Shown here: piece after piece, positions 1 to 64,000 of the stretch
Layout of the letters: each line of letters begins with the position of its first letter
How positions within the stretch are numbered: the first letter of the stretch is position 1
NCBI GenBank assembly: GCA_028284075.1
Contig: JANQSL010000053.1
Coordinates: forward strand, 4,316-68,315
From: Candidatus Sumerlaeia bacterium
Lineage (GTDB): Bacteria > Sumerlaeota > Sumerlaeia > SLMS01 > JAHLLQ01
DNA: 64,000 nucleotides
Reading direction: 5' to 3'
Made by a program: the position numbers and the translations under genes
The notes under the pieces: model-generated
The model's input: only the letters and a program-made list of their open reading frames with translations
The model's database searches: none
What the model was told of the DNA's origin: nothing

Positions 1-1063
1 TGAGCCACGTGAAGCTGGGAATGAACTTTGGGCAGGGCACAGTGGCGACATTGGAACTGATGCCAATAACGGCTCCGGTTGGGACGGAAACGTTGATACC
101 AATCTTGCTATGGTCGCCAACGATCATTCCCAGGAACTGACATCCGGTGTCGTGTTCGATTCCGTTAATGGGCATTCGGACGGTTCCATAGGTGTTCTTC
201 AGGTCGCTGTTCAAGGAGTCGGCACCGACATTGACCCATTCACCCAGATAGCTGTGACCGAGAAAACCATCGTGTTGCTTGTTGGAGTAGCCTTGAATGA
301 TGGAGCATTCGATTTCTCCCCCGACTTTGCAAACGGGTCCGATATAGGATCCTTCCCGAATTCGCGAGGCCGCCTGGACAATGGAACCCGGGCCAACGTA
401 AACAGGGCCCTTGAGCCAGGAGTGGGGGAGTATTCGCACTCCGGCGGAAATGCGGACGGGTCCGTCTTCCGCGTCAATGACTGTGCACGGTCCGATTTTC
501 GCGGTTTGATCGATGGATACTTGTGACGGATTCAACATATGAACACCGGGAAACTTTTCCACGCTCCGGCCTGGGCCGTTGTTCGATGTGGACAGGTCCC
601 GGGAAAGAACGCTTTCCTGTTGGCGAATGATTTCCCACGGCCATTCAATCAGTTTGCAGGAATCTCCAAGGTCGATGCCGGGGAGGTGATGGGCAAAATT
701 TGAAAGTCTCTCCTTGTCAAAGAAAATACCTTCATCGAATTCAGCGGGGTCCCTGACAAACAAGCAAACGAGTTTGTTCCCTCCATCAAATCCCGCCCAT
801 GATGATTCAGAGTCCAGGTGCGGAAGGTTTTTCCAAAGTGCGGCTCCATTCAGATAAAGGACGGGTTCACTGTCGCGGGCACGACTGGAGCCGGGATAGA
901 GTTTTCCGAGTTCCTGCCGGACCAGCAATGCGTCGATAGTGGTTAGCTCCGATACTCTTTGCCGAAGCGTTGACGCACCGTAAATGAGATCAAAAACCGG
1001 ACGCAGGTACGTTAATGGAAGGAAATTTTTCCACGTATGATCCTCGTACAGACAAACCTTCAT
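1..1063 (-). CDS. Hexapeptide-repeat (left-handed beta-helix) sugar-phosphate nucleotidyltransferase/acetyltransferase-like protein, GlmU-like; C-terminus runs off the window start
   Basis: Hand translation of the minus strand from the ATG at 1063..1061 gives a stop-free frame to position 2 (about 354 codons): MKVCLYEDHTWKNFLPLTYLRPVFDLIYGAS...IGPVCKVGGEIECSIIQGYSNKQHG...VNVGADSLNSDLKNTYGTVRMPINGIEHDTGCQFLGMIVGDHSKIGINVSVPTGAVIGISSNV. It has isoleucine-patch hexapeptide periodicity. The ATG overlaps the glmS TGA stop as ATGA. The gene is missing from the ORF track only because no stop lies in the window. The plus-strand ORF 110..526 is its antisense shadow. Confidence 0.6.
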   Translation of the reverse strand, partial: MKVCLYEDHTWKNFLPLTYLRPVFDLIYGASTLRQRVSELTTIDALLVRQELGKLYPGSSRARDSEPVLYLNGAALWKNLPHLDSESSWAGFDGGNKLVCLFVRDPAEFDEGIFFDKERLSNFAHHLPGIDLGDSCKLIEWPWEIIRQQESVLSRDLSTSNNGPGRSVEKFPGVHMLNPSQVSIDQTAKIGPCTVIDAEDGPVRISAGVRILPHSWLKGPVYVGPGSIVQAASRIREGSYIGPVCKVGGEIECSIIQGYSNKQHDGFLGHSYLGEWVNVGADSLNSDLKNTYGTVRMPINGIEHDTGCQFLGMIVGDHSKIGINVSVPTGAVIGISSNVATVPCPKFIPSFTWL

Positions 1064-2895
1064 TCGACGGTCACACTCTTCGCAAGGTTTCGGGGTTTGT
1101 CCACGTTGTGACCACGCAAAAGAGCGGCTTCGTAAGCCATCAATTGAAGCGGAACGACGGAGAGAATGGGGGAAAGCATCGGTTCCGTTTCGGGAATTTC
1201 GATAATGTGATCCGTCAGCTCCCGCATCCGCCGGTCACCCTCGGTGCAAATGGCGATGACTTCTCCGCCTCGACCCGTTACCTCCTGAATGTTGGCGAGC
1301 ACTTTCTGGTGAAGGTGGTCTCGCGGTGCGACGAACACGACGGGCATTCCCGGTTCAATGAGGGCGATGGGACCATGCTTCATCTCTGCAGCGGGCATGC
1401 CTTCGGCATGTATATAGCTGATTTCCTTCAATTTAAGGGCGCCTTCAAGAGCGACCGGAAAGTTGACTCCCCGTCCAAGATACAACCAGTGATCGTGATC
1501 CACAAACCGGGATGTCAGCTCCCGTATGGCGGATGCCTTTCCGAGGATTCGTTCGAGTTTTTCGGGAATGACATGCAGTTCCTCAAGGAAGGATGCGCAG
1601 CGGTCCATTGAAAGGTGGCGCCTGCGGCCAAGCTCCGCCGCCAGTACCGCGAGAAGCGCCACTTGCGCAGTGAATGCCTTTGTACTGGCAACGCCAACTT
1701 CCTGGCCCGCACGGAGGTAGACGCCGGCATCGGTTTCCCGCGAGATTCGGGAACCGACCGTATTAATAATTCCAAAGCACGTTGCTCCCCGCAGCCGGAC
1801 TTCCTCCATGGCCGCGAGAGTGTCTGCGGTTTCACCGGACTGACTGACGACGATTGCCAGCGTTCCCTCTCTGACGAGCGGGTTGCGATAGCGAAATTCA
1901 CTGCTGTATTGAATATCGCAGGGGATTCGCGCAAGTTCCTCGATGAGGTACTGCCCGATCATGCCGGCATGCCAGGCTGTTCCGCAGCCCAGCATCACGA
2001 TCTGGCGAACTTTTGCGATTTCTCTGTGCAGTTCTTCCAGCCCCGCTATTCTTGCGCGGCCATTGCGGAGGTCTATCCGGCCGGACAATGTATCGTGCAG
2101 GCAGCGGGGCTGTTCATGGATTTCCTTGAGCATGTAGTGCTCAAAGTGTCCGAGCTCCATCTCCTGAACTTCCATGTCGACCACTTCGATTTCCTTGTCC
2201 ACATGCTGACGATCGAAGGTGGACGTGTGAAACCCGCCGTCGGCAAACACGGCGATTTCATTGTCATCGAGATGCACAACACGGGAGGTGTGCTGAACGA
2301 TTGCCGCCATGTCAGACGCAATGATATGCTCTGCAGCTCCGATCCCGATAATCATGGAACTGCCACGCCGGGCCGCGATCAGTTTGTCCGGTTCATCAAG
2401 GCAAAGCACGGCGAGTCCGAAGGCTCCCTCGATCTTCTGAACCGTCTTGCGAACGCTTTCCTCAAATCCGTGGTTGTGACTGTAATAGTATCCGATGAGC
2501 TGAGCGACCACTTCGGAGTCCGTCTCGCTTGTGAACCGAACACCATGGCTGAGCATTGTTTCCCTGAGTGCGTCATGGTTTTCGACAATGCCGTTGTGGA
2601 CGATTGCAATTTTTCCGGACTGGTCAGTATGGGGGTGGGCATTCTCCTCCGTTGGAGATCCGTGAGTTGCCCATCTGGTATGGGCTATACCGGCTCCCGC
2701 ATAACAATCGGTTTCAGATACCTTGCTCTCAAGATGGCGAACTTCACCAACGGCGCGAACCACCCTGAGAGCTTCGCCCGGTTCAATCCATGCGGCTCCG
2801 GATGAGTCATAGCCGCGATATTCAAGCCTTTTCAGCCCCTGCAACAGAATATCGAGGAGACTCTGCTGTCCGATGTAGCCAACGATTCCACACAT
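1060..2895 (-). CDS. glmS: Glutamine--fructose-6-phosphate aminotransferase (isomerizing)
   Basis: 611 aa. N-terminal MCGIVGY with a Cys2 nucleophile (Ntn amidotransferase) and tandem SIS-domain motifs (VSQSGETADT, GVASTKAFTAQ). Canonical length and C-terminal KPRNLAKSVTVE. Confidence 0.95.
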   Translation of the reverse strand: MCGIVGYIGQQSLLDILLQGLKRLEYRGYDSSGAAWIEPGEALRVVRAVGEVRHLESKVSETDCYAGAGIAHTRWATHGSPTEENAHPHTDQSGKIAIVHNGIVENHDALRETMLSHGVRFTSETDSEVVAQLIGYYYSHNHGFEESVRKTVQKIEGAFGLAVLCLDEPDKLIAARRGSSMIIGIGAAEHIIASDMAAIVQHTSRVVHLDDNEIAVFADGGFHTSTFDRQHVDKEIEVVDMEVQEMELGHFEHYMLKEIHEQPRCLHDTLSGRIDLRNGRARIAGLEELHREIAKVRQIVMLGCGTAWHAGMIGQYLIEELARIPCDIQYSSEFRYRNPLVREGTLAIVVSQSGETADTLAAMEEVRLRGATCFGIINTVGSRISRETDAGVYLRAGQEVGVASTKAFTAQVALLAVLAAELGRRRHLSMDRCASFLEELHVIPEKLERILGKASAIRELTSRFVDHDHWLYLGRGVNFPVALEGALKLKEISYIHAEGMPAAEMKHGPIALIEPGMPVVFVAPRDHLHQKVLANIQEVTGRGGEVIAICTEGDRRMRELTDHIIEIPETEPMLSPILSVVPLQLMAYEAALLRGHNVDKPRNLAKSVTVE

Positions 2896-3022
2896 GTATG
2901 CCGCCCTTGCCGGTGAGTGGCTCTAACGAGCACGAGATTCCCGGTAGCGTGCAGTTTCCACGCGTCGATTGCAAGCACAGTTTTTTTTGAGGAAATTCCT
3001 GCGAGAAACGCAGGCATCTCCG

Positions 3023-3835
3023 CTACTTCGCCGGAGGCAATTCACTCAGGTTGCAGTTTACGACAGCCAGCAGGGCTTCACGGTTTTCCGTCCACATTTG
3101 ATCGAAGGCTTTCGAATCAGGCATGCCACGAGGGAGTTCCAGAGTTACCATGGGTATGCCAAGTTCAATGCCTGCATAGGTGCCGTAGGAGCCGGGTGTT
3201 GGGTAGCCGATATAGGGTTTCACTTCGTAGCCGTTGTGTTCGGCCATAAGTTCCGCAAGAGGCAAGCCGTTGGGGCCGTCGTTGTTGTTGCACTTGAGGG
3301 GTTGGTGAACGCTGAGGATCTTGTCGGGCTGGTGATCGGCGTGGAGCTTGAAGACGATCCGGGTCTCCGGTTCTGATGCGGGTGTTGGACCGAAGTCGAC
3401 AACACGTTGTCCTCCGGGTTGTCTGCCCCAGTTGCCTGTTGGATAATTACGGTTCAGGTCGGTGTCGTTGGCATTGTTGCGAGTGTTATGCACGAAGCCG
3501 TCGGGGTTCAGAAGCGGAACAACAACGACTTGTTTGTCCGGCGCGACAAGATCCGGATTTTTGTGGAGAAGGTTGGCGAATTCAAAGCCGAAACGCGGTG
3601 TGCTGCGTTCGGAGCCATGGAAGCAGCTGAAGAAAAGTGTGACGTCTTCCCCTGTGCCAAAGACTGCTTTCCGGATTGGGCGATTTTCGACGGAGCGGCC
3701 GATTTCCTGCCAGGGGATGTGGCTGAACTGCGTGTAATAGTATTCGTCGGTCAGCTTTTTTTCAGCTCCGGCTCGAGAGGTTGAGCATCCGGCAACAAGC
3801 AGGATCTGTAACAAAAGAAAAAGAGCTTTGTACAC
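3023..3835 (-). CDS. M14-family zinc peptidase lipoprotein (murein peptide amidase / gamma-D-Glu-mDAP peptidase-like)
   Basis: Start moved to an in-frame GTG at 3835 with GGAG 7 nt upstream, giving a lipoprotein signal (LLLQILLVAGC lipobox). M14 motifs: HGSE (HxxE zinc ligands), NPDGF, NRNYP. The track ORF starts farther upstream at 4012. Confidence 0.7.
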   Translation of the reverse strand: MYKALFLLLQILLVAGCSTSRAGAEKKLTDEYYYTQFSHIPWQEIGRSVENRPIRKAVFGTGEDVTLFFSCFHGSERSTPRFGFEFANLLHKNPDLVAPDKQVVVVPLLNPDGFVHNTRNNANDTDLNRNYPTGNWGRQPGGQRVVDFGPTPASEPETRIVFKLHADHQPDKILSVHQPLKCNNNDGPNGLPLAELMAEHNGYEVKPYIGYPTPGSYGTYAGIELGIPMVTLELPRGMPDSKAFDQMWTENREALLAVVNCNLSELPPAK

Positions 3836-4187
3836 TGTGATCTCCAAATGAGTGGAATTCAAAAAACAAGACTCATTTAGCACGGGAGGTAAAGGCGGAT
3901 CGCACCATTTTGAACTCCCGGTACCTCCTATGCGGTACCAGGCTGTAGCGCACGGAAACTTTGTGGGAAGTCGCACAAATATTGGTATGGCAAGAGTGAC
4001 AGATTGAGGCAACCGGCTTAATCCGTCTGCTTTGTACCGCAGGGTTGCGATAATCGCCTGACAAAAGCTTAAGGATGTCGATCAAAGGCGACCTTTTGCT
4101 GGACACACACCGTCCTGTCTTCTTACAAATCCAATTCCGTCAGTTGAATTGCCTTCCGGCGTGCAATTTCCAAAGTGAGAGACCCGT

Positions 4188-5732
4188 ATGGGTGGTTCGC
4201 TTGACCGAACAGCTTCATCGGCATCAGAATTGAACGAAGCAACCGCTGACTCACCGGCCAAGAAGGGAAACACTGTCGGTGGTTACGTTATTGGGTCGCC
4301 AGCGCGCTCAGATCGCTTTTTCTACAAGTACAAGGGCTCCCACGCTTCAACGAGAACTTCTGTTTTTATCAAATTGCTACGGACCGAGTGCATCGGGACG
4401 GACTCTGAGTTCGGCAAGGAATTCAACAGGGTTTTGCACCGGTTGAGTTCGCTCAGTCACCCGGGTCTATTGCCGGTTCTGGACAGTGGAACTTTCGGCG
4501 ATCAGTATTATGTCATCGAGCCTGCCATCGATGGGTTTGCCTTGGCTCTTGGTCTGGAAAACGATCACTTTCTCGATGAAGACAAGATCAGAATTTTTCG
4601 TCAGCTTTCTGACGCAGTGGAAGGACTCCATTCGGAAGGTGTGGTTTATGGCGACCTTCATCCGAATGCGATTTTTATCACAACGGATGATTCGGTTCGT
4701 TGTGGCGGATATGGCATTTCACCTCTGATCGATTCGATCGGACAGTCTCCGGCCCGTTTGAATGAAGAGCATCGAAGATTCTGTGCTCCCGAGGTTTTGG
4801 CTGGTGAGCATGCCACTGTCCGATCTGATGTGTTTTCACTGACTGCTCTCTTTGCCTGTTTGCTTTTAGGCAAGGAGGCCTGGGACAAGTCGGACAGCCA
4901 TCTGTCTCAGATTATTCTCGTGCCGGATGTTCTCGAGTGCCTGAAGAAGGGAATGGCCCGGTCGCCGGAAGACAGATACGCGAGCGTCAGCGAGTTCTCG
5001 ACGGCTTTTTTTCAAAGATACACCAAGCACACATCAGTCGTTGTGCCGGACGATCCCACAACAAGACATCACGTTGAAGAAAACGAGAAGCCGGGACTGA
5101 ACAAGAAGGCCGCTTTGATTCAGGGAACAGCGCTCTTCCTCGGCGCAGCCGCTATTTTGGCCGGAGTTGTGGTTGTTCGCGAAAAGAAAATTGAGGAAGC
5201 GAAACGCGCACGGGCAGAGGCTGAACCCGCTCCAATCGCTGAACCGACCATGCCTCCTCAGTTTGACGTACCTGAGGAGAGGCCCACTCCGACACCGGTC
5301 CCAACGGCTACTCCGACCCCGACCCCAACTCCCGTAATGGCTACGCCGACCCCCGCGGTTCCCGGGAGCACGAACGCCTGGCTGGCCAGAGTGGATGAAT
5401 GGCCGGGGCACTTTCGCATCGCAGTCGGAATGCCAGGGTCGGTTCCGTGGACGTACCCCGCGATCGTGGTTTTTGATGATCTCAAGCCAGCCACCCGCGA
5501 GGCCGTTTATAATCTCTATCGTTCCGTCGAAGGTGGACAGCTCTTGTCGGGTGTTGTTCGTATTGTCGATCTGCCTCAGGAGGCCAATTCGATTGAGTCT
5601 GATTACGAGATCACTCGACCCGAAATTCTGTTTATCGATCCATCGGGTAAAGTTCATGCACGCATGCCGGTGACAGTGGAAGGGGCACGCTTTAGCGATG
5701 CGCTGAAGTCGTTTGTCTCTTCATCCGATTAA
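4188..5732 (+). CDS. Membrane-spanning eukaryotic-like Ser/Thr protein kinase homolog, probable pseudokinase, with Pro-Thr linker and C-terminal extracytoplasmic TlpA-like thioredoxin-fold domain lacking CxxC
   Basis: Kinase-fold motifs: beta3 Lys (SVFIKLL), an alphaC segment ending in L-HPGL, YYVIEP hinge, catalytic loop YGDLHPNAIF (HRD Arg lost, catalytic-loop Lys replaced by His), no DFG (CGGYG in its place), APE plus SDVFSLTALF. One TM helix (ALFLGAAAILAGVVVV) follows. Then a PT-rich linker (PTPTPVPTATPTPTPTP). The C-terminal domain carries the thioredoxin-fold landmark RPEILFIDPSGKV (cf. TlpA TPTTFLIDRDGKI) but no Cys pair. GAGAG RBS precedes the ATG. Confidence 0.7.
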   Translation: MGGSLDRTASSASELNEATADSPAKKGNTVGGYVIGSPARSDRFFYKYKGSHASTRTSVFIKLLRTECIGTDSEFGKEFNRVLHRLSSLSHPGLLPVLDSGTFGDQYYVIEPAIDGFALALGLENDHFLDEDKIRIFRQLSDAVEGLHSEGVVYGDLHPNAIFITTDDSVRCGGYGISPLIDSIGQSPARLNEEHRRFCAPEVLAGEHATVRSDVFSLTALFACLLLGKEAWDKSDSHLSQIILVPDVLECLKKGMARSPEDRYASVSEFSTAFFQRYTKHTSVVVPDDPTTRHHVEENEKPGLNKKAALIQGTALFLGAAAILAGVVVVREKKIEEAKRARAEAEPAPIAEPTMPPQFDVPEERPTPTPVPTATPTPTPTPVMATPTPAVPGSTNAWLARVDEWPGHFRIAVGMPGSVPWTYPAIVVFDDLKPATREAVYNLYRSVEGGQLLSGVVRIVDLPQEANSIESDYEITRPEILFIDPSGKVHARMPVTVEGARFSDALKSFVSSSD

Positions 5733-5785
5733 GCCGAAGCCGAAAGCCAGCAGACCAGAAGCCGCCGTTTGGCAGCCACAGTCAC

Positions 5786-6964
5786 TTAGTCGAAGTACCG
5801 GGACAGGAAATCCTGAATTTCGTTCCATGTGGTGACTTGCGCGTCCACCTTGAGCCGACCTCGTTCGCTTCCATCGCGGGCGAGGACCACGAAGGACGGC
5901 AGTTTGGATACACCAAACTTCTGTGCGTTGCGCTTGCCGATAGCGTCACTGACGTCAAGTTTGAGGAGGGCGAACCGTTCGAATTCGCGGCGAGTAATTG
6001 CATTGCCGGGGATCGTCATTCTGAGGTGTTCGTGCCCCGAGGAGCTGGAATCCGTGAAAAGAATGAGACACTTGGTTGCACGGCGCTGAGTTTCCGCCCA
6101 GGCAGCCTCCGGGTCATCATGCCAGTAGAGTGGCCCATTTGTGTCGATGAGTGATATTTCGGGTTTGGCCTGTCGTGGTGGGGGAGCCGAAATCTCCCTC
6201 GGAGTCGATTCCACGGGCCGTGGGGTCACGGCATATGCGGTGTCCGCTTCCGGCAGTTCGTCTTCGTCGGTGAAAAGGAGCGCGAGGTTGTCAAGGACCA
6301 CTGGTTGAAGAATGTCTGTATGAGAAACCATGACTCCTCCCAGCAGGTTATCCAGAGTCCCTTCAAAGAGCGGGCAAAACGATGCGGATTGTCCGTTCAT
6401 GCCGGCAACGATTGTGTCGTCATCGTTCAACAGGAGCTGAAGGCGGTTCCATCCCGGCTTGTGGATTGGAAGCTCCATGGCAGGTTGAGTTTGGAAGAGA
6501 ATCGGTCCCGGTGTAACACCGTCGGAATAGGAAAAATAGAAAATGCTTCCTCTCTTGTCGAAACCCGCCCGGTACATGGCGTATGCACTGCCACCCTTTG
6601 GCGTTGCCATTACGGAGATATTGGGAACGGGCTGGTCGGCATCCGGGAGGAAGAAATCGACTTGAAGCAGTGCGGCGCCTCGAGAGTCAAGCTCGTCCCG
6701 CGTAAAGGTCTCCGGGAGAGTGAGGCTGAGATGCGGTGCCGCGGATGTCGGGAGAAGCTGGAGTCCTCCGTTGCCGTGGCCGGGTTGCATATTCCCGTCC
6801 AGATCGATTTCCTTTGCATTGGCGGGCGAGGCTCTATGCCCAAGACGCAGCCGCCCCATGGCACCTGGTTCCTCGAACGATTCCAGAATGTCAGCCTGGG
6901 CAAGGCCTCCCTCCACGAAAAGGAAGGCTGTCAAAAATAGTGCCATGAATCCTGCGGATTTCAT
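5786..6964 (-). CDS. Secreted two-domain protein: N-terminal beta-rich domain plus C-terminal cysteine-less thioredoxin-like (TlpA-like) domain; paralog A
   Basis: Signal peptide MKSAGFMALFLTAFLFVEGGLAQA. C-terminal domain AWAETQRRATKCLILFTDSSSSGHEHL...LPSFVVLARDGSERG (thioredoxin fold with the CxxC position occupied by SGHE). Paralogous to the adjacent gene 7060..8244. Confidence 0.6.
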   Translation of the reverse strand: MKSAGFMALFLTAFLFVEGGLAQADILESFEEPGAMGRLRLGHRASPANAKEIDLDGNMQPGHGNGGLQLLPTSAAPHLSLTLPETFTRDELDSRGAALLQVDFFLPDADQPVPNISVMATPKGGSAYAMYRAGFDKRGSIFYFSYSDGVTPGPILFQTQPAMELPIHKPGWNRLQLLLNDDDTIVAGMNGQSASFCPLFEGTLDNLLGGVMVSHTDILQPVVLDNLALLFTDEDELPEADTAYAVTPRPVESTPREISAPPPRQAKPEISLIDTNGPLYWHDDPEAAWAETQRRATKCLILFTDSSSSGHEHLRMTIPGNAITRREFERFALLKLDVSDAIGKRNAQKFGVSKLPSFVVLARDGSERGRLKVDAQVTTWNEIQDFLSRYFD

Positions 6965-7059
6965 CAGCTCCGTATTTCCTCCTGGGTAAGATGGTGCTGT
7001 CTGCTTGTCTGGCGGAGTGCCCTCGGAAGCACCCTTGCCGTCAACTTGATTCGGTGGAG

Positions 7060-8244
7060 CTACGCTCCTTTCAATCCTTCAAGAATTTGCTGCCATGTCA
7101 TATCGGAATCTTTTGCGACATGGACGTTATTCGTCATTTCGCCATCGAGTCCAATGACGGCGACTGCAGGGAAATCCGTTAGGTTGTAACGTTGTGCGAA
7201 GACCTGACCGGAACCGCTGTCGACATCAACACGAAGCGGCACGCATTGTGTCAGGACCGGTTTGATTTCGTCGACGTTGAGGATTCTGATGATGTTTTCG
7301 TTCGCGGCAAGATCGTCACCGTGAAACACGGCGAAGATCACCTTGTTGGCGTTACTGGCTTCTCTCCACGCCTCTGAGGGGCTTGTCGTCCATTCCATTC
7401 CGCCGATGTTCCAGCGATTTGCCTGAAGTCCTGAAAACGGAACGGAGAGAGAGCTTCTGACAAACCAGGGCGAACCGGGCGGGTCATCCGTCGCGTCTGG
7501 CGTCCAGAGAATTCCCAGATTATCCGCGTAGACGGCTCGGTCGCCTCCGTCTTTTGCACGTGTTACCATAACACCGGGTTCGAGTCTCACCAGTGTGCTT
7601 TCGGATATTGGAGAGAATGACGTGATTTGTCCGTCGATGGCACACAGGATTTCCTCCTGCCCTCTGAAAATGAGTTGAAGACGATGCCAGCCTGGCAAGG
7701 TAAGGTCGAATTCTGAAAGAGACTGGCGAAGATAGATGTCAGGAGATCCCTTCTGATTGGTGAAGGAGAAGTAAACACGGTCCCGGTCCACACCGAACCG
7801 ATAGAAGCGGTATGACTTCCGATCAGCCGAGCCGTCGCTGGCGTTGGCCAGGATTGCCATCGTCGGGTGAACGGCAATGTCTGCCGGAACATAGAAGTCG
7901 ACCTGGAAGAGGGCTGCGCCTTCAGCTCCAAGCTTTTGACGATTCAGGGATCGGCGGTCGAGAACACTGAGATGCGGATCGCTTTCGAGAGGTCGCAGCT
8001 CCAACCCGTAATTTCCAACGATGGCGCTTGAAGGGCCCTCATGAAGCAGGCTGCCATATTCGCTTACCCCCCATGCAATAGAGCGTGTGGTAAGCGGGCT
8101 GCTATGATGGCCGTGGACGAGGGTGTCGGGCCACTTTCCAAGGGTGTCTTCGAAGTGCTGCACGGCATACTGGCGGTATTGTGCAAGCACCGGGCTGGCG
8201 ATCAGCAGCAGCATGACCAGGCTGAATGCGATCCTAAGGAACAT
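7060..8244 (-). CDS. Secreted two-domain protein with C-terminal cysteine-less thioredoxin-like domain; paralog B
   Basis: Signal peptide MFLRIAFSLVMLLLIASPVLAQ. Blocks shared with paralog A: GAALFQVDFYVPADIA vs GAALLQVDFFLPDAD, and PGWHRLQLIF vs PGWNRLQLLL. C-terminal thioredoxin-like region SEAWREASNANKVIFAVFHGDDLAAN...FPAVAVIGLDGEM. Confidence 0.6.
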   Translation of the reverse strand: MFLRIAFSLVMLLLIASPVLAQYRQYAVQHFEDTLGKWPDTLVHGHHSSPLTTRSIAWGVSEYGSLLHEGPSSAIVGNYGLELRPLESDPHLSVLDRRSLNRQKLGAEGAALFQVDFYVPADIAVHPTMAILANASDGSADRKSYRFYRFGVDRDRVYFSFTNQKGSPDIYLRQSLSEFDLTLPGWHRLQLIFRGQEEILCAIDGQITSFSPISESTLVRLEPGVMVTRAKDGGDRAVYADNLGILWTPDATDDPPGSPWFVRSSLSVPFSGLQANRWNIGGMEWTTSPSEAWREASNANKVIFAVFHGDDLAANENIIRILNVDEIKPVLTQCVPLRVDVDSGSGQVFAQRYNLTDFPAVAVIGLDGEMTNNVHVAKDSDMTWQQILEGLKGA

Positions 8245-8375
8245 TTCTTTCTCCTGTCAGTCTCGTCAAAAGAGCGGTTTGTTGGATGGCACTGCTACCC
8301 GGGGTGAGCAATGAAATATACACGGTTTTTTTTAGTTTTGAGCATACTGGTGACACTGTGTTTTGATCCACGATA

Positions 8376-8408
8376 GAAAAAGGCACCCTCCGGACGGAGG
8401 GTGCCTTT
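8376..8408 (-). terminator. Rho-independent terminator downstream of the 8434..12087 gene
   Basis: Perfect 10-bp stem GGCACCCTCC / GGAGGGTGCC with a GGAC loop. It is flanked by A5 on the plus strand, which gives a U-run on the minus-strand transcript. Confidence 0.6.
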
Positions 8409-8433
8409 GAACTGAAGGCAGGGGTTTTCGCTT

Positions 8434-11400
8434 TTATTCGCAGGGAGCGAAGGTTGTGGAACTGACTCGGACCACGCGATTGCGGAAACGGATGAACGAT
8501 ATGTTTGTCAGTGTGTCCACGCCGTCGTTTCCAACAAGATCGGTGACGGTCAGCGACCCGTCGGCATTTTGGCAAATCGAGTAGTTCTGGATGTTGCTGT
8601 AGTAGATGACCTTGTCGCGGTCGGCAACCGGGCCGCCGATCAGAGTGTCATCGCCTTCTCCGCCGATGAGCGTGTCTCGTCCTTCGCCGCCGTCAAGGAT
8701 GTCGTTCCCCTGTCCACCGGCAAGGAGGTCTCTGCCGGCATAACCAAAGACCTGGTCGTCACCCTCGTCGCCATCGAGTAACAGATCAAAACTCGCGGTG
8801 CCGTGGATAATGTCGTTACCGGCTCCGCCAAGGATGGCTGTTGCGAATCCGACTGCATCAGCACCTCCGGCGTCCAGGATGTCGTTGCCGCCAAGACCGA
8901 AAATGACGTCGCCAAGACCCGGGTTCGCGGAAGGGGTTTCGCTTGCGCTAAGAATCACGTTGTCGGTTTCGGAACCGATGATGATGTCGCCGCCTTTTGC
9001 GCGGCCGATTACGTTTTCCACTCCGGAGATGATGTCGTAGCCAAGAGAATGGCCGATGGCTTCTCCATCGACGAGGCTGACAACCACTGGCCTGGTGAGA
9101 GCCGAGTAGTCGAGGGTATCGATGCCGTCACCCGCATCGATAATGTCGTCGCCACGTTCTGACTTCGGTCCCGGATCCGGAAGGATGCGGTCATTACCGC
9201 CACTGGCGATGATTTCGTCGTCACCGGCGCCGCCAACGATGAGTTCATCGCAGGCCGTGCCGATCAGGAGGTCATCTGATTCGGTTCCGATAATATCGAG
9301 ACCGTCGCAATCGACGACTTCAGCCTTCCAGGGTGTTTCGGGGAAGGTTGAAATACCGTCCCACGCAATGGCGAGGTCGTCGAAGTAGTCAAGAGGACCC
9401 ATGGCCGTGTGGTGGAAGGGAGACTGGCCTGAGAAACCGAGCTGACGCGAAATGTCGACCTGCGTCACGATATCCGTTCCGGCCCGGAAGGTGTCGAGGG
9501 CGACTCCGAGGAGGCGGTCGCCTGTGTAGGCGGCACGATGTTCTGCGGCTCGAGCCGTGAATTCAGATATGCTGGAAGTGTAGATCTGAGGAAGTACCGC
9601 ATCGACAACACGGTTGCTCATCCATGTTGGCCAGTCCTGATAGTTGAAGTTAATGGCGTCGTCAAAGCGTCCGATGGGGAACGCAAGCAAGAGGGCGTCG
9701 GGATCGAGCCCGGTGATGGTTGAGTAGATGAGCTGCATTGCAGCGGTGTTTTGTTCACGACGGAACTGTTGCCAGTCGAGATCGAAGGGATCCGGAATTT
9801 CGGTCTTGCCCGTGAGGCGGTTGAATTCCGCGATCACGTCGGGATGGTATCCAAAGTCGCCCTCGGTCCGGTCGAAACGTGTGTCCGGGTAGCGCTGACG
9901 ATCAATGAAGATACCGTCGATGTCATAGTTCATTACGATGTCCGCGCAAATGTTGGCGTTGTAGAGGCGAACTTCAGGAAGTCCCGGGTCGAGCCAGATG
10001 CCGTCAGGATCCTCAGCGGTATTTTGAACCACGGGGTTTCCGTTGTTCCACTCGTAGGTGATCCATTCCGGATGAAGGTTGATGACGTGATTCGGGCGTG
10101 CGTCGGTATCAGCCCCGTCCGTGACAAGGTTTGTGTTCACGTAAGCAAAGACCTTCAGGCCTGCGGCGTGACCACGGGTGACGAATTCATGAAGGACGTC
10201 CACATCGCCAGCGAGAGGATTACGTGGCTCATCGTTCGGGAATGTTGCGTCGGTTTTGTTGGGGAAGTAGGTGGCGTCGCCGCGGTAACGCGTGTGGACA
10301 GCGATGGCGTTGTAACGCCTGCGGGCGGCGTCATTGACGTAGCTTTGGATTGTGCCAACGTCGTCGATACCAGGGTCAAAGACGAGGAAGACGGCGACGC
10401 GCATTTCAGGATCGTCAATCGGGGGCGGTCCGGGAAGCTCGCGGATTCGAACGGCATCCGCCAGAACCACGCGTCCCGCGGGCTCGCTTGCAGCCGCGTC
10501 CAGGGTGATGTTGAAGGGGCCGGCGTCGAGTTGATATTCACCAAGGACAACCCACGTCAGGTTATTGATGCGCTGGTCAGTGGTCGCGACGACAGTGCCG
10601 TCGGTTGTGGAGATTTCATAAGTCGCAACGGCAGCACGGTTGGAACCGGAACGATACTGAACGGCAACTTCGTAGAAGCCGCTCTCGGGAATATTGCCGG
10701 TCCACGTTGCCGTGTTCGGGAACTGTGTGGCGGCAAACTGATCGGTACCTCCATTGAAGCCAGGGGTGCCGCTGGTGGTCCAGCTGCCGGTGGTCGTGTA
10801 AACGGCGGGGCCGTCGTCATTGTCGAGGACAAGTTCGAAGGGAGGAGGTTCGACTTCGATGCCGCGGAGAACGATTGAGTCCACGGTCATGAAACTGCCA
10901 CTCCAGAGCGCGGAGTTGCTTCCCCACGTTCCACTCTCCACATCTGTTGAGAGGGCGATGAGGAGATCATCGCCAGCTGAGGCCACGAAGTTGCCCGTAA
11001 TCACCGTTTGAGTGTCGTTGGCCGTATCGTCACCGGGTGTAAGGCCAATGTAGGTGCCTGTCGTGGTCAGGCCGGGAAGGTTGCCGGCCGCGTCGCGGTG
11101 AACAGCTTCAGCTCCCGTCGCGACTCCGACCGAGTAGGCTCGAATGCCGTCCGGGTTTCCTGCGCTTTCGTCGACGTCCATGTTGATTTCGACCCGGTAG
11201 GTGCCATCGCCGGGGACAACGCCTTCATAGATGGCATAAACACCGTTGCCGAATCCGCCGTCGGTAATCCGCATTGCCGTGCTTCCGTCCAGCGTTGATG
11301 CACTTGGCGTCCCGAAGGTCGACGGTGTTGTGTCATACCAGGTGTTGAAATCCCCGCTGTTGGGGCTGTTGACGGCCACCACGCCACCGTCGAAGTTGTC

Positions 11401-12087
11401 GACGATGATTTCATCCGTGGGGGGAGGAGGTGCGACGTCTTTCAGCGTAATGTTGTCGACGAGCACAAAATTCCCGGACCACGTGGATGAACCGGCGTTC
11501 CAGCCGCCGGTCTGTACGTCGGTCCCAAGACCGATGAGAATGCTGTCACCAGCCTGTGCGCTGAATGTACCCGTCGTCAGGGTTTCAGTCGGGTTTGCGG
11601 TATCATCGCCGGCGGTAAGGCCGGAGTAGTTTGCCACGATAGAGAGCGGAGCCACGGCACTGGGATTGAGGCCGCGATGAACCGCGTCCGCTCCCACGGC
11701 CACGCCGACCTGGTATGCACTGAAGCCTGTCGGAGAACCGGACTCATCGACATCCATGTCGAGTTCGATCTGATAATCCCCGTCGGCGGGGACTACTCCG
11801 TCATAGATAATGTAAACACCATTCGTGAAACCACCGTCATCGATTCTCATCGCCGCGCTCCCCTCAAGGGTGGACGCCGATGGAGTTCCGAAGGTTGAGT
11901 TCGATGCATCATACCAGACGCCTGGTACACCAGATCCCTCAGGGTGGTTGACAGCTGTCACACCACCACTGAAGTCATCCAGCACCACGTCGGCTGAGAC
12001 AACGGACGCAACCAAGGCGAGGGTTCCGCTCACGAGGTTTCGTACGACTCTCCGTGTTGCCGCACATCGTGAAACGAAGTTCCGCAT
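8434..12087 (-). CDS. Very large secreted multidomain protein: two tandem-duplicated beta-sandwich (CBM-like) domains, a third beta domain, a GHL10/UPF0748 (YddW-like) glycoside-hydrolase-like core, and C-terminal hemolysin-type (RTX) Ca-binding repeats
   Basis: 1217 aa with a signal peptide. Two roughly 185-aa repeats share about 60% identity (GGVTAVNHPEGSG...FGTPSASTLEGSAAMRIDDGGFTNGVY vs GGVVAVNSPNSGD...FGTPSASTLDGSTAMRITDGGFGNGVY). Middle region MRVAVFLVFDPGID...KVFAYVNTNLV...DGIFIDRQRYP resembles the GHL10 TIM-barrel family. Repeated GGxGxDxx nonapeptides near the C-terminus (GGAGDDEII, GGAGNDIIHG, GGQGNDILDGGEGRDTLIGGEGDDTLIGG). Confidence 0.75.
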   Translation of the reverse strand: MRNFVSRCAATRRVVRNLVSGTLALVASVVSADVVLDDFSGGVTAVNHPEGSGVPGVWYDASNSTFGTPSASTLEGSAAMRIDDGGFTNGVYIIYDGVVPADGDYQIELDMDVDESGSPTGFSAYQVGVAVGADAVHRGLNPSAVAPLSIVANYSGLTAGDDTANPTETLTTGTFSAQAGDSILIGLGTDVQTGGWNAGSSTWSGNFVLVDNITLKDVAPPPPTDEIIVDNFDGGVVAVNSPNSGDFNTWYDTTPSTFGTPSASTLDGSTAMRITDGGFGNGVYAIYEGVVPGDGTYRVEINMDVDESAGNPDGIRAYSVGVATGAEAVHRDAAGNLPGLTTTGTYIGLTPGDDTANDTQTVITGNFVASAGDDLLIALSTDVESGTWGSNSALWSGSFMTVDSIVLRGIEVEPPPFELVLDNDDGPAVYTTTGSWTTSGTPGFNGGTDQFAATQFPNTATWTGNIPESGFYEVAVQYRSGSNRAAVATYEISTTDGTVVATTDQRINNLTWVVLGEYQLDAGPFNITLDAAASEPAGRVVLADAVRIRELPGPPPIDDPEMRVAVFLVFDPGIDDVGTIQSYVNDAARRRYNAIAVHTRYRGDATYFPNKTDATFPNDEPRNPLAGDVDVLHEFVTRGHAAGLKVFAYVNTNLVTDGADTDARPNHVINLHPEWITYEWNNGNPVVQNTAEDPDGIWLDPGLPEVRLYNANICADIVMNYDIDGIFIDRQRYPDTRFDRTEGDFGYHPDVIAEFNRLTGKTEIPDPFDLDWQQFRREQNTAAMQLIYSTITGLDPDALLLAFPIGRFDDAINFNYQDWPTWMSNRVVDAVLPQIYTSSISEFTARAAEHRAAYTGDRLLGVALDTFRAGTDIVTQVDISRQLGFSGQSPFHHTAMGPLDYFDDLAIAWDGISTFPETPWKAEVVDCDGLDIIGTESDDLLIGTACDELIVGGAGDDEIIASGGNDRILPDPGPKSERGDDIIDAGDGIDTLDYSALTRPVVVSLVDGEAIGHSLGYDIISGVENVIGRAKGGDIIIGSETDNVILSASETPSANPGLGDVIFGLGGNDILDAGGADAVGFATAILGGAGNDIIHGTASFDLLLDGDEGDDQVFGYAGRDLLAGGQGNDILDGGEGRDTLIGGEGDDTLIGGPVADRDKVIYYSNIQNYSICQNADGSLTVTDLVGNDGVDTLTNISFIRFRNRVVRVSSTTFAPCE

Positions 12088-12639
12088 GGGTTCCGTCTCC
12101 TTTGCAAAGTATATCCTGCGAGATTTACCCGCGTACTATTTTCGAAGAGAATCAGGATGGCAAGAAAATTAGTCTTAAAATGATGTCAGGTTCCCTTTAT
12201 CACAAAAAAACCCCGGGAAAGGGCATTGTTTTGAACAATTCCCTCATGCTGCGCTTTTGGAGGGGGGGGTGTTTTTATTTCCAAATACCGACGTCCGGAA
12301 TTCGCGCCGATAAATTACCTGTATATGTTGGTGATTTTTGTTAAACTAAAAATATTTGAAATATTAGATGGGCTAAAGTCTGCATCATCAGTGGGTTGAG
12401 TGATCAGTGGGTTTTTGAAAACCAGCGTTTATACCTTAATGCAAGATGCGGGTATTGGATTGCTCGTTATCAATGTGTTTGACCGGTATTTCTGTTGTGA
12501 ATAATTGATTTAAAATGAATTAGATATGTTTTGTTAATCTTTTCCGAACCCTTCTTTTGGAGCTGGTCTGTCCTTCTCTCTTGGCCTGTAGGCTGGATTG
12601 AAATTACGCTTCCGGCATCAATCAATCCAAGGATTGCAC
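12088..12639. promoter_or_regulatory. AT-rich divergent intergenic island between the giant RTX/GHL10 gene and the small Ca-repeat gene; probable shared promoter and regulatory region
   Basis: About 550 bp with GC far below the window average. Contains direct repeats ATCAGTGGGTT x2 and AATATT-tga-AATATT, a TTGACC(N17)TAATTG-like element about 130 bp upstream of the 12640 start, and a G8 homopolymer. Confidence 0.4.
12262..12269. repeat. Homopolymeric G8 tract in the intergenic region, about 175 bp upstream of the start of the 8434..12087 gene
   Basis: Sequence reads ...gcgcttttggaGGGGGGGGtgtttttatt.... Coordinates are hand-indexed and may be off by 1 nt. Confidence 0.8.
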
Positions 12640-13884
12640 ATGCGATTTCGCACTTTTTTTGTTCTCCCATTCCTGGGAATTCACTTAGGACTCCCGGCAG
12701 CCCTAACAGTCGAGTTTGTCAATAATCAGCTCACTGTTACCTCGGACACGGATTCGGATACCATTACACTGACGGAGGCGGGCGGCCAATTGCTGCTGAA
12801 CGGCGGCAATCCTGGCGGGATACCGATTACCGCAGCGGATGTCACGCGTATTGAAGTGGAGGGCGGTGAAGGAAACGACACAATTGATGTGAGTGCGCTG
12901 GATGAAACTTCAGGTTTGGTTTCCCTGTTCAACATCACTCTGAACGGCGGTTCCGGCAGTGATGAGATTACAGGTTCCGCACTTGGCAACAGCATCAGTG
13001 GAGGCCCGGGCGACGACACGCTTTCCGGGGGATCGGAAGGAGACGGTTTTTCATGGAACCGGGGTGATGGTGCGGACATGATCGATGCAGGGGGTGGGAG
13101 CGACTCGTTTGGTGCAAACGCGCTGACGGATGCCGCGCAGTTCGCGTTTCTCAAGGACGGCGGGGATGTTCTTCTACAGAGCAATGAAGGGGGCGTGGTG
13201 GAAACGAGAATTGCGGGTGTCGAGACGCTCAACCTTGGGGACGGTCCGGGCGATGACATGTTTGTCGTGGGCGACCTGGAGGGGACCGGAGTGACGCGCG
13301 TCTTGATGAACCTCGGTGAGGGGATGAACGTGGTTGATGCATCCGATCATGGAGGAGAGATTCTCTGTTCCCATATGATCAGCAGCGGATCGCTTCAATT
13401 TACAGGTGCGGCTGGTGCATTTCACACCGTTCAGATTAATAACGCTTTCACGAACGACCCACTGGAAAGATCCGTAACGAACGATTCCGGTTTTGTTCGG
13501 ATCGACACTGAGGGGCCGGATGTCAAGACAGTGCGTTGTCGTGATGTCAGTGCGGCAATCGTTCGTCTCCAGAATGGAGATGATGTTGTTACGGTTTCCG
13601 ATCTTGGTGACGATACGGGTGTGACCCGCCTGACCGTTTTTGGGGACGACGGCGATGATTCGGTGACCACTCGGCCTCAGGCGATTACGTTGCAGGACCT
13701 GCGGGGAGAGGGTGAGGATTCCGTCGATACTCTGGTGATTGATATGCAGAACATGTTCTTTGAGGATGACGGGTTCACGATTACACCGCTCGGTCAGGCG
13801 GACATTCTCTACAGTGGCTGGGAGTCGATGGATATTCAAAACCTGCCGCCCCCGGGTGATCAGTGGGCGGTTACAGGGAACTGA
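12640..13884 (+). CDS. Secreted hemolysin-type Ca-binding repeat protein (about 415 aa)
   Basis: Start taken at internal M (MRFRTFFVLPFLGIHLGLPAALT signal peptide). GGxGxD-type repeats: GGSGSDEITG, GGPGDDTLSGG, GGGSDSFG. Asp/Gly-rich throughout. Confidence 0.6.
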   Translation: MRFRTFFVLPFLGIHLGLPAALTVEFVNNQLTVTSDTDSDTITLTEAGGQLLLNGGNPGGIPITAADVTRIEVEGGEGNDTIDVSALDETSGLVSLFNITLNGGSGSDEITGSALGNSISGGPGDDTLSGGSEGDGFSWNRGDGADMIDAGGGSDSFGANALTDAAQFAFLKDGGDVLLQSNEGGVVETRIAGVETLNLGDGPGDDMFVVGDLEGTGVTRVLMNLGEGMNVVDASDHGGEILCSHMISSGSLQFTGAAGAFHTVQINNAFTNDPLERSVTNDSGFVRIDTEGPDVKTVRCRDVSAAIVRLQNGDDVVTVSDLGDDTGVTRLTVFGDDGDDSVTTRPQAITLQDLRGEGEDSVDTLVIDMQNMFFEDDGFTITPLGQADILYSGWESMDIQNLPPPGDQWAVTGN

Positions 13885-14087
13885 GGCCGGGGGAGGGAGA
13901 CGATGGGCTGGCGGAGAACGGGATTGGGAGCCATTCAATTAGGCCTTGCCGCGGATCACTCCAGCTGTGATCGTGCGGGGTCTGGTCTTAATCGGCAAGT
14001 CGCAACGGTCGTCGAGAGATGGTTTGTGGTGTCTGATGCCTTCTCCCCGCAAGGGTGGGAGGCACAGTGTCACACAGGAGGCGGTTG

Positions 14088-17000
14088 ATGATGCAGCGGC
14101 GTCGTTTCGTTTTTTTTCTTCTGGTTTTGGTCTCGGGATTTGCGGGTGTTGGTCATGCGGACTCAATCCGCATGAAAAACGGCAACTTTGTGGAGGGTCG
14201 CATTGTTGAGGAGGACGATGAGAGAATCATCATCGATACGGGCGGAGTCAAACTGACGATTCGGCAGGATGAGATTGAGCGTCTGGAACGCAACATCCCC
14301 GTTCAGTTTCTTCAGAACAACGCAGAGAAGGGTTTGAATCGAGCGGCGTCGCTGATGGAGATGGGGCGGAGTGAGGAAGCACGTCTTCTGTTGGATGGCA
14401 TATTACTCGAGTTCGACAAGGTTGAAGAACAGTACAAAGGTGAAGATGCGTTTCCGCAGACGCTTGAAGATCTTCGGTCTCGCATGAGGCAGTTGCAGCG
14501 CAGCGCTTTGCCGCCGGATCCGTCAATGGAGCAGGCGGAACGGCTCTTCGAGCAGGCTCTCGATGAAATCGATCACATTCGTTATGAGGAGGCGTTTCCC
14601 CTTCTGGAGCAGGCTGTGGCTCTGGTGCCGGGCCGGTCTGACATTCGACTGCGGCTGGCGGAGACCGCGGAACGGACGGATCGGCCGCGCGTGGCGATTG
14701 AAGCGTATCAGAAGATCGTCAGGGACCAGCCGAATGTATACTACGAGCAGGTTTCCCTTCAATTGCTGAAGCTTCTGGAGGCTCGCGCCGAGCAACTGAT
14801 GAAAGAACGGAGGATGAGTGCTGCGGTGGCAGCTTATCGCGAAATCCTTCTGTTGAAGGGGGAAAAAGAGGACGATGCGGCGGACTTGACGGAGTACCTG
14901 GCACGGAAGACGAGGCAGGAGGCCCAGCCGGAAGACGAAGTGTTTATGGAGGTTTATCGATACGCGGATTCGAATGACCTTGTGGACCTCGCCTTTGCCG
15001 CTGTCACGAAGGCGGCCGACTTGAGGCCGGACGACCATGAGATTCAGTCGCTCCGAAAACAAACGGGCTTTCTTGCACAACTCAAGGAGTACGTTGAAGA
15101 CGGCAATCTGGAAGCCGCAGTGGAGGTTATGCGCGACGCGCGGGAGGAGTTGCAGGATACCACAGACTTCGCGGAGAAAGCTCAGCGGGTCACAGAGGGA
15201 ATCGAACGAGCGTTGGATGCAGAGCGACTGATTGCAGAAGCGCAGGAAGCGTTCGACAAGGAGGATTACAGTCATGCGGCGGAACTGGCGGAACGGGTGG
15301 CGACGGACTATTCCGAACTTGCTTCGGCGGAGCAGGCGCGAGCCCTGCTTTCAAACATCGAGTTTGAGAAGCCGATGAAGGAGGGACTTGCGGAGGGAAT
15401 CGCGCATATTGAGGAGCGGAGATACGAGGAGGCTGAAAGAGTTTTGGAAGGCCTGAAGGAGAGACCGGGTTTTGACGGAAGCCGATATCGCCCGGAAATT
15501 GAAAGTCTGTTGCGAAGTGTTCCGGACGAGCGGGAAGCGAGTCGTCTCTATGACCTGGCGGGAGTTCTAATCGAGCGTGAGGCGTTCCAGGAAGCAATGA
15601 GGGAGTTGGAAGCTCTGGTGTCACGTTATCCCGATACGGCCGCGGGTGACAAGGCGCAGAGGTGGCTGACGAAGTACCGCTCGCGAATCACCATGGATGC
15701 GCTGAAGACGCGGCAACTCGACTCGAACTCGTTTCTGGCGTTCGCCGATCCGTCGCTTTGGCGCGCTACGGAGCATGGGGGATCGTTGCAAACCCGGAAG
15801 GTGTCACCTGTTCCAGGGGAAGCAAAAACGGAAGCGTGGAACAAGTTCAACGAATTACACGAGCTGGACGGGTTGAGTCATCAGGAGGAACGACTGAGTT
15901 TGCTGGTCGTTCTGGGCCTGCCCGTACTTGTAGTCCTCGGTCTGGTTGGAGTGGGGGCCTGGAAACTGATCGCGCCGGGCCGTGGCAGATTGCCGCATGA
16001 GGCCGTAAATTCGGAGGAACTCACCGAGTGTGGTATCTGTGGTGTACCCATGAAGGAGGGAGAGCTGGTTTGCCCGAATTGCGGAGAGTCCGTGGGTGAG
16101 GATGAAATCACGGATGAGCGGCGGACTTCAAGTATCAAAAAGGCGAACTTCGACCCGTGGGATATTCGGGTCCGCGATGCCAGCGCCAACGAGTTTGAAT
16201 CACACTTTCAAAAGGCAAAGGATCTTGCTGAAACCAACGACACGGAAGCGGCAATTGAAGCCTGCAGGCTTGCTTTGCACGAAGATCCGCTTCGGAAGAA
16301 TGCTTACAGCCTGCTTGCGGATTTATATGAACGGGTGAACAGGCGCGAGGAGGCGGCAAAGTGTTACCGGGAGATCCTCCTGATCGATCCGGCGGACGTG
16401 GAAACAAGGCGGAAAATCGAGGCGACACTGAGCCTGACGGACAAACCTCTGGAAATGATACGCGTGATTACAGGTGTGAGCGTGACTCTCTGGCTTGTGG
16501 TTTACCTGGTTGCCGTCGGTATCGACCCGGGAGGGTGGTTTGTTCGCTTCGGCCTGATGCTCATTGGCACGGCGATCACGATCTTCGGCTGGGTGTTTGT
16601 GCAGAAGCGTCACCGTCCGCTTGTTCACGCCCACCAGAGGCCGGAAATTCGAGGCCATCGTCCTCTGCCGGAGTCACGGTTGTCTTTCAGAGATCAACAC
16701 CGGCAGGCAAAACACATTGCCGAAGGTATTAAAGTTCATACGGGGATCGATGTGCCCGTGCTGTCACCAACCCGAGTGGTTGCGGTTGCTGTCTTGAGCA
16801 TTGTGTTCTTTGGTGCCCTGCTGTATGTTGCCTGGTTGAATAACACGTGGTTCCTGATGGCGATATGGCCGGTCGTGACGGTTCTGTTGTACTTCCTCCT
16901 GGAAGTATTCCCCCGGGCGCAGACGGCTCATGCTCTCCTTCGACACTTCTATGAGGAAACACTGTCACCATGGGTCGATCCGCATCGGCCATTCAATCCG

Positions 17001-17903
17001 AGGAGGACTCCGGCGAAGGGTGAGTTTCAGATTCAGTCACTGGATGAGTTTCCCCTCCGATGGGCTCTGAACCCCAGACCCTATGCGAATACGCGGCAAG
17101 GGGTCCTTGGTTTTTTGCAGGCGACCCTGAACCGGCACTGGGCGTTTCATCGCTTTTACGACTCCGCGCATGTTGTCCGTGACATTGACGTTCCGGTGGC
17201 TATCGGGTCACGCCGGACGATCGTCGTTTTGTGTACACTGCTGGTCGTCGTTATTGTCGCGGGAGCATCCATTGGCTGGAACCGGTTTTCAACGGAGACC
17301 AACTACGAAAACTCAGTGAAGCTTGGCTATGGGTATTTGTTGGATGGGGACGTTGTGCGGGCGCAGACCGAATTCTACCGTGCCTCTCGTCTCAAGCCGG
17401 ACCGGACTGTCCCCCGTCTGTATCTCGCTCATGCAAGCAGTGCCGGAGGGATGAACAACACCGCGGAGAGAGCTTATCGAAAAGCTGCTTCACTGTCACT
17501 TCAGCTGGTGGAGGTCTACAACGACCATGGCAACTTTCTCCAGCGGCAGGGAAGAATTAATGAGGCGGTGCGGCAGTATATGAAGGCGCTTGAGCTGGAG
17601 CCTGGAAATGCGGACGTTCTTAATAATCTGGGCTCGGCTCTGCTGAAGCTGGGCAAACATGACGAGGCTTCTGAGCGCCTTGAAAAATCCGTCGCGCTCC
17701 GGAGGCGCCATCCCCGTGCCTGGACAACACTGGGGCTTGCCTATGAAGGAATGGGCCGATTCGATGACGCTCGAGGAGCTTACGAGAGGGCTGTTGAAGT
17801 GGCTCCGGACGCGGAGTACACGCAGGTTGCGAGAGATCGTTTGAAGGAGGAATCGATCGAGGAACTCAACAAGCCCATCGTGCTGGATCCGGACCGTGTC
17901 TGA
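14088..17903 (+). CDS. Large (about 1270 aa) envelope-spanning TPR protein: signal peptide, N-terminal beta module, helical/TPR region, TM helix, double CxxC zinc ribbon, polytopic TM block, C-terminal TPR repeats
   Basis: Start at MMQRRRF with AGGAGG 6 nt upstream. Hydrophobic stretches LSLLVVLGLPVLVVLGLVGVGAW and several more between aa 800 and 1000. Zinc ribbon CGICGVPMKEGELVCPNCG. C-terminal TPR consensus (AYSLLADLYERVNRREEAAKCYREIL...; NNLGSALLKLGKHDEASERLEKSVAL...; WTTLGLAYEGMGRFDDARGAYERAVEVAP). The N-terminal module DSIRMKNGNFVEGRIVEEDDERIIIDTGG is shared with the 42009 gene. Confidence 0.7.
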   Translation: MMQRRRFVFFLLVLVSGFAGVGHADSIRMKNGNFVEGRIVEEDDERIIIDTGGVKLTIRQDEIERLERNIPVQFLQNNAEKGLNRAASLMEMGRSEEARLLLDGILLEFDKVEEQYKGEDAFPQTLEDLRSRMRQLQRSALPPDPSMEQAERLFEQALDEIDHIRYEEAFPLLEQAVALVPGRSDIRLRLAETAERTDRPRVAIEAYQKIVRDQPNVYYEQVSLQLLKLLEARAEQLMKERRMSAAVAAYREILLLKGEKEDDAADLTEYLARKTRQEAQPEDEVFMEVYRYADSNDLVDLAFAAVTKAADLRPDDHEIQSLRKQTGFLAQLKEYVEDGNLEAAVEVMRDAREELQDTTDFAEKAQRVTEGIERALDAERLIAEAQEAFDKEDYSHAAELAERVATDYSELASAEQARALLSNIEFEKPMKEGLAEGIAHIEERRYEEAERVLEGLKERPGFDGSRYRPEIESLLRSVPDEREASRLYDLAGVLIEREAFQEAMRELEALVSRYPDTAAGDKAQRWLTKYRSRITMDALKTRQLDSNSFLAFADPSLWRATEHGGSLQTRKVSPVPGEAKTEAWNKFNELHELDGLSHQEERLSLLVVLGLPVLVVLGLVGVGAWKLIAPGRGRLPHEAVNSEELTECGICGVPMKEGELVCPNCGESVGEDEITDERRTSSIKKANFDPWDIRVRDASANEFESHFQKAKDLAETNDTEAAIEACRLALHEDPLRKNAYSLLADLYERVNRREEAAKCYREILLIDPADVETRRKIEATLSLTDKPLEMIRVITGVSVTLWLVVYLVAVGIDPGGWFVRFGLMLIGTAITIFGWVFVQKRHRPLVHAHQRPEIRGHRPLPESRLSFRDQHRQAKHIAEGIKVHTGIDVPVLSPTRVVAVAVLSIVFFGALLYVAWLNNTWFLMAIWPVVTVLLYFLLEVFPRAQTAHALLRHFYEETLSPWVDPHRPFNPRRTPAKGEFQIQSLDEFPLRWALNPRPYANTRQGVLGFLQATLNRHWAFHRFYDSAHVVRDIDVPVAIGSRRTIVVLCTLLVVVIVAGASIGWNRFSTETNYENSVKLGYGYLLDGDVVRAQTEFYRASRLKPDRTVPRLYLAHASSAGGMNNTAERAYRKAASLSLQLVEVYNDHGNFLQRQGRINEAVRQYMKALELEPGNADVLNNLGSALLKLGKHDEASERLEKSVALRRRHPRAWTTLGLAYEGMGRFDDARGAYERAVEVAPDAEYTQVARDRLKEESIEELNKPIVLDPDRV

Positions 17904-17951
17904 TGACCGGTTGACACTGTCCTGTCTTGCGCCGGACTTCGATTCGGTCTT

Positions 17952-19082
17952 ATGCGTGTCCTTTACCTCAGTCCCTCGAACCGCCTGCTTGGTGCTCGCA
18001 AGAGCCTGATCGATCTGGTGACCGCCATTCAACGGATCGGCGTTGAGGCGATGGTGGTTTGTCCCGGTGATGGCGATCTGGCGCGGGAGTTAAGGTCCCT
18101 GGATGTTGAGACACGCAAGGTGCGCCATTATCCCTGGCGAAAAGCCATCGGTCACTTGCAGGCTCGTTTTCTTCAACTCCCGGAGCTTCGGCGAATCGTG
18201 CAGGACTTTCGTCCTGATGTGATTCATGCGAACGAGTATCATATCGTTCCGCAGGGCGTTGAGTGTGCCGCGGGCCGCCAGCGTGTTCCCACTGCCGTTC
18301 ATGTTCGAAATCTGCCGGCTCCATCGCATCTGAGAAAGTACCGGCTGGATGAATGCGATGCGGTCATCACTGTGTCGGGTGCTTTGAAAGACTACTTTGC
18401 GGGGCGTGTGACTGAATCGAAGGTCACGCTGGTTCACAACGGAATCGATCTCTCCCGCTTTCATACAACGGACCGGAGACGGGTTCCAATAGACCGGACG
18501 TCCGGCTGGCCGGAGAAGGCTGTGGTGTTTGGTCTTCTCGGCCTTGTCAACGAGCGGAAGAATCAGAAAATTGCTCTGGAGGCGCTGCGCAGGGCTGTGA
18601 GCCTTGGAACGGATGCGCGTTTGCTTCTCGCTGGAGATGCCTTCAAGTCGTCTGTTCAGTACGGCGAAGAGTTGAGAGAATTGATTGTGAAGCTTGGTCT
18701 TGAGGATCGGGTTGTCTGGCTTCCCTTTCAGGATGAGGTATTGCCGTTGTACCGGGCGGTTGATGTAAACCTGCTGATTTCCCGTGAGGAAGGATTTGGA
18801 CGAACGATTATTGAGGCGGGGGCGATGGGGCGGCCAAGCATCGGCACCGATGTCGGAGGTATCCCGGACATTATTGTTCCCGGTGAAACGGGCTTTCTTG
18901 TTCCGGTGAACGATGCGGAATCGCTGGCAGGAGCAATGGGCGAGATGTCCGACAAGGCAAAGGCGGATGCCATGGGAATGAGTGCGGCGCAGCGTGCATT
19001 GAACCACTTCAGCATTGAATCGACCGCCCGCGGCGTCATGGGTGTCTACGAGCGCATTGCGGGTCAGGAGGCCACCGTGTAG
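17952..19082 (+). CDS. Glycosyltransferase family 4 (GT-B, retaining)
   Basis: C-terminal GT1/GT4 signature EGFGRTIIEAGAMGRPSIGTDVGGIPDIIVPGETGFLV. Length 376 aa. Confidence 0.85.
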   Translation: MRVLYLSPSNRLLGARKSLIDLVTAIQRIGVEAMVVCPGDGDLARELRSLDVETRKVRHYPWRKAIGHLQARFLQLPELRRIVQDFRPDVIHANEYHIVPQGVECAAGRQRVPTAVHVRNLPAPSHLRKYRLDECDAVITVSGALKDYFAGRVTESKVTLVHNGIDLSRFHTTDRRRVPIDRTSGWPEKAVVFGLLGLVNERKNQKIALEALRRAVSLGTDARLLLAGDAFKSSVQYGEELRELIVKLGLEDRVVWLPFQDEVLPLYRAVDVNLLISREEGFGRTIIEAGAMGRPSIGTDVGGIPDIIVPGETGFLVPVNDAESLAGAMGEMSDKAKADAMGMSAAQRALNHFSIESTARGVMGVYERIAGQEATV

Positions 19083-20473
19083 GTTTCGCCGCGTTCGATG
19101 CTTGTGACTTCGACCCCGAGCGACTCCCTCAGCCATGAGGCAAAAGGCTCCTGTTGCTCTTTTTCGCCGTGAACAAGGAAAACACGCTTCAGTTTGTTTC
19201 CGCGTTCCTTCACCCGAAAGGCATATTCTCTCAGTTCGTTTTGATCCGCGTGGGCGGAGAATCCGTCCATGACGGCGACTTCGGCTCGGAGTGAATGCTC
19301 TTCGCCGAAGATTCGCACGGTTTTCCGTTTTTCGACGATACGGCGACCCAGAGTGTGCTCCGCCTGGAATCCCACGATCAGCACGCAATTCTTCGGATCC
19401 TGAATCGAATTGCGCAGATGATGAAGAATGCGGCCAGCCTCGCACATACCCGACGCGGAAATAATGACGGCCGGTTTGTTGAGTTCGTTGAGAGCCTTGC
19501 TTTCGTCGACGTTCTGCGTATAGATCAACGTTTCAAATCCGAAGACGTTGGGGTCTTTCCGCAGGATGTCCCGAACGTCTCGGTTGAAACACTCCGGATG
19601 AGCGACAAACACACGGGTCACGTTGTTGCTGAGAGGGCTGTCGACGTAAACATCCATGCGTGGAAGCTCACCGTCGTTCCAGAGGTTGTTCAATTGATAG
19701 ACAATTTCCTGAGTGCGGCCCACGCTGAAGGCGGGGATGATAATTTTTCCCCTTCGCTGATAGACACGTTTGACAAGGTCACGAAGGCGGTTGCGGAGAT
19801 CCTTGACGGGTTCGTGGTCCCGTGCGCCATAGGTGGACTCCATGATCAGGTAGTCCGCATCGTCCGGTATTTCCGGATCACGAAGAATGGAATTTTGTCC
19901 GCGCCCGATGTCTCCACTGAAAACGAAACGGGTTTCACCGCCTTTGTGGCGAATATCGAGCTGAGCCTGGGCGGAGCCGAGAATGTGTCCGGCTTCAAGG
20001 AACCGGAGAGAAACGCCCGGTGCGATTTGCGACGGCCGATAGTAATTAATGGACTGAAACAGGGGTAAAACGGAATCAACATCCTGCATTGTATACAGAG
20101 GATCAAGAGCGGGCTCGCCTTTGCGGCGCCGGATCTTGTTCACGAAGTATGTGTCCTTCTCCTGGATATGGGCGGAATCCATCAGGAGTATTCTCGTGAG
20201 ATCCTCTGTCGCGTTTGTACAATGGATGGGTCCCGTATAGCCCGCTTTGACGAATGTCGGAATGTTTCCACAGTGGTCGATGTGGGCATGCGAGAGGACC
20301 ATGCAATCGACGGATTCCGCCGGACAGGGAAAGTTGCTGTTATATTCGCGGGCAACAGAGCGCCTGCCCTGGAACAGGCCACAGTCCATAACAATGCGGC
20401 TGTCGTCAATATCGAGTAGATGGAACGAACCCGTCGTCGTTTTGGCCGCCCCCCAGCCGGTCAGTTTGATCAT
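19064..20473 (-). CDS. MBL-fold metallo-hydrolase of the beta-CASP family (RNase J / CPSF-like RNA-metabolising nuclease)
   Basis: Start moved to MIKLTGWGAAKTTTGS with GGAG 9 nt upstream. HAHIDHCG metallo-beta-lactamase motif. Beta-CASP region with a C-terminal RMMBL-like segment (MDGFSAHAD). Convergent 19-bp overlap with the GT4 gene. Confidence 0.8.
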   Translation of the reverse strand: MIKLTGWGAAKTTTGSFHLLDIDDSRIVMDCGLFQGRRSVAREYNSNFPCPAESVDCMVLSHAHIDHCGNIPTFVKAGYTGPIHCTNATEDLTRILLMDSAHIQEKDTYFVNKIRRRKGEPALDPLYTMQDVDSVLPLFQSINYYRPSQIAPGVSLRFLEAGHILGSAQAQLDIRHKGGETRFVFSGDIGRGQNSILRDPEIPDDADYLIMESTYGARDHEPVKDLRNRLRDLVKRVYQRRGKIIIPAFSVGRTQEIVYQLNNLWNDGELPRMDVYVDSPLSNNVTRVFVAHPECFNRDVRDILRKDPNVFGFETLIYTQNVDESKALNELNKPAVIISASGMCEAGRILHHLRNSIQDPKNCVLIVGFQAEHTLGRRIVEKRKTVRIFGEEHSLRAEVAVMDGFSAHADQNELREYAFRVKERGNKLKRVFLVHGEKEQQEPFASWLRESLGVEVTSIERGETYTVAS

Positions 20474-20594
20474 GCCGAACGCTCCGCAAAAATGAGTTGA
20501 ATTCACTCTGGCTTTCCCATTGCCGCATCCATCGGCCAGCGGGGCAAATCAAAGGAGTTCGCCATCGGCGGACGAATGACAAGAGGGACTGCTC

Positions 20595-22862
20595 ATGACA
20601 ACCTGCCGGTTCACGATTCTGGCGATTCTGTTGAACGCTGCCGCGTTCGCTCAAGATTCCATCGATTTTCGCCTCGACGGTCCACATATGCTGGAAGCTC
20701 ACCGCCGTGCCGCAAACCTGATTGCAGCGGATTTGAATTCCGACGGTCTCGTGGATCTGTGTGCGATTTCCAACGATGAAGCGCTGCTGGACGTGTGGTA
20801 TCGTCTCAAGAAGGCGGATGATGAAGAGAAGCTCTGGAGGCTGGAGGAGTACACGCTGGACCGGACGGTGCTGGACGTTGTCGCAATGGATGAGAATGGG
20901 GACGGTCTGACAGACCTGGTGATGGCGGTGGCAGGCTCGGAGCTTGCCGTAATGCGGCAAACGGACAAGGGACGTCTTCAGAAGGCGCCGGATGTGGCGA
21001 TACGTGGAGAGCGCCTTGTCGCAGGAGATCTGACAGGTGACGGGAGAGAGGATTTGCTTGTCGTTGAAGGGAAAAAGTTTTCAGTTCTGGAGGGGTCGGA
21101 CGAGGGGCTTGGTTCGGAAGCGAGCCTTGTTTTCTTCGCTGCCAATGCTCCAACATCAGACCCGCAGGTGCTTGATCTGAACGGAGACGGTCAAAACGAC
21201 CTGATGTACCTGACGGCTGAGACTCGGGAAGGTGTTGCTGTTCGCATTCAGGGGGAAGACGGGGGATTCCCCGTTGAGTTGAATCTGAGGACGGGCGGGC
21301 TACGCTACGCGACTGCCATTGCCCGGTCCGGAGGCAGCGACGCTGTGGCTACCATCAGTGCCGCAACGCGTCAGTTGGTTGTTCACACACTCGCTGGAAG
21401 TGGCGGAAATGGAGAGCGATGGCATCCATCGATTCCCAGTGCCGTGGCTTTTGATCCGGATCGCTGGGATGAGGAAACGAGATCCACGGTTGCCGACGTG
21501 GATGGAGACGGAAAGATGGATATCGTTGCGACAGTTCCGGAATCGGCGGTTCTGAGAATACTTCTGCAGACATCTTCCGGAACGCTGAAGCCGGTTGATG
21601 TTCCGTCCTTGAAGGACATTCGGCAGGTTCTGGCATGGCCCGCGAATTTCGGAAAGCCGTCGCCACTGATCATTTTGAGCGGAGACGAGAAGGTCGTTGG
21701 CGTTTCCACGCACAACAGGAATCGTCCCGACGAGTTTCTCCCCTTTCCGTCTCCTGTTTCCGTGGAGGGGGAGCCGCTGGCAATTGTGGGGGTAGGTTCG
21801 GAGGGCAACTCCGGTCTGGAGCTTCTGATTGCGGAGAAAGGGACGGAGGGCCCGGTGACTCTGAACCGGTATTCATCCTTCAATCCCGCCGAAGCGGAAG
21901 CGGGTGATGGCATGGCAGTCTGGACCTTCGAGGAGAGCCGGGAGGAACCGCAGGCCATGCAGGCGGCGGACATCAATCGCGACGGCCTCGACGATGTGTT
22001 CGTTTTCTTCGAGTATGATCGTCCTCTGGTGTTGTTGCAGAGTGAAGACGGAAAGTTCGAGGCTGCCCGCAACGTGGGGCTGATCGACGGCATGCTGGAT
22101 GGAGCCACTCCTGCACGCCTAGGAAGTGCCCGTCTTGATGACCGGGAAGGCTGGAACGTTTTTGTTGTGAAGAGCGACTTTGTCAGGACGTTTCATCTCG
22201 ATGCCGATGGTTCACCTGAAATTGGCACACAGCTGAACGCTCCAACAGGACGTTCACGCTTCCGTTCCGTGGCGGCAGGGCGTTTCCGTGATGATAAAGT
22301 GGACGTTGCCGTTCTCGACGGACAAGGGCCCGCTCTGCATGTTTTCGGGAGAGACGGATCGTCGGGCGTTTATGAGTTGCTCGAAACCGTGGAGCTTGTG
22401 GCTGCGGACTATCAAGGCCTGCATGCACTTGATCTTGAAGGCGATGGCCGGGACGATTTGGTGGCTGTGGCGCCTGATCGCGCAATTATCGTGCGTGGAA
22501 GTCAGTCTGGTGAGACTCTTGAGTCGGTGGTAACGCATCGGACAGACATTGAAGATGGTGGCTACGGAGCACTTCACCGTATTGACCTGATCGGTGATTC
22601 GGCGGAAGAGCTGATTGCTTTGGAGATGAAAGAAAATCGTCTCGAATTCATGAGTGTCGATGATGTCTCGGGGAACGGGACGGAGCTGAATCTGTTCTAT
22701 CACTTTCGCGTGTTCGACAGTGAGTCTTCCATCGCGCGGCGAGTGAATCTGGATGCCCCGCCGGAGCCGCGAGAGATTTATGCCGCGGATCTGAACGGTG
22801 ACGGCAGGAAGGATATCGCCGCTCTGGTTCATGACTTCGTCATTGTTTACCATCAGCGGTAA
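20595..22862 (+). CDS. Secreted FG-GAP/VCBS-repeat (beta-propeller) protein
   Basis: Signal peptide. Recurrent Ca-binding-loop-like repeats ADLNSDGLVDL, DENGDGLTDLVMA, DLNGDGQNDLMY, DVDGDGKMDIVA, DINRDGLDDVFV, DLEGDGRDDLVAV, ADLNGDGRKDIAAL. Confidence 0.7.
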   Translation: MTTCRFTILAILLNAAAFAQDSIDFRLDGPHMLEAHRRAANLIAADLNSDGLVDLCAISNDEALLDVWYRLKKADDEEKLWRLEEYTLDRTVLDVVAMDENGDGLTDLVMAVAGSELAVMRQTDKGRLQKAPDVAIRGERLVAGDLTGDGREDLLVVEGKKFSVLEGSDEGLGSEASLVFFAANAPTSDPQVLDLNGDGQNDLMYLTAETREGVAVRIQGEDGGFPVELNLRTGGLRYATAIARSGGSDAVATISAATRQLVVHTLAGSGGNGERWHPSIPSAVAFDPDRWDEETRSTVADVDGDGKMDIVATVPESAVLRILLQTSSGTLKPVDVPSLKDIRQVLAWPANFGKPSPLIILSGDEKVVGVSTHNRNRPDEFLPFPSPVSVEGEPLAIVGVGSEGNSGLELLIAEKGTEGPVTLNRYSSFNPAEAEAGDGMAVWTFEESREEPQAMQAADINRDGLDDVFVFFEYDRPLVLLQSEDGKFEAARNVGLIDGMLDGATPARLGSARLDDREGWNVFVVKSDFVRTFHLDADGSPEIGTQLNAPTGRSRFRSVAAGRFRDDKVDVAVLDGQGPALHVFGRDGSSGVYELLETVELVAADYQGLHALDLEGDGRDDLVAVAPDRAIIVRGSQSGETLESVVTHRTDIEDGGYGALHRIDLIGDSAEELIALEMKENRLEFMSVDDVSGNGTELNLFYHFRVFDSESSIARRVNLDAPPEPREIYAADLNGDGRKDIAALVHDFVIVYHQR

Positions 22863-22863
22863 G

Positions 22864-24798
22864 TCAGGATCGGTTCAGTTTTTTTACAAGGAAACGTAAC
22901 GGGTTGATGGCTTTCAGCAACGACTCCGTTGCGGGCGGGGGAGTTCCACAGATCAGGTCGGCGATAATCTCGCCCGCCAGCGGAGCGGTCGTTAGTCCGT
23001 GAGATGCATGGCCTGTCGAAACATAGAGACCGGATGTCCACCAGGATTCACTCCATGATGGAGAGATGCCTCCATATCGAGTTCCGGAATGAGCGTCGGC
23101 AAACGCATTGAAGTCAGGTGTTTTTCCGACGATTGGAAGTCGGTCCGGTGCAGAGCTGCGAAACGAAACACGGCCGGGCCAGGGAGCGGAGCTGTCAAAT
23201 GTGAAGTTTGGAACGAGCCTCTGAAGTTTGCTGAGTATGGCGTTCTGAGTTTGTTGGTCGAGATCGGTGGAAAGGTTTCCATGTTCAAAGCTGGAGCCCA
23301 CAAGGAATCCCCCGTTGGCAGTGGGAGCAACATATCCATCACCGCAAAGAATGGTTCTTAACCCGCTGAGAACAGGGTGGTCTTCGAGGTGAACGACTTG
23401 CCCTCGCACGGCTTCGAGAGGCAGCCAGTCGGTTGCATGGAAACGCAGGCATTCATTTGAGGCGGCCATTACGACGGCATTGGGTGAGAACGCCGGCTTG
23501 CCATTGTTTTCAATTGTCCAGCCGGTCTCTCCTCGCCGGATAGCCGTGGCCTCGATGCGATGGACGAACTCGATGTTCGTTGAATTGGGATCTGCCAGCA
23601 CGTGGCAAAATGCTCGCGGAGAGAGACTGCCTCCGGTCGGAAAGAACAGGGCGGGCTGGGACACTTCGACTCCCGCGCAGTCCGATGCCTGCGACACGGA
23701 AAGCGAGGACGCAAAATCCCGGTCGAAACCCGTTGCCGAGATGCTTTCATGAAGTGCCGCGAGGCGTGCGCTGCCGGCAAAGCGCAGCATCCCTTTTCCC
23801 TGCCAGTGACACTCGTGACCGCGGGATTCGAGTCGCCGCGCGAGGCTCCGGGTGTAGGCGAATCCGCTGAGAGAGAAACGGGTGCGTTCATCGGGAACGC
23901 GTGCCATCCAGGGCATAATGACTCCCGCTTCGTTTCCGGATGCACCGGAAGCAAGGGTCGATTCCCGGTCGATGAGGGTGACATTTACACCGCGTCTCGC
24001 GAGAGAATATGCCGCAGAGCACCCTGCCAGTCCTGCGCCTACAACGGCAACTCGCGAAGGTATGAAATATTCCGGCCGTGGTGAAGGCCCATTCACACAA
24101 CCACGAAGTATTTCGCTTTTCGGAGTAAAACCGGAGCATGTGTCGATGTGGAAGCCGGACCTGCCCGCTGCGGATCGAAATGGCGCTGTGGCGACGGGTG
24201 TGGAGAATGTTGTGTCGCCATGAGAAAGGCGGCGAATGGTGTGGAGAATGTTTCGTATCGGTGTTTCGGCTTCAAAGGAAGAGGGAGAAACATCGATGAA
24301 CCACGCGTCAGCGGTGAACCGCATTTCAGCCGCGTGTTCTCTAAAGTCACCATAGGCAAGAGTTAGAATGATTTGCTCTTCATCGAACCATAGTCGATGA
24401 ATTCCGGCAGAGGGATGAGGCATTTCATTCACGAGCCGATCACGAAGCTCGCCCAGTTCACTGAAGGGTCTTAGTGCCCTTCCCATGTCCCGCGCCCGCA
24501 GCGGCCTTTGCTCGAATGCCACATAGGAGAGAAGGCCGGGCCGCCTGTCGCGACGCCATGAATCGGCAGCGGCAAGAAAAGAAAGTCCTGATCCGAAACC
24601 AAGTTCCGCAACAACGAACGCCCCACCACTGCTCCAGCGTTGTTGCAGTCGATTGGCGTTTACGAAGACATGGCGTTTCTCATCAAGGCCGTCGACACTC
24701 GAGAAGTAGAGATCTCCCCGGTCACGGGAAACCGGTACATTGTCGTGCCAGTCAAGTTCAGCCCAGGGCAAAGCGGCCGGGCGGATTCCGGCCGACAT
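22864..24798 (-). CDS. mnmC: Bifunctional tRNA 5-methylaminomethyl-2-thiouridine biosynthesis protein MnmC (MnmD methyltransferase-like N-domain plus FAD-dependent oxidoreductase C-domain)
   Basis: N-terminal DUF752/MnmD-like ELGFGSGLSFL. C-terminal DAO-type FAD fold VAVVGAGLAGCSAAYSLARRG. Length 644 aa. Confidence 0.85.
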   Translation of the reverse strand: MSAGIRPAALPWAELDWHDNVPVSRDRGDLYFSSVDGLDEKRHVFVNANRLQQRWSSGGAFVVAELGFGSGLSFLAAADSWRRDRRPGLLSYVAFEQRPLRARDMGRALRPFSELGELRDRLVNEMPHPSAGIHRLWFDEEQIILTLAYGDFREHAAEMRFTADAWFIDVSPSSFEAETPIRNILHTIRRLSHGDTTFSTPVATAPFRSAAGRSGFHIDTCSGFTPKSEILRGCVNGPSPRPEYFIPSRVAVVGAGLAGCSAAYSLARRGVNVTLIDRESTLASGASGNEAGVIMPWMARVPDERTRFSLSGFAYTRSLARRLESRGHECHWQGKGMLRFAGSARLAALHESISATGFDRDFASSLSVSQASDCAGVEVSQPALFFPTGGSLSPRAFCHVLADPNSTNIEFVHRIEATAIRRGETGWTIENNGKPAFSPNAVVMAASNECLRFHATDWLPLEAVRGQVVHLEDHPVLSGLRTILCGDGYVAPTANGGFLVGSSFEHGNLSTDLDQQTQNAILSKLQRLVPNFTFDSSAPWPGRVSFRSSAPDRLPIVGKTPDFNAFADAHSGTRYGGISPSWSESWWTSGLYVSTGHASHGLTTAPLAGEIIADLICGTPPPATESLLKAINPLRFLVKKLNRS

Positions 24799-25331
24799 TA
24801 AACGGCTTCAAGGACGAAGTCGATGTTTTGGTCGTCACCAATTTCATCGAGTCGCTGACGCAATCCACGGATGCCGACAGAGGAGGGAATGTCAATTTCA
24901 AGGCGGAGCTGGAAGACGGGAGATCCGGTGAAGGGGGCCGCATCCGTGGTGGTTTCCGCTTCAACGATGTTGATGGACTGGTCGCTTAACAGGCCGGTTA
25001 CACGGTGGACGATGCCGGGATGATCAAGGGCGGTTGCCTGAAGGCGGTAGCGAAGTGAGGGCTCCCGTGGGGTGGCTGCACTCTCTGTAACCTCGTGGAG
25101 AAGGACAGTCAGCTGCCTGTCTTCGAGGGATGCTTTGGCGCTTTCAAGTGTGGCGGGGAGTTGCGGACCACCACTGACAAGAATCAGTGTGGCAAAGTCA
25201 CCACCAAGACGCGCCATGCGGCTTTCCTCGATATTGCCGCCGTGTTCCAGAATCCATGCGGAAAGAGTCTGGACGATTCCCGGACGGTCCGGTCCGGCAG
25301 TGGTGAGAAGAACAAAGGAGCGGGAACTCAT
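24798..25331 (-). CDS. Tandem ACT-domain regulatory protein (GcvR-like)
   Basis: Start moved to MSSRSFVLLTTAGPDRPGIV with GGAGG about 8 nt upstream. Two ACT-like halves (second: LQATALDHPGIVHRVTGLL). Its stop overlaps the mnmC ATG by 1 nt (TAATG). Confidence 0.6.
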   Translation of the reverse strand: MSSRSFVLLTTAGPDRPGIVQTLSAWILEHGGNIEESRMARLGGDFATLILVSGGPQLPATLESAKASLEDRQLTVLLHEVTESAATPREPSLRYRLQATALDHPGIVHRVTGLLSDQSINIVEAETTTDAAPFTGSPVFQLRLEIDIPSSVGIRGLRQRLDEIGDDQNIDFVLEAV

Positions 25332-25351
25332 GATGTGAACCTCCGACCAAG

Positions 25352-26398
25352 CTATGCGGGTTCCTGCCGGGTGATGCAATGGATAGCTCCCAGTCCCCAG
25401 ACGAGATTCGTGCAGTCGATGGGAACGATGCGGCGACTCGGAAAGAGTCTCTGCATGATCGCAATGGCACGGCGATCGTTTTTGCAGCCATAGACCGGAA
25501 GCAGGACAGCCTTGTTCGCGATGAGAAAGTTGGCATAGCTGGCGGGAAGGCGCTGGCTGTCGTGATAAACGGCATCCGGCATGGGAAGCTCGACGACATG
25601 GAGTGGCCGACCGCTTTGATCGGTCATTTTTTGCAGCCTTTCAAGATTGGTGCGAAGCACATCATGGTTCTCATCAGCAGGGTTTTCCTCGACTGCGGTA
25701 ACGACCGTATCCGGGCTGACGAATCGTGTGATGTCGTCAATATGACCGTCTGTGTCATCCCCGGCGATGCCGTCGTTCAACCACAGGATTTTTGAAACAC
25801 CGAGATAGTCGCGCAGATACTGTTCGATCTCTGTGCGGCTCAAGTGCGGATTACGATTCGGATTCAGCAGGCAGGCTTCTGTCGTAAGAACGGTTCCGCA
25901 TCCATTGACGTCAATGCTGCCGCCCTCGAGCACGATGTCAGGACGCCAGTAGTTAAATCCAAGACGCTCCGCGACTTCGATTGCCATGCGATTGTCGTCT
26001 TCCCAGGGAGGGTATTTTTCACCCCAGGCGTTGTATTCCCATTTTACGATGCGGAGATCATGACCTTTCTTGACGAAACAGGGTCCATGGTCACGGGTCC
26101 AGGAATCGTTTGTTGGAATAACGTGAAGTTCGACATTATCGTTCCAGGCGTCGCCGTAACGAAGGGCATCCTCCGCCTCACGGCGTACCTCGTCATTAGG
26201 GACGCAGATACGGACCTTTTCGCACGAGACCAGTGCACGAACAATCTCGGTGTAAACGGAAGGAATCGCGGAGAGTTTGCCCGGCCAGGTTTCCGGATTG
26301 TGAGGCCACGACAGCCATGTCGCGGCGTGCGGTTCCCACTCGGCAGGCATGCGATAGCCAAGACGGGCAGGTGTGGGAGGCGCAGTCAGAGGTGTCAT
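25352..26398 (-). CDS. aguA: Agmatine deiminase
   Basis: MPAEWEPHAATWLSWPH N-terminal signature. C-terminal catalytic Cys context GAIHCITRQEP. Length 348 aa. Confidence 0.85.
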   Translation of the reverse strand: MTPLTAPPTPARLGYRMPAEWEPHAATWLSWPHNPETWPGKLSAIPSVYTEIVRALVSCEKVRICVPNDEVRREAEDALRYGDAWNDNVELHVIPTNDSWTRDHGPCFVKKGHDLRIVKWEYNAWGEKYPPWEDDNRMAIEVAERLGFNYWRPDIVLEGGSIDVNGCGTVLTTEACLLNPNRNPHLSRTEIEQYLRDYLGVSKILWLNDGIAGDDTDGHIDDITRFVSPDTVVTAVEENPADENHDVLRTNLERLQKMTDQSGRPLHVVELPMPDAVYHDSQRLPASYANFLIANKAVLLPVYGCKNDRRAIAIMQRLFPSRRIVPIDCTNLVWGLGAIHCITRQEPA

Positions 26399-26417
26399 GG
26401 AATAATGATGTGGAGAG

Positions 26418-27323
26418 CTATGGATTACCGTCGATGAAACGCTTTGTCATGTCACCGTAAGCGTCAATGCGCCGGTCTCGGAAGAAGGGCCAGTAGACAC
26501 GCTGATGTTCAATATAGCCCAGATCGACTTCACACAGAAGAGTCTGCTCCTGATCGGCTGGTGCTTTTGCCGCGACGACACCCTGAGGATCGGATACGAA
26601 GGACTGTCCCCAGAATTCAATGTTCTCCTCGGTGCCTGTGCGATTGACTGCGGCGACATAACAGCCGTTGGCGACGGCATGGCCGCGTTGAATCGTTTCC
26701 CAGGAAACGTACTGCGAGTGATTGACAGATTCCTCCTCGCCTTTCAACCAGCCAATGGCGGTGGGGTAAAAGAGAATCTCCGCCCCCTGCAGGGCTGTCA
26801 GACGCGCAGCCTCGGGGTACCATTGATCCCAGCAGACAAGCACGCCAACGTTGGCAAACTTCGTTTTGAAACTCTTGAAGCCGAGATCGCCAGGTGCGAA
26901 GTAGAATTTTTCGTAGAAGTGCGGGTCGTCGGGTATGTGCATCTTGCGGTAAATGCCGAGCATCGTGCCGTCGGCATCGAAAACACAGGCGGTGTTGTGG
27001 AAAACGCCGGCGGCCCGGCGCTCAAAATGCGATGAGACGATAACAACTCCCTTTTCCTTTGCGATGGCGGAAAGACGATCTGTTGTCGGGCCGGGAAGGG
27101 CTTCAGCCGACTCGAAGACGCTGTGGTCCTCCTCCTGACAGGGATAGGGGCCACGAAACAGCTCCTGTGTGCAGATGATTTGAGCTCCATTGTCTGCTGC
27201 CTCACGGATTCGGGTGAGGCACTTGTCGGTGTTTGCCGCAAGGTCGCTGGTCGTGGTCATCTGGATGAGGCCCAGGGTCACTTTGCGGCCGGATGGAGCC
27301 ATTTCACCCTGCTTGACGGTCAT
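26418..27323 (-). CDS. aguB: N-carbamoylputrescine amidase (carbon-nitrogen hydrolase family)
   Basis: Start moved to MTVKQGEMAPSGRKVTLGLIQM with AAGGAA upstream. CN-hydrolase catalytic triad context: E in ICTQELF, K in IYRKMHIP, C in VLVCWDQWYPE. The track ORF extends upstream to 27656 over low-complexity sequence. Confidence 0.85.
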   Translation of the reverse strand: MTVKQGEMAPSGRKVTLGLIQMTTTSDLAANTDKCLTRIREAADNGAQIICTQELFRGPYPCQEEDHSVFESAEALPGPTTDRLSAIAKEKGVVIVSSHFERRAAGVFHNTACVFDADGTMLGIYRKMHIPDDPHFYEKFYFAPGDLGFKSFKTKFANVGVLVCWDQWYPEAARLTALQGAEILFYPTAIGWLKGEEESVNHSQYVSWETIQRGHAVANGCYVAAVNRTGTEENIEFWGQSFVSDPQGVVAAKAPADQEQTLLCEVDLGYIEHQRVYWPFFRDRRIDAYGDMTKRFIDGNP

Positions 27324-27408
27324 GGGTTCTTTTCCTTGTGTGCGGGGGGCTGGACCGCGACCGTTGACGGGCGCGATGCGGGCGCGGATGAAAAACGTGG
27401 AGTCCGGC

Positions 27409-27762
27409 ATGAAGCAACCACAACCCGACCTTGGTTTTATTCCCGCTTTGGAGGAGGCGCTGAGGACGGCGCAGGAAGGGTTTGACTTGTACAATCGCGT
27501 CGCGTTTCCGGCTCGTCCGGCGGAGTTTTTCGCTCTCGAGCTGGCAGGGGAAGCGGGTGAAGTGGCCAACAAGGAGAAGAAGGTCTGGAAGGGAAGAGAG
27601 ATTCCGCTCGAGGACCTGGCGGACGAAGCGGCGGACGTTCTGATCGCCGTCGTCAACTATGCCAATGCCCGAGGGATTGACCTCGCCTCGGCTGTCGGTG
27701 CGAAGTTGACGGAAATCGAGAGACGTCGTCTTGTCGATCTGGATGAAGGGAGACCTGTTTAA
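27409..27762 (+). CDS. MazG-like nucleotide pyrophosphohydrolase (small all-alpha NTP-PPase)
   Basis: About 117 aa. ELAGEAGEVANKEKK and EDLADEAADVLIAVVNYANARGIDL match the MazG/EEXX(E/D) helix pattern. GGAG precedes the ATG at 27409. An alternative start at 27388 is possible. Confidence 0.6.
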   Translation: MKQPQPDLGFIPALEEALRTAQEGFDLYNRVAFPARPAEFFALELAGEAGEVANKEKKVWKGREIPLEDLADEAADVLIAVVNYANARGIDLASAVGAKLTEIERRRLVDLDEGRPV

Positions 27763-28885
27763 GTTGCGATCTTTGTTTCCGGCCTCTTTTTTTGTGTCGC
27801 TTGTATGTGCCGCGATGGCGCAGCCGTTTCTGCCGCCGATGCCGACACATGACGGTATGACCGTTGTTTCGCGTTATCAACCCGCTGATGCCGAAGGCGA
27901 GCGGGTACAAGAGATGCTGAGCGCTGCGGCAGGGTCCGGTTCTTTTGAAGGTGCTGTTCGTGTTGTTCGCGAATCGAGCCTTCCGGTCATTGCAAGGGAG
28001 CGTGCGTTGCTGGCGCTTGTTCTCGTGTCGGGTGCATCGGGAACGAGCGAAGACCTGCCCACGCTTGTGGAGCTTGCAGCGGAAAAGCCACAGGCACACT
28101 TCATGGCGCCACTTTGCAAGCAGGATCATGCCCATGTCTATTTCCCGTATGATGCGGAAGCGGGTCGATCGGCGTTTGCCATTCGTGCACGAACGGCGAT
28201 GGAGCGTGTGGCGAATACTGAGGATGTGGCAGGTGTTTTTGCTGAAATCCTCAATGGAGAGCAGGAGGAGGGCATACTTTATGGCACCTGTCTTCAATGG
28301 TTAATGGATGGCGGAGATGTCCGCCTCTTTTTGCATGGAGACGCGGAAAAAGAGGGTTCTCTTCGGTATACCGAAATTCTGCTGGCCGCCAGAGATGCCG
28401 AGTCTGCCGACGCGCTGCTCGCCCTGGGACAAACGGAAAAAGCTCCTCAGTCCGTGCGACTGAACGCGTTTGTGCTTTGGAACGGGATGGAGAGCAAGCC
28501 GGCGGCACGAGCGAACTTCTTTGACGAGGCATTGTTGAACCAGGAGCCGTGGGTGCGCTCCGTTTCGCTGGGATTTTTGGCAACCGACGATGTGACACCC
28601 GCAGTGATTCAGAGGTTGGTGAATCTGCTGGGCGATGAAGACGCCGGGGCCGACGCGGCTCTCGCGATTCTCAGGCTGGCTCCGGAGGACGCCGTACGAA
28701 TCGCCAATGACGTTCTCTCTTCAAAGAGCGCGAAAAGCACGGAAGTCAGAAGAGCAATTTTGCTGCTGCTGCGAAGTGAGTCTGGCGAGGCCAGGGCGGT
28801 GTTGAGCGAATGGGCCGTGCGCAAGAATGACGGTGATTCGTTTGCGGCGATGCGGGAGGAGGTCGTGCGATGGATCGAAGAGTAG
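27731..28885 (+). CDS. Secreted HEAT/ARM-like repeat protein (hypothetical)
   Basis: Signal peptide (FPASFFVSLVCAAMAQ). All-helical, with repeated Ala/Leu-rich pairs and PBS-lyase-HEAT-like segments (EVRRAILLLLRSESGEARAVL). No catalytic motif recognised. Confidence 0.5.
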   Translation: MSIWMKGDLFKLRSLFPASFFVSLVCAAMAQPFLPPMPTHDGMTVVSRYQPADAEGERVQEMLSAAAGSGSFEGAVRVVRESSLPVIARERALLALVLVSGASGTSEDLPTLVELAAEKPQAHFMAPLCKQDHAHVYFPYDAEAGRSAFAIRARTAMERVANTEDVAGVFAEILNGEQEEGILYGTCLQWLMDGGDVRLFLHGDAEKEGSLRYTEILLAARDAESADALLALGQTEKAPQSVRLNAFVLWNGMESKPAARANFFDEALLNQEPWVRSVSLGFLATDDVTPAVIQRLVNLLGDEDAGADAALAILRLAPEDAVRIANDVLSSKSAKSTEVRRAILLLLRSESGEARAVLSEWAVRKNDGDSFAAMREEVVRWIEE

Positions 28886-30591
28886 CTGCAACGGCCGGAA
28901 CGGTTTTTCTTGTCTGTGCTCTTCACGCAGGCGTGACGACATATCCACCAACGGTTGGAAGCCCGGCCTATCCCGTGCCGCAGCCCGTGATGTCAACGAC
29001 GCCAGTCGAGGGCTTTCGTCTGCGTGCGTCTCTCGACACGCGACTGATGGATCTGGCGCTTGCGAACGATTTCATTACGCGGAGTCAGATCGGATCGACA
29101 CTCTATGATGAACCGATCCACGCCTTTGTTCTGACAGACGCCGACAATACGTCTCCTGACGGGACGCGAGAAGGCGGCGTCATGATCAATGGAACCATTC
29201 ATGCCCGTGAATGGGGGTCGCCGGAGATCGTGACGCAGCTGCTTGAACACTTCGCGATGAACTATGGTACGGATCCGATTGCAACGTATCTTGTGGATAC
29301 TCATCGGATACTTCTCATTCCGGTTCTCAATGTGGATGGTTTCGATCAGACGCAGATTCACTTTAACATGGACGATGGCGGAAGAGATGGCCGCATGCGT
29401 CGTAAAAACATGCGTGGCGAACAGGCGAGCCTCGTGGATTTTGATTTGACAACCGGGGGAGACAATTCACTGGGCGTGGACCTGAACCGTAATTTTCCCG
29501 TTGGATTCGGAGTCGGTTCCAGTGGAAACCCGACCTCTATCACCTATCGTGGAGAAAGCGCCTTCAGTGAGATCGAGTCTCAGGCGTTGCAGAGTGCGAC
29601 ATCGCTGTTTACATCCACCCTTCAGCTTCGTTTCTATGCCGATGTCCACGGTGCCATTCCGGGGCTGTATGTCGTTTATCACGGAACAACCGCAGCTGAT
29701 GATGCGACTGAGGTGTTGGCGAATCGAATGCAGAGCACCTATGAAACGATCAATGGAGTGGACGGCAGCTATGGATTGATTCCGGTGTTTCCCGGAGGTG
29801 AAATCGGCGCGACGGATGAATACCACGGCAACACATTCAACATTCCCAGTTTTACGATCGAGTATCCGACTCCGAACTATCGAGAGGGCGGTAGCGGACC
29901 GACGTTTGTTTTGCCCAACGACGAAGTCGACGAAGTTGTTGAAGAAAACCGGGAAGCGATCATGCTTGGATTCATGTTTGCCTCCGGTCCACCTGTTCTT
30001 GAGCGCTTTCTTGTCTGGCATGATGAGAACGCGGACGAGGATGTGCAATCCGGCGAGATTGTATACGATTCCACCTGGCAGGGGAATGGGTCAGGATCCG
30101 ATTTCCGCTCACTGCAGCTGTCTGCGTCCGACCCGCTTGAAACTGACCGGACATATCAGGTTCTGATGCAGTTCAACAAACCGATGCGACGGGATTCCAA
30201 CGGCAACCCCGGACCCTGGCCCGGAGTTCCGATTACCCTCCAGCCCACAATGCAGGTGAGAGACGGCATCAGCACAGTCGTCGCCACGGCAGTACCGACG
30301 GGTAGCGGGTGGCTGTCGACACAGATGTCGGGAGAAACGCCCGGCTACGCGAGATATGAATACGATTCGTGGCTGGGCAGCTTCGATCTGACCGGAGTGT
30401 CGCCGACGGACGAGGGCCTGTACGTCATCTCCGTCGAGGACCTCTACGGACACACTTTGGACGAGAATCCGCAGACAGTCACGGACTGGGACGACGGCTG
30501 GCAGGGTTACGATATGTCCTTCGGCGGCGACAGAACGCACGGTCTCGAAATCAAGCAGGCAGCGAGCCTGGACGAATGGCTGATTTACTAA
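28870..30591 (+). CDS. Secreted M14 zinc carboxypeptidase with about 200-aa C-terminal extension
   Basis: Signal peptide. M14 motifs HAREWGSPE (HxxE), NVDGF, DLNRNF. The C-terminal domain is unassigned. Confidence 0.75.
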   Translation: MDRRVAATAGTVFLVCALHAGVTTYPPTVGSPAYPVPQPVMSTTPVEGFRLRASLDTRLMDLALANDFITRSQIGSTLYDEPIHAFVLTDADNTSPDGTREGGVMINGTIHAREWGSPEIVTQLLEHFAMNYGTDPIATYLVDTHRILLIPVLNVDGFDQTQIHFNMDDGGRDGRMRRKNMRGEQASLVDFDLTTGGDNSLGVDLNRNFPVGFGVGSSGNPTSITYRGESAFSEIESQALQSATSLFTSTLQLRFYADVHGAIPGLYVVYHGTTAADDATEVLANRMQSTYETINGVDGSYGLIPVFPGGEIGATDEYHGNTFNIPSFTIEYPTPNYREGGSGPTFVLPNDEVDEVVEENREAIMLGFMFASGPPVLERFLVWHDENADEDVQSGEIVYDSTWQGNGSGSDFRSLQLSASDPLETDRTYQVLMQFNKPMRRDSNGNPGPWPGVPITLQPTMQVRDGISTVVATAVPTGSGWLSTQMSGETPGYARYEYDSWLGSFDLTGVSPTDEGLYVISVEDLYGHTLDENPQTVTDWDDGWQGYDMSFGGDRTHGLEIKQAASLDEWLIY

Positions 30592-31124
30592 GTCGCCGCA
30601 AGCTGACGGTGTCCGTGGCGGGGGATGGCGGCATACCGGGTGAGCCGGAAAAAGTCCGACTCGCTGAGGAGCTGGGCCGAGCCCTTGTGGATGCGGGATA
30701 TCGCGTCGTGACAGGCGGCTTGGGAGGGATTATGGAGGCGGCTCATCGGGGAGCAAAGCTCTCTGAGTGTTTCGAGCCAGGGGATACGATCGCCATCGTT
30801 CCTGAATCAGAGCCGATGACGGCCAACCCTTATGCGGACGTTGTTATTCCGACTTCCCTGGGTCACGGCCGGAACTTCCTGATCGCCCAATCCGACGCAC
30901 TTGTCGCCATCGGCGGGGGAGCGGGAACGTTGACTGAGATGGCATTTGCATGGATCAAGGATCGCTTCGTTATCGGCTACCGTGTGGAAGGGTGGAGTGG
31001 CAGGCTGGCCGGAAGTCCCCTTGACCAGCGAAGGCGCCCCGTAGCGTTCGAGGACGACAGGGTTTACGGTGTCTCGTCGGCTGTCGAAGTGATTGAACTG
31101 CTTCGACGATATCTACCTCGGTAA
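30576..31124 (+). CDS. LOG-family / TIGR00725-like Rossmann-fold nucleotide-binding protein (putative nucleotide 5'-monophosphate phosphoribohydrolase)
   Basis: Start moved to MADLLSRRKL. LOG signatures GGLGGIMEAAHRGA and GGGAGTLTEMAFAW (GGGxGTxxE). Overlaps the preceding M14 gene by 16 nt. Confidence 0.7.
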   Translation: MADLLSRRKLTVSVAGDGGIPGEPEKVRLAEELGRALVDAGYRVVTGGLGGIMEAAHRGAKLSECFEPGDTIAIVPESEPMTANPYADVVIPTSLGHGRNFLIAQSDALVAIGGGAGTLTEMAFAWIKDRFVIGYRVEGWSGRLAGSPLDQRRRPVAFEDDRVYGVSSAVEVIELLRRYLPR

Positions 31125-31205
31125 AGTCTTCTTCTCCCTTGCCTCTCCGCGTCGAGCTTGTCGTGATGCTGTGTTCTACAGTTTACCGACAATCGGAGCC
31201 CCCAC

Positions 31206-32486
31206 TTGGAGCGAATCCTTCCCGTCATCGGCATTTTATTAATGATCGGCCTTTGCCTGGCCTTCAGCAAGGACCGCAAAACGGCCTTTCGACGCTGGCC
31301 TCTTCTTGCCTGGGGGTTTGGGCTGCAGCTCATTTTTGCGATTTTTATCCTGAAGTTCCGGGCCGGGCAGGCTTTCTTTCAGGTATTCAATGACGTATTT
31401 GTTGCGGTGGCCAACTGTACGGAGTCGGGTGCGGCGTTCGTTTTCGGCGACAAACTGACGGATCCATCCACGGGTCTTGGCTATTTCGCCTTCTATGTTC
31501 TTCCCACGATCATTTTCTTCAGCAGTCTTGCCGCTATTCTCTATCACATTGGCGTGCTCCAGGCGCTGGTGAAAGGCATTGCCTGGATCATGGCAGTGAC
31601 AATGGGGACAAGCGGAGCGGAAACCCTGAGTGCTTCCGGAAACATCTTTCTCGGGCAGACCGAGGCGCCTCTGATGGTACGCCCGTTTATCAACAACATG
31701 ACGCGCAGTGAGCTGATGACCGTCATGACCGGAGGGTTCGCCACGGTGGCGGGCAGTGTCATGGCTGCTTACGTGGGTTTTTTGAAGGACTTTGTTCCCA
31801 ACGCAGCCGGTCATCTCCTGGCCGCCTCGGTCATGTCGGCTCCCGCAGCACTCGCGTTTGGCAAGTTACTGATTCCGGAAACGGAAAAGCCGGAGACACT
31901 GGGCAAGGTGAACATCGATCTGCCCCGGCGCAGCGACGGCGTTCTCGATGCCGCAACGGACGGCGCGTCCGACGGCGTCAAGCTGGCGCTAAATGTTGGG
32001 GGAATGCTCATCGCGTTTCTGGCGCTGGTGGCTCTGATTGATCTTGCGCTGGGATTTGGACAGCGGGCCGTAGTCATTCATATTCTGCAAGACGACCTGG
32101 AGAACTACAAGGAATTGTCGCTGTCGCTTCTGGCAGGGTATGTCTTTTACCCGTTTGCTCTTCTCATGGGAATTCCGCCAGGAGCGGAGGGCATGGGTGC
32201 GGCGGAACTGCTCGGTCTGAAGACTGCCACGAACGAGTTTGTCGCATTCATCCAGCTCAATCAGAGTGCCACGGAGTTCTCGGAGCGTACACGGGTCATT
32301 CTGACTTATGCTTTGTGCGGGTTCGCCAATTTCGGTTCCATCGGGATCCAGATCGGTGCTTTGGCAGTGATGGCGCCTAACAAACGGCAGGAGTTGGCAC
32401 GACTTGGTTTACCGGCAATGATTGCAGGTACTTTTGCATGCTATTCGACAGCCTGTGTGGCAGCTCTGTTCTATACCGCTCCGTAA
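31206..32486 (+). CDS. NupC/CNT-family concentrative nucleoside transporter
   Basis: 426 aa, polytopic. Characteristic GNIFLGQTEAPLMVRPFI and GFANFGSIGIQIGAL blocks. Confidence 0.85.
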   Translation: MERILPVIGILLMIGLCLAFSKDRKTAFRRWPLLAWGFGLQLIFAIFILKFRAGQAFFQVFNDVFVAVANCTESGAAFVFGDKLTDPSTGLGYFAFYVLPTIIFFSSLAAILYHIGVLQALVKGIAWIMAVTMGTSGAETLSASGNIFLGQTEAPLMVRPFINNMTRSELMTVMTGGFATVAGSVMAAYVGFLKDFVPNAAGHLLAASVMSAPAALAFGKLLIPETEKPETLGKVNIDLPRRSDGVLDAATDGASDGVKLALNVGGMLIAFLALVALIDLALGFGQRAVVIHILQDDLENYKELSLSLLAGYVFYPFALLMGIPPGAEGMGAAELLGLKTATNEFVAFIQLNQSATEFSERTRVILTYALCGFANFGSIGIQIGALAVMAPNKRQELARLGLPAMIAGTFACYSTACVAALFYTAP

Positions 32487-32499
32487 CATTGCTTTGATT

Positions 32500-32528
32500 G
32501 ACACATGGGTGGACGGCTGTATGAGTTT
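32500..32528 (+). promoter_or_regulatory. Candidate sigma70-type promoter for the molybdoenzyme operon
   Basis: TTGACA - 16 nt - TATGAG, about 80 nt upstream of the 32608 start. Sequence-only guess. Confidence 0.25.
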
Positions 32529-32607
32529 CGACAGTCAGGGATAGTCCTTTGCCGGTGCAGTCCTTGCATCGGGCGGAATGCTGAATACTGAAGAGATCGG
32601 AGGATTC

Positions 32608-33258
32608 ATGAAGCCAAAGAACGAGTCCGGACATCCGGGCGGTTCAGGGACGTCTCGCCGTTCGTTCCTGAAGGGCATGGGAATTGTCGCTGGCGCGGCA
32701 GCAGTGTTGCCGGGTGTGGGTGAGTCTCGTGCCAGGGCACAGTCGGAAGAAGAATCCTCCCCCGATGTGGACTTTACAGGTTCCGGCGAGCGCCAAATCA
32801 CACTGAAAATCAATGGTGCACCAATGTCCGTGACCGTGGAGCCGCGCACAACATTGCTGGATGCACTACGCGAGAAGCTGCACATCACCGGCGCGAAGGA
32901 AGTGTGTGATCGTGGCTCCTGTGGATGTTGCAGCGTGCTTTTGGACGGCAAGGCGATTACCTCCTGCATGATGCTCGCCGTCGATGCCGTGGACCGTGAA
33001 ATCATGACCGTGGAAGGAATTGCGGAAGATCCGCGATATGAGAATCTGGTGGAGGCGTTTTGTGAATATGACGGGGCGCAGTGCGGCTATTGTATTCCCG
33101 GGTTTGTCGTCAGAAGTGCTGAACTTCTCGCAGAGATTCCGAACCCTTCACGGGATGAGATCCGTGAAGGACTGGCAGGAAACATCTGTCGTTGTGGGAC
33201 ATATACCAAGATTTTCGAGAGTGTCTCCGGAGCGGTGACGAAGGGTGGACTCAAATGA
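32608..33258 (+). CDS. Xanthine-dehydrogenase-family molybdoenzyme, [2Fe-2S] small subunit, with twin-arginine (Tat) signal
   Basis: GGAGG RBS. Tat motif SRRSFLKG. Two 2Fe-2S clusters (CDRGSCGCCSV and CGYCIPG...CRCGTY). Confidence 0.85.
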   Translation: MKPKNESGHPGGSGTSRRSFLKGMGIVAGAAAVLPGVGESRARAQSEEESSPDVDFTGSGERQITLKINGAPMSVTVEPRTTLLDALREKLHITGAKEVCDRGSCGCCSVLLDGKAITSCMMLAVDAVDREIMTVEGIAEDPRYENLVEAFCEYDGAQCGYCIPGFVVRSAELLAEIPNPSRDEIREGLAGNICRCGTYTKIFESVSGAVTKGGLK

Positions 33259-35330
33259 AAGTCGATAACAACGTCGCCCTCGAAAACAAGCTGTCCCGAG
33301 TCGATGCACTGCTAAAGGTCAGTGGTGCTGCGAAGTATACTGCGGATCAGTATCCGGCAGGAATGATTCACGGCAAGCTCGTACGCTTTCCTTACGGTGC
33401 CGGAAAGATCAAGTCAGCCGATGTCGAAGCCGCCCGCAAGGTTGCCGGAGTTCTTGAGGTTGAAATCGACCTCGCGGAGGAGGCCAGGTATCCTGGCTGG
33501 CCGGTCGGGCATATCGTGGCGGAAAGCCGCACCGCCGTTGAGGATGCAGAGGAGGCACTTGGCCTTTCTTTTGAAATGACGCCGCCGTCCTCGGTTCCTG
33601 ACCGCATTTACGAAGGTGCCGGAGGTCTCGATGCAGAGGCGGAACAGCGTGTTGATGGTGCCCTCCGGAACGCTGCGGCGGTTGTTGAGGGCACCTGGCG
33701 GACGCAGGTGCAAACCCATTCATGTCTCGAGCCCCACGGCAGTGTGGTGGACTGTCGCGGCGACTCCGCCGAGGTGTGGGGAAGCACTCAATCGACATTT
33801 GGTCATCTCGATATGGCGGAACCCACGGGCCTCGACCGATCGAAGATTCTGGTTCACAACGAGTTTGTCGGCGGCGGATTCGGGAGCAAGTTTGGCATCG
33901 GGACCGAAGGTGATTTGGCGGGCCGTATGTCGAAGAAATACGGACGCCCCTGCAAGGTGATGCTGAATCGGAGGGAAGAGCATCTGGACGCGGGCAACCG
34001 GCCGGGTTCCATTCAGTATATCAAGCTCGGCGCTGACGAGACAGGCAAGATTCTCGGAGGTCGCGTCGATGGTGTCAGCATCGTGGGGTTTGGACGCGGT
34101 GGCGGTGGGGTGACGAACCTTGGCGACGAGCGATTCAATAATTATGACCTTGGCGACTACGAATTCACTCAGTCCGAGATTAACCTTAACTTTTCCAAAC
34201 CCCGTGCGTTCCGCGCTCCAGGCTGGCCGCAGGCAACGTTTGCACTGGAAGGCGCGGTTGATGAGCTGGCGGAGAAGCTTGGTATGGATCCTGTTGAGAT
34301 TCGCCTGCGTAATTATCGCAGCAAGCGGCGTTTGAAGCAGCTCGAGTGGGGGGCGGAAGTTGCCGGCTGGAGCCGTCGCAGGACGACCGGGTCGCAAACA
34401 GGTCGTGTTCGAACAGGCATGGGCGTCGCTGGTGCAATGTGGCCTCTGTGGAACACCCAGTGCGGTGCGGAGGCGGAAATACACCGCAATGGTCAGGTCG
34501 AAGTACGTGTGGGCGTTCAGGATATCGGCACCGGTACATTTACAGTCGTGACGGATGTGGCCGTACACGAGTTGGGACTTGATCGCTCTCTGGTAACCGG
34601 CAAGGTTGGCAACAGCAGCTATCCGCAAGGACCGGGAAGCGGAGGATCGCAGGTGAGCCGATCGGCCGCACCTGCAACCCGAAAGGCGGTTCTTGCAGCG
34701 CTTGACGAACTGAAGTCCATCGTTGCCCGGGAATGGAAGGTTTCCAGGGAGGACATCCAATACAAGAACGGAGTTTTTGAAAACGGCGACAAAGTCCTGG
34801 ACTGGAAGAAGGCATGTTCACTCATGTCAGGCGACAAGCTCACGGTTTCCGGCCGCACGGAAACCGGTCGCGAAGGTGATGGTACAAGCGACTGTGTCCA
34901 GTTTGCCGAAGTGGAGGTCGATACGGAGACCGGTATCGTCAGGGTGAAGAGAATTGTCGCCGTTCATGCCGCAGGTGTGATTGTCAATCGGTTGACCATT
35001 GAAAACCAGATCTGCGGTGGTGTGATTCAAGGGGTAAGCTACGCACTTTTCGAGGACGTTCGCCTCGATCCCAACACGGGAGCGATGGTAAACCCTGAGT
35101 TCATTAATTACAAGATTGCCGGTTCAAAAGACGTTCCTGAAATCATTCCTGTTCTTGATGTTGAGGACAGTGATACGGGCGTTCGTCCTATCGGTGAACC
35201 CGCCACAATTCCAACAGCGGCGGCCATCGGCAATGCGATCGCAAACGCCATCGGGGCGCGGGTTTATCAACTTCCCATGACTCCGGAGCGTGTTCTTGGC
35301 GCTCTTGAAAGGAAGGAGGCGGGCGCATGA
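33255..35330 (+). CDS. Xanthine-dehydrogenase-family molybdoenzyme, molybdopterin-binding large subunit
   Basis: Start at MKVDNN overlapping the small-subunit stop (ATGA). Aldehyde-oxidase/XDH a/b hammerhead and Moco-binding blocks (GGGFGSKF, EPATIPTAAAIGNAIANAIG). Confidence 0.85.
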   Translation: MKVDNNVALENKLSRVDALLKVSGAAKYTADQYPAGMIHGKLVRFPYGAGKIKSADVEAARKVAGVLEVEIDLAEEARYPGWPVGHIVAESRTAVEDAEEALGLSFEMTPPSSVPDRIYEGAGGLDAEAEQRVDGALRNAAAVVEGTWRTQVQTHSCLEPHGSVVDCRGDSAEVWGSTQSTFGHLDMAEPTGLDRSKILVHNEFVGGGFGSKFGIGTEGDLAGRMSKKYGRPCKVMLNRREEHLDAGNRPGSIQYIKLGADETGKILGGRVDGVSIVGFGRGGGGVTNLGDERFNNYDLGDYEFTQSEINLNFSKPRAFRAPGWPQATFALEGAVDELAEKLGMDPVEIRLRNYRSKRRLKQLEWGAEVAGWSRRRTTGSQTGRVRTGMGVAGAMWPLWNTQCGAEAEIHRNGQVEVRVGVQDIGTGTFTVVTDVAVHELGLDRSLVTGKVGNSSYPQGPGSGGSQVSRSAAPATRKAVLAALDELKSIVAREWKVSREDIQYKNGVFENGDKVLDWKKACSLMSGDKLTVSGRTETGREGDGTSDCVQFAEVEVDTETGIVRVKRIVAVHAAGVIVNRLTIENQICGGVIQGVSYALFEDVRLDPNTGAMVNPEFINYKIAGSKDVPEIIPVLDVEDSDTGVRPIGEPATIPTAAAIGNAIANAIGARVYQLPMTPERVLGALERKEAGA

Positions 35331-36289
35331 AGGCCTTTGAATATGCTGTCGCGAAGAATGAGCGGGGAGTTCACACCGCGATCAATCGTGGTTACAAGGT
35401 GAAGGCGGGCGGAATCGACCTGCTGGATCTCATGAAGGAGCGTATTGAGTCCCCAGACAAATTGGTGTCGGTCCTGGCTGTGGATTCCCTTGGTGGTGTT
35501 CGTGAGACAGACGATCACATTGAGGTCGGTGCACTTGTCACACTGGAGGCACTCACCGTTGATCCACTCGTTGCGAAGATTGCGCCGGCACTTGCCGATT
35601 CTGTCCGCCAGGCCGCGACAGCGCAGATACGAGCCGTGGCGACTGTTGGCGGGAACATCTGTCAACGCCCGCGCTGCTGGTACTTCAGGTCGAAAGAGCA
35701 CCACTGTTTGAAGAAGGGCGGGGCCACCTGTTTTGCCGTCGAGGGCGACAACACCTATCATGCAATGTACGGGCGCGGGCCCTGCCACATCGTGCACGCG
35801 TCAAACGTTGCCACAGCATTACGTGCGCTTGAAGGAGAAGTTGCCGCATCCAACGGGACGGATGAACGTGTCATCGGTGCAGACAGGTTCTTTGTGACAC
35901 CGGATCGCAGCATGTACGCTGAAAACACGCTGGATGATGATGAAGTTGTCACGAAGATTCGGATTCCGAAGTCCATTGGTCGAAATGCATACGTCGATTT
36001 GAAGGAAAAGCAATCTTTTGACTGGCCACTTGCGTCCGCCGCAGTGGCCGAAGTTGACGGAAAGTGGAATGTTGTGCTGGGCGCTGTTGCTCCTGTGCCA
36101 TGGTACTCAAAAGAGGCGACTGCGGTGCTTCGCGATGCGGGTGAAGTGAATGACAGCGTTGCGGAGCGTGTGGCCGATGCCGCACTGAAGGATGCAGAGC
36201 CGATGTCACGCAATGCATGGCGATTGAAACTGGTGCGCGCGGCGGTTCGCCGCGCAGTGCTGATGGCCGACGGAAAGGAGATTGACTGA
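35327..36289 (+). CDS. Xanthine-dehydrogenase-family molybdoenzyme, FAD-binding medium subunit (CoxM/XdhB/PaoB-like)
   Basis: FAD_binding_5 pattern AGGIDLLDLMKER...ATVGGNICQRPRCWYFR. Overlaps the large-subunit stop by 4 nt. Confidence 0.8.
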   Translation: MKAFEYAVAKNERGVHTAINRGYKVKAGGIDLLDLMKERIESPDKLVSVLAVDSLGGVRETDDHIEVGALVTLEALTVDPLVAKIAPALADSVRQAATAQIRAVATVGGNICQRPRCWYFRSKEHHCLKKGGATCFAVEGDNTYHAMYGRGPCHIVHASNVATALRALEGEVAASNGTDERVIGADRFFVTPDRSMYAENTLDDDEVVTKIRIPKSIGRNAYVDLKEKQSFDWPLASAAVAEVDGKWNVVLGAVAPVPWYSKEATAVLRDAGEVNDSVAERVADAALKDAEPMSRNAWRLKLVRAAVRRAVLMADGKEID

Positions 36290-36519
36290 TGGAACTTGGC
36301 AATTGCCTGACAGAGCCGACACCCTGCTGCGTGCATCTGCGATGCAAGTCGCTGCATATTCGCTCGGACGAACGCCCTGGCCTGATTCATCATGAAGAAG
36401 CCATGGACTACTGGTGCGCCAAAACGAGCCGGAACACAGGTCCCGACAGAGATGATGTTGTTCATCCGTTGTGCCAGTCGGGCCGAGGTTGTTTTGAGCC
36501 TGGACCCGCACCGGATTGA
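36289..36519 (+). CDS. Small Cys-rich hypothetical protein (76 aa), translationally coupled to the FAD subunit
   Basis: ATG overlaps the upstream TGA (TGATG). GC3-rich codons. Six Cys residues (CLTEPTPCC...C...WC...LCQSGRGC). No homology recognisable. Confidence 0.3.
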   Translation: MELGNCLTEPTPCCVHLRCKSLHIRSDERPGLIHHEEAMDYWCAKTSRNTGPDRDDVVHPLCQSGRGCFEPGPAPD

Positions 36520-36693
36520 CTTCCGACAAAGACCTGCCCTTCGAGCATTTCGGTTCTTTTACAACCTGCTCGGTTCGGCCTTGCTTAGTGTCTCGATATC
36601 CTGTTTCCGCAGGGTACGATCCCGGTGCTTTCTTCTCGCGCACCCGACAGGGCTTCGACAGGTTCTGATCATTCAGTTCCATAAGGAGTGGCA

Positions 36694-37437
36694 ATGAAGG
36701 ACTTGTCAGGAAGAACGGCACTTGTCACGGGAGCGCTGGGAGGTATCGGAACATCCATCTGCGAAACACTTGCAGCGGAGGGATTGCGTCTTGCTCTTGT
36801 CGATCTTGATGAGAGCCGCCTGAGTGAGCTTGAGGACCGTTTGCCAGTGGAGACGTATCCTCTGGCTATGGATATTGCCGATCCGAAGGCTGTTGCGGAA
36901 GGTTGTGATCGTGTGCGTGGTGAGTTTGGCAATGTCGACATTCTCGTGAACAATGCGGGAATCCTGTCAAACAACAAGTTGGCATCATCAACCCCGGACG
37001 AATGGCGACGTGTGATGGCCGTCAATCTCGACAGTGCGTTCTTCATGTCGCAGCAGGTTGTGCCCCACATGAAGCGGCAACAGTGGGGAAGAATCGTAAA
37101 CATTGCTTCATGGGCCTGGAAAGCGGGCGGTTTGACAGCGGGAACGGCCTACACAACATCAAAAGGAGGCATGGTCAGTCTGACATTCTCAATCGCCCGC
37201 GAGTTTGCGGGTGATGGAATTACGGTCAACGGAATCGCGCCTTGCTATGTGATGACACCCATGGTCTCTGAGCAGCTTTCTGATGAACAGCGTGCAAGTC
37301 TGCTTGAAAACATCCCCGTCCGGCGATTCTGCGAACCGGACGAGGTTGCTCATGCCGTGCGGTTTCTGATTTCACCAAAGGCGGGATTCATAACAGGTGA
37401 GATTATTGATATGAATGGTGGCCTCCAGTTTGATTAG
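36694..37437 (+). CDS. SDR-family oxidoreductase (FabG-like 3-oxoacyl reductase fold)
   Basis: AAGGAG RBS 6 nt upstream. TGALGGIGTS (TGxxxGIG), NNAG, and the S...YxxxK catalytic tetrad context (YTTSKGG). Confidence 0.85.
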   Translation: MKDLSGRTALVTGALGGIGTSICETLAAEGLRLALVDLDESRLSELEDRLPVETYPLAMDIADPKAVAEGCDRVRGEFGNVDILVNNAGILSNNKLASSTPDEWRRVMAVNLDSAFFMSQQVVPHMKRQQWGRIVNIASWAWKAGGLTAGTAYTTSKGGMVSLTFSIAREFAGDGITVNGIAPCYVMTPMVSEQLSDEQRASLLENIPVRRFCEPDEVAHAVRFLISPKAGFITGEIIDMNGGLQFD

Positions 37438-37503
37438 GTTTCGACCTCAAGAGGTTGTGTCAATTCGCTGAGGTTGAGTTTTCACTGATTTTGCAGTCAC
37501 CGT

Positions 37504-38493
37504 TTAGTACTTCTCCCATCCCTCGACATTCGAGGCGTTGAGAGAGTAGCCCAGGTCAGACAGGGCTCCCAGCTCATAATCGGCAAGCGTGCGATGAGCG
37601 ATGCCCGGGTCCGCGTACCGGCTCAAAACTCCGGTGCTTGTGGGTTCCGTATCGGCCCAGCTGATGAAGCTGAGATTGGCTGCGAAGGGATCCGGTGCAT
37701 AGACCGGAATGTTGCCACCGAAGGTTGTCGTTGAATTGGTTCCATTGAAGAACACTCCTCCTGAGCCACCGGTGAGCCACGCCGTGGTTCCATTGAATGC
37801 TCCGGTCGAGGAATCGAACAGAGAGATATCACTGCCATTCACCAGGAACGAATCCCAGCGCGAACGCGTCAGCATCATATTGATGTCCGTCGACTCTCCG
37901 CTGGCTGTGGAAAGCGTCAGGATACCCATACCACGGAGGACACTGGCTTTGATCTTCGAATAAAGATCGTGTTCATGGCTTGCAGGAGAGTTTATCGTTT
38001 CATTGTACGTGTGAGCGAAACTGACCTCGACCACCAGGTCGGGAAAAGTCGGAAAAAGGTCCATACCATTCACGATGGCTTTGTAGGAATCAGGATCCAT
38101 CACACCGTTGACGGAATCGTAATACGTGCCACCAAGCGCCCAATAGTCGGATGTATTTGTTGAGGGCCAGACTTCGACGTCTATTGTGTGGGTGCTGTTA
38201 ATCATGCTGCCGACATCGACGAGAACCGCGAGCAAAAGGGCCTGCCGGGTGGGACCGGAGACCGGGTCATCGAAGCCAAAACCGGTGTTTGTCACAACAT
38301 CCGTGAAGACTACATTCCAGGCGGGTCCGCTTCCTTTGGGCACAGCCTTTTGAGTCCTGGGGGAGAGGAGGTTGAAATCCTTTTCTCCGGTTATTCGCAG
38401 TGATCCATCGCTCATGGCGAGCGGGCGCTCTACCGGTGCTGCCTCTCCCACACCAAAAACGAGACTCCCGGCCAAAATGATGCCCGTGGTCAT
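37504..38493 (-). CDS. Secreted hypothetical protein (Asn/Ser/Thr-rich, beta-rich)
   Basis: Start at MTTGIILAGSLVFGVGEAAP signal peptide. No recognisable catalytic motif. Confidence 0.5.
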   Translation of the reverse strand: MTTGIILAGSLVFGVGEAAPVERPLAMSDGSLRITGEKDFNLLSPRTQKAVPKGSGPAWNVVFTDVVTNTGFGFDDPVSGPTRQALLLAVLVDVGSMINSTHTIDVEVWPSTNTSDYWALGGTYYDSVNGVMDPDSYKAIVNGMDLFPTFPDLVVEVSFAHTYNETINSPASHEHDLYSKIKASVLRGMGILTLSTASGESTDINMMLTRSRWDSFLVNGSDISLFDSSTGAFNGTTAWLTGGSGGVFFNGTNSTTTFGGNIPVYAPDPFAANLSFISWADTEPTSTGVLSRYADPGIAHRTLADYELGALSDLGYSLNASNVEGWEKY

Positions 38494-38720
38494 TAATCTC
38501 CCAACCTTCACAATGAGACTCCTTTGTTATTTGACTTAAATAAATAGTTTCCCATTCGTTATTCGATGCAACCCATTTGTGCAAACCAGGAGTCTCGATG
38601 CGGGTTTTATCGGTTTTTATTTTTCTGCCTCCTCTTTCTCTCAGGAGCATTTGCGCCTGTCTCCTCGCGTGACCAAAGCAAGTCCTTCATTCCTGATCAG
38701 GCAACGAGAGGATATTCCCA

Positions 38721-41700
38721 ATGAAACGACTTTCGACGGGATCAGCGCGGGTCGCACTGGCAGCGTTGGGTCTGCTCCCGGGGGCGACGGTGTTGGCGAA
38801 TCCAGTGACAGTGGGGGGAGCACGGTTCACGGTGGTGACACCGGAATGTGTGCGAATGGAATATCACCCGGAAGGTCACTTCATTGACGCGCCATCAATG
38901 TTTGCCGTGGGGCGCGATGTGCTGGCGGAAAACGTTGTGGTGAAGCGCAACGACGATACCGTTGTGATCGACACGGGGAAAATTCAGATCAGCTACACGC
39001 CGAACGGGCGCCCCTTCTCACGGGAGAATCTGACCGCTGTCGTAAGGGCGGGGGATCGCGTTATTGCCTGGAAACCCGAGAGCAGGCAGACTCACAACCT
39101 CGGAGGTACCATTCCGACCCTCGACCAGGTGAAGGGTCCGGTGGACCTTGGGGAGGGTATTCTCTCAAGGGACGGCTGGTATCTGTTGGATGATTCGCGC
39201 GGTTTTCTTCTCTTGAACGATTGGGTCGAGCCACGCCCTGTCGATGCGGGTACAGACTGGTACCTGTTCGGATACGGATCTGACTACAAAGCGGCTTTCA
39301 AGGCATTTACAACCATCGCCGGCGAGGTTCCCATGCCGCGCAAGGCGGTTCTTGGTTCGTGGTATTCACGCTGGTGGCATTATACGACAGAGGATTACAA
39401 GAATATCGTTCGTGAATACGCGGAGCATGACTTTCCACTCGATGTCATCGTTATGGACATGGAGTGGCATACGGGACCATGGACCGGATGGAGTTGGAAC
39501 CACGAGCTGCTGGAAGATCCGCCGGCACTTCTGGAATGGTTTCATGAGCAGGGATTGGCGGTCACACTCAATGTCCATCCGGCGGATGGTGTGGCTCCAG
39601 TCGAGACGATGTATCCCGAGTTTATGCATGACCTTGATGCCGACCCGGAGTCCGGAAACGTGATTCCCTTCGATGCCGGCGACCGGGAATACATGGAGGC
39701 GTACTTCCGCCATACACATCATCCTCGTGAAGCGGAGGGTGTGGATTTCTGGTGGCTGGACTGGCAGCAGTATCCTGACGTTCTCAGTATCCCCGGGTTG
39801 CGGAATCTGGCCTGGTTGAACAAACTCTACTTCGACAACTCCATGCGATGCGGCAAACGGGGCCTTCAGTTCAGCCGCTGGGGGGGCTGGGGAGATCATC
39901 GTCATCCGATTCATTTCAGCGGAGACGCTGACACGGGATGGGAAATGCTGGGGTTTGAGGTTCCTTTCACGTCTGTTGCCGCAAACGAGGGGGCATACTT
40001 CTGGAGCCACGACATTGGCGGTCATTTTGGTAAGCGCAATGAGGAGCCCTATGCACGATGGGTGCAGTTCGCGGCGACAACGGCAGCGATGCGCCTCCAC
40101 AGCGGCATCATTGAGTACCTCGATCGGCGCCCCTGGAAATGGCCTGACTGGGCCACCGAATCGATGCGGCGATCCTTTCATCTGCGGGCTGAGCTGATGC
40201 CATATGTTTACAGCGCGGTCCGAGAAACCCATGAAACAGGCGTTCCTCTGAATCGGCCGATGTATGTCGATTCACCGAATCATGCCGAAGCATACGAAGT
40301 TCCTCAGCAGTATATGTTCGGCAGCGACCTGCTCGTCGCCAACATCGCATCGAAAGGCTACGGACCCGGCCGTGTTGCAAGCCAGTTGGTCTGGTTTCCG
40401 CCAGGAGAGTGGTTCAATTTCTTTACAGGCGAATCGTTTGAAGGTCCGGAATGGCGTCTGGTTTGTGCCGATATCAACGAGATACCTCTTTATGTCCGAG
40501 GAGGAGTTCCGATTCCCATGCAGCCATACTCTCCGCGCCCCACGACTCAAAATCTGGAGAAGCTGGTGGTTCACGTTTGGCCCGGAAAGGAGGAAGAGAC
40601 GGGAAGTTCAACTTTGTATGAGGACGATGCTCTGAGCCGGGAGTATGAACAGGGCCGTTTTGCGAAAACACTCCTCTCATCAACTCGCAATGGTAACACC
40701 ACGGACATTGCAATTGGCGCCACCGAGGGAGAGTTCGACGGACAGGTTCCTGAACGCTCATACGAAATCGTCGTTGGTTGTGTCGAGGAACCTGACAGCG
40801 TGAAGGTGGATGGTGTGGAGGGGGAGTTCACCTGGGACCAGGTTCAGTGCAGGGTGACGGTAAGTGTCTCTTCGCGCTCCATCCGCAAAGGGGCTAAAGT
40901 GAGTATTGTGGCTGCACGGGCCGATCGGTCTTATTTTGCCGGTCGGGAGCTGCAGAGGCGTCTTGGAGAAATTGATGCAGATGCGGAGGACTTGACGGAA
41001 GCGATCAAGAAGGCGGCAAGGTCATCGCCGGAATTGCTGCCGGGGCTGGTGGCGCTTGGTGGATTCGGAATCGTTGAAAATCAGACGCACTATCCACACG
41101 TCGGGCATCTAAGGCGTGTTGTCCGAAATCCGGACTCAGTTGTTTCTCCGGATGGAACAACGATTGTCCATCGCCGGGTAGAGACGACTGAGGGATCGGC
41201 CGTACATGAGGATCGCCTTGAACTCTCAAGTCTGACGGGACCGATGGGTTTTGCCGGTCCTCACCGGGAGAAGCCCGAACTTCCATTTCTTGAGAAGGCC
41301 ATAGACGACCGGGCACTGTCATTTGTGTTGGATGATGAGACAATTACAATTTCCACGCAGTTGGCCGTGTTCTCCGGAGGGCTGAAGGAATGGTTCGTGT
41401 CAGAAGCTTATCCCTTCGACACTGAAAGCGCGATTGATCAGCAACAATACCCTCCCGAGGAGTTGTCCCTGGAAGAGCTGGGGAGCATCGAGCCTGACAG
41501 TGTGTGGAAAAAGGTCAGAGCCAATGATGATGGTTTGGTGGATCTTCTGGAGGCACGGGGGGGCGAGAACTGTCTTGCTTACGCGGTTGCGACATTTGAG
41601 GCTGATAGTGGTCCTGTCGTTCTGGCTTTTCGATCAGACGATGGTATCGAAGTCTGGCTTAATGGTGTGAAAATTCACAGCGCAAATGTGCTTCGCGGAA

Positions 41701-41828
41701 TCGATCACGAGTGGGAGGAAACCGAGGCCGATCTCCGGGATGGTCAGAATATTCTTCTGCTGAAGGTTTCGCAGGCGAACTCCAACTGGGAGTTCATGGT
41801 TTCCGGAAGAAGGACAGATGATCGGTGA
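38721..41828 (+). CDS. Secreted glycoside hydrolase family 31-like enzyme with C-terminal beta-sandwich sugar-binding-like domain
   Basis: Signal peptide. GH31 core blocks FPLDVIVMDMEWH...F.DP.ALLEWFHEQGLAVTLNVHPA and GVDFWWLDWQQYP (aligned to the nucleophile region). C-terminal GH31 strand IPLYVRGGVPIPM. Distal domain with VWLNGVKI (GH2-N/galactose-binding-like motif). Confidence 0.7.
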   Translation: MKRLSTGSARVALAALGLLPGATVLANPVTVGGARFTVVTPECVRMEYHPEGHFIDAPSMFAVGRDVLAENVVVKRNDDTVVIDTGKIQISYTPNGRPFSRENLTAVVRAGDRVIAWKPESRQTHNLGGTIPTLDQVKGPVDLGEGILSRDGWYLLDDSRGFLLLNDWVEPRPVDAGTDWYLFGYGSDYKAAFKAFTTIAGEVPMPRKAVLGSWYSRWWHYTTEDYKNIVREYAEHDFPLDVIVMDMEWHTGPWTGWSWNHELLEDPPALLEWFHEQGLAVTLNVHPADGVAPVETMYPEFMHDLDADPESGNVIPFDAGDREYMEAYFRHTHHPREAEGVDFWWLDWQQYPDVLSIPGLRNLAWLNKLYFDNSMRCGKRGLQFSRWGGWGDHRHPIHFSGDADTGWEMLGFEVPFTSVAANEGAYFWSHDIGGHFGKRNEEPYARWVQFAATTAAMRLHSGIIEYLDRRPWKWPDWATESMRRSFHLRAELMPYVYSAVRETHETGVPLNRPMYVDSPNHAEAYEVPQQYMFGSDLLVANIASKGYGPGRVASQLVWFPPGEWFNFFTGESFEGPEWRLVCADINEIPLYVRGGVPIPMQPYSPRPTTQNLEKLVVHVWPGKEEETGSSTLYEDDALSREYEQGRFAKTLLSSTRNGNTTDIAIGATEGEFDGQVPERSYEIVVGCVEEPDSVKVDGVEGEFTWDQVQCRVTVSVSSRSIRKGAKVSIVAARADRSYFAGRELQRRLGEIDADAEDLTEAIKKAARSSPELLPGLVALGGFGIVENQTHYPHVGHLRRVVRNPDSVVSPDGTTIVHRRVETTEGSAVHEDRLELSSLTGPMGFAGPHREKPELPFLEKAIDDRALSFVLDDETITISTQLAVFSGGLKEWFVSEAYPFDTESAIDQQQYPPEELSLEELGSIEPDSVWKKVRANDDGLVDLLEARGGENCLAYAVATFEADSGPVVLAFRSDDGIEVWLNGVKIHSANVLRGIDHEWEETEADLRDGQNILLLKVSQANSNWEFMVSGRRTDDR

Positions 41829-42008
41829 ATTGCGACGAAGGCCTGTGGGGGGGAGGCGGAACCTCTTTTGCTTTTTATTCGCGCAATGTCGCGAAAGTCG
41901 TTGCGGTCCAGCCACCTGTATTTCACGAATAGCTCTGATGATGCGGGTCGAGCATTGGTGAAAAAGGGGGTCACCGTGCTCTGAATCTTTTGGGGAGATG
42001 GTGACTTC

Positions 42009-44702
42009 ATGAATCTTGCGGCACGACGCCTCAGCGCCTGCCTGCGGACCGCTCTGTTCTTCCTGGCCATAGGCTTCCCTCTCGCGGCCCTGGCTCAGTC
42101 CGACGTAGTCGTGCTAAAGAATGGCACGCAAATTACCGGCACGATAACCACCCAGGATGGTGGTGAGGTCCGGATCATTGTCGGCGGGATCGAGCAGATC
42201 CACTACATGACAAACGTCAGGGAAGTGATTCGCGGGGATGCTTCTGAGATTGGTCCCGGCGAGCCTGCGGCACAGGAGGCCCTCAAGCGATTCCGGGCAA
42301 ACCAGTTTATCGATGCCTGGGAACAGTACGTTGAGATGGATGCGGCCGAGGGCGAGGCGTGGCGGCGTCACGAGGACCGAATCAAGGCAACGCTGCAACG
42401 CCTGACCGGTCAGATGGCACAGGAGGCCCTGGCCGGTGGCGATGGTGATGCACTGGATCAACTTAACCGCATATTGAATGAGGATGGCACGAGAAACCTT
42501 GTCAGCAAGGTCTACCCGGAGAACCTTGAGCAGTTCAACAACCTCATTCGACGACTTGCAGGTACAGTGCATTTTCTGCGAGGCAAACGAGCCCGCCTGG
42601 AGAGCCGTGACCCGGAAGCTGCCGAACTCGAGTTCCGCGAAGCGGAGACTCATCTTCAACGTGGCGACCCGTATTATGCGGAATTGATGTTTCACTATGG
42701 GCATGTTATTCTGGATCAGGCCGAGGCTTTATGGGATCGTGCACAGGACGGCGCCCGGCTTCCATCTGACGTTCCGGCTCTTCAGGAGCTGGATCGCCGC
42801 TTTTACGAAGCCAGCAGCAAGTGGTCCGAAGTCAGGACCATTCTGAGCGGTAACACCTTTCCCGAGGCTGAAAGCAGAGCGATCCGAAGTTTCTTCAACG
42901 AAATTCAGAGTCGGCAGACCGCTGTTACAACAGGACGAGAGGCCATCAGTGCGAAGATTGTTCAGATAGAGGCGGCCGCTCGACCTCAGCCAACGCCGAT
43001 TCCAACCCCCACTCCTGTTCCAACACCTGTTCCGACACCATCTCCAACTCCATCGATTACCGAGGATCCAAAGATTTGGTTTAGTGAGAAGTTCGGTGAC
43101 GTGCTGCCTGAAGGACTAAAGGACGCCAGTATTGGTCAGTACGCAATTTATGTCGCGGTTTTTATCGTCGTCTTTTGGATGATTCCGTGGGCGGTTTTCA
43201 AGATCCTGCGGAGACGTATCGACATTATTGCCGATCAGTGGGCAAAGCGGGTCTGGTTCCTTGGTCCAGTCACTCTCATCGGATACATGATATCGTTCAT
43301 TGCCGTACGTCCCAAACGCATCAGAGTGAAGAAGTCGAAGAATCCGTGTCCGCATTGCGGGTTCGGGCTGGATGATATCATGTCCTACGAAAATCTGGAC
43401 TTTTATCACTGCCCGAACTGTGGTGGTGAGATTGAACCTGTTCATTCAATGGAAGACTATATCACTGTCCTCGCCAACAGCCTCGCAACCGACGCCGAGA
43501 AAGTGACTCTTGGTATTGTTTCGATGGCAAGCTTTGTCGGCCAGGACGTCATGCAGCGCCTCGTACGCGCTGTGCTGACACATTCAATCCGGTCTCGCGC
43601 CTCAGACGTTCACATCGAACCCCAGCAACAGGCCGTTTCCATTCGCCATCGAGTCGATGGTGTGATGACGGAAATGACGCGTCTGCCGGCGTCCATTGGA
43701 CCCGCGATCGTTTCGGCCATCAAGGTCAACGCCAGCATGGACATTTCCGAGAAACGAAAGCCGCAGGATGGCGCCTGGCAGATTATGGTGGACGATGCGG
43801 ATATTGATCTCCGTATCGCGTCGTCGCCGTCGACAGTAGGGGAAACCATCACAATTCGTATTCTTGACTTCCGTTCGATCCAGATGGAGACAAAGAATCT
43901 GGGTATGACCAAGTCGGGGCGGGACGTCTTCGAGAAAGCCATCCGCGAACCACACGGTTTGATTCTGGTTACCGGCCCCACCGGTTCCGGCAAGACAACA
44001 TCTCTGTATGTGGCTCTGCGAAGTATCACGACGGGTGACAAGAATATCATCTCGATCGAGGATCCGATCGAGTTCAGGCTCGCCGGTGTGAATCAGATTC
44101 AAGTGAATCCGGCGGCAGGTCTGACGTTCGCTTCGGGATTGAGGTCCATTTTGCGTCAGGACCCCGATGTTATCATGGTCGGCGAGATTCGTGACCAGGA
44201 AACGGCGGAAATCGCGGTCAATGCGGCTCAAACCGGTCACCTGGTTTTTTCGACTCTTCACACAATCGATGCGGCAGCGACAGTAACGCGTCTCTACGAT
44301 TTGGGGATCAGTCCTCGTCAGTTCGCCGACGCACTTTCAATCATCGTCGCACAACGGTTGATTCGCCTTGTTTGCCCGGATTGCAAGACGTCTGACAAAC
44401 CGGACAAGGCCGTATTGCGTGAGATTGGAATTCGCGAAGAGGATGAACCGAACTATCCGTTCATGATTGGCCAGGGATGTCGTTCCTGTAACAGCATGGG
44501 CTACCTTGGACGCTCCGGAATTTTTGAAATTCTCGCTCCGAACGCCGCGATTCGAACAGCGCTGGAATCAGGCACGCAATCAACTCAGGAGCTTCGCGAG
44601 CTTGCCATTGCCAACGGCATGAGAGCACTGCGTGAAGAAGCTCTCGTGCTTCTGAAGCAGGGCATGACTTCGGCGGAAGAGGTTCTTCGCGTCACAAAGT
44701 AA
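42009..44702 (+). CDS. Fusion protein: signal peptide + extracytoplasmic N-terminal module + Pro-Thr linker + TM segment(s) + CxxC-CxxC zinc ribbon + GspE/PilB-type type II secretion / type IV pilus ATPase (GspE N1/N2 + ATPase + tetracysteine)
   Basis: N-terminal MNLAARRLSACLRTALFFLAIGFPLAALAQS. Module VVLKNGTQITGTITTQDGGEVRIIVGG resembles the 14088 protein. PT linker PQPTPIPTPTPVPTPVPTPSPTPS. TM YAIYVAVFIVVFWMIPWAVF. Zinc ribbon CPHCG...CPNCGG. GspE-N (SDVHIEP...RHRVDG), Walker A GLILVTGPTGSGKTTSLYVAL, Asp/His boxes (IISIEDPIEF, IMVGEIRD), tetracysteine C..C......C..C, and C-terminal GRSGIFEIL. Confidence 0.8.
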   Translation: MNLAARRLSACLRTALFFLAIGFPLAALAQSDVVVLKNGTQITGTITTQDGGEVRIIVGGIEQIHYMTNVREVIRGDASEIGPGEPAAQEALKRFRANQFIDAWEQYVEMDAAEGEAWRRHEDRIKATLQRLTGQMAQEALAGGDGDALDQLNRILNEDGTRNLVSKVYPENLEQFNNLIRRLAGTVHFLRGKRARLESRDPEAAELEFREAETHLQRGDPYYAELMFHYGHVILDQAEALWDRAQDGARLPSDVPALQELDRRFYEASSKWSEVRTILSGNTFPEAESRAIRSFFNEIQSRQTAVTTGREAISAKIVQIEAAARPQPTPIPTPTPVPTPVPTPSPTPSITEDPKIWFSEKFGDVLPEGLKDASIGQYAIYVAVFIVVFWMIPWAVFKILRRRIDIIADQWAKRVWFLGPVTLIGYMISFIAVRPKRIRVKKSKNPCPHCGFGLDDIMSYENLDFYHCPNCGGEIEPVHSMEDYITVLANSLATDAEKVTLGIVSMASFVGQDVMQRLVRAVLTHSIRSRASDVHIEPQQQAVSIRHRVDGVMTEMTRLPASIGPAIVSAIKVNASMDISEKRKPQDGAWQIMVDDADIDLRIASSPSTVGETITIRILDFRSIQMETKNLGMTKSGRDVFEKAIREPHGLILVTGPTGSGKTTSLYVALRSITTGDKNIISIEDPIEFRLAGVNQIQVNPAAGLTFASGLRSILRQDPDVIMVGEIRDQETAEIAVNAAQTGHLVFSTLHTIDAAATVTRLYDLGISPRQFADALSIIVAQRLIRLVCPDCKTSDKPDKAVLREIGIREEDEPNYPFMIGQGCRSCNSMGYLGRSGIFEILAPNAAIRTALESGTQSTQELRELAIANGMRALREEALVLLKQGMTSAEEVLRVTK

Positions 44703-44722
44703 ATGGTTCCGGACGGAGAGAG

Positions 44723-46279
44723 ATGGGGGCAAACGGCACAGCGCTTCAGAGGCACCGGAAACGCTGGCAGCGTGCCCACATGGTTTTTGGTGAGTCGTTG
44801 CGAAGCAACCTGCCCGTGGCTGAAACCGACAACGTGGCGGAAGACTGCAGCGTTGACGAGCGTCTTGTCCAGTGTATCTGGTTCGACCAGCTACTGGATA
44901 CCGAAGCGCTCGTTACGGCCAGCGGCAAGCGTTTGGAAATTATAGAGCCCGGGCGCTGGAACACCGGGCGCGGTCCTGATTTTCTCGATGCAAAGGTGAA
45001 GTTGGCGGGAGAGACTCTGGCTGGAGACATCGAGATTCACGTTCGGTCCAATGGCTGGACCGCCCATGCTCATCATCAGGATTATGAATACAACCGAGTC
45101 GTTCTGCATGTTTGTCTGAACGCACACGATGACAGGCCTTACGAGGACAAACAAAACGGTGAACGACTTGAGCGTCTTGTGCTCGGCAGCCTGTTGCAGC
45201 CGGATCTGAGTACGATTCGCCGCACGCTCAATGTGGATGATTATCCTTACGGGCGCCCGGCAGACACCGGCCTGTGTCATCGAAACCTGTTGTTGTTGTC
45301 AGAAGAGCGCCTGACACGTTTTCTTGAGACCGCAGGAAGGGCACGAATTGAAGAAAAAGTGCGCCGTTACAAGGCCCAGACGGCCTCGGCGGACGTTTCT
45401 CAGCTGCTCTATCAGTCGGTTATGGTCGGACAGGGTTACAAATCCAACAAGACGCTTTACTTTCTGCTGAGCAAGCGAGCCCCTGTATTTGAAATGCTGG
45501 ACTATGCAGCCGATGTGATGCCGGGGGAACGCCGCGATCTCTATCTTTCAATATTGCTTCACGTGGCGCAGCTTTTTCCATCGCAGGGCGATTTGTTCGA
45601 TGGCGCGGATGACGAGGCGCGTGAATATGCAGACCATTTGATTCGTCTCTGGAAGCCGGTTCGCGGATTCTATGCTGATCGCATCATGCCGCCAACACGA
45701 CGCTGGTTCTCAGGCATGCGCCCGCCCGGATTTCCGGGGCGCCGCCTGTCAGCGGTGTCCGTATTGCTGGATCGACTGAACAACAATGACTCCCCTCTTT
45801 TTGAAAGCCTTTCCACCATGGTGAGAGAAGGCGTTCCAGACGGCGACCAGCCAAAGGTCTGGCGCGACTTTGTGAAGGAATGCACGGCCCTGCTGATAGT
45901 AGAGGACGGTTCCGCTTATTTCACGACGCACTTTACCCTCGGCGGCAAACCCTCAAGGCCACAGGCGCTCCTCGGAGAGCCTGCGGCTCGAAGCCTGTTC
46001 TTCAACGTGTTTTTGCCGCTCATGATCCTAAGCGGCGGCGAGCGGGTCCAAGACAATGCCTGGCGGGTTATTGAGCGTTTCCCCGCACTGCCAGGGAATT
46101 CGGTGACGGAATTCATGCAGCGACGCCTGTTTGCCGAGTGCGGACTTGAAAAAACATTGCTGCGACGAGAACTGATGCAGCAGGCATTGTTCAAGATTTT
46201 TCATGACTGTTGTGCGGGGAATGAGCGAACCTGCGATTCATGTACGTTCCTGAATCCTCCTTTCGCGCCGACAGGGTAG
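44723..46279 (+). CDS. DUF2851-family protein (function unknown)
   Basis: Conserved block CIWFDQLL...LEIIEPGRWNTGRGPDF.DA...GDIEIHVRSNGWTAHAHHQD.EYNRVVLHV typical of DUF2851. An alternative start at 44780 is possible. Confidence 0.6.
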   Translation: MGANGTALQRHRKRWQRAHMVFGESLRSNLPVAETDNVAEDCSVDERLVQCIWFDQLLDTEALVTASGKRLEIIEPGRWNTGRGPDFLDAKVKLAGETLAGDIEIHVRSNGWTAHAHHQDYEYNRVVLHVCLNAHDDRPYEDKQNGERLERLVLGSLLQPDLSTIRRTLNVDDYPYGRPADTGLCHRNLLLLSEERLTRFLETAGRARIEEKVRRYKAQTASADVSQLLYQSVMVGQGYKSNKTLYFLLSKRAPVFEMLDYAADVMPGERRDLYLSILLHVAQLFPSQGDLFDGADDEAREYADHLIRLWKPVRGFYADRIMPPTRRWFSGMRPPGFPGRRLSAVSVLLDRLNNNDSPLFESLSTMVREGVPDGDQPKVWRDFVKECTALLIVEDGSAYFTTHFTLGGKPSRPQALLGEPAARSLFFNVFLPLMILSGGERVQDNAWRVIERFPALPGNSVTEFMQRRLFAECGLEKTLLRRELMQQALFKIFHDCCAGNERTCDSCTFLNPPFAPTG

Positions 46280-46283
46280 TATT

Positions 46284-48113
46284 GTGGCTTTCGGCTCTCG
46301 TGGTGACACACTGGAAGTCTCGGATTTCGTTCCTCCCTGGATGTGGGTTTGTGTGGTTCTGATTGCGATATGTGTCAGAACCGTGGGCCTTGATGGAATC
46401 CCTCTCACAAACGACGAGCAGCACTACGTCGCAACCAGCCTTGCGCCGGAGGAGTTCGCCAATATTTCAGCTATTCGCGACGTATTGACAGCGGGATGGA
46501 TCGAAGGACGTGCAAGACATCCATTACTTTTTCAACTCGCAAACCACTTTCTCATTTTTCCGGTGTTCGGCACCGGTTTCGGAGCCATGCGTCTGTTGAA
46601 TGCGCTGGCCGGGATCTTGACAGTGATATTTACAGGCATGCTGGCACGGACTCTGGGGGCCTCGTCACGTCAATCTCTTGCGGCAGCGGCTGTCCTTGCG
46701 ATTATGCCTTTCCATGTCAGGTTTTCCCGATCGGCTTACCTTGATCCCTTCTTCGTGATGTGGATAGCAGGAGCGTTTTTATCAGCGGCGGTTGCAATTC
46801 GACGCCAATCCGTTCTGTTGGGCATTTTGACAGGTATTCTTGCCGCCGCCATGGCATCCACGAAAATCTCGGCTCCGCTTTTTGTTACGGGAGTTGTGGC
46901 GTTTGCACTGATTCCCGTGCGTGGCGGGCCTCTCCTGTCTCGGAAAGCCGGCGCGTCTCTTGTTGCGGCTTTCCTGGCCTTCCTGGCTTTATTTCTTCTC
47001 CTCAACGATCCGTGGGAATATGCTTCCGCCGTTCTCTCACGTGAATCTTCCGATTCGAAATACGGTCAGCCTGTCAGTGTATGGTTGGATTCGACTCTTC
47101 TTGACGGGGAGTTCTGGGTGAACCTGGGTGGCGTGGCAGGTTTGCTTCTCCCGGCGACAATTTTTCCGGCACTGATTGGAGCCATTCGCTTTGGTCAGTG
47201 GGAGAGGCGGGATGTCGGCTGGATGTTGGCGCTCGGGCTTCCATGTCTCCCTTTGGTCGTTCTCCATGCTCCCGCGTTTTCAGGTGAACACGGGCTGCTT
47301 CCTTTCGCCATTATAGCCTCCATTCTGGCAGGTTTTGGATGCGTGGATTTTTCCGGCAATGTCACAAAATCAGGCCTGCTCTATTTTGCAACAGCCCCCG
47401 TGTTGGCGTTTCTTTGGGGACTTAACTTCGGCCCGTTGCCCTACTCACCTTATTACAACCCGGTGCGGGGATTCGACCCGGGCTACGAGGCAATTCGCCT
47501 TCTCGGCAAGCATGCTTCTCCCGACAGCATAACGGTTGTGGACTATGTCACAGAGGACAGTCTTCGGCACTTTATCCTCGGAGCACCGGGTCCGGTGATT
47601 GGTTTTGATCTGCACCGGAATCCCGATGCCTTTCGGTCAGATTTGATTGGATGGTGTGATCAGGCTCTGGTGGTTGGAGACGCCGGAGCGGTGCATGGAG
47701 CACGGAACCTTGAGCCAACTGCGGCAAGAGTTGTTGGTCCTAACGTTGTTCAGCTTTTCGTAAATGAAGGGGCTCGTGTTCCGATCGGTCCGCCAGACCT
47801 TGACGTTGAGCGAATGCTCGAAGGCGGAACCATTCTAACCGGTCCCAGGTGGTGTTTGTTTCTTTCATCTTTCGAGCAGCCTGTCATCGACGGACAAAAA
47901 ATTCCTGTTACCCTCCGCAAGGAAGAACAGAGGGAGCGCCTTGCCTGGCGCGCGCCGACGCCTCATCTGGAAATCCATTTTTCCGAAAACTTCAACGAGT
48001 CAGGCTTCAGTATGACGCTGGAGCTTGACAAACCTCACCCCTGGTTCGTGTTTGGCCGCAGTGCTTACGTTCGCCTTCGCAATGAGTACGCGCCAGCCAG
48101 GGCGGCCAGATAG
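46284..48113 (+). CDS. GT-C fold membrane glycosyltransferase (GT39/PMT- or ArnT-like, polyprenyl-phosphate-sugar dependent)
   Basis: Polytopic. Acidic DE motif in the first extracytoplasmic loop (GIPLTNDEQHY). About 11 TM helices, then a C-terminal soluble region. Confidence 0.65.
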   Translation: MAFGSRGDTLEVSDFVPPWMWVCVVLIAICVRTVGLDGIPLTNDEQHYVATSLAPEEFANISAIRDVLTAGWIEGRARHPLLFQLANHFLIFPVFGTGFGAMRLLNALAGILTVIFTGMLARTLGASSRQSLAAAAVLAIMPFHVRFSRSAYLDPFFVMWIAGAFLSAAVAIRRQSVLLGILTGILAAAMASTKISAPLFVTGVVAFALIPVRGGPLLSRKAGASLVAAFLAFLALFLLLNDPWEYASAVLSRESSDSKYGQPVSVWLDSTLLDGEFWVNLGGVAGLLLPATIFPALIGAIRFGQWERRDVGWMLALGLPCLPLVVLHAPAFSGEHGLLPFAIIASILAGFGCVDFSGNVTKSGLLYFATAPVLAFLWGLNFGPLPYSPYYNPVRGFDPGYEAIRLLGKHASPDSITVVDYVTEDSLRHFILGAPGPVIGFDLHRNPDAFRSDLIGWCDQALVVGDAGAVHGARNLEPTAARVVGPNVVQLFVNEGARVPIGPPDLDVERMLEGGTILTGPRWCLFLSSFEQPVIDGQKIPVTLRKEEQRERLAWRAPTPHLEIHFSENFNESGFSMTLELDKPHPWFVFGRSAYVRLRNEYAPARAAR

Positions 48114-48121
48114 AGAATATT

Positions 48122-49015
48122 CTAGTTTTCGGCTTTTTCTGAGGCAACCGGCGGAAATTCGTTCCGGATGTCTTCCTGGCCGAGGCGGAGCAGATTGGCG
48201 CGTGCAGTGCCTGCAAGTGTGAACTGCTCTTTCCACTCCCGGGCGTTTTGGAGGAATTGCGCGTTTCGATTCGCATCGGTGGCCAGAGGTTTGATGGGTT
48301 CGTAGCGATTTGCGAGAACCTCGCGATACAATTCTGAAGCTGCTTCCGTTTGCTCGTTGAAGTCAAGAATGCGGGCACGGGCCAGTTTTGCCTCGTCGGC
48401 GAGAAAACCTGCATTAGGATTTTTTTCGACCGCTTCATAGAGGCGGAGTGCGTCGTCAATGCGGTCACGAGAGGCGCGATTCAAAAAGAAGGAATTTTCA
48501 TTCGCGTAAGCAAGTGCCAGATTACCGGCCGCCTCGTCAAAAGAGCTGGGTGTGGACTCGGCGATAAACTGCTCGAAGGTCTCGATGGCTCTCTGTGTGT
48601 TTCGAGCACCTGCCTCGGCGGATTCGGCAATTGGATCGCCTGCGTTAAACCATGCATTCCCTTTCAACATGAGCGCCTGACGCGCCACAGCGGTTCCGTC
48701 GTATTCCGCGATAATCTGATCGGCGATATCGGAGACATTCTGCATGGCGTCGATACGGTCCTGGCTGGCCCACTCGTGTTCCGCCATCGCCTGCGAGTAC
48801 GTTTCCTCCGCCTCGGCGAGCAGGTTGTTTCCCTCCATCAGGACTCTCATTCGATGACCCTGATAGAGAACAACGGCGGAATAGATCGCCAGTGCTCCAA
48901 CAATGGTTCCGAGAACCAGGTTTCGATTCTCCTTGAGCCAGTGGATGACCTTGTCAGTCGTTTCGAGTACCTGATCGTGCTCGAGTTCTTCTTTTGTGAT
49001 AACGATTTTGCCCAT
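48122..49015 (-). CDS. Membrane-anchored TPR-like protein (YfgM-like architecture: N-terminal TM + helical repeats)
   Basis: Single TM (LVLGTIVGALAIYSAVVLY) after a short cytoplasmic N-terminus. The rest is all-alpha with TPR-like pairs. Confidence 0.55.
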   Translation of the reverse strand: MGKIVITKEELEHDQVLETTDKVIHWLKENRNLVLGTIVGALAIYSAVVLYQGHRMRVLMEGNNLLAEAEETYSQAMAEHEWASQDRIDAMQNVSDIADQIIAEYDGTAVARQALMLKGNAWFNAGDPIAESAEAGARNTQRAIETFEQFIAESTPSSFDEAAGNLALAYANENSFFLNRASRDRIDDALRLYEAVEKNPNAGFLADEAKLARARILDFNEQTEAASELYREVLANRYEPIKPLATDANRNAQFLQNAREWKEQFTLAGTARANLLRLGQEDIRNEFPPVASEKAEN

Positions 49016-49118
49016 GAAAAGGCCGCCGATTCATGCCCGGGCGGCTGGCGTTGTTGAATTTGAAGCGGGCCGCAATGCCCGATGGAATGCGGGACAGTGA
49101 GACCGCCCCGATGGCAGA

Positions 49119-50078
49119 TCAAGCCGAAACCCCTCTTCCGGCCGTGGCCAGCCGGGCAGCCTTCCTGAATCGCTCGATCATTCGTCGCTCCGTGAATCGA
49201 CTCCTGACATGGCGTCGACCCGCAAGTCCGACGGTTTTCAGTGGGTGGGATTCCGGTCGGCTGAGGAAGTTGCTCCATTCGCGGCGGTGGACCAGGAAGC
49301 CGGTCTGGCCATCATGGATCAGTTCCGGAATTCCTCCGACCGGGGTGGCGGCGACTGGTACACCACGAGACATGGCCTCGAGAAGGACCCCGGGGAAACC
49401 CTCACTGGCGCTGGGCAGGGCCAGCAAATCAAGAGATCGAAGGAGTGGTCCGGCCGACACATAGCCTGTGCAGACGATCCCTTCGGCTTCGGCCTCTTTT
49501 CTGAGTGCCGGGGAGATTCTGCCCGCGAACACAAGCGTGCCCGCCGGGCGGCAATGCCGCCAGACGTCGAGCAGAAAACGGTGTCCTTTCATGGGGCGTT
49601 CGTTGGCAAGCAGTCCAATGACAGGTGGCTGGAGGCCTGTCAGGAGTGGCTGCTCGCCCGGAGGCGGTTCCGGAACGCCATTGTGGATGACGACACCTCG
49701 GTTTCCGCCAAGCCCTTTACAAAAGTTCGCAACCCAGAACCTCACTCGTCGATCAGCGAGGCGGTAAACCAGTGTTCGGGTTCCCAGGAAATCGATCTCC
49801 CCTCGAATGTTTCCGACAAGCGCGGGGCCTCTGGCCGGCCAGGCGGCACAGGCTATCAAGTGAGATCGTGCGCCATAGCAAAACACCACTTCCGGCCGGA
49901 AAGCACGGATTGCCCTGAGAGCCCCGAGATACCCGCGCAGGCCGTCGGGATAAGCTCCAAGCTTCTCCAGGGATATGTGATGAAACTCCGGAACGTTCCG
50001 GCAGAGACGCTTGACGATGGTTTCGGTGCCACCGCCCTGTTCAAGGACCGTCAGGTGGAGTGTTCGCGGGCCCGTCAT
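49119..50078 (-). CDS. Glycosyltransferase family 4
   Basis: GT4 C-terminal signature EGFPGVLLEAMSRGVPVAATPVGGIPELIHDGQTGFLV. Start moved to the M overlapping the asnB stop (ATGA). The track ORF starts at GTG 50126. Confidence 0.75.
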   Translation of the reverse strand: MTGPRTLHLTVLEQGGGTETIVKRLCRNVPEFHHISLEKLGAYPDGLRGYLGALRAIRAFRPEVVFCYGARSHLIACAAWPARGPALVGNIRGEIDFLGTRTLVYRLADRRVRFWVANFCKGLGGNRGVVIHNGVPEPPPGEQPLLTGLQPPVIGLLANERPMKGHRFLLDVWRHCRPAGTLVFAGRISPALRKEAEAEGIVCTGYVSAGPLLRSLDLLALPSASEGFPGVLLEAMSRGVPVAATPVGGIPELIHDGQTGFLVHRREWSNFLSRPESHPLKTVGLAGRRHVRSRFTERRMIERFRKAARLATAGRGVSA

Positions 50079-51928
50079 CGTGCAACCCATCGATTGTACC
50101 AGAGCTGAAAGACGAGGAGTGCCCACAGCTGGCGTTCGAAATTCCAGCGTCCTGTCATGTGAAGATCGATCAACTTGCGAACCGCGGGTTTGTCAAACAG
50201 GCCGTGGCGTTCAAGCTCGGCGGGCGTTAGCATGTCTTCGACGAGGTTCGCAAGGTCTGTGCGAAACCAGTCACGGAGCGGGACAGCAAACCCACGCTTT
50301 GGTCTCTCAATGAAACGGGCGGGTAACCTTCTTTTCAACCATTCGCGAAGAATATGCTTTCCTTTGCCATCTTTCCACTTCGCTTCTTCCGGAAGGCTGA
50401 GTGCGAATTCCACTAACCGATGGTCGAGAAACGGCAATCGTGCTTCGATCGAATGATGCATCGTGGCCCGATCAACTTTTGTCAGGATGTCGCCGGGAAG
50501 ATAATGCCGAAGATCCGCAAATGCGGCTTTCCCGATATCGGAGCGTTCAGCCGCCGATTGTGACAGTCTTGTGATACGATGCAGAGGTTCCACACAGGAC
50601 GTCTGGAGAAGAGTCGAAGCCTGGTCCCGGTTCCATCCGGCAAAGACGTAGGCATAGGCGTGTTCGTTGTCCGGGAACTGCATGCCCTCGCCGAGTATGG
50701 AAGCCTTGTAGTGGGGGAGAGTCGCTGCGAGCTTTCCAATCGAGCGCCTCAGTTTCGCAGGCACATGGGCCGTTCGGTGGAGAACTTTCACGAGCCAGTC
50801 GTATCGATCATAGCCATAGAAGACCTCGTCCCCGCCGTCCCCCGTTAATGCGACAGTTATATGCTCGCTCGCAAGGCGCGAGAGGAGTAGTTGAGGCAGA
50901 AAAGATGCATCGGCAAAGGGCTCTCCAAGAGACTCTGGCACTTCTTCAACTGCTGAGAGACATTCATGTCCGGTAAAGACAAGATCCACATGATTTGCGC
51001 CAAGAACTTCGCTCGCCCGGTGCGCCCAGACGCCCTCGTCGTACTTGTCTCCCTCGACACGGACTGTCAGCGTTGTCGGAGGTACGGAGGAATCTGTCAG
51101 TGCACAGGCGACAGCGGTTGAATCAAGGCCTCCGCTGAGGAAGACACCGACGGGGACATCGGAAAGTGTGCGATCATGAACGGCGTCCTGAAAAAGCTCA
51201 TCGAACTGTTCCAGGGCTGTTGTGGTATCGATCCGGGACGGACTCTCACGCACGGCTTCGAGATGACCTGAGTACCAGCGTTCGTGCAGGATATGTCCTG
51301 TTGCATAGTCATACTCCACAAGGCAACCGGGTGGAACATGGCGGACATTCCGGAAAATCGAACGAGACGAGGCAATGTAGTTGAAGAGAGTGTATTCTCT
51401 CAAGGCGCTGTTACTCAGGGAGCGATCGAATTCGCTCCATTGCAAAAAAGCTCTGCAATCGGACGCGAAGAGGAATGCCTCGTTTTGCCTGCAGAGATAC
51501 AGCGGTTTGATTCCAAAACGATCACGCACGAGCAATAAGTGTCCGCGTCTGCGATCGTGGACAGCGATTGAAAACATGCCGTTGAGCCGCTGCAGGCATC
51601 GACGGCCTTCCTTCTCGTAGAGTCGAAGAATTGTTTCCGTATCGCATGAGGAACGCCAGCGAACGCCCGGAAGAAGACGACGAAGCTCCATGTGATTATA
51701 GACTTCGCCGTTGTAAGCGATAACGATGCTCGCATCCTCGTTCGCCATCGGCTGATTTCCCCGATCAGAGGGATCAAGAATGCTCAGTCGCCGGTGTCCC
51801 AGCAAAACCGAGCGATCTTTCCAGACGCCTCTGGAATCCGGGCCGCGATGCTTCAGCACATCGACCATGCGGTCGAACTCCACTGGAGCTATCAGCGATG
51901 GGGGCGCACAGCCAACAATGCCACACAT
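50075..51928 (-). CDS. asnB: Asparagine synthase (glutamine-hydrolysing), class II amidotransferase
   Basis: Start at MCGIVG (Cys2 nucleophile). Ntn glutaminase domain followed by the AsnB synthetase domain with SGGLDS PP-loop (LSGGLDSTAVA). Confidence 0.85.
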   Translation of the reverse strand: MCGIVGCAPPSLIAPVEFDRMVDVLKHRGPDSRGVWKDRSVLLGHRRLSILDPSDRGNQPMANEDASIVIAYNGEVYNHMELRRLLPGVRWRSSCDTETILRLYEKEGRRCLQRLNGMFSIAVHDRRRGHLLLVRDRFGIKPLYLCRQNEAFLFASDCRAFLQWSEFDRSLSNSALREYTLFNYIASSRSIFRNVRHVPPGCLVEYDYATGHILHERWYSGHLEAVRESPSRIDTTTALEQFDELFQDAVHDRTLSDVPVGVFLSGGLDSTAVACALTDSSVPPTTLTVRVEGDKYDEGVWAHRASEVLGANHVDLVFTGHECLSAVEEVPESLGEPFADASFLPQLLLSRLASEHITVALTGDGGDEVFYGYDRYDWLVKVLHRTAHVPAKLRRSIGKLAATLPHYKASILGEGMQFPDNEHAYAYVFAGWNRDQASTLLQTSCVEPLHRITRLSQSAAERSDIGKAAFADLRHYLPGDILTKVDRATMHHSIEARLPFLDHRLVEFALSLPEEAKWKDGKGKHILREWLKRRLPARFIERPKRGFAVPLRDWFRTDLANLVEDMLTPAELERHGLFDKPAVRKLIDLHMTGRWNFERQLWALLVFQLWYNRWVAR

Positions 51929-51970
51929 GCACTCACGGAACGGCCACGAGCGGGACAGGGACAACGGCAA

Positions 51971-51998
51971 AGAAAAAGGCCCGGCATGACACCGGGCC
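51971..51998 (-). terminator. Rho-independent terminator downstream of secA
   Basis: Stem GGCCCGG / CCGGGCC with a 7-nt loop. Preceded on the plus strand by AGAAAAA, which gives a U-run on the minus transcript. Confidence 0.55.
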
Positions 51999-52020
51999 TG
52001 TCTCGAAAACCGTGACCGGC

Positions 52021-55000
52021 CTACTCCGGCGGAGGACCATCAACAGCGTGTTGCCGGCTTTCCCGCATTCCCGGCGCTCCGTGACATTCCTTGAATTTTT
52101 TGCCGCTCCCGCAGGGACAGGGATCGTTTCGTCCGACCTTCGGCATGTCTCTGCGGAAGGTTGAGAGGTCTTTCCTGGGTTTCCGAGGTTTGCTGTCAGC
52201 CCGCTGCTGTTGAACCTGTCCGTCAGGGCCGACAAGGCCCTGTTCTCTCGCGGATTCCATTTGCTGCTGGCGCGCCGCAGAGGCCGCGGCAGCCTTTTGC
52301 ATCATCGCTTTGCGGGCCTCCTCCGCGCGACGTTCTTCTTCTGTCACAACCTGTGCCCGGAAGTAGCGATCAAAGATTTCCTTTTGGACTGTCAGGAGCG
52401 TTTCGTTGAACATCGTCGTTGCATCGGCAGTGAACTCGATGAGTGGGTCCTTTTGTCCATAGCCGCGGAGGCCGATGCCTTCGCGCAGGCTGTCGATGGC
52501 CAGAAGATGGTCCTGCCATTCACCATCGAGAGTGCGTAATGAGATGTAGCGGGAGAGTGCGTTGTTCATTTCATTGCCGATTTGACTGCGCTTTTCCTCG
52601 AAGGCATCCACGATGAACTGCATCGTTTGTTCGACGAGAGCATCGAAGTCCTCGAACTTCTGGCCGCGCAACTCAGTGAGGTCCGCCATGAAAAGCACGC
52701 GCGCGATCCAGTCGAAGAATCCGTCCAGATCCCATGTTGTCTGGTTCTTCGGGTCACCGTAAGTCAGGCGGAACTCGCCCTCGATCGCGTCCGCAAAGAC
52801 GTCGAGCATGACATCCGTCAGATCCTCATCGACAAGCAATTCGCGGCGGAGGCGGTAGATGGTAACGCGTTGCTTGTTCATGACGTCATCGTATTCGAGC
52901 GTGCGCTTGCGGCGCTCCTGATTGATGCCCTCGACTTTCTTCTGTGCGTTGCCGATGGCCTTGGTGACCATGGGATATGTGATAGCTTCCCCTTCCTGGA
53001 GACCCAGGCGGGTCATCCAGGTCGAGATTCGCTCACTACCGAACCAGCGCATCAGGTCGTCTTCGAGTGACAGGAAGAAGCGGCTGGAACCGGGATCCCC
53101 CTGACGCCCGGCCCGGCCTCGAAGCTGACGATCGATACGGCGGCTCTCGTGGCGCTCGGTGCCGATGATCTGGAGACCACCGATCCACTCATCGCCGGAC
53201 TCGGGGTCCTTGTGCGGCTCGTTCACGCCGGGGCCGAGCTTGATGTCCGTGCCACGGCCAGCCATGTTTGTCGCGATCGTGATCGCTCCAGACTCTCCCG
53301 CCATGCGCACGATTTCCGCTTCCCGTCCGTGGTTCTTTGCGTTCAGAACCTGGTGTGGAAGCTTCTTGGCTCTCAACATGCGCGATACCGTTTCCGAAAC
53401 GGCAACAGAGGTTGTGCCCACCAGGATCGGCAGTTTCATGGCGTAAAGGCGTTCGATCTCATCGATGACGGCTTTGTATTTCTCACGCTTTGTTTTGTAA
53501 ATAACGTCATCCAGATCGTTCCGCTCGGTCGGAACGTTCGACGGAACAACGACGACGTCCATCTTGTAAGTGTGCTGGAACTCCGCTGCCTCAGTTTCCG
53601 CGGTTCCCGTCATGCCGGAGAGTTTCTTGTACATCCGGAAGTAGTTCTGAATGGTGATCGTGGCGAGCGTCTGTGTTTCCTTCTCAATCTTCAACCCCTC
53701 CTTCGCTTCGACCGCACCGTGGAGGCCGTCGCTCCAGCGGCGCCCCGCCATCTTTCGGCCGGTGTTCTCGTCGACGATGACAACTTTGCCTTCCTCGACA
53801 ACGTAGTCCACGTCCCGTTGCTTCATGACGAAGGCGTGCAGGAGCTGGCTGATCGAGTGAATCTGCTCCGCTTTTTGTTCGTAGGTTTCCCGGATTGCAA
53901 GCTTCTCCTTGTCACGGTCTTCCGGTTTGAGATCAATGCGCTGGTCCACTTGAGCCAGCTCATCCACAAGATCCGGGAGAACAAACTGCGAGGGATCATC
54001 CGGCGAAAGACCGTCCCTTCCCTTGTCTGTCAGGTCGATTGATCGGTTGCGTTCCTCGACTACAAAGAAGAGGTCCGCTTCCATCTCCGGGATTTTCTTT
54101 TCCAGCATCAGCTCGCGTTCTGCCTTGTCTCGCAGCTTCTGCAGTTTAGGCTCCTCGATCAGCTTCATGTAGCGGTTGTGCTTCGGCATGCCTTTATGGC
54201 ATTGAAGAAGTTTGACACCTGCCTCGATATCGTCCGGATCCTTCTCCAGCATGTCAGTCACCTCCTTGACGAGACGGCTGACAAGCATTTGCTGTTTGTT
54301 CACAATATCGCGAATCGCCGGAACCAGTTGTTCGTATTGGGTGTTTGATCGATCAACAGGACCTGCAATAATCAGAGGTGTCCGGGCTTCGTCGATCAGG
54401 ACTGAGTCAACCTCGTCAATGATGGCAAAACTGTGAACGCGTTGCACCAGTCCGGCTTTGTCCAGCGCCATGTTGTCACGCAGGTAATCGAAACCGAATT
54501 CGTTGTTTGTGCCGTAGGTGATGTCCATCTGGTACATCGTCCGGCGTTCCTGTGTGCCGGGCTGAGTCTTGTCCAGGCAACCCACGGAAAGTCCGAGAAA
54601 CATGAAGATTGGAGCATTCCATTCACTGTCTCGGCGAGCCAGGTAGTCGTTTACAGTGACCAGGTGTGACCCTTTTGCCGTGAGACCGTTCATATAAAGC
54701 GGGAAGATTGCCGTCAGAGTCTTGCCCTCACCGGTGGCCATTTCAGCAATGTTTCCACGGTGCAAAGCCAGGCCGCCGGCGAGCTGAACGTCGAAGGGGA
54801 CCATGTTCCATTCCACCTCGATTCCCGCTGCGATCCATTTTTTCCCACAGTGGCGCCGGCATGATTCCTTCACGGCAGCGAAGGCTTCCGGCAGCAGATC
54901 GTCGAGTTCGACGGGTGGGTCTTCGTGTCCCGGAAGGGTGGAGACAAGTTCCTGGACGCTTGTGACTTTCCAGTCAGGCAAATCGCCAAGTTCAATGATT

Positions 55001-55479
55001 CGCATCAGTTTGTGGTGATCAATTTCCTTCCCGTCATCCGTCTTCGGAAAATCATCCACAAAGAAGACATGCTTCGGTTTGTGTTCGTCACTGGCGCGCC
55101 CCATACCGTTTCGGATCTGATCAGCCAGATCCGCCGTTCCCTCAACTCCCTCTCGCAGCTTCACGAAAGCAACCATGTCTCCCGGAAGAAAGTCGCGTCG
55201 TGTCGTGTGGAAAACCGCTTTGTCAACGTCAGGGTGTTTTTCAAGAAATACGGCCGCTTGAGAAAACAGAATAATGTTCTTCCCCTCGCCGGTGCGGCCA
55301 ACTGTTGGCACTGCATGCAGCAGCTTGCGAAATTCATTGGTCTTGTTTTGCAATTCATCATCTGAGATCGATTCGTATTCCTTTGCGATCTCGTTGATTT
55401 CCTGGACGACGGGCATCAACAACTTCATGTCGCGAGCCTGCTTGTCGCCGAAGAGGAGTTTCGTAAGTGATTTGAGCAT
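52021..55479 (-). CDS. secA: Preprotein translocase ATPase SecA
   Basis: Start at [15 protein letters not shown]-like motor motifs and SecA scaffold. C-terminal zinc-binding tail [14 protein letters not shown]. Confidence 0.95.
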
Positions 55480-55571
55480 GGACGCCCACTCCCTGTTGGA
55501 TCTGGATGGCATTCCCGCCCGGGAATGCGATTTTACAGCTCAGTTGAAGTTTGTCTTTCGCACAATGAATT

Positions 55572-56093
55572 TCAGTTGATCGCGCAGCCTTCGCGCTCGA
55601 GGAGCCAGCGTTTCATTTCACTGCCGCCACCATAGTTTCCCAGGCTATAGCCCGCGGATAGGACCCGATGGCATGGAATCACGAGCGGTAAGGGATTGGT
55701 ACTCATGACCTGTCCGACTGCCTGTCCGTAGTTCCGCCATTTCGGATATCCGGCCTCTCGTGCGAGTTCAATATAGGTGACAACGCTTCCCCGTGGGATG
55801 GTTGCACAGGCTTCAAGAATCCGGCGCTTGAAGTCCCGGCAGTCCGGCCATTCAATGACGGGCACGAGGTCGGTCGGAGTCCCGCTCCCCTCAAAGAACT
55901 TCCCCAGTTCCGAAGCACATTCGGCGGGAAAGTCTCTGCGGGTTTCCTGAAGGTCTTCCCCCGGGAACAAACCCGTCACCAGGTTCGAGACAGGCATCTC
56001 CCTCGAAGGAAGACACACGCGGAGAATACGATCGTCGAGACAGACCACGGCGCCGTCACCAAATCGAGTTTTGTAACGGCTCCACACGATCAT
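55572..56093 (-). CDS. ogt: Methylated-DNA--protein-cysteine methyltransferase
   Basis: Active-site PCHRV motif (LVIPCHRVLSAGYSLGNYGGG) and the helix-turn-helix DNA-binding domain upstream of it. Confidence 0.85.
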   Translation of the reverse strand: MIVWSRYKTRFGDGAVVCLDDRILRVCLPSREMPVSNLVTGLFPGEDLQETRRDFPAECASELGKFFEGSGTPTDLVPVIEWPDCRDFKRRILEACATIPRGSVVTYIELAREAGYPKWRNYGQAVGQVMSTNPLPLVIPCHRVLSAGYSLGNYGGGSEMKRWLLEREGCAIN

Positions 56094-56527
56094 GATATGT
56101 AGGCCGGACGCGGCGGGCCACGTGGTGCCTCAGAGGTCTTTGCAGAGAGGCTTGGGCAGGATATGCGGAGAGGTGGGAACAACTCGCACCGTTCGTTTGC
56201 CGCAAAGCGATTCGATGTGATGGCATCAACAGCCGCGATTTCCGCCGGAGACCGGTTATCCTGCTCCCCGCTACGAGCGATGCCTGCAGGAGGGTCGTCA
56301 AGAAAGCGTTCTCCCGCCGGAAGATCGCACAGTCTTCGCTGGCGTTCCTGCAGGGTGGAAAGATTTTCAAGCCGCAGGATTTGTTGTGAAACCGAAGTGC
56401 CACGAAGAGATTCCGCGCCGGAAGGGCCCAGCAGACAGGTGGCGGCCAGCGGCATAACCATCGCCAGGACAAGGGGGCGGCGATGGATGGGAGTGTGGCG
56501 GCTGATGGTGCTGATAACCCGGCTCAT
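56090..56527 (-). CDS. Small hypothetical secreted protein, possibly co-transcribed with ogt
   Basis: 145 aa ORF with a signal-like N-terminus (RRPLVLAMVMPLAATCLLG). Its stop overlaps the ogt start. No homology recognisable. Could be spurious. Confidence 0.35.
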   Translation of the reverse strand: MSRVISTISRHTPIHRRPLVLAMVMPLAATCLLGPSGAESLRGTSVSQQILRLENLSTLQERQRRLCDLPAGERFLDDPPAGIARSGEQDNRSPAEIAAVDAITSNRFAANERCELFPPLRISCPSLSAKTSEAPRGPPRPAYIS

Positions 56528-56647
56528 GGCGCCAGATCAAGGCGGCGGCGGGGTGCGACTGTCAAGGGAGGCTGACAGCCGAGGCCTCGGTTTCCTCTTT
56601 CCCGCCGCCATACAAGACGGCTTAATCCTGGCTGAGACCCTGACCTT

Positions 56648-58066
56648 ATGACTTTCAGGAAATCCCGCAGCTCGCGTTCGACTGGATCCGCCGCGCGGCT
56701 CTCCATTGCCGTTCTTGCGATCCTGCTCTTGTTACTGAACGCCGGAGGCTGGATTCTTGGGACCCGTCTGGTCCGGACTCAGGAGTATATGGTGATACGC
56801 GGGATGGCTCAGACAGCGGCCTATGTTGCCCGTGTAATCCAGCCTGAAAATCTGTATTTCCTTGAGATTGCCTGGGACCCTTCAACCGAAACCACTGATT
56901 TCGAAACGCTGGCGGAGTACACGGAACTCCCGCCGGTTGAGTGGCTTGTCGATGCACTGGGTCGGGCTTCGGACAACGAGACGACAATTGCGATCGTCTC
57001 TCCGGATGGCTGGCTCGTCGCGGACGCGACGGGGTTCTATTCGGAACAGATCAGACCGGAATCGTACAACTCGGATATTCAGCTTATCGCGACAGCTGCG
57101 GCGGGAATTGCGGCTTCGAACCGGGATGATCATGGCGATCCATCCAAGCGAGTCTGGCAACCGCTTGTCGGTGAGGATGGCGATGTTATTGCACTGGTCC
57201 GTCTTGAGAACAGGACTCTCTCCGGTTTTCCCCGAGAGCGGATTGTGCGCCGTCTGACCCTGGGGTCGGTTCTGGCGACGATATTGATCGTTTTTCTCTG
57301 GTGGAGCTTGTCACGGCTGGTTACGCGCACGTTGCGAGCGGAGAGGGTTGCCGAGCAAGGTGATCGGCTTCGAGCACTGGGAACGGCAACTGCCGGTGTC
57401 GCGCATGAAATCCGCAACCCGCTCGGAATTATTCTTTTGACGGCTGAGGAGATCGAGGCGGTTGCTCAGAAGATCGTCGATGACCGTCGCCGTCGTGCCG
57501 TTCTCGATCTGACAGGCGATCTAAAGGACGAAGCAAGGCGCCTGGGGCGACTGACGGACGATTTCCTTGCTTTGGCCCGCGACAAGTCGGATCCAGGTTT
57601 GCCTCAGGAGATTGACGTAAACAGATGTTGCCTGCAGGTTGTGCGACTTTTCTCGAAAGGTGTTTCGCAGTCACTGAAGGTTGATCTTGAGCCGACGAAT
57701 GAGAAGATCTTTGTGAAATTTCATGACGCCCGTCTCCGCCAGGTTCTCTTGAATCTGTTGCGCAACGCTCAGGAGGCTCTTGGTCAGCAGGACGACGGTC
57801 GAATTGTGCTTAGGACAGAGAGACGGCGCGAATTCGCCGTCATCGAGATAATCGACAACGGGCCCGGATTGGATGCTCAAACCCTTGCGCGTGTCTTTGA
57901 CCCCTTCTATACAACTAAAAGTGAAGGAACCGGGCTCGGGCTTTCAGTGAGCCGGTCCCTGGTGGAAGCGGGTAAGGGAATGCTCGAACTGGAAAGTGAG
58001 CCCGACCGCTCCACAACAGCCCGCGTGACATTGCCTTTGTTGGCAAAGAACCAAAGTTCTGATTAG
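56648..58066 (+). CDS. Sensor histidine kinase (two TM helices, periplasmic sensor, HisKA + HATPase_c)
   Basis: H-box LGTATAGVAHEIRNPLGII. N, G1 and G2 boxes (LLRNAQEA, IDNGPGL, GTGLGLS). No response regulator gene adjacent. Confidence 0.85.
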   Translation: MTFRKSRSSRSTGSAARLSIAVLAILLLLLNAGGWILGTRLVRTQEYMVIRGMAQTAAYVARVIQPENLYFLEIAWDPSTETTDFETLAEYTELPPVEWLVDALGRASDNETTIAIVSPDGWLVADATGFYSEQIRPESYNSDIQLIATAAAGIAASNRDDHGDPSKRVWQPLVGEDGDVIALVRLENRTLSGFPRERIVRRLTLGSVLATILIVFLWWSLSRLVTRTLRAERVAEQGDRLRALGTATAGVAHEIRNPLGIILLTAEEIEAVAQKIVDDRRRRAVLDLTGDLKDEARRLGRLTDDFLALARDKSDPGLPQEIDVNRCCLQVVRLFSKGVSQSLKVDLEPTNEKIFVKFHDARLRQVLLNLLRNAQEALGQQDDGRIVLRTERRREFAVIEIIDNGPGLDAQTLARVFDPFYTTKSEGTGLGLSVSRSLVEAGKGMLELESEPDRSTTARVTLPLLAKNQSSD

Positions 58067-59223
58067 CGACGAAGAACGGGGCTCCGCTCCGCTTTTGAAG
58101 CAACAATATTCACCTTGAATCCTCTGCTCTTCAGCTCTTCCGAGATTTGGCGCGCGAAACGCTCACAGACAATCGCCTCACTCTCAAAGTGCCCCAGAAG
58201 AACTGCGCCAAATCGGCGATCGCGCACGTCGGTGCACTCGTTATGTCGCAGCTCACCCGTGACCAGAACGTCCGCGGTTCCGTTGCGCCAGCGCTGAACA
58301 GCCTCTCCGCCGGCGCCGGAACAAATCGCCACGCGTCGGACAGGTCTGTCGAGGTCACCGATCACTCCGACGGATCCCAGACTGAAAACATGCTTGCAGG
58401 TTTGAGAAAACGCATCCAGCGATTGAGGCTCCGGAAGATCGCCAATGAGTCCGAGGCCATATCGGGGTTCTGATGTTGATTCGAGCGGGTAAATGTCAAA
58501 CGCGACCTCTTCGTAAGGATGAACATTTCGTACAGCTCGAATGAGAGCGTCGAGACTCGATTTCGGACAAACAACTTCGAGGCGTACCTCATCCTCCGCC
58601 TGTTCCAGCTTTCCGATTTCTCCCGCGTAGGGACTGGCGCCTTCCAGTGGCTGGTAGGTGCCGGTACCGGGTGACCGGAACGTGCAGTGGCTATAGTTTC
58701 CGATGACACCTGCACCCGCAGTGTCCGCGGCAGCGATGACTGCCTCAACATGAGACGTTGGAACGAAAACGACGTACTTGACGTTTCGGTCGATGTCAAA
58801 GGAAGGGAGAAGAAAGCGCCGGTTATCGAGCCTGAGTCTGTCCGCAATTTCCCCGTTCGTTCCGTTTTCGACAGAGTCCACATTCGTATGGGCGGCAATA
58901 AGGGCGATTTCATCTCTTACGAGGCGAACCACATAACCGGGAATTGTGTGACTTTCGTTGAGGTGTTTGAGCGGGCGAAAGATGAGCGGGTGGTGAGTGA
59001 CAATCAGGGTGGAGCCAAGGGTTTTTGCCTCGGCAATCACGTTATCGCTGATTTCCAGAGCGACCAGGATGTTCTTCGCCTCACCTGACGGATGTCCAAG
59101 CTGAAGGCCAACATTGTCCCAGTCCTCTGCCAGCCGGAAAGGGGCGATGGTGTTGATTGATCCCAGAACATCACTGATTTTCGGTGTTTTCTGTTTCCTC
59201 GACAATAATCGATTCCTCGGCAC
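58063..59223 (-). CDS. Nif3-like dinuclear metal centre protein (YqfO/GTP cyclohydrolase 1 type 2 family)
   Basis: N-terminal NIF3 block ISDVLGSINTIAPFRLAEDWDNVGLQ. Inserted PII-like middle domain. C-terminal HFESE metal-binding region. Start is GTG at 59223; an in-frame TTG downstream is an alternative. Overlaps the 3' end of the 59171 ORF. Confidence 0.75.
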   Translation of the reverse strand: MPRNRLLSRKQKTPKISDVLGSINTIAPFRLAEDWDNVGLQLGHPSGEAKNILVALEISDNVIAEAKTLGSTLIVTHHPLIFRPLKHLNESHTIPGYVVRLVRDEIALIAAHTNVDSVENGTNGEIADRLRLDNRRFLLPSFDIDRNVKYVVFVPTSHVEAVIAAADTAGAGVIGNYSHCTFRSPGTGTYQPLEGASPYAGEIGKLEQAEDEVRLEVVCPKSSLDALIRAVRNVHPYEEVAFDIYPLESTSEPRYGLGLIGDLPEPQSLDAFSQTCKHVFSLGSVGVIGDLDRPVRRVAICSGAGGEAVQRWRNGTADVLVTGELRHNECTDVRDRRFGAVLLGHFESEAIVCERFARQISEELKSRGFKVNIVASKAERSPVLRR

Positions 59224-60196
59224 GGAGCTCCTCGAGAAGCGACATGGTTGCAGGGCGAAGGAGCCCCCGGCGCTCGAGATCCTCCAGGATTTTCAGAACA
59301 GCGGTACGCCGTTCGAATTCGGTGAGAGAAAGGTGGAGCGCTCCCACGAGTTTTGTGTCATCCGGGTTGCTGACCAGACCCATGTGGATCTCTCTCATTT
59401 GAAGCGGAAGCAGACCGAGGCCAAAGTACCCCTGCGAAGCGTTTCTCAGCATCCCGCGGTCATTGAGAACCCACCGTTCATCAAAGCGAAACATCCGCAT
59501 GAGATGTTCCGTTGCGAGATCCTGACGGCCCATGCTTTGAGCCGCGAGAATCAGAGAGGCATTAAAGCTTTCGCGCCGGTCGCGCGGCCGGGGAAGCTTC
59601 TCTGCTGCAAGGAAGAGGCTTTGAAATGAAACCTCACGCCATTTGTCCAGGTTCTCATCGTCACCGAGATGACGATAGAGCTCGGCCAGCATGGAAGCCG
59701 CTTCGCCGTGAGTTCGATTGAGAGAGGGTGGGAAGTGATAGCTGCCCTCAGCACGTTCAAGAAGGTCGAGAGCCTCTTCCAGTTTGTCGATGGACATCAG
59801 ATTGAACTGTCGTTCAGAGAAAAACCGCTTCTGTTCGTTGAGCAGAAAGATTGCTCGGTCCCACATGATGAGCGGATTTGCAGGATCTATTTCAAGTGCG
59901 CGCTGCAAGTCAATGTCACGAAGCCGGGAGTCGGCGTCGTGCCTGCCTTTGGCTCTCGCAAAAGCAAGAATGCGCTCCGCCCGGGTTTCTCTGAGGGTGA
60001 CCTGGGTGATGCCCATGGCAGTTGTCAAAAGAATCGCGCACAGGAGCAGCCGTAACCATGCCGGGGGTGCCTTCGGGTCCTTTGGGGATGCTGCCCGGTG
60101 ATTCTCCGCAGTTGCAGCAGTCTCGACCGTTTCCGTTCCGTCTTTCGGAGGCTCTGTTTTTCGAGAAGCTTGCCCCCGTCGTTTGCGCTGACTCAC
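59171..60196 (-). CDS. Membrane-anchored TPR-like hypothetical protein with strongly basic N-terminal tail
   Basis: Start set at GTG 60196 (GGGAGAGGA immediately upstream) to avoid a divergent overlap with fmt. Basic tail SQRKRRGQASRK. TM PAWLRLLLCAILLTTAMGITQV. Helical TPR-like remainder. Acidic C-terminus. Confidence 0.45.
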   Translation of the reverse strand: MSQRKRRGQASRKTEPPKDGTETVETAATAENHRAASPKDPKAPPAWLRLLLCAILLTTAMGITQVTLRETRAERILAFARAKGRHDADSRLRDIDLQRALEIDPANPLIMWDRAIFLLNEQKRFFSERQFNLMSIDKLEEALDLLERAEGSYHFPPSLNRTHGEAASMLAELYRHLGDDENLDKWREVSFQSLFLAAEKLPRPRDRRESFNASLILAAQSMGRQDLATEHLMRMFRFDERWVLNDRGMLRNASQGYFGLGLLPLQMREIHMGLVSNPDDTKLVGALHLSLTEFERRTAVLKILEDLERRGLLRPATMSLLEELRAEESIIVEETENTENQ

Positions 60197-60247
60197 AAGT
60201 CCTCTCCCTGCCAGGTCGGCGGGCGATATTGAAAACGAGGATGCTGC

Positions 60248-61210
60248 ATGAAACTGGCCTTTTTTGGAACGCCCGGGTTTGCGGAGGTCGCTCTTCGCCG
60301 CCTTCTGGAGACGAATCATGAAATCGCTCTGGTCGTGACGCAACCGGACAAACCGGCGGGCAGAGGCCGGAAACTGACTTCGCCTCCCGTGAAGTCGCTG
60401 GCTCTTGCGGGCGGGCTTGAAGTCGCACAGCCGGAGTCCGTGCGTGTCCCTGAGTTCGCTGAGCGGTTGCGGAAACTGGAACTCGATGTCGCGATCGTCG
60501 TTGCTTACGGTAAAATTCTGCCAGGTTCGATTCTCGGTATTCCAAAATATGGATTCCTGAATATTCATGGGTCACTTCTGCCAAAGTATAGAGGTGCGGC
60601 TCCGATCCAATGGGCTGTTGCGCGTGGCGAGTCGAAGACGGGTGTGACGATCATGCAAATTGATGAGGGGCTGGACAGCGGTCCGATGATCTCTTCCCGT
60701 GAAGTTGAAATACTGGAAGATGACGATGCTCGAAGTCTTCACGATATTCTCAGCCATACGGGTGCCGAGCTTCTGGAGGAAACTCTGGCAGGAATCCAGG
60801 CTGAGGGCCGCGTTGAGTCCGTTTCTCAGAACGAGGATGAGGCGACGCACGCGCCACTGATCAGGCGCGAGGACGCTCGCATTGACTGGAACCGTACCAC
60901 GGAGGAAATCATCTGTCATATTCGTGGCTTTGTGCTTTGGCCCGGAGCCCATACAAAACTTAAGGAAACCAGCTTGAAAATTCTCTCTGCAGAGGCTGTT
61001 GATCCGGCATGGATAGAAGTCGACTGGCGGGACGAGCGCATTCCGGCCGGAACCATCGTGGATTCGGTGAAGGGGCGCGGTTTTGTTGTGAGGACCGGGA
61101 GTGGATTGTTATTGGCAACAAGAGTTCGGCCCCAGGGAAAGAAAGAGATGGACGGTGCATCCGCGCTAAACGGAGGGATCGTCCACATCGGGGATCGGTT
61201 CACCGACTGA
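60248..61210 (+). CDS. fmt: Methionyl-tRNA formyltransferase
   Basis: MKLAFFGTPGFA N-terminus. Formyltransferase SLLP motif (NIHGSLLPKYRGAAPIQWA). C-terminal beta-barrel domain. Length 320 aa. Confidence 0.9.
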   Translation: MKLAFFGTPGFAEVALRRLLETNHEIALVVTQPDKPAGRGRKLTSPPVKSLALAGGLEVAQPESVRVPEFAERLRKLELDVAIVVAYGKILPGSILGIPKYGFLNIHGSLLPKYRGAAPIQWAVARGESKTGVTIMQIDEGLDSGPMISSREVEILEDDDARSLHDILSHTGAELLEETLAGIQAEGRVESVSQNEDEATHAPLIRREDARIDWNRTTEEIICHIRGFVLWPGAHTKLKETSLKILSAEAVDPAWIEVDWRDERIPAGTIVDSVKGRGFVVRTGSGLLLATRVRPQGKKEMDGASALNGGIVHIGDRFTD

Positions 61211-63598
61211 ATCAGCGATGTCTTTTCGGACCGCGAAGACGTAGCTGACCCATGACAGCCCCTTGTACTGGCCGGTGCCCGGAAGTTCGCGAAGCCAGTA
61301 GTACCGCCAGAACCCTTTCCACACACGCAGGGACGCTTCGGAATCCTTCCAGGGAAGATAGATCGCTTTCAAGTCCGTCTGTTGTGGCACCCAATGCATA
61401 TGGGCGCGTCCGTCGAAGAGTTCATAGTTTTCCCTGATCCACACGTCGTTGCTGTGGGTTTCCTCCTTGAGGAACAGGAAGTCATAGTCGGGAGCCTGAC
61501 CCTCTGTCGGGAGCATACCCATGTCCCAATCGAGATTGCGCAGATACCATCGCATCGGCCACTGGAGTTCCGGGGAACCCACATAGGTTCGAACAGTGGT
61601 GTCGTCTTCCGATGTGGCAGCCGTTCGCAGAACCAGTTCCGTGTGGATCTTGACCTCTCGCGCGGGATGAGCGTAAATCATACGTTCTCTCACCGTGTCG
61701 AAGTTGATGAACGAAAGAAGTATGCCTGAACGTGCGGAGAGAATGGCCGCCGTTCCGAGAACGACTGTCGAAAGACTCTGCAAAAGAATTCTTCCCGAGG
61801 GTTTCAGTGTTTGAAGATGATTTGCAAACTTCTGCACATAAGCGCCTGTCAGCAGTACAAGTGGAAGCGTGATGTAAATGCCAACCCACGGCACTTTTTC
61901 GCGGGCGTAGGAAACGGCGCCGATTATTGTGACGAGCCACCAGATCAGAAGGGCATGAAACCGCTCACCCCGATGAATGCCGCGCCATGTCAAAATGGTC
62001 CCGATCATGATCAGGAAGCCGATAAGGAAGAGATGCACACCGCTTGTGAGGCTCAGAGTGTCATCAAGATATGCCTTCCCTGACCAGCTCAGTTTCTCAC
62101 CCCCGCGCTGAGTTTCGGAGAAAAGAAACAGTTCCCAGGACTGCGAGTGGAAGTGGTGGAATGACCATGCAACGAAAAGGGTGAAAGCAAGCACGGTAAT
62201 CAATCGCCCTGCACTCGGCTTGAGAGCGATTGCTGTCGCTGTGACGACAATTCCGGCCGAGAGTGTTGCAAACCATGACATTCCAGGATCCAGGCCACGA
62301 AAGAAGAGGCCGTGAAAAATGGCAAGGGCGGCCGCAGCCGGAAGCAATCCGGATGCAAGAGTCCGACTCCATTTCATTCGAAAGAGCGCGAAGAGGCTCG
62401 CGGCGAGCACCAGGAGAAGAGGTCCGGTTTCGTAAACAAGCATATTGAGAAGATGCATGTGGAAGGGTCCCTTGATGCGGTGCTGAGCGTTCTGCCCCAT
62501 CCAGTATTCAAGGGTGTCCTGGTAAATTTCAAACGGACCTGCTGGATAGACAAACACTGTCGTAAAGAGTGCGATGTACAGGGCGAGTCCCGTTCCGGCG
62601 GCCGCTGTAATCCACCAGCGAGCCTCGATTGTCCTTCTCCATATTTCAGCGGTAAGGGTTCGAGCGCCGATCCGGTGTCGTATGAGGATGTTGACCAGCC
62701 ACGTTGATGCGAGACTCCCGGCAAACAGCAAACAATAGAACAGGCGCCAGAATGACGGTTCTCCAAGGGTGCCTGCGCTCTCCACGGGGGCATGCCATCC
62801 CAGCGCGAGAGGCAGAGATTGAACGTTCTTGAGAGGAAAGTCGCGACCGATGGCGCTAACGACACTTGTCTCGTAGGAGATGCCTTCCAGCACTCGTGTC
62901 AGAAAGAGCGTGATGATGGTGAAGCCGGTCAGTGCAACTGGCCATAGAGGAAGAGCGGGCAGCGGAGACGGTATGCTTTCTGTTGTCTTGCAATTTTCAA
63001 TGATCCAGCGAGCGACATCGTGGGTCACAACAAGCAGGGCGAATGTGATGAGAGTGAAATACACGAAAACACAGCTCTCTTTGTTGCAGAAGAGAACGAT
63101 GGAGGCGAAAACAAACGATGCGAGCCAGGCATGATTTCGCGACTTCCACCAGTGAGCAAGGGAGACGATCATCCAAAGAGTCGTGAAGACGAAGAGTCCG
63201 TCGTTTCTGAAGAATCGTTGGTAGAACATCAATGTTGGAGAAAGAGTATAGAAACAGCAGGCTGTCAGCATTCCCCATGGGCCAAGCCATGGTCGCATGC
63301 CGCGGATCCAGAACAGGCCGCCAATACCGAGCAAGGCGCAACCCAGGCGCATAACGAAGGTACTGTCACCGAGCACGCTGAACAGGGCAGCCTGGATCCA
63401 CAGCATCGCCGGCCCGTGAAGGATAGGCTGGTAGTCATAGTTCAGGTTTTCAACGATATGAAACCATGTGTAGTATACAAAAAGAGACTCGTCATGCATC
63501 ACACCACGTTCGTCGAGTCGAAACAGCCTGGTTGCCGCGCAGGTCAGCAGGATGAACAGAAAGACTAAATTCTCGCGCCGTTGTGGAGAGAGCTTCAT
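61166..63598 (-). CDS. Large GT-C fold polytopic membrane protein (PMT_2 / TIGR03663-like putative glycosyltransferase) with C-terminal extracytoplasmic domain
   Basis: About 15 predicted TM helices. Acidic motif in the first loop (GVMHDESLFVYY). About 250-aa soluble C-terminal domain. 45-nt convergent overlap with fmt. Confidence 0.6.
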   Translation of the reverse strand: MKLSPQRRENLVFLFILLTCAATRLFRLDERGVMHDESLFVYYTWFHIVENLNYDYQPILHGPAMLWIQAALFSVLGDSTFVMRLGCALLGIGGLFWIRGMRPWLGPWGMLTACCFYTLSPTLMFYQRFFRNDGLFVFTTLWMIVSLAHWWKSRNHAWLASFVFASIVLFCNKESCVFVYFTLITFALLVVTHDVARWIIENCKTTESIPSPLPALPLWPVALTGFTIITLFLTRVLEGISYETSVVSAIGRDFPLKNVQSLPLALGWHAPVESAGTLGEPSFWRLFYCLLFAGSLASTWLVNILIRHRIGARTLTAEIWRRTIEARWWITAAAGTGLALYIALFTTVFVYPAGPFEIYQDTLEYWMGQNAQHRIKGPFHMHLLNMLVYETGPLLLVLAASLFALFRMKWSRTLASGLLPAAAALAIFHGLFFRGLDPGMSWFATLSAGIVVTATAIALKPSAGRLITVLAFTLFVAWSFHHFHSQSWELFLFSETQRGGEKLSWSGKAYLDDTLSLTSGVHLFLIGFLIMIGTILTWRGIHRGERFHALLIWWLVTIIGAVSYAREKVPWVGIYITLPLVLLTGAYVQKFANHLQTLKPSGRILLQSLSTVVLGTAAILSARSGILLSFINFDTVRERMIYAHPAREVKIHTELVLRTAATSEDDTTVRTYVGSPELQWPMRWYLRNLDWDMGMLPTEGQAPDYDFLFLKEETHSNDVWIRENYELFDGRAHMHWVPQQTDLKAIYLPWKDSEASLRVWKGFWRYYWLRELPGTGQYKGLSWVSYVFAVRKDIADSVGEPIPDVDDPSV

Positions 63599-64000
63599 GG
63601 CTTCATCTCCGGCGGGACGAAGTCATCCGGAAGATAATAGATCGACGAATCTCCGGACTGAAAAGCCAAATCGAGAACGCTGAACTTCTCAATTTCGTTT
63701 TTAAACTGACTGCGTTCAAGTTCCCCCACAACGATATACCGGATCCGGTGGAGCCTCAGGAGTGCGAGGAGGTCATTGGTCCAGGTCGGAGCGCGATAGA
63801 TTTCCCGCATATCTGAAATCAGGTGCTCAGAGAGCTGGAGCATCGTTGGCGGACCGGCTTTTGACTGATCAAAATGCCTCGACAGAGTCATGCGCTGTTC
63901 CTCATCCAGGCCCGGAAAGTGAAGGTGGATGTTGGCGGCGCGCTTGCTCTGCGGCATGATAGCCAGGATTCCAAGAGCCAGCCGGTCGCTTTGACTCGAC
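63595..64000 (-). CDS. Hypothetical protein, 3' part; N-terminus lies beyond the window end
   Basis: Frame stays open upstream of the track M at 63957 to the window edge (…SSQSDRLALGILAIMPQSKRAAN…). Its stop overlaps the start of the 61166..63598 gene (ATGA). Confidence 0.4.
   Translation of the reverse strand, partial: SSQSDRLALGILAIMPQSKRAANIHLHFPGLDEEQRMTLSRHFDQSKAGPPTMLQLSEHLISDMREIYRAPTWTNDLLALLRLHRIRYIVVGELERSQFKNEIEKFSVLDLAFQSGDSSIYYLPDDFVPPEMKP

Follow-up and report, generated by a model that had tools for sequence, protein, structure and literature searches.

The DNA analyzed here, a stretch of 64,000 nucleotides termed the window, comes from a Candidatus Sumerlaeia bacterium of the uncultured phylum Sumerlaeota. 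Near its start, a gene for a predicted membrane pseudokinase adjoins two paralogous genes, A and B, whose products combine a lectin-like and a thioredoxin-like domain (lectin-Trx proteins); the open reading frames match the coordinates in Table 1. Because it faces the lectin-Trx genes in convergent orientation, the pseudokinase gene is not co-transcribed with them. Three homologous modules are encoded at the locus, each a Cys-less thioredoxin fold of the Thioredoxin_7 branch and each predicted to be extracytoplasmic. An earlier, sequence-only reading of the locus mentioned neither the gene upstream of the paralogs nor their large N-terminal domain.

Table 1. Features of the locus, in positions of the window and residues of the encoded proteins.
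Feature	Positions	Strand	Basis
Predicted pseudokinase gene, 514 aa	4188..5732	+	ORF; Pfam Pkinase 2e-20; orthologs at L001, L002
Predicted pseudokinase domain, residues ~30-280	4275..5027	+	Alignments to PknE/StkP and 12 canonical kinases
Single transmembrane helix, residues 307-333	5106..5186	+	Kyte-Doolittle scan
Charged segment, then Pro/Thr-rich linker, residues 334-392	5187..5363	+	Read from sequence
Cys-free thioredoxin-like ectodomain, residues 393-514 (122 aa)	5364..5729	+	
Paralog A, 392 aa: signal peptide, ConA-like jelly roll, linker, Cys-less thioredoxin-like domain	5786..6964	-	ORF
Paralog A thioredoxin-like domain, residues 271-392	5789..6154	-	C-domain HMM 120 bits; alignment
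Paralog A N-terminal jelly roll, residues ~24-240	6245..6895	-	Aligned with modelled domain of B
Paralog B, 394 aa: signal peptide, ConA-like jelly roll, disordered linker, Cys-less thioredoxin-like domain	7060..8244	-	ORF
Paralog B thioredoxin-like domain, residues 285-394	7063..7392	-	AF2 secondary structure; profile matches
Paralog B N-terminal beta-sandwich, residues 24-248, ConA-like lectin/glucanase fold	7501..8175	-	Foldseek vs PDB
GHL10 protein, 1217 aa, upstream of the paralogs, same strand as both	8434..12087	-	Pfam

The kinase region has a Hanks-type fold (Pfam Pkinase, 73.7 bits against a cut-off of 31.7), and its motifs were read by alignment to PknE, StkP, and 12 canonical bacterial kinases. 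The HRD motif is YGD, with the Asp retained and the Arg gone; the catalytic-loop Lys is replaced by His (YGDLHPN); DFG has become GYG; the Gly loop is degenerate, with zero glycines; and Val has replaced the alphaC Glu. Both the VFIK Lys of beta3 and APE are retained. Orthologs in two relatives (L001 and L002) are 40–44% identical to the window protein, and all three known orthologs carry GYG in place of the metal-binding DFG together with an invariant beta3 Lys and APE. The catalytic Asp and Asn vary among them, the catalytic loops of the two relatives reading HGD..S..D and HGN..S..S, so that the Asp is kept in two of the three and is Asn in L002. Judged by these motifs and by the definition in PMC12599244, the product is a pseudokinase, since it has lost the DFG, the Gly loop, the catalytic-loop Lys, and the alphaC Glu. 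The sequence-only reading had listed the losses of the HRD Arg, catalytic-loop Lys, DFG, and Gly loop, with the Asp kept, and alignment proves each statement correct. An intact kinase signature is absent in the comparison with PknE, StkP, and the 12 canonical kinases, and the description "probably a pseudokinase" is upheld by these alignments and the shared GYG.

A single segment exceeds the threshold of the Kyte-Doolittle scan, and the linker region that follows is poorly conserved across the orthologs. The ectodomain beyond it shows the landmarks of a thioredoxin fold, with AIVVFDD as beta1 and TRPEILFID as the cis-Pro loop. A profile of the three ortholog ectodomains matches just two PDB sequences at E ≤ 10, both thioredoxin-fold (DsbH 2ju5, 0.02; 2kuc, 0.19), and hhalign gives 94–97% against the paralog domain as well as generic Thioredoxin_7 domains; these matches bear out the earlier assignment of a thioredoxin fold without CxxC. 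The ectodomain model has a pLDDT of only 70 and is biased toward the fold of the paralog domains, which made up most of its alignment. The neighbors' modules are no more similar to the ectodomain than the generic Thioredoxin_7 domains are, and the comparison with the generic domains by hhalign gives no sign that it was copied from the neighbors.

The two downstream genes are paralogs, as had been proposed (BLASTP 28% identity over 359 aa, E 2e-35). Paralog A is a divergent family member without a close ortholog and not a recent copy of B; it scores 378 bits against the family HMM, and its best matches, at 33–34%, are other family branches. Orthologs of B in related genomes are 35–69% identical. 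In the AF2 model of B (pLDDT 82.9), the C-terminal elements follow the order beta-alpha-beta-alpha-beta-beta-alpha. The C-domain profile matches solved thioredoxin-fold proteins (2kuc, E 1.9e-6; also 2lst, AGR2, and DsbD-gamma), and hhalign against CxxC-bearing Thioredoxin_7 domains gives 99.5%. The model and both matches confirm the redox-dead thioredoxin fold claimed for the paralog C-termini. The CxxC position is occupied by SSGH in A and LAAN in B, within one residue of the replacements first read there (SGHE and DDLAAN), and the cis-Pro of B is P359. Pfam Thioredoxin_7 is weak on B, the window proteins reaching 14.1 bits against a gathering cut-off of 27, and neither Redoxin nor AhpC-TSA gives a Pfam signal on them. 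The label "TlpA-like" named the wrong branch. ResA matches at E 7.5e-3, compared with 1.9e-6 for 2kuc, and the TlpA/ResA branch was rejected in favor of the best-fitting Thioredoxin_7/Thioredoxin_2/DsbH type (2kuc, DsbH, AGR2, DsbD-gamma).

With Thioredoxin_7, DsbD-gamma, and DsbH proteins (PF13899; 2kuc, 2ju5), the window modules have in common the fold, the invariant cis-Pro loop, and the extracytoplasmic location. The CxxC of those proteins is absent here, and for this reason thiol-disulfide exchange is impossible. TlpA, ResA, and DsbE (CcmG) share the general fold and location, and ResA and TlpA are among the weak structural matches, although they form a branch that is not the nearest and the window modules have no CxxC. 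The PDI b/b' domains, ERp27/ERp29, AGR2, the UAS domain, and calsequestrin are likewise thioredoxin folds whose CxxC has been lost, and they serve for binding or scaffolding; the matches include AGR2, ERp27, the PDILT b' domain, UAS, and calsequestrin. Those proteins, however, are eukaryotic (ER or cytosolic), none is fused to a ConA-like jelly roll, and no specific sequence relationship to them was found beyond superfamily level.

The lectin-Trx proteins form a two-domain family without a name, comprising ~90 clusters at 50% identity, and every named source is from Sumerlaeota. Both paralogs carry signal peptides and are predicted to be exported by Sec. No CxxC stands at the active-site position in any of ~100 family representatives, which fits the earlier suggestion of binding rather than disulfide chemistry; a non-redox binding role of the modules is well supported. 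Reading the paralogs as thioredoxin proteins holds for their C-terminal fold but misses the larger, more conserved part, a ConA-like (lectin/calreticulin-like) jelly roll that makes up the N-terminal two thirds of each. In a Foldseek search of the PDB, this domain of B matches the lectin-like subdomain of botulinum-toxin Hc and the globular domain of calreticulin (E 2e-9 to 3e-8). A sequence search of Pfam and the PDB with the domain returned no match; a faint Laminin_G_3 match on a relative also speaks for the ConA-like fold. The jelly roll, rather than the thioredoxin module, holds most of the polar and aromatic residues that are invariant in the family; R102, D116, Y148-R149, W186-(H187)-R188, and D241-N242 are strictly invariant across 86 members, and paralog A keeps the R, D, Y-R, W-x-R, and D-N.

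The 1217-aa protein has a signal peptide, two N-terminal repeats, Golvesin_C, a GHL10 TIM-barrel glycosidase-like domain (PF02638, 102.7 bits), and RTX repeats, as identified by Pfam; a family-related protein, P0244, fuses the jelly roll to Golvesin_C. The GHL10 gene lies directly upstream of a lectin-Trx gene on the same strand in five genomes (the window, L002, L005/6, L007, and L008), and a GHL10 fragment lies beside the lectin-Trx gene in L001. It is this protein, and not the pseudokinase, that is the most widely conserved neighbor of the family. The pseudokinase adjoins a lectin-Trx gene in three close relatives only (the window, L001, and L002). The check on conservation that accompanied the earlier proposal of a gene triad turned out negative; the triad occurs in the window only, L001 and L002 having a single lectin-Trx gene next to the pseudokinase and distant relatives no such kinase. 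The pair nevertheless stays together in all three genomes, although the far flank of the kinase differs in gene content: an M14 peptidase and glmS in the window, Polyketide_cyc and DUF5009 in L001, and infC-rpmI-rplT in L002. L005/6 has another receptor kinase beside the same GHL10 pair, a canonical one whose ectodomain is CBM48/AMPK1_CBM-like, and this fits a glycan-sensing theme at the locus. More distant family members (L009, L011, L012, L013, and L014) have neither a GHL10 nor a kinase neighbor.

Several described proteins resemble parts of this system. The GHL10 domain also occurs in Cwp19 of C. difficile, a peptidoglycan lytic transglycosylase (PMC6016235), and in DogH of D. radiodurans, which acts on starch (PMC9967864). 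A lectin-Trx partner is reported for neither, whereas the 1217-aa protein, glycosidase-like as predicted from its domain, adjoins lectin-Trx genes. PknE of M. tuberculosis has the architecture of the pseudokinase, with an N-terminal Hanks-type kinase, one transmembrane helix, and an extracytoplasmic thioredoxin-superfamily domain, and its kinase domain (2h34) is the best solved match of the window kinase domain (E 5e-17). In PknE, however, the kinase is active and the sensor, described as a redox-sensitive homolog of DsbG (PMC1847690), is redox-capable, whereas the window protein has GYG and a Cys-free ectodomain that best matches Thioredoxin_7-type domains. Like the window protein, MviN/MurJ (ActPs3) and EssB/YukC are single-pass or membrane-linked pseudokinases; they act as scaffolds, and MviN/MurJ joins its pseudokinase, through the membrane, to a carbohydrate-binding domain outside the cytoplasm (PMC12599244). 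Their motif pattern is unlike that of the window protein, with its beta3 Lys kept, HRD as [HY]G[DN], and DFG as GYG. For the seven families described (ActPs1-3, GLW, CP1, DYD, and DLHK), no thioredoxin-like domain is reported.

How the genes work together can be explained in several ways. It is possible, though on the unlikely side, that their adjacency is coincidental, the pseudokinase being a lineage-specific receptor or scaffold that works on its own, with an ectodomain that responds to an unrelated cue or just mediates dimerization, and the lectin-Trx proteins serving GHL10 only. The convergent orientation and the restriction of the pseudokinase to three close relatives are in keeping with this, as is an ectodomain whose fit to generic Thioredoxin_7 domains is no worse than that to the neighbors' modules, of a type commonly Cys-less (60 of 97 Thioredoxin_7 domains in related multi-domain proteins). 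The unbroken pair beside changing far-side genes in three of three genomes argues against it, as does the second, unrelated receptor kinase in L005/6. A dedicated periplasmic relay, in which the thioredoxin modules of the paralogs capture a peptide or ligand and signal to the pseudokinase ectodomain as one functional triad, is quite unlikely. Homology of the three modules, adjacency of the genes, and conservation of the pair are as this reading would have them, but it has to contend with relatives that hold one lectin-Trx gene, with ~90 family clusters against three known pseudokinases, and with conserved functional residues outside the thioredoxin module, and it leaves out the GHL10 partner.

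The remaining alternatives concern enzymatic activity. Many hydrolases and lyases have a ConA-like fold, and the invariant Arg, Asp, Tyr, His, and Trp residues of the jelly roll, compatible with either a lectin or an enzyme, resemble a catalytic or substrate-binding constellation. The jelly roll might thus be a glycoside hydrolase or polysaccharide lyase working with GHL10, and the thioredoxin module a stabilizing appendage. This is unlikely, as the best fold matches are lectin-type domains and not enzymes, and a sequence match to a solved structure or Pfam family is absent. Least probable, in our estimate, is that the kinase-fold protein is an atypical active enzyme with non-canonical nucleotide binding or another reaction, as in SelO or SidJ. 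The invariant VFIK Lys and APE and an Asp kept in two of three orthologs would suit such an enzyme, and there are documented "pseudokinases" with atypical activities (PMC12599244); against these stand Gly for the DFG Asp in all three orthologs, a Gly loop without glycines, the lost alphaC Glu, and a catalytic Asp and Asn that are unconserved.

We give an even chance to a single explanation in which the lectin-Trx proteins are accessories of GHL10 and the pseudokinase reads the same cue. The lectin-Trx proteins would be non-redox accessory proteins of the GHL10 enzyme, their jelly roll binding a glycan that is its substrate or product and their dead thioredoxin module offering a docking surface for a protein or ligand, by analogy with PDI b/b' domains. 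Signal relay into the pseudokinase is plausible, based on synteny only, namely convergent adjacency in three closely related genomes whose shared gene order may reflect recent common ancestry alone. A receptor pseudokinase that likewise carries a Cys-less thioredoxin module would have come to lie beside the GHL10/lectin-Trx pair in a small Sumerlaeia subclade. Its cue is most likely that of the pair, sensed through a shared ligand or through contact with the secreted proteins, and its output would run through scaffolding or allostery and not through phosphotransfer.

The locus lies in an ordinary chromosomal stretch of ~55% G+C, with glmS, secA, and asnB among the housekeeping genes of the window. 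The ORF calls for a kinase-fold receptor and two tandem secreted paralogs, A and B, match exactly the coordinates given in the sequence-only reading, which is confirmed as an observation and supported in part as an interpretation, namely a binding role of three Cys-less modules, for example in a relay into the receptor. A promoter and terminator scan of 3900-12700 returned sites no more numerous than in shuffled sequence and is uninformative on operon structure. Adjoining the receptor gene is an M14 zinc carboxypeptidase-like gene whose longest ORF begins at TTG; the public call of the same locus (L004) is 270 aa, and translation probably begins at a later codon than this TTG. Divergent from the GHL10 gene is one whose exported product gives a weak RTX-repeat signal (E 0.006) and matches no other family. 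About 40 kb separates two genes for membrane glycosyltransferases of the PMT/PMT_2 type (dolichyl-phosphate-mannose protein mannosyltransferase-like) from those of the calreticulin-like/thioredoxin-like secreted proteins, and any link between them is hypothetical.

Coordinates of genes in the window and at loci of related genomes and metagenomes (L numbers; L005/6 is one locus in two records)
Feature	Sequence	Position	Strand	Description
M14 zinc carboxypeptidase-like gene	window	3023-4012	-	329 aa (longest ORF)
Kinase-fold receptor (predicted pseudokinase)	window	4188-5732	+	514 aa
Paralog A	window	5786-6964	-	392 aa
Paralog B	window	7060-8244	-	394 aa
GHL10 protein	window	8434-12087	-	1217 aa, exported; Golvesin_C, GHL10, RTX repeats (Pfam)
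Exported protein	window	12598-13884	+	428 aa
PMT/PMT_2-type gene	window	46284-48113	+	
PMT/PMT_2-type gene	window	61166-63598	-	
Canonical receptor Ser/Thr kinase	L005 and L006	263-1891	-	GTGGMSEVY, VAIK, HLD..KPSN, DFG
Tandem lectin-Trx array	L013	7001-10852	+	three genes
Tandem lectin-Trx array	L014	5606-8269	+	two genes

Paralogs A and B align as homologs from end to end (28% identity, E 2e-35), as expected of the tandem paralogs they had been taken for, and both begin with a signal peptide. The AF2 model of paralog B (pLDDT 82.9) contains a beta-sandwich (residues 24-248), a disordered linker, and a thioredoxin-like alpha/beta domain (285-394). The N-terminal domain is absent from the sequence-only reading. 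Profile searches of Pfam families and PDB sequences gave no match to it, and one relative matches Laminin_G_3 faintly. Foldseek aligns the N-domain of paralog B with the lectin-like Hc-N subdomain of botulinum toxin and the globular domain of calreticulin (E 2e-9 to 3e-8, probability 1.0), which identifies it as a ConA-like lectin/glucanase (LamG-like) jelly roll. In a related protein, P0244, the jelly roll is fused to Golvesin_C. A relationship of the jelly roll to the N-terminal repeats of the GHL10 protein was rejected (hhalign probability 0.1%).

The C-terminal domain has the beta-alpha-beta-alpha-beta-beta-alpha core topology of the thioredoxin fold. Its profile matches the solved structures 2kuc (1.9e-6), 2lst, AGR2 (4e-4), ResA (only 7.5e-3), and DsbD-gamma (~0.02) in an order that assigns it to the Thioredoxin_7/DsbD-gamma/DsbH branch and not to TlpA/ResA, so the proposed "TlpA-like" module stands as to fold and falls as to branch. 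Members of the TlpA/ResA/DsbE (Redoxin/AhpC-TSA) branch typically have an extra N-terminal hairpin and a central insertion, as in the ResA and CcmG structures; the models of paralog B and of the receptor ectodomain contain the canonical elements and, beyond these, one N-terminal helix only, with residues 1-30 of the ectodomain at low confidence. Assignment to Thioredoxin_7 (PF13899) holds at the profile level only, a single sequence scoring 14.1 bits against a cut-off of 27. The paralog domain aligns with Thioredoxin_7 domains at 99.5% in hhalign, and a search with the family profile brings up Thioredoxin_7 proteins at 1e-31 to 1e-14; the proteins retrieved carry Thioredoxin_7, Thioredoxin_2, or DsbH domains, with Redoxin marginal only. 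The position of CGPC in 2kuc is LAAN in paralog B, SSGH in paralog A, and DLKP/LKPA in the ectodomain, which has no cysteine at all, in agreement with the earlier claim that none of the three modules has a CxxC. Lacking CxxC or CxxS at the N-terminus of alpha1, the modules are predicted to lie outside the redox-active thioredoxin class. A calsequestrin-like acidic role in Ca binding is unlikely, with net charges of only 0 to -7.

Both paralogs belong to an unnamed family of about 90 clusters, termed lectin-Trx here, in which a ConA-like jelly roll is joined to a Cys-less Thioredoxin_7 module. A word-indexed search gave only 14 relatives; a profile search run exhaustively over 1.84 billion representatives gave 92 clusters at E<=1e-30, nearly all ~400 aa long and matched over their full length. 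All named sources are Sumerlaeota MAGs, the best-named homolog comes from a Sumerlaeia MAG, and a scan of species-representative genomes returned three matches, all Sumerlaeota. CxxC is found at the active-site position in none of ~100 representatives (~10 retain a single Cys at the second position), and the loss of redox function is therefore ancient and family-wide. The jelly roll holds most of the residues that are strictly invariant among 86 full-length members (R102, D116, Y148-R149, W186-x-R188, G224, and D241-N242), and specific ligand recognition or catalysis is therefore more likely to reside there; the invariant residues of the thioredoxin module are essentially structural only (W285, the cis-Pro P359, present in 100% of the 86, and W384). 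Local amplification of the family recurs, as the tandem arrays at L013 and L014 indicate, with no GHL10 or kinase gene nearby. Many lower-scoring matches of the profile search are proteins with tandem Thioredoxin_7/Thioredoxin_2/DsbH domains. Five proteins (P0223, P0229, P0238, P0253, and P0252), one of them 1850 aa long, have 3-5 tandem Thioredoxin_7/Thioredoxin_2 domains each. CxxC is absent from 60 of the 97 domains scored in tandem multi-domain proteins, and arrays of dead thioredoxin modules seem to be common in metagenomic proteins.

The GHL10 gene is directly upstream of paralog B on the same strand. Orthologs hold the same position relative to a lectin-Trx gene at four other loci, L002, L005/6, L007 (54% identity), and L008, and at L001 a GHL10 fragment lies beside the lectin-Trx gene in divergent orientation. 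More distant family members have neither GHL10 nor the receptor as a neighbor. The GHL10 protein is conserved across Sumerlaeota loci and has two N-terminal repeats of ~190 aa without a Pfam match, followed by Golvesin_C, GHL10, and the RTX repeats; in the L007 ortholog this N-terminal repeat is present in higher copy number, and an alpha-amylase/Glucodextran_C gene is directly upstream of its gene. Among characterized GHL10 members, Cwp19 acts on peptidoglycan (PMC6016235) and DogH on starch (PMC9967864). Recurrence of the receptor with both paralogs in related genomes did not hold when checked. L001 and L002 have one lectin-Trx gene each and no close ortholog of paralog A was found, so the triad is peculiar to the window genome. 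Paralog A as a recent tandem copy of paralog B is rejected, since it is nearer to other branches of the family (33-34% identity) than to paralog B (28%) and is missing from the close relatives.

Residues 48-249 of the receptor match Pfam Pkinase (PF00069) at 73.7 bits against a cut-off of 31.7, as expected of a Hanks-type fold. Solved kinases matching at E<=1e-3 number 442, the best being PknE of M. tuberculosis (E 5e-17). The motifs were read from an alignment with PknE/StkP and 12 canonical bacterial kinases, and the canonical kinases all have GxGGMGxVY, VAIK, the alphaC Glu, HRDxKPxN, DFG, and [AS]PE. In the window protein the Gly loop is SPARSDRFFYKYK, without the glycines, and the remaining motifs are VFIK, Val for the alphaC Glu, YGDLHPN with the catalytic-loop Lys also lost, GYG, and APE. 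Only two orthologs were found, P0002 at L001 and the kinase on L002 (40-44% identity), with catalytic loops HGDLSTD and HGNISPS, respectively; the HRD Asp is Asn in the L002 ortholog. GYG is shared by all three proteins and the catalytic loop varies, which means that the metal-binding Asp is lost in all and that neither the catalytic Asp nor the Asn is conserved. Pseudokinases are defined by loss of the beta3 Lys, the HRD Asp, or the DFG Asp (PMC12599244). By that definition the window protein, with Gly for the DFG Asp, is to be classed from its sequence as a pseudokinase; a pseudokinase or atypical kinase had been proposed as probable.

Compared by motifs alone, the pseudokinase fits none of seven reviewed families (ActPs1-3, GLW, CP1, DYD, and DLHK). 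It keeps the beta3 Lys, unlike ActPs2, DYD (Arg), and GLW (Leu/Trp); its HRD motif is [HY]G[DN], unlike the GLW pattern; and it has a transmembrane helix, which CP1 and DLHK lack. Two metagenome scans (alignments A2 and A3) gave no further orthologs, and the co-occurrence data comprise three genomes. A hydropathy scan places the one transmembrane helix at residues 307-333, and beyond it are a charged segment, a Pro/Thr linker, and a C-terminal domain of 122 aa. Since the protein has no N-terminal signal peptide, the kinase fold would be cytoplasmic and the C-terminal domain extracytoplasmic.

Pfam gave no match to this ectodomain alone, even at E<=10. The profile of the three orthologous ectodomains matches only two PDB sequences at E<=10, DsbH 2ju5 (E 0.02) and 2kuc (E 0.19), both thioredoxin-fold proteins of the Thioredoxin_7 type, over the alpha2/cis-Pro/beta3/beta4/alpha3 region. 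In hhalign the ectodomain aligns with the paralog C-domain profile at 94% (E 1.4e-7) and with generic Thioredoxin_7 domains, those bearing CxxC included, at 95.6-97% (E 1e-8 to 9e-11). The AF2 model has the order beta-alpha-beta-alpha-beta-beta-alpha at a moderate pLDDT of 70, from an alignment dominated by paralog domains, and P86 (TRPEILF), predicted to be cis, aligns with the cis-Pro P359 of paralog B. These mutually agreeing profile, hhalign, and AF2 tests lead us to accept a predicted thioredoxin fold for the ectodomain. Its origin as a copy of the neighboring gene's module is unsupported, as the generic domains score 97% (E 8.6e-11) against 94% for the paralogs. The alignment of the three ectodomains (A3), used as the query of a word-indexed protein search, gave no match at E<=0.01 and also missed the source proteins P0001 and P0002, whose full-length sequences are in the database; the search is uninformative, and its prefilter may lose short-domain alignment queries.

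The lectin-Trx proteins may act as non-redox accessory factors of the GHL10 enzyme. Judging from the modeled fold, the jelly roll would bind glycan, and the dead thioredoxin module could offer a docking surface by analogy with the redox-inactive b/b'-type domains of PDI. The pseudokinase would be a lineage-specific addition, with its own thioredoxin-like ectodomain to sense the same cue and with scaffolding as its mode of signaling. In the boldest reading, these parts would make up an undescribed three-part periplasmic glycan-sensing system, in which the GHL10 enzyme frees a glycan product, the jelly roll captures it, and the like thioredoxin modules dock onto the ectodomain, so that a scaffold signals without disulfide chemistry or phosphotransfer. 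We consider this complete scheme improbable. The relay step into the pseudokinase, as proposed in the main reading too, is drawn only from synteny among three closely related genomes: a lectin-Trx gene has the pseudokinase as convergent neighbor only in the window, L001, and L002, and the far-side neighbors of the pseudokinase differ among the three. There is a substantial chance that the adjacency of the pseudokinase and the lectin-Trx/GHL10 genes is coincidental. If the three-part scheme is true, one pathway has turned both a redox fold and a kinase fold into parts that serve recognition alone.

A different kinase flanks the GHL10/lectin-Trx pair at L005/6. It is a canonical receptor kinase, encoded divergently from the pair, and its ectodomain matches AMPK1_CBM (29.7 bits, cut-off 26.8) and also CBM48, a likeness in sequence that points to glycan sensing at this locus. 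The motif order of this ectodomain is odd, with the CBM start at the very C-terminus and the C-terminal-like part earlier, and it may consist of two partial or permuted CBM modules. Orthology of this kinase with the pseudokinase is ruled out by 28% identity, no more than generic kinases have, and by the different ectodomain.

In eukaryotic ER proteins, Cys-less thioredoxin folds have a binding role. Neither dead thioredoxin folds nor bacterial pseudokinases are new in themselves, but to our knowledge few of either have a known function in bacteria. PknE, like the window protein, combines a kinase fold and a transmembrane helix with a thioredoxin-superfamily sensor (PMC1847690). PknE is catalytically and redox competent, with a DsbG-like ectodomain, whereas the window protein has degenerate kinase motifs and an ectodomain without cysteine. 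In MviN a pseudokinase is joined to a carbohydrate-binding domain on the extracytoplasmic side, EssB/YukC is a pseudokinase that acts as a scaffold at the membrane, and a 2025 review of bacterial pseudokinase families mentions a thioredoxin domain in none of them (PMC12599244). None of PknE, MviN, EssB/YukC, and the Cys-less folds of the ER combines the elements seen here.

A receptor pseudokinase with a thioredoxin-like ectodomain is very rare, and the locus provides a specific case, open to testing, in which a catalytic fold is reused for binding on both sides of the membrane. Of most value are the unnamed lectin-Trx family and the GHL10 protein as its partner; the link to the pseudokinase is a testable hypothesis. 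Through the tie in gene order, the substrate and accessory factors of GHL10 enzymes become approachable in an uncultured phylum. If the three-protein link is real, it would be a compact model of non-catalytic bacterial signaling; otherwise, the lectin-Trx/GHL10 pair would still merit description as a family.

Follow-up and report, generated by a model that had tools for sequence, protein, structure and literature searches.

Within a 64,000-nucleotide stretch of DNA from a Sumerlaeota bacterium (hereafter, the window), positions 8434..12087 of the reverse strand form an ATG-started ORF for a 1217-aa protein that, to judge from its sequence, is an uncommon variant of known protein kinds, namely a real, secreted, multi-domain enzyme predicted to act on sugar polymers. 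We lean towards reading it as a Sec-exported modular glycan-processing enzyme, whose calcium-binding tail helps in folding or docking instead of directing type I secretion. Profile searches and direct comparison of segments confirmed the domain order proposed in an earlier, sequence-only reading of this DNA: a signal peptide, two related predicted jelly rolls (N1 and N2), a Golvesin_C domain, a GHL10 TIM barrel, an RTX tail and a C-terminal cap. All Pfam calls on the protein exceed the gathering thresholds, including those for GHL10 and the hemolysin-type calcium-binding repeats. A public protein collection includes an identical copy (P0001), and independent assemblies encode proteins of the same architecture that are 60-71% identical to the 1217-aa protein (P0002-P0006), which excludes an assembly chimera. 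The protein is very acidic (pI 4.05); a halophilic origin of this extreme acidity was considered and dropped, as the cytoplasmic proteins of the window have ordinary pI values (5.3-7.1), and within the window the lysine-poor, acidic character is confined to secreted proteins. Divergently upstream lies a gene for a second RTX-like protein, also secreted, acidic and equipped with a signal peptide. A functional tie to the neighbouring Ser/Thr kinase was weighed and kept as no more than a side observation: kinases cluster by family members in six loci, but a full-length orthologue of this one occurs only in the closest relative (L006).

The N-terminus (aa 1-32, 11992..12087, reverse strand) reads MRNFVSRCAATRRVVRNLVSGTLALVASVVSA followed by DV, and by inspection combines a basic n-region, a hydrophobic core (aa 17-31) and a small-x-small cleavage site between VSA and DV. 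Every orthologue carries an equivalent signal region that stops right before a conserved DVVLDDF, in support of the Sec signal claimed from the sequence, and no conserved twin-arginine motif was found at the N-terminus. Export would thus start with a cleavable type I signal peptide that takes the protein through Sec and not through type I secretion. The ABC, HlyD and TolC families gave zero matches among all plausible ORFs of the 64 kb window, and no gene of the type I secretion system (T1SS) turned up beside six related loci, with ~7-10 kb covered around the four orthologous loci L001, L002, L003 and L033, which confirms the reported absence of T1SS genes nearby. Our search of the literature on Sumerlaeota secretion systems yielded nothing useful.

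The absence of T1SS genes nearby is real, but by itself it is a weak argument, because the genes of a T1SS need not lie next to that of its substrate, a point that we counted against the favoured reading. A rival reading is a classical T1SS substrate, whose export would be directed by the RTX repeats and cap through a T1SS from another part of the genome, while the hydrophobic N-terminus would not work as a signal peptide. The RTX block and the cap are indeed bona fide and match modules of CyaA, RTX lipases and AlgE, all of them T1SS substrates, and the strongly acidic pI is as in many RTX proteins. Nevertheless, we regard this alternative as very unlikely: all orthologues keep a signal peptide whose predicted cleavage site falls at a matching position, the closest relatives without a tail are routed through Sec as lipoproteins, cysteine pairs are conserved in the tail, and the exporter families are missing from the window and from the orthologue surroundings alike. 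The AlgE mannuronan C5-epimerases with their R-modules, the serralysins and the family I.3 lipases resemble the 1217-aa protein in that a catalytic domain is followed by GGxGxD blocks and a cap, and sub-threshold NCBIfam matches of the protein were to serralysin, PueAB and EglC models. However, those enzymes have no N-terminal signal peptide and use dedicated ABC/MFP/OMP exporters, unlike the protein described here. Taken together, the conserved signal peptide, the lipoprotein relatives, the tail cysteine pairs and the lack of T1SS genes nearby make it the better view, as the sequence-only reading had held, that the RTX tail is not a T1SS signal.

The relatives without a tail indicate how this arrangement may have arisen. 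The family occurs mainly in Myxococcota and Sumerlaeota, where one genome carries several paralogues, and includes ~815-aa proteins (labelled 'YddW (UPF0748)' by JGI) that carry lipoboxes (L-x-G-C) and a different C-terminal domain of ~100 aa. Their comparison suggests that in the tail-bearing clade a type I signal peptide took the place of the lipobox, and the RTX tail that of the C-terminal domain.

Directly behind the signal peptide, N1 (aa 33-222, 11422..11991, reverse strand) and N2 (aa 223-417, 10837..11421, reverse strand) form the tandem duplication that the sequence-only reading had put at ~185 aa and ~60% identity. The duplication is real: the copies are ~190 aa long, and aligning aa 34-222 directly with aa 225-417 gave 58% identity across 193 columns (E 3e-71) and exposed the duplication, whereas self-BLAST of the whole protein returned the identity match only. 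No blastn match was obtained between the N1 and N2 DNA, which makes the duplication old and neither a recent repeat nor an assembly artefact. It is also older than the clade, given that N1 domains of different orthologues are 66-83% identical, whereas N1 and N2 share 55-67% within one orthologue and 52-67% over all pairs. The single copy in the ~815-aa relatives aligns with N2. Neither copy matched Pfam at E <= 1 or NCBIfam at E <= 0.01, and the domain family comprises 85 cluster representatives among 1.84 billion; N1/N2 is a rare, unclassified putative jelly roll without annotation. The AF2 model of N2 is all-beta (pLDDT 92.7), and Foldseek against PDB matched the jelly roll to CBM4, CBM6, CBM16, CBM22 and CBM35 at E ~1e-5 with a TM of only ~0.45; at this level of similarity, the modelled fold agrees with the suggestion that the two N-terminal copies are probably CBM-like.

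The 'third beta domain' of the sequence-only reading is present and can be named more precisely as Golvesin_C (PF25275; aa 420-549, 10441..10830, reverse strand; 88.7 bits against a threshold of 31.6, E 4.4e-25), and it shares homology with the domain at the C-terminus of a xanthan lyase from Paenibacillus (6f2p), whose residues 887-1038 align with the family profile (E 7e-12). Published work assigns golvesin and xanthan lyase to CBM6-CBM35-CBM36_like_2, a CBM6/35/36-like group that also includes the Bacteroides lectins Cbeg4 and Cbeg5. Unlike in those proteins, the domain is situated here between the novel jelly-roll pair and the GHL10 barrel. By analogy at the level of fold, the two rare jelly rolls and Golvesin_C may hold the enzyme on its polysaccharide.

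The assignment of the central region (aa 555-925, 9313..10425, reverse strand) to GHL10 holds. Pfam GHL10 (PF02638) matches aa 581-848 with 102.7 bits against a threshold of 27.9, as it does in the orthologues, and the AF2 model of the barrel (pLDDT 95.3) finds the (beta/alpha)8 barrel of Cwp19 from Clostridioides difficile first in Foldseek (5oq2/5oq3; TM 0.72-0.78, E 2e-22). Next come the C-terminal domain of PgaB (GH153) and the GH156 sialidase (TM 0.6-0.7, E ~1e-10), which at 9-15% identity and with no family match at the sequence level serve as a guide to the location of the active site only. The Glyco_hydro_10 model of CAZy GH10 xylanases gave no match, the only hits being GHL10 and a sub-threshold GHL6, and the designation 'family 10 glycosylhydrolase' at NCBI seems to go back to the name GHL10. 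GHL10 proteins are also better characterised than the sequence-only reading stated: the structure of Cwp19, a peptidoglycan lytic transglycosylase, has been solved, and DigH (YddW) acts in the separation of E. coli daughter cells. The 2025 paper on DigH is without information on catalytic residues.

Cwp19 and the 1217-aa protein have in common the Pfam family, an NYDIDG…D…YP segment and PQ(I/L)Y, and both have a signal peptide for secretion and, towards the C-terminus, repeats that bind wall or surface (CWB2 in the case of Cwp19), but the accessory modules of the latter are wholly different. DigH, a divisome-localised GHL10 lipoprotein, belongs to the same Pfam family and, in being a lipoprotein, resembles the ~815-aa relatives; however, it has the canonical FDDYFY and AWFNPYR motifs, which the 1217-aa protein lacks, and it lacks the CBM-like modules and RTX tail, which the 1217-aa protein has, together with a type I signal peptide and no lipobox. 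Comparison of the catalytic positions gave a non-canonical picture. In place of DGxHFDDYFYP (with D195 and D196 of Cwp19) and HAWFNPYR (with R132), the protein has DGIFIDRQRYP and FAYVNTNLVT, so that of these residues the first Asp is kept, as D729, while D196, R132 and Q77 of Cwp19 correspond to R730, L654 and H598. The loss of the proposed catalytic D196 and R132 to Arg and Leu was counted against the favoured reading, and the glycan-cleaving activity is putative. Across the subfamily, FDDYFYP has become DRxRYP and AWFNPYR has become AYVNTxLVT, and QVRP and GVSPxGxW are likewise replaced. D729, R730 and R732 do not vary among 46 homologues and 24 genome loci, and L654 is likewise fixed across the subfamily. 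Of the barrel positions, ~75-100 are the same throughout Sumerlaeota and Myxococcota, although overall identity is only ~55%; besides those already named, they include D571, R600, R602, D604, N651, R807, D810, Q834, Y836 and H893. By these motifs, the barrel is a member of a separate Sumerlaeota/Myxococcota subfamily of GHL10.

The first Asp survives in all GHL10 branches that were compared (FDDYFYP, LDYVRYP and DRxRYP), and here it is Asp729, located where strand beta4 ends and the best candidate for a catalytic residue. Its neighbour is Asp in Cwp19 and DigH and an invariant Arg in this subfamily, and five invariant Arg map to the C-terminal strand ends of the barrel, by sequence position and not by coordinates, the active-site geometry being deduced solely from strand positions. 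The exchange of Asp for Arg beside Asp729, combined with these five residues, suggests that the substrate is probably an acidic or otherwise different glycan. In the favoured reading, the Cwp19-like TIM barrel would cut this glycan; the fold is evident from the comparisons above, and the chemistry is presumed from it.

Because the motifs of Cwp19 and DigH are replaced, neither substrate nor mechanism can be transferred from these peptidoglycan enzymes, and peptidoglycan should not be assumed. A cleaver of peptidoglycan glycan strands, employed in remodelling of the own wall or in lysis of prey or competitors, nonetheless deserves some weight, though we consider it somewhat unlikely. It would fit the lytic transglycosylase Cwp19 being the closest solved structure, the septal peptidoglycan processing by the GHL10 glycosyl hydrolase DigH, the planctomycete proteins that fuse Golvesin_C to the peptidoglycan amidase domain Amidase_3, and the occurrence of the family mostly in Myxococcota and Sumerlaeota as multiple paralogues. 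However, none of the four canonical motifs survives in the DRxRYP subfamily, the barrel is only ~20% identical to that of Cwp19, Golvesin_C is found on a xanthan lyase as well, and the GHL10 protein DogH is reported to be active on starch, so that substrates are not uniform within the family. Even less probable, in our estimation, is a new enzyme class, in which the DRxRYP branch would use an Arg-rich site, with Arg in place of the acid of Cwp19/PgaB, on an anionic polysaccharide, possibly in a lyase-like manner, and the RTX tail and a thioredoxin-fold partner would form a T1SS-independent, calcium-dependent surface-docking pair that replaced the lipid anchor. The missing Asp and Arg of Cwp19, the RTX tails typical of adhesins, and a clade member (L009) with a pAdhesive_15 insertion could also point to a non-catalytic surface lectin or adhesin, whose barrel has given up catalysis and whose beta-sandwiches and RTX tail mediate calcium-dependent adhesion. 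We think this very unlikely, as the many invariant Asp, Arg and His at strand ends form a pattern typical of an active site, and the Asp common to all GHL10 branches compared is still present.

Returning to the favoured glycan-processing enzyme, its RTX region (aa 926-1155, 8623..9312, reverse strand) comprises two repeat blocks joined by a typical RTX linker. The predicted RTX calcium-binding repeats hold up: HemolysinCabind scores 51.6 bits against a threshold of 23 on the whole protein and matches six stretches of the tail alone (E 5.9e-19), and the tail matches the solved structures of CyaA RTX blocks, RTX lipases and AlgE R-modules in PDB. Strict GGxGxD units number five (aa 952, 1087, 1124, 1133 and 1142), with degenerate units besides. 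AlgE R-modules provide a precedent for RTX modules on glycan enzymes. The C-terminal cap (…DGSLTVTDLVGNDGVDTLTNISFIRF…APCE; aa 1156-1217 plus stop, 8434..8622, reverse strand) is conserved in all tail-bearing relatives, even in L009 and L033, where the repeat blocks are short; in L009 the inserted domain is ice-binding-like and adhesive (pAdhesive_15, E 1.6e-54). Two cysteine pairs of the tail, C927/C946 in the RTX region and C1172/C1216 in the cap, are conserved, and P0003 has lost both cysteines of the latter pair jointly; we read these pairs as putative disulfides. The beta-roll, with ~ten nonapeptides, two putative disulfides and the cap, would fold on meeting calcium outside the cytoplasm. 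As the tail appears to have replaced the lipid anchor and the ancestral C-terminal domain, its most likely role is to stabilise and dock the protein in a calcium-dependent manner, with the cell surface or a secreted 394-aa partner as the docking site.

The gene for this partner (7060..8244, reverse strand), overlooked in the sequence-only reading, encodes a signal peptide, then a domain rich in beta structure and, at the C-terminus, a thioredoxin fold that lacks CxxC (PDB profile match to 2kuc, E 2e-5), in a family of 14 proteins in 5.8 billion clusters. It lies directly downstream on the same strand in all six tail-bearing loci examined (the window, L001/L006, L002/L007, L003/L004, L009 and L033), separated from the gene for the RTX-tailed protein by 127-250 bp, and is absent beside the tail-less paralogues. 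P0007, which has the N-domain duplication and no tail, likewise has no partner gene beside it, which suggests that the partner tracks the tail and not the duplication. A paralogue of the partner gene (5786..6964, reverse strand; 392 aa, 28% identical, E 2e-35, with a signal-like N-terminus) is found in the window, whereas the other loci have a single copy only at this position. Promoter and terminator scans gave counts equal to those of shuffled sequences and are uninformative on an operon; it is gene adjacency that raises the possibility of the tail docking to the partner.

Several consequences follow for the family and for Sumerlaeota/BRC1, an uncultured phylum about whose envelope little is known. 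The divergent motifs define a GHL10 branch with a predicted active site unlike that of the only characterised members, so that the labels 'YddW-like' or 'family 10 glycosylhydrolase' do not imply peptidoglycan or xylan activity. Two very rare unannotated families, the duplicated jelly roll and the partner protein, come to light, and the strict pairing of partner and tail offers a direct experimental handle. Finally, the protein would be a clear example from nature of RTX beta-roll repeats carried by a protein that is exported through Sec, and its lipoprotein relatives, by revealing what the tail appears to have replaced, bear on the roles of RTX repeats beyond type I secretion.

The gene at 8434-12087 on the minus strand of the window starts with ATG and encodes a 1217-aa protein identical to an entry in a public collection (P0001), carried there on a 69.5 kb NCBI contig. 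The architecture proposed by the sequence-only reading, a secreted protein combining duplicated CBM-like domains, a third beta domain, a GHL10 core and RTX repeats, was recovered at this location by an ORF check, Pfam searches and segment comparison. The GHL10 (aa 581-848, E 2.7e-29) and hemolysin-type calcium-binding assignments both hold, matching above the Pfam gathering thresholds; HemolysinCabind covers six stretches when the tail is searched alone (E 5.9e-19), and NCBIfam gives only sub-threshold RTX-type matches on the target (RTX_toxin, PueAB, serralysin and EglC models). The third beta domain is real and can now be named Golvesin_C (aa 420-549, E 4.4e-25, likewise above the gathering threshold). 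Every kind of component was already known; GHL10 and RTX occur together in only about eight proteins across the databases searched. Two families tied to the target are very rare and unannotated.

The internal tandem duplication is clear, the two N-terminal copies (N1, aa 34-222; N2, aa 225-417) being 58% identical (E 3e-71), and neither segment is matched by any Pfam or NCBIfam model. An AlphaFold2 model of N2 built from 48 sequences (pLDDT 92.7) is all-beta, and Foldseek places it among the carbohydrate-binding jelly rolls of the PDB (CBM4, CBM6, CBM16, CBM22, CBM35 and others; E about 1e-5). Since these matches reach a TM of only about 0.40-0.49, they indicate likeness of fold: 'CBM-like fold' is fair wording for the modelled jelly roll, and assignment to a CBM family goes beyond the evidence. 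The N1/N2 profile finds only 85 proteins among 1.84 billion cluster representatives, some of them secreted, stand-alone forms near 220 aa in length, others large proteins, mostly devoid of any Pfam domain. Because identity between orthologues (N1 with N1, 66-83%; N2 with N2, 62-81%) exceeds that of N1-N2 pairs (52-67% overall, 55-67% inside one orthologue), and no DNA-level similarity is left between the copies, the duplication is old, older than the RTX-tailed clade. As for Golvesin_C, its family profile aligns with the C-terminal domain of a xanthan lyase from Paenibacillus (residues 887-1038 of 6f2p, E 7e-12); according to a lectin study (PMC9166713), golvesin and xanthan lyase both belong to the CBM6-CBM35-CBM36_like_2 group. 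Some planctomycete proteins carry the domain joined to Amidase_3 and fn3.

The closest relatives come from Sumerlaeota (BRC1) MAGs, and one of them, P0002 of a Sumerlaeia MAG (locus L006), is 71% identical to the target overall and 80% in the GHL10 domain. A pattern scan, with one genome per species, found 27 family loci; almost all belong to Sumerlaeota or Myxococcota, and a single genome often has several. Accessory modules differ greatly among them: some members are only about 510-660 aa and consist of the barrel and a C-terminal Golvesin_C, many are lipoproteins of approximately 815 aa, and some reach 2529 aa. Homologues are named 'family 10 glycosylhydrolase' by NCBI and 'lipoprotein YddW (UPF0748)' by JGI; neither label suits the subfamily, which shows no match to GH10 xylanases and lacks the canonical YddW/DigH motifs.

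Directly downstream of the target, on the same strand, lies a gene for a 394-aa partner protein (7060-8244, minus strand), which carries a signal peptide and, besides a beta-rich region for which no homologue was detected, a thioredoxin fold at its C-terminus that lacks CxxC (PDB profile match 2kuc, E 2e-5; weak Thioredoxin_7 and Thioredoxin_2 matches). Orthologues occupy the same position, 127-250 bp downstream, at loci L001/L006, L002/L007, L003/L004, L009 and L033; at L009 and L033 the repeat blocks are short and the C-terminal cap is retained, with HemolysinCabind barely above threshold at L033 and below it at L009. The partner goes with the tail and cap and not with the N-domain duplication, since the loci of tail-less paralogues lack it, as does the neighbourhood of P0007, a relative that has the duplication and a Big_1 C-terminus. 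Its family counts 14 members in 5.8 billion clusters, and the two most distant of those examined have no adjacent GHL10 gene. The window also holds a second copy, 28% identical, after the partner gene (5786-6964, minus strand); the other loci examined have a single copy at this position. Nearby, a Ser/Thr kinase gene (4188-5732, plus strand) encodes a protein with one transmembrane segment (about aa 309-330), whose ectodomain bears a weak resemblance to the partner's CxxC-less thioredoxin fold (hhalign probability 49%). In L006, the closest relative, the gene pair is adjoined by a full-length orthologue of this kinase, and kinases stand beside family members in four other loci, where the kinase domains alone match.

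The AlphaFold2 model of the barrel (aa 555-925, pLDDT 95.3) has eight beta/alpha units and resembles most closely the GHL10 domain of Cwp19 from Clostridioides difficile (5oq2/5oq3; TM 0.72-0.78, about 20% identity, E 2e-22), followed by PgaB GH153 and GH156. The earlier view of GHL10 proteins as poorly characterised is outdated: Cwp19 acts on peptidoglycan as a lytic transglycosylase (PMC6016235), and its structure paper proposed D196 and R132 as key residues alongside Q77, W127, Q295 and Y297 (PMC5765458); YddW of E. coli carries the annotation DigH, a glycosyl hydrolase localised to the divisome, and starch activity has been reported for the Deinococcus protein DogH (PMC9967864). Cwp19, DigH and canonical Planctomycetota and Bacteroidota members share DGVHFDDYFYP, HAWFNPYR, QVRP and GVSPxGxW, whereas the target subfamily has DGIFIDRQRYP, FAYVNTNLVT, HTRYRGD and AFPIGRF. 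A check of the catalytic Asp/Glu positions gave a non-canonical answer: the first Asp is kept (D729, aligned with the buried D195 of Cwp19), and the next residue is the non-canonical R730 in place of D196; L654 stands for R132 and H598 for Q77, while PQIY is retained. That first Asp is present in all GHL10 branches compared and the residue after it is branch-dependent, intermediate proteins (24-39% identical) having mostly LDY[VI]RYP and a few DH or DR variants. The target barrel belongs to an uncharacterised GHL10 branch with altered active-site motifs, and we infer that neither the mechanism nor the peptidoglycan specificity of Cwp19 can be transferred to it. Peptidoglycan as the substrate, the reading to which the nearest structural neighbour would lead, is less probable than not.

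An adhesin devoid of catalysis is less likely still. In the L009 member (5169-9404, MAG RI_26), a 250-aa pAdhesive_15 domain, a putative ice-binding-like adhesive domain, is inserted between N1 and N2 (E 1.6e-54) and the repeat block is much shortened, which may point to an adhesive or surface function in the clade. None of the target-type active-site residues varies among 46 homologues, and 24 of 24 genome loci contain the DR.RY core. The C-terminal strand ends of the barrel form the catalytic face, and at or just after them, as read from strand positions in the model and not from coordinates, lie D571, R600, R602, D604, Y649, N651, D729, R730, R732, R807, D810, Q834, Y836 and H893. The barrel would therefore appear to keep a live active site of a different, Arg-rich type, its catalytic residue and substrate class both being predictions.

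The tail (aa 926-1217) contains five strict GGxGxD units and degenerate ones in two blocks, separated by a linker of a kind typical for RTX proteins (DYS…V.L…G.D….(I/V)ENV.G), and ends in a conserved cap (…DG.DTL.NI…F…); searched as a profile, it hits the RTX blocks of CyaA (E 2.6e-20) as well as RTX lipases and AlgE R-modules. Among its four cysteines, C927 and C946 are kept in all six close orthologues, and C1172 and C1216 in five; P0003 (L003 10001-13762) retains the first pair and lacks the second altogether, a joint loss consistent with the pattern expected of a C1172/C1216 disulfide.

On inspection, the N-terminus looks like the secretion signal predicted earlier: a basic n-region is followed by a hydrophobic core and VSA|DV, and all same-architecture relatives carry an equivalent signal ending right before a conserved DVVLDDF, with no conserved twin arginine in their N-termini. 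The approximately 815-aa relatives begin, like DigH, with lipoboxes (…L-x-G-C…) and bear another C-terminal domain of approximately 100 aa with conserved cysteines. Because these relatives carry lipoboxes and a different C-terminus, and the tail-bearing clade a conserved signal peptide, the family is probably Sec-routed by ancestry, and in this clade a type I signal peptide has apparently taken the place of the lipid anchor, and the RTX tail that of the C-terminal domain. Export by a T1SS, as an RTX tail might suggest, is improbable. As the sequence-only reading had noted, ABC transporter, HlyD and TolC families are missing near the gene: none of the plausible ORFs across the 64 kb matches them, and they are likewise missing from the flanks of the L001, L002, L003 and L033 orthologues, out to about 7-10 kb. 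T1SS genes can be unlinked from their substrates (PMC3034196), and this lack is therefore weak evidence alone; what weighs against a T1SS is the conservation of the signal peptide, together with the lipoprotein relatives and the paired cysteines.

The predicted secreted proteins of the window are strongly acidic and nearly Lys-free (pI 4.0-4.5 for the target, the product of ORF 12598-13884, an M14 peptidase at 28870-30591 and an FG-GAP protein at 20595-22862). The bias is limited to the exoproteome, since cytoplasmic proteins have an ordinary pI of 5.3-7.1, and it does not point to a halophile. SecA (52021-55512, minus strand) is unusually long at 1163 aa: about 240 positions of the SecA_DEAD profile are spread over residues 202-646, and a SecA_PP_bind match (471-602) falls inside this stretch. 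In the T2SSE ATPase (42009-44702, plus strand, 897 aa), the N-terminus is extended by approximately 500 aa, opening with a signal-like segment.

Returning to Sec export, we favour, with moderate confidence, an account in which the signal peptide would be cleaved, the barrel and its three binding modules would work on a polysaccharide outside the cytoplasm, and the tail would fold with calcium, form disulfides, and stabilise the enzyme or dock it, possibly to the partner, thereby retaining it in place of the lost lipid anchor. Divergent from the target and upstream of it, a second ORF (12598-13884, plus strand, likely start Met at 12637) has a secreted-looking product that is very acidic, at pI 4.05 and 0.7% Lys, and whose RTX-like repeats are degenerate (HemolysinCabind E 0.006; NCBIfam RTX_toxin E 3e-6); the related loci showed no homologue of it. 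Its presence suggests that Sec-routed RTX modules in this organism are not limited to the target gene.

Follow-up and report, generated by a model that had tools for sequence, protein, structure and literature searches.

The T and G genes and their products

The window, a stretch of 64,000 nucleotides from a Candidatus Sumerlaeia bacterium, carries two genes whose products share an order of parts (Table 1). In each, a signal peptide precedes a beta-rich module of about 47 aa (here called the head), which is followed by a helical region, then by a membrane segment and finally by a CxxC...CxxC ribbon. The first gene encodes T, a TPR envelope protein, and the second encodes G, in which a GspE/PilB-type ATPase forms the C-terminal part. 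The genes lie 24 kb apart and their neighbors are unrelated. An identical T protein is present on public contigs, where its length is given as 1271 aa (Logan) or 1270 aa (NCBI). All of the parts that a preliminary description had assigned to a four-part plan common to both proteins are present, although the comparisons below show that they differ in what they have in common.

Table 1. Positions in the window of the T and G genes and of the parts of their products (aa, residues of the respective protein).
Feature	Position	Strand	Basis
T gene, 1271-aa TPR envelope protein	14088..17903	+	Translated ORF from the ATG at 14088 to the end of the stop codon at 17903
T signal-peptide-like N-terminus, aa 1-24	14088..14159	+	RRR, hydrophobic core, GHA before D; sequence and hydropathy scan; putative cleavage site
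T small beta-barrel head, aa 25-71	14160..14300	+	NF047433 match, generic-module profile, AF2 model, Foldseek
T long helical TPR-like region, aa 72-600, predicted periplasmic	14301..15887	+	Weak TPR-like matches; helical character presumed
T first membrane helix, aa 602-628, followed by K/R/R	15891..15971	+	Hydropathy scan; segment kept across the T family
T juxtamembrane zinc ribbon, C648, C651, C662, C665	16029..16088	+	Four Cys invariant in 5 sequences; aligns with the G ribbon
T central TPR pair, aa ~700-780, predicted cytoplasmic	16185..16427	+	TPR_7 at aa 739-768; BatC-type TPR at aa 732-778; side from helix count
T polytopic block, five membrane helices	16449..17273	+	Hydropathy scan; aa ~790-812, 818-839, 890-912, 919-942, 1040-1062
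T-family best-conserved stretch, aa 943-1035, predicted cytoplasmic loop, His/Arg/Trp-rich	16914..17192	+	Family alignment
T C-terminal TPR array, aa ~1075-1250, predicted periplasmic	17310..17837	+	TPR_19, TPR_2, TPR_8, TPR_1 matches, E 1e-24 to 1e-29
G gene, 897-aa GspE/PilB-type ATPase fusion	42009..44702	+	T2SSE domain PF00437, 407.4 bits, aa 512-894
G small beta-barrel head, aa 32-78	42102..42242	+	NF047433 match, generic-module profile, alignment with the T head
G two conserved hydrophobic segments, aa 376-399 and 415-433	43134..43307	+	Hydropathy scan
G juxtamembrane zinc ribbon, C447, C450, C468, C471	43347..43421	+	Cys invariant in 4 sequences; weak Pfam zinc-ribbon matches

The helical region of T gives weak matches to LapB at aa 149-254 and, near aa 480-525, to TPR_18, YbgF and BamD. 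By hydropathy, six membrane helices follow the signal peptide. Because of this number and of the positive-inside pattern, the C-terminal TPR array should be located in the periplasm. The TPR scaffolds of T had been regarded as a cytoplasmic effector, a role at odds with this predicted topology for the C-terminal array; the central TPR pair is predicted to be cytoplasmic. The helices of the polytopic block are modeled by AF2 with a pLDDT of about 80, within an overall model that is poor (mean 59). The best-conserved stretch of the family, between the fourth and fifth helices of this block, has invariant residues that include H953, E956, E957, D964-F969, P989-A993, N1015-W1018, H1021-Y1024 and R1031-D1032, and this loop has no match in Pfam, NCBIfam or the PDB.

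Full-length homologs of T are 67% (L002), 42% (P0125), 41% (P0074) and 38% (P0117) identical to it, and the alignment of the five sequences shows that the family is kept from end to end. The origin of T in Sumerlaeota follows from loci of the metagenome-assembled genome OFTM212, which, like the genome of the window, harbors both the T and the G family. Both families are rare: of 1.84 billion representatives, T accounts for about four clusters and G for one. No conserved neighbors of T were found in its distant relatives, its neighbors being different in L005 and L006; no partner, conserved operon or characterized homolog of T was found.

G starts with a signal-peptide-like N-terminus (aa 1-31, ALA before QS), and its head is followed by a helical region (aa 79-325) and a Pro/Thr linker. 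The plan as first described, a membrane helix followed by a ribbon, stands for G once it is corrected for a second hydrophobic segment (aa 415-433) that sits between the first membrane helix and the ribbon; RPKRIRVKKSK precedes the ribbon itself. The PF00437 match to the T2SSE ATPase exceeds the Pfam cutoff, and the complete ATPase domain contains a second, C-terminal tetracysteine site. The full-length equivalog models for PilB/GspE match G only over the C-terminal ~380 aa, with scores under their cutoffs (TIGR02538, 471.8 vs 675.65; TIGR02533, 461.1 vs 630.25), because the usual N-terminal domains are replaced. Orthologs of G are 80% (P0002), 65% (P0003) and 49% (P0014) identical. A DUF2851 gene always follows G as its own conserved partner, and no platform, pilin or secretin gene was found near G.

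The heads of T and G are homologous but not specifically paired

A single pairwise BLASTP comparison of the T and G heads is weak (E 0.023), but the profiles of the two head families align with hhalign over all 47 columns at a probability of 97.8% (E 9.8e-13), compared with 2.3% for a reversed control. When the profiles of the full-length families are aligned, the match (96.4% over 112 columns) is confined to the N-terminus. A profile made from 95 modules of other proteins, with members of the T and G families left out, gives T 58.6 bits and G 43.0 bits and recognizes all eight members of the two families (39-59 bits), although this check is not fully independent, as a T- and G-derived profile served for the initial collection of the modules. 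Among 671 ORF segments of the window, none other than T and G scores with the 95-module profile (next best E 0.26). These comparisons indicate that the two heads are homologous, consistent with the common N-terminal module of the preliminary description.

Homology does not translate into a close relationship. Ranked by BLOSUM62 score over the 47 aligned columns, the head of G is 100th of 100 modules for T, and that of T is 98th of 100 for G, indicating that T and G are not particularly close in their heads. The head of P0014, a distant relative of G, is fairly close to that of T: the two share 40% identity over 80 aa, and in the ranking for P0014 the head of T comes 7th of 100.

The head is a widespread and already catalogued module

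A search with a head profile, a shallow one made from four sequences, retrieved 328 cluster representatives at E <= 1e-3 among 1.84 billion proteins. Of the 148 top hits, 137 have a module start at or before residue 60 (median start, residue 23.5), and in 128 of these 137 a hydrophobic stretch lies upstream of it; 43 hits carry two or more copies. The C-terminal partners of the module span 106 Pfam families, the most frequent being DUF2059, TPR, HEAT, DUF5684 and trypsin-like proteases. An internal membrane-like segment is present in only 17 of 149 module-bearing representatives.

The nearest catalogued model to the T and G heads is NF047433, the “LA_0442/LA_0875 N-terminal domain” of Leptospira (Lepto_7_Nterm), which is matched by 145 of the 149 best head-profile hits (E <= 1e-3, best 1.7e-26). 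Related N-termini are described by NF041881 (PTPDL family), NF047503 (LB_137 family) and NF047624 (LIC_13076 family); the PTPDL family N-terminus matches 130 of the same 149 hits, as well as both T and G, and the LB_137 family matches 102. T itself matches NF047433 with 28.1 bits (E 1.2e-6; aa 9-65 against model positions 2-57 of 63) and G with 22.6 bits (E 6.5e-5; aa 18-64 against positions 1-50 of 63), both under the curated cutoff of 43 bits. Most of the model is covered in T and G alike, by a match at the extreme N-terminus that adjoins the signal peptide. The likeness consists of a module of about 50-60 aa placed right after the signal peptide, with the pattern D/E-T-I-x-L-K-N-G-x-x-I-E-G-x-I ... 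G ... I-x-x-I, whereas the “LTYY.DEI” signature that is typical of the bulk of the family is lacking in T and G. The C-terminal architectures of T and G, a polytopic TPR giant and a membrane-anchored secretion ATPase, are likewise absent from the other hits among the best 149.

These matches indicate that the head is an N-terminal module that is common among exported proteins and has already been catalogued, not a private sensor of T and G. The preliminary description took it for a common periplasmic sensor head in an uncatalogued system, and named a ubiquitous motif next to signal peptides as a finding that would count against this idea. The head is such a motif, borne by hundreds of unrelated exported proteins; it provides no evidence for a private shared sensor, and the shared-sensor reading therefore fails on this point. 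Nothing that was found points to sensing or signaling.

Predicted fold of the head

The AF2 model of the T head (pLDDT 86.8) is all-beta, with strands at residues 2-5, 10-12, 14-18, 22-26, 31-35 and 39-43 of the module. Its best Foldseek match is Hfq, with a TM-score of 0.77 and an rmsd of 0.7 A over 40 residues, at an E-value of only 7e-3. The model predicts a five-stranded, strongly bent antiparallel small barrel of the Hfq/Sm or SH3-like type. It contains no helix, and thus lacks the N-terminal alpha-helix of Sm/Hfq proteins; the module begins at the predicted cleavage site. At the level of sequence the resemblance is faint: the T and G modules have no LSM or Hfq match in Pfam and just weak SH3-like ones (E ~0.01), PDB profile matches to Sm D1 and Hfq are weak (E 0.03-1), as is an echo of RimP-SH3, and LSM is matched by only 7 of 149 head relatives. 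The hairpin motif of the head, LKNG..I.G.I, is also found in eukaryotic Sm D1 (IELKNGTQVHGTITGVD). The T head model further matches the Hfq-like “nose” domain of the Kuenenia cytochrome c Kustd1711 (PDB 7zs0) with a TM-score of 0.66. That domain is an exported one and is acidic, not basic (PMC11791136), properties that the head, judged from its sequence, shares. That the head is exported and has a net acidic charge speaks against a role in RNA binding.

The zinc ribbons align and the helical regions do not

All eight ribbon cysteines, four each in T and G, are invariant in the family alignments. The region comprising the membrane end and the ribbon aligns between the two families with a probability of 92% (E 5e-7 to 8e-7), whereas reversed controls give 0.1-0.3% and the C-terminal tetracysteine site of G gives 10%. 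The helical regions, in contrast, show no similarity in profile alignment (probability 2%), and the stalks that they would form differ in length, at about 530 aa in T and 250 aa in G. Beyond the head, the plan gives a mixed picture, with ribbons that align specifically and helical regions that do not align. Among the best 149 module-bearing representatives, the combination of head, internal membrane segment and ribbon occurs only in the T and G families.

Comparison with secretion ATPases and TPR scaffolds

GspL gives the type II secretion ATPase its membrane link to the periplasm. Compared with GspE/PilB and their bitopic partners (GspL, PilN/PilO), G would connect its ATPase to the periplasm much as GspL does, by analogy only; it differs from these systems in that the membrane link is fused to the ATPase and takes the place of the usual N-terminal domains, and T differs from them by lacking any ATPase. 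In T, the TPR array at the C-terminus is similar to PilW, MamA, PrsT and Tgl (PilW TIGR02521, 98.1 bits, below the cutoff of 154), and the predicted periplasmic stalk is weakly similar to YbgF and BamD. All scores of T against the TPR scaffolds PilW/PilF, Tgl, BatC, YbgF and BamD are far under the family cutoffs, and these are small lipoproteins or soluble proteins, whereas T has 1271 aa and six membrane helices. The likeness of T to PilW-type scaffolds is one generic to TPR repeats.

What the shared plan means

The likeness between T and G is probably (we would put it at about 70%) that of a generic barrel head and a membrane-proximal ribbon occurring in the same order, T being a lineage-specific inner-membrane scaffold. 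Each protein carries one copy of a widespread module, a predicted small beta-barrel, right after its signal peptide, and a similar plan would have arisen by placing two common modules, the barrel head and the ribbon, around helical regions that are not homologous.

A different origin of the plan, which we regard as unlikely, is that the N-terminal half, from the signal peptide to the ribbon, was copied once between the two families within the lineage, after which stalk and head diverged, with no functional pairing implied. The presence of two separate homologous modules in the same order, in a combination that is unique among the 149 hits, is consistent with such a copying event, as are the specificity of the ribbon similarity and the proximity of the P0014 head to that of T. 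The unequal stalks without detectable similarity, the additional hydrophobic segment and Pro/Thr linker of G, and the ranking of the window's T and G heads last for each other speak against it. CPxCG-type ribbons are, moreover, very common, so independent recruitment is plausible.

We give still less credence to the proposal that T and G belong together as a dedicated pair or family whose common periplasmic input head serves alternative outputs, making up an uncatalogued signaling or trans-envelope assembly system. The common order of parts, the fact that no other family among the 149 top hits joins the head to a membrane segment and a ribbon, the rarity of the two families and their joint presence in the genome of the window and in OFTM212 would fit such a system. 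However, the head is generic and catalogued, no pair in the sample of 100 modules is less similar than the heads of T and G, the helical regions are unrelated, and a membrane segment is lacking from most proteins that bear the module. The distance between the genes and the lack of conserved neighbors of T in distant relatives also count against a dedicated pair, and G keeps DUF2851 as its conserved partner instead.

The least tenable explanation is a similarity by chance or composition, with a short beta-hairpin recurring in any small barrel, as the weak BLASTP match and the same motif in Sm D1 might suggest; it is contradicted by the family-profile alignment (47 columns, E 1e-12), the failure of the reversed control, the match of T and G to the same NCBIfam models and the recognition of both heads by the outside profile over its full length.

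In the preferred reading, of generic modules in a common order, T is most likely a lineage-specific protein of the inner membrane, conserved in Sumerlaeota and in related metagenomic bacteria, and its domain content makes a role as an inner-membrane-spanning scaffold the most likely one. The barrel would then sit at the far tip of a periplasmic helical stalk of about 530 aa and could link T to another component of the envelope, as an adaptor or an anchor, and the C-terminal TPR array would offer protein-binding surfaces in the periplasm. The cytoplasmic face would present the zinc ribbon, two TPRs and the strongly conserved His/Arg-rich loop.

T and G may nevertheless share a history or a function, since their families alone among the best 149 representatives join the head to a membrane segment and a ribbon, their ribbons align specifically and the same two genomes contain both. 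These points leave some room for a more far-reaching but very doubtful reading, namely that T and G are two arms of a Sumerlaeota-specific envelope-spanning machine whose Sm-like heads form rings as Hfq does. If so, a ring of heads would match a hexameric GspE-type ATPase that has its own membrane anchor and periplasmic stalk, and T would contribute TPR platforms in the periplasm as well as in the cytoplasm.

Homology of the heads and similarity of the ribbons

In the preliminary description, the TPR envelope protein (T) and the GspE fusion (G) were given a common four-part plan, in which a signal peptide and a short β-rich module, here called the head, are followed by a long helical region, a membrane helix and a cytoplasmic CxxC...CxxC zinc ribbon. 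Hydropathy and cysteine scans and Pfam searches bear this plan out, and the order of the parts stands; the details need amending, as G carries a second hydrophobic segment and the C-terminal TPRs of T would lie in the periplasm.

The heads of T and G are homologous. BLASTP of one protein against the other gives a weak match (E = 0.023), and thin profiles of the two families (2 and 3 sequences) reach a probability of 58%. Full-length family profiles (5 and 4 sequences) align at 96.4% (E = 1.3e-9), with the alignment confined to the N-terminus, and for the heads by themselves the alignment covers all 47 columns (97.8%, E = 9.8e-13, against 2.3% for a reversed control), which confirms the similarity of the N-terminal modules claimed from the initial reading. 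Independently, T (28.1 bits) and G (22.6 bits) both match NF047433, the NCBIfam Leptospira "LA_0442/LA_0875 N-terminal domain", and each also matches the N-terminus of NF041881, the PTPDL family. The segment comprising the membrane-helix end and the ribbon likewise aligns (92%, E = 5e-7; reversed controls 0.1-0.3%). The helical regions are unrelated (2%), and the C-terminal tetracysteine site of G scores 10% with the ribbon of T and 1% with that of G.

Features of T, G and their surroundings (window coordinates in nucleotides unless a locus is named)
Feature	Position	Strand	Residues	Basis or remark
T gene	14088-17903	+	1271 aa	single ORF
T signal-peptide-like segment			1-24	hydropathy and cysteine scan
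T head			25-71	hydropathy and cysteine scan
T long hydrophilic region			from head to about 600	hydropathy scan
T first membrane helix			602-628	hydropathy scan
T ribbon cysteines			C648, C651, C662, C665	cysteine scan
T weaker TPR pair			~700-780	Pfam
T later membrane helices (n=5)			790-812, 818-839, 890-912, 919-942, 1040-1062	hydropathy scan
T best-conserved loop, predicted cytoplasmic	16914-17192	+	943-1035	family alignment
T strong TPRs			~1075-1250	Pfam
G gene	42009-44702	+	897 aa	C-terminal full T2SSE ATPase domain
G signal peptide			1-31	hydropathy scan
G head			32-78	hydropathy and cysteine scan
G Pro/Thr linker, closing hydrophilic region			~326-348	sequence scan
G hydrophobic segments (two, conserved)	43134-43307		376-399, 415-433	between exported part and ribbon
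G ribbon cysteines			C447, C450, C468, C471	cysteine scan
G and DUF2851 unit	42009-46279; L003 2644-6951; L004 10001-13553; L007 1960-6209			homologous G-family loci L003, L004, L007
Glycan-related genes	46284-48113, 49119-50126, 50075-51970, 61166-63598, 17952-19082

A widespread exported module

An exhaustive search of 1.84 billion cluster representatives with a four-sequence, 47-column head profile finds 328 proteins at E ≤ 1e-3. Among the best 149 of these 328, the first copy has its median start at residue 23.5, and 43 proteins carry two or more copies; the head begins by residue 60 in 137 of 148 hits, with a hydrophobic stretch upstream in 128 of the 137. Head-bearing hits range from 63 to 1802 aa (median 256). 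The best 149 of 328 match NF047433 (145), NF041881 (130) and NF047503, the LB_137 family (102), and 29 hit TIGR02603, a putative heme-binding (CxxCH) domain. Their partner regions comprise 106 Pfam families, most commonly DUF2059 (23), TPR (about 11), HEAT (7), DUF5684 (7) and trypsin-like proteases (4). Pfam has no family for the head, the isolated module giving weak SH3-like matches, and a literature search on LA_0442, LA_0875, LB_137 and PTPDL turned up nothing relevant. The head belongs, as a divergent new member, to a domain family that is catalogued but uncharacterised.

Within this distribution, T and G are most probably separate lineage-specific proteins, each with a generic exported barrel and, at the inner face of the membrane, a zinc ribbon of a common type (a probability of about 0.7). 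The strongest competitor is an N-terminal cassette of common ancestry that implies no functional pairing. The two families carry two homologous modules in identical order, and among the best 149 of 328 hits an internal membrane-like segment with CxxC...CxxC occurs only in G-family P0014 and T-family P0074, P0117 and P0125; a combination this rare could reflect a common origin of the cassette and, with lower probability, a common function; with the helical regions between the modules unrelated we consider such an origin unlikely, if worth keeping in mind. More doubtful still is the reading first proposed, that T and G form a dedicated pair sharing one input, with one periplasmic sensor head wired to different cytoplasmic effectors. 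Within the window, a six-frame motif scan detects LKNG-type heads in the T and G ORFs alone. The head is a ubiquitous signal-peptide-adjacent motif rather than private to the two. By head-to-head score over the 47 columns, G comes last among 100 heads for T (rank 100), and T comes 98th among 100 for G. The architectures built on the head are unusual, with no sign that T and G form a system. Chance similarity of the heads is rejected as very improbable, given the profile alignment, the reversed control and a profile of 95 modules from the best hits, which, built without the T and G families, gives 58.6 bits for T and 43.0 bits for G and picks out no other ORF segment among the 671 of the window.

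Predicted fold of the head

An AlphaFold2 model of the head, built on a 101-sequence alignment, is all-β with six strands (pLDDT 86.8). Foldseek against the PDB places Hfq structures on top (TM-score 0.77, rmsd 0.7 Å over 40 residues), with E-values of 7e-3 to 5e-2 that are modest because the domain is small, and sequence searches of the PDB give marginal matches, all of them to Sm D1, Hfq, LSm or a designed SH3-like barrel. Foldseek also reveals a structural resemblance to a domain of Kustd1711, an exported cytochrome (7zs0); its authors call this domain the "nose" and describe it as Hfq-like yet acidic, with no known role (PMC11791136). The near-invariant positions (L5, K6, G8, G13, I15 and G29) look like turn and core residues, a conservation that would be more in keeping with an adaptor than with a specific ligand pocket.

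Among the proteins retrieved with the head profile, four from outside the window (P0010, P0015, P0022 and P0061) bear the LKNG hairpin in tandem over long stretches, each with five or six partial copies; in P0010 the six copies are spaced at about 103 aa and are matched by the Pfam LSM and Hfq models too. The hairpin may itself act as the unit of such repeats.

Topology and conservation of the two families

Head, membrane helices and all four ribbon cysteines are retained in every member of the T and G families. Full-length relatives of G are P0002 (80%), P0003 (65%) and P0014 (49%); its T2SSE ATPase domain scores 407 bits (aa 512-894, Pfam). Since two full membrane passes would leave this ATPase extracellular, the second hydrophobic segment (VWFLGPVTLIGYMISFIAV) is probably re-entrant or interfacial, or else the topology is unusual.

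The T protein is on record, in identical form, in one NCBI and one Logan assembly, and its relatives, encoded at locus L002 (67%; truncated N-terminally at a contig end) or found as P0125 (42%), P0074 (41%) and P0117 (38%), are collinear over about 1250-1290 aa. After the signal peptide, T has six helices, and its loops at aa 840-888 and 943-1037 carry positive charge; helix count and charge together would put the C-terminal TPRs in the periplasm, which argues against their role as cytoplasmic effectors in the original proposal. Conservation in the T family peaks outside all parts shared with G, in a His/Arg/Trp-rich loop (LRHxYEET.SPWVDPHRPF ... PLRWAL ... LNRHW.FHRFY ... VRD) with no Pfam, NCBIfam or PDB matches. 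A PDB profile search with the membrane block returned nothing relevant, and its AlphaFold2 model (four sequences) has a mean pLDDT of 59, falling below 50 within the conserved loop. T is most likely an inner-membrane scaffold. Its two ends, the barrel on its helical stalk and the C-terminal TPR array, would offer protein-binding surfaces in the periplasm, and the ribbon, the TPR pair and the conserved loop would face the cytoplasm.

Gene neighbourhoods

The window belongs to the chromosome of a Candidatus Sumerlaeota bacterium, and the nearest loci to both T and G come from the Sumerlaeota MAG OFTM212 (GCA_021772755.1). A DUF2851 gene directly follows the G-type ATPase at all four loci examined (ATPase identity 49-80%), so that the two look like a conserved two-gene unit. 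No platform (GspF/PilC), pilin or secretin gene lies within the window; all studied Sumerlaeota MAGs are reported with type IV pilus genes (PMC8092238). A GT4 glycosyltransferase lies 3' of T in the window and in its closest relative, L002, there with a 1.7-kb insertion between them. The more distant relatives have other neighbours: in L005 a methyltransferase together with a Ser/Thr kinase, in L006 genes of unknown kind. Because the GT4 pairing is kept in neither, it was discarded as evidence of a functional link.

Remaining genes of the window are of housekeeping or envelope type (GlmS, SecA, MnmC-like, an RNase J-like protein, glycosyltransferases). Glycan genes around T and G include two PMT/ArnT-like GT-C, two GT4/GT1 and one asparagine synthase, which suggests a region rich in envelope-glycan genes. 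On the minus strand, a 1217-aa protein (8434-12087) brings together GHL10 glycosyl-hydrolase-like, Golvesin_C and RTX calcium-binding repeat domains; its neighbour directly 5' of T (12643-13884, plus strand) is an orphan of 413 aa, for which a weak RTX-like match is the only one. The SecA ORF (52021-55512, minus strand, 1163 aa) has its Pfam SecA_DEAD match starting at aa 202, and so has either a long N-terminal extension or a listed start codon too far upstream. Ser/Thr kinase genes lie about 8 kb upstream of T (4188-5732), immediately downstream of the T-family gene in L005 (8804-10630), about 8 kb upstream of that in L006, at the locus edge (1-28), and near the G-family gene in L007 (7345-11154), there fused to HSP70/MreB-like and TPR parts; this proximity may be coincidental.

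Implications

As framed, the private shared sensor head falls, and it should not go forward as a new signalling system. What emerges instead is an abundant exported small-barrel domain, present in at least 328 clusters, with a confidently predicted fold and no Pfam family, on which two rare lineage-specific architectures are built: a membrane-anchored GspE-type ATPase and a 1271-aa six-helix TPR protein. To these comes the strongly conserved, predicted cytoplasmic loop of T, which has no known relative. The function of this barrel, if found, would provide annotation for hundreds of hypothetical exported proteins in several phyla.
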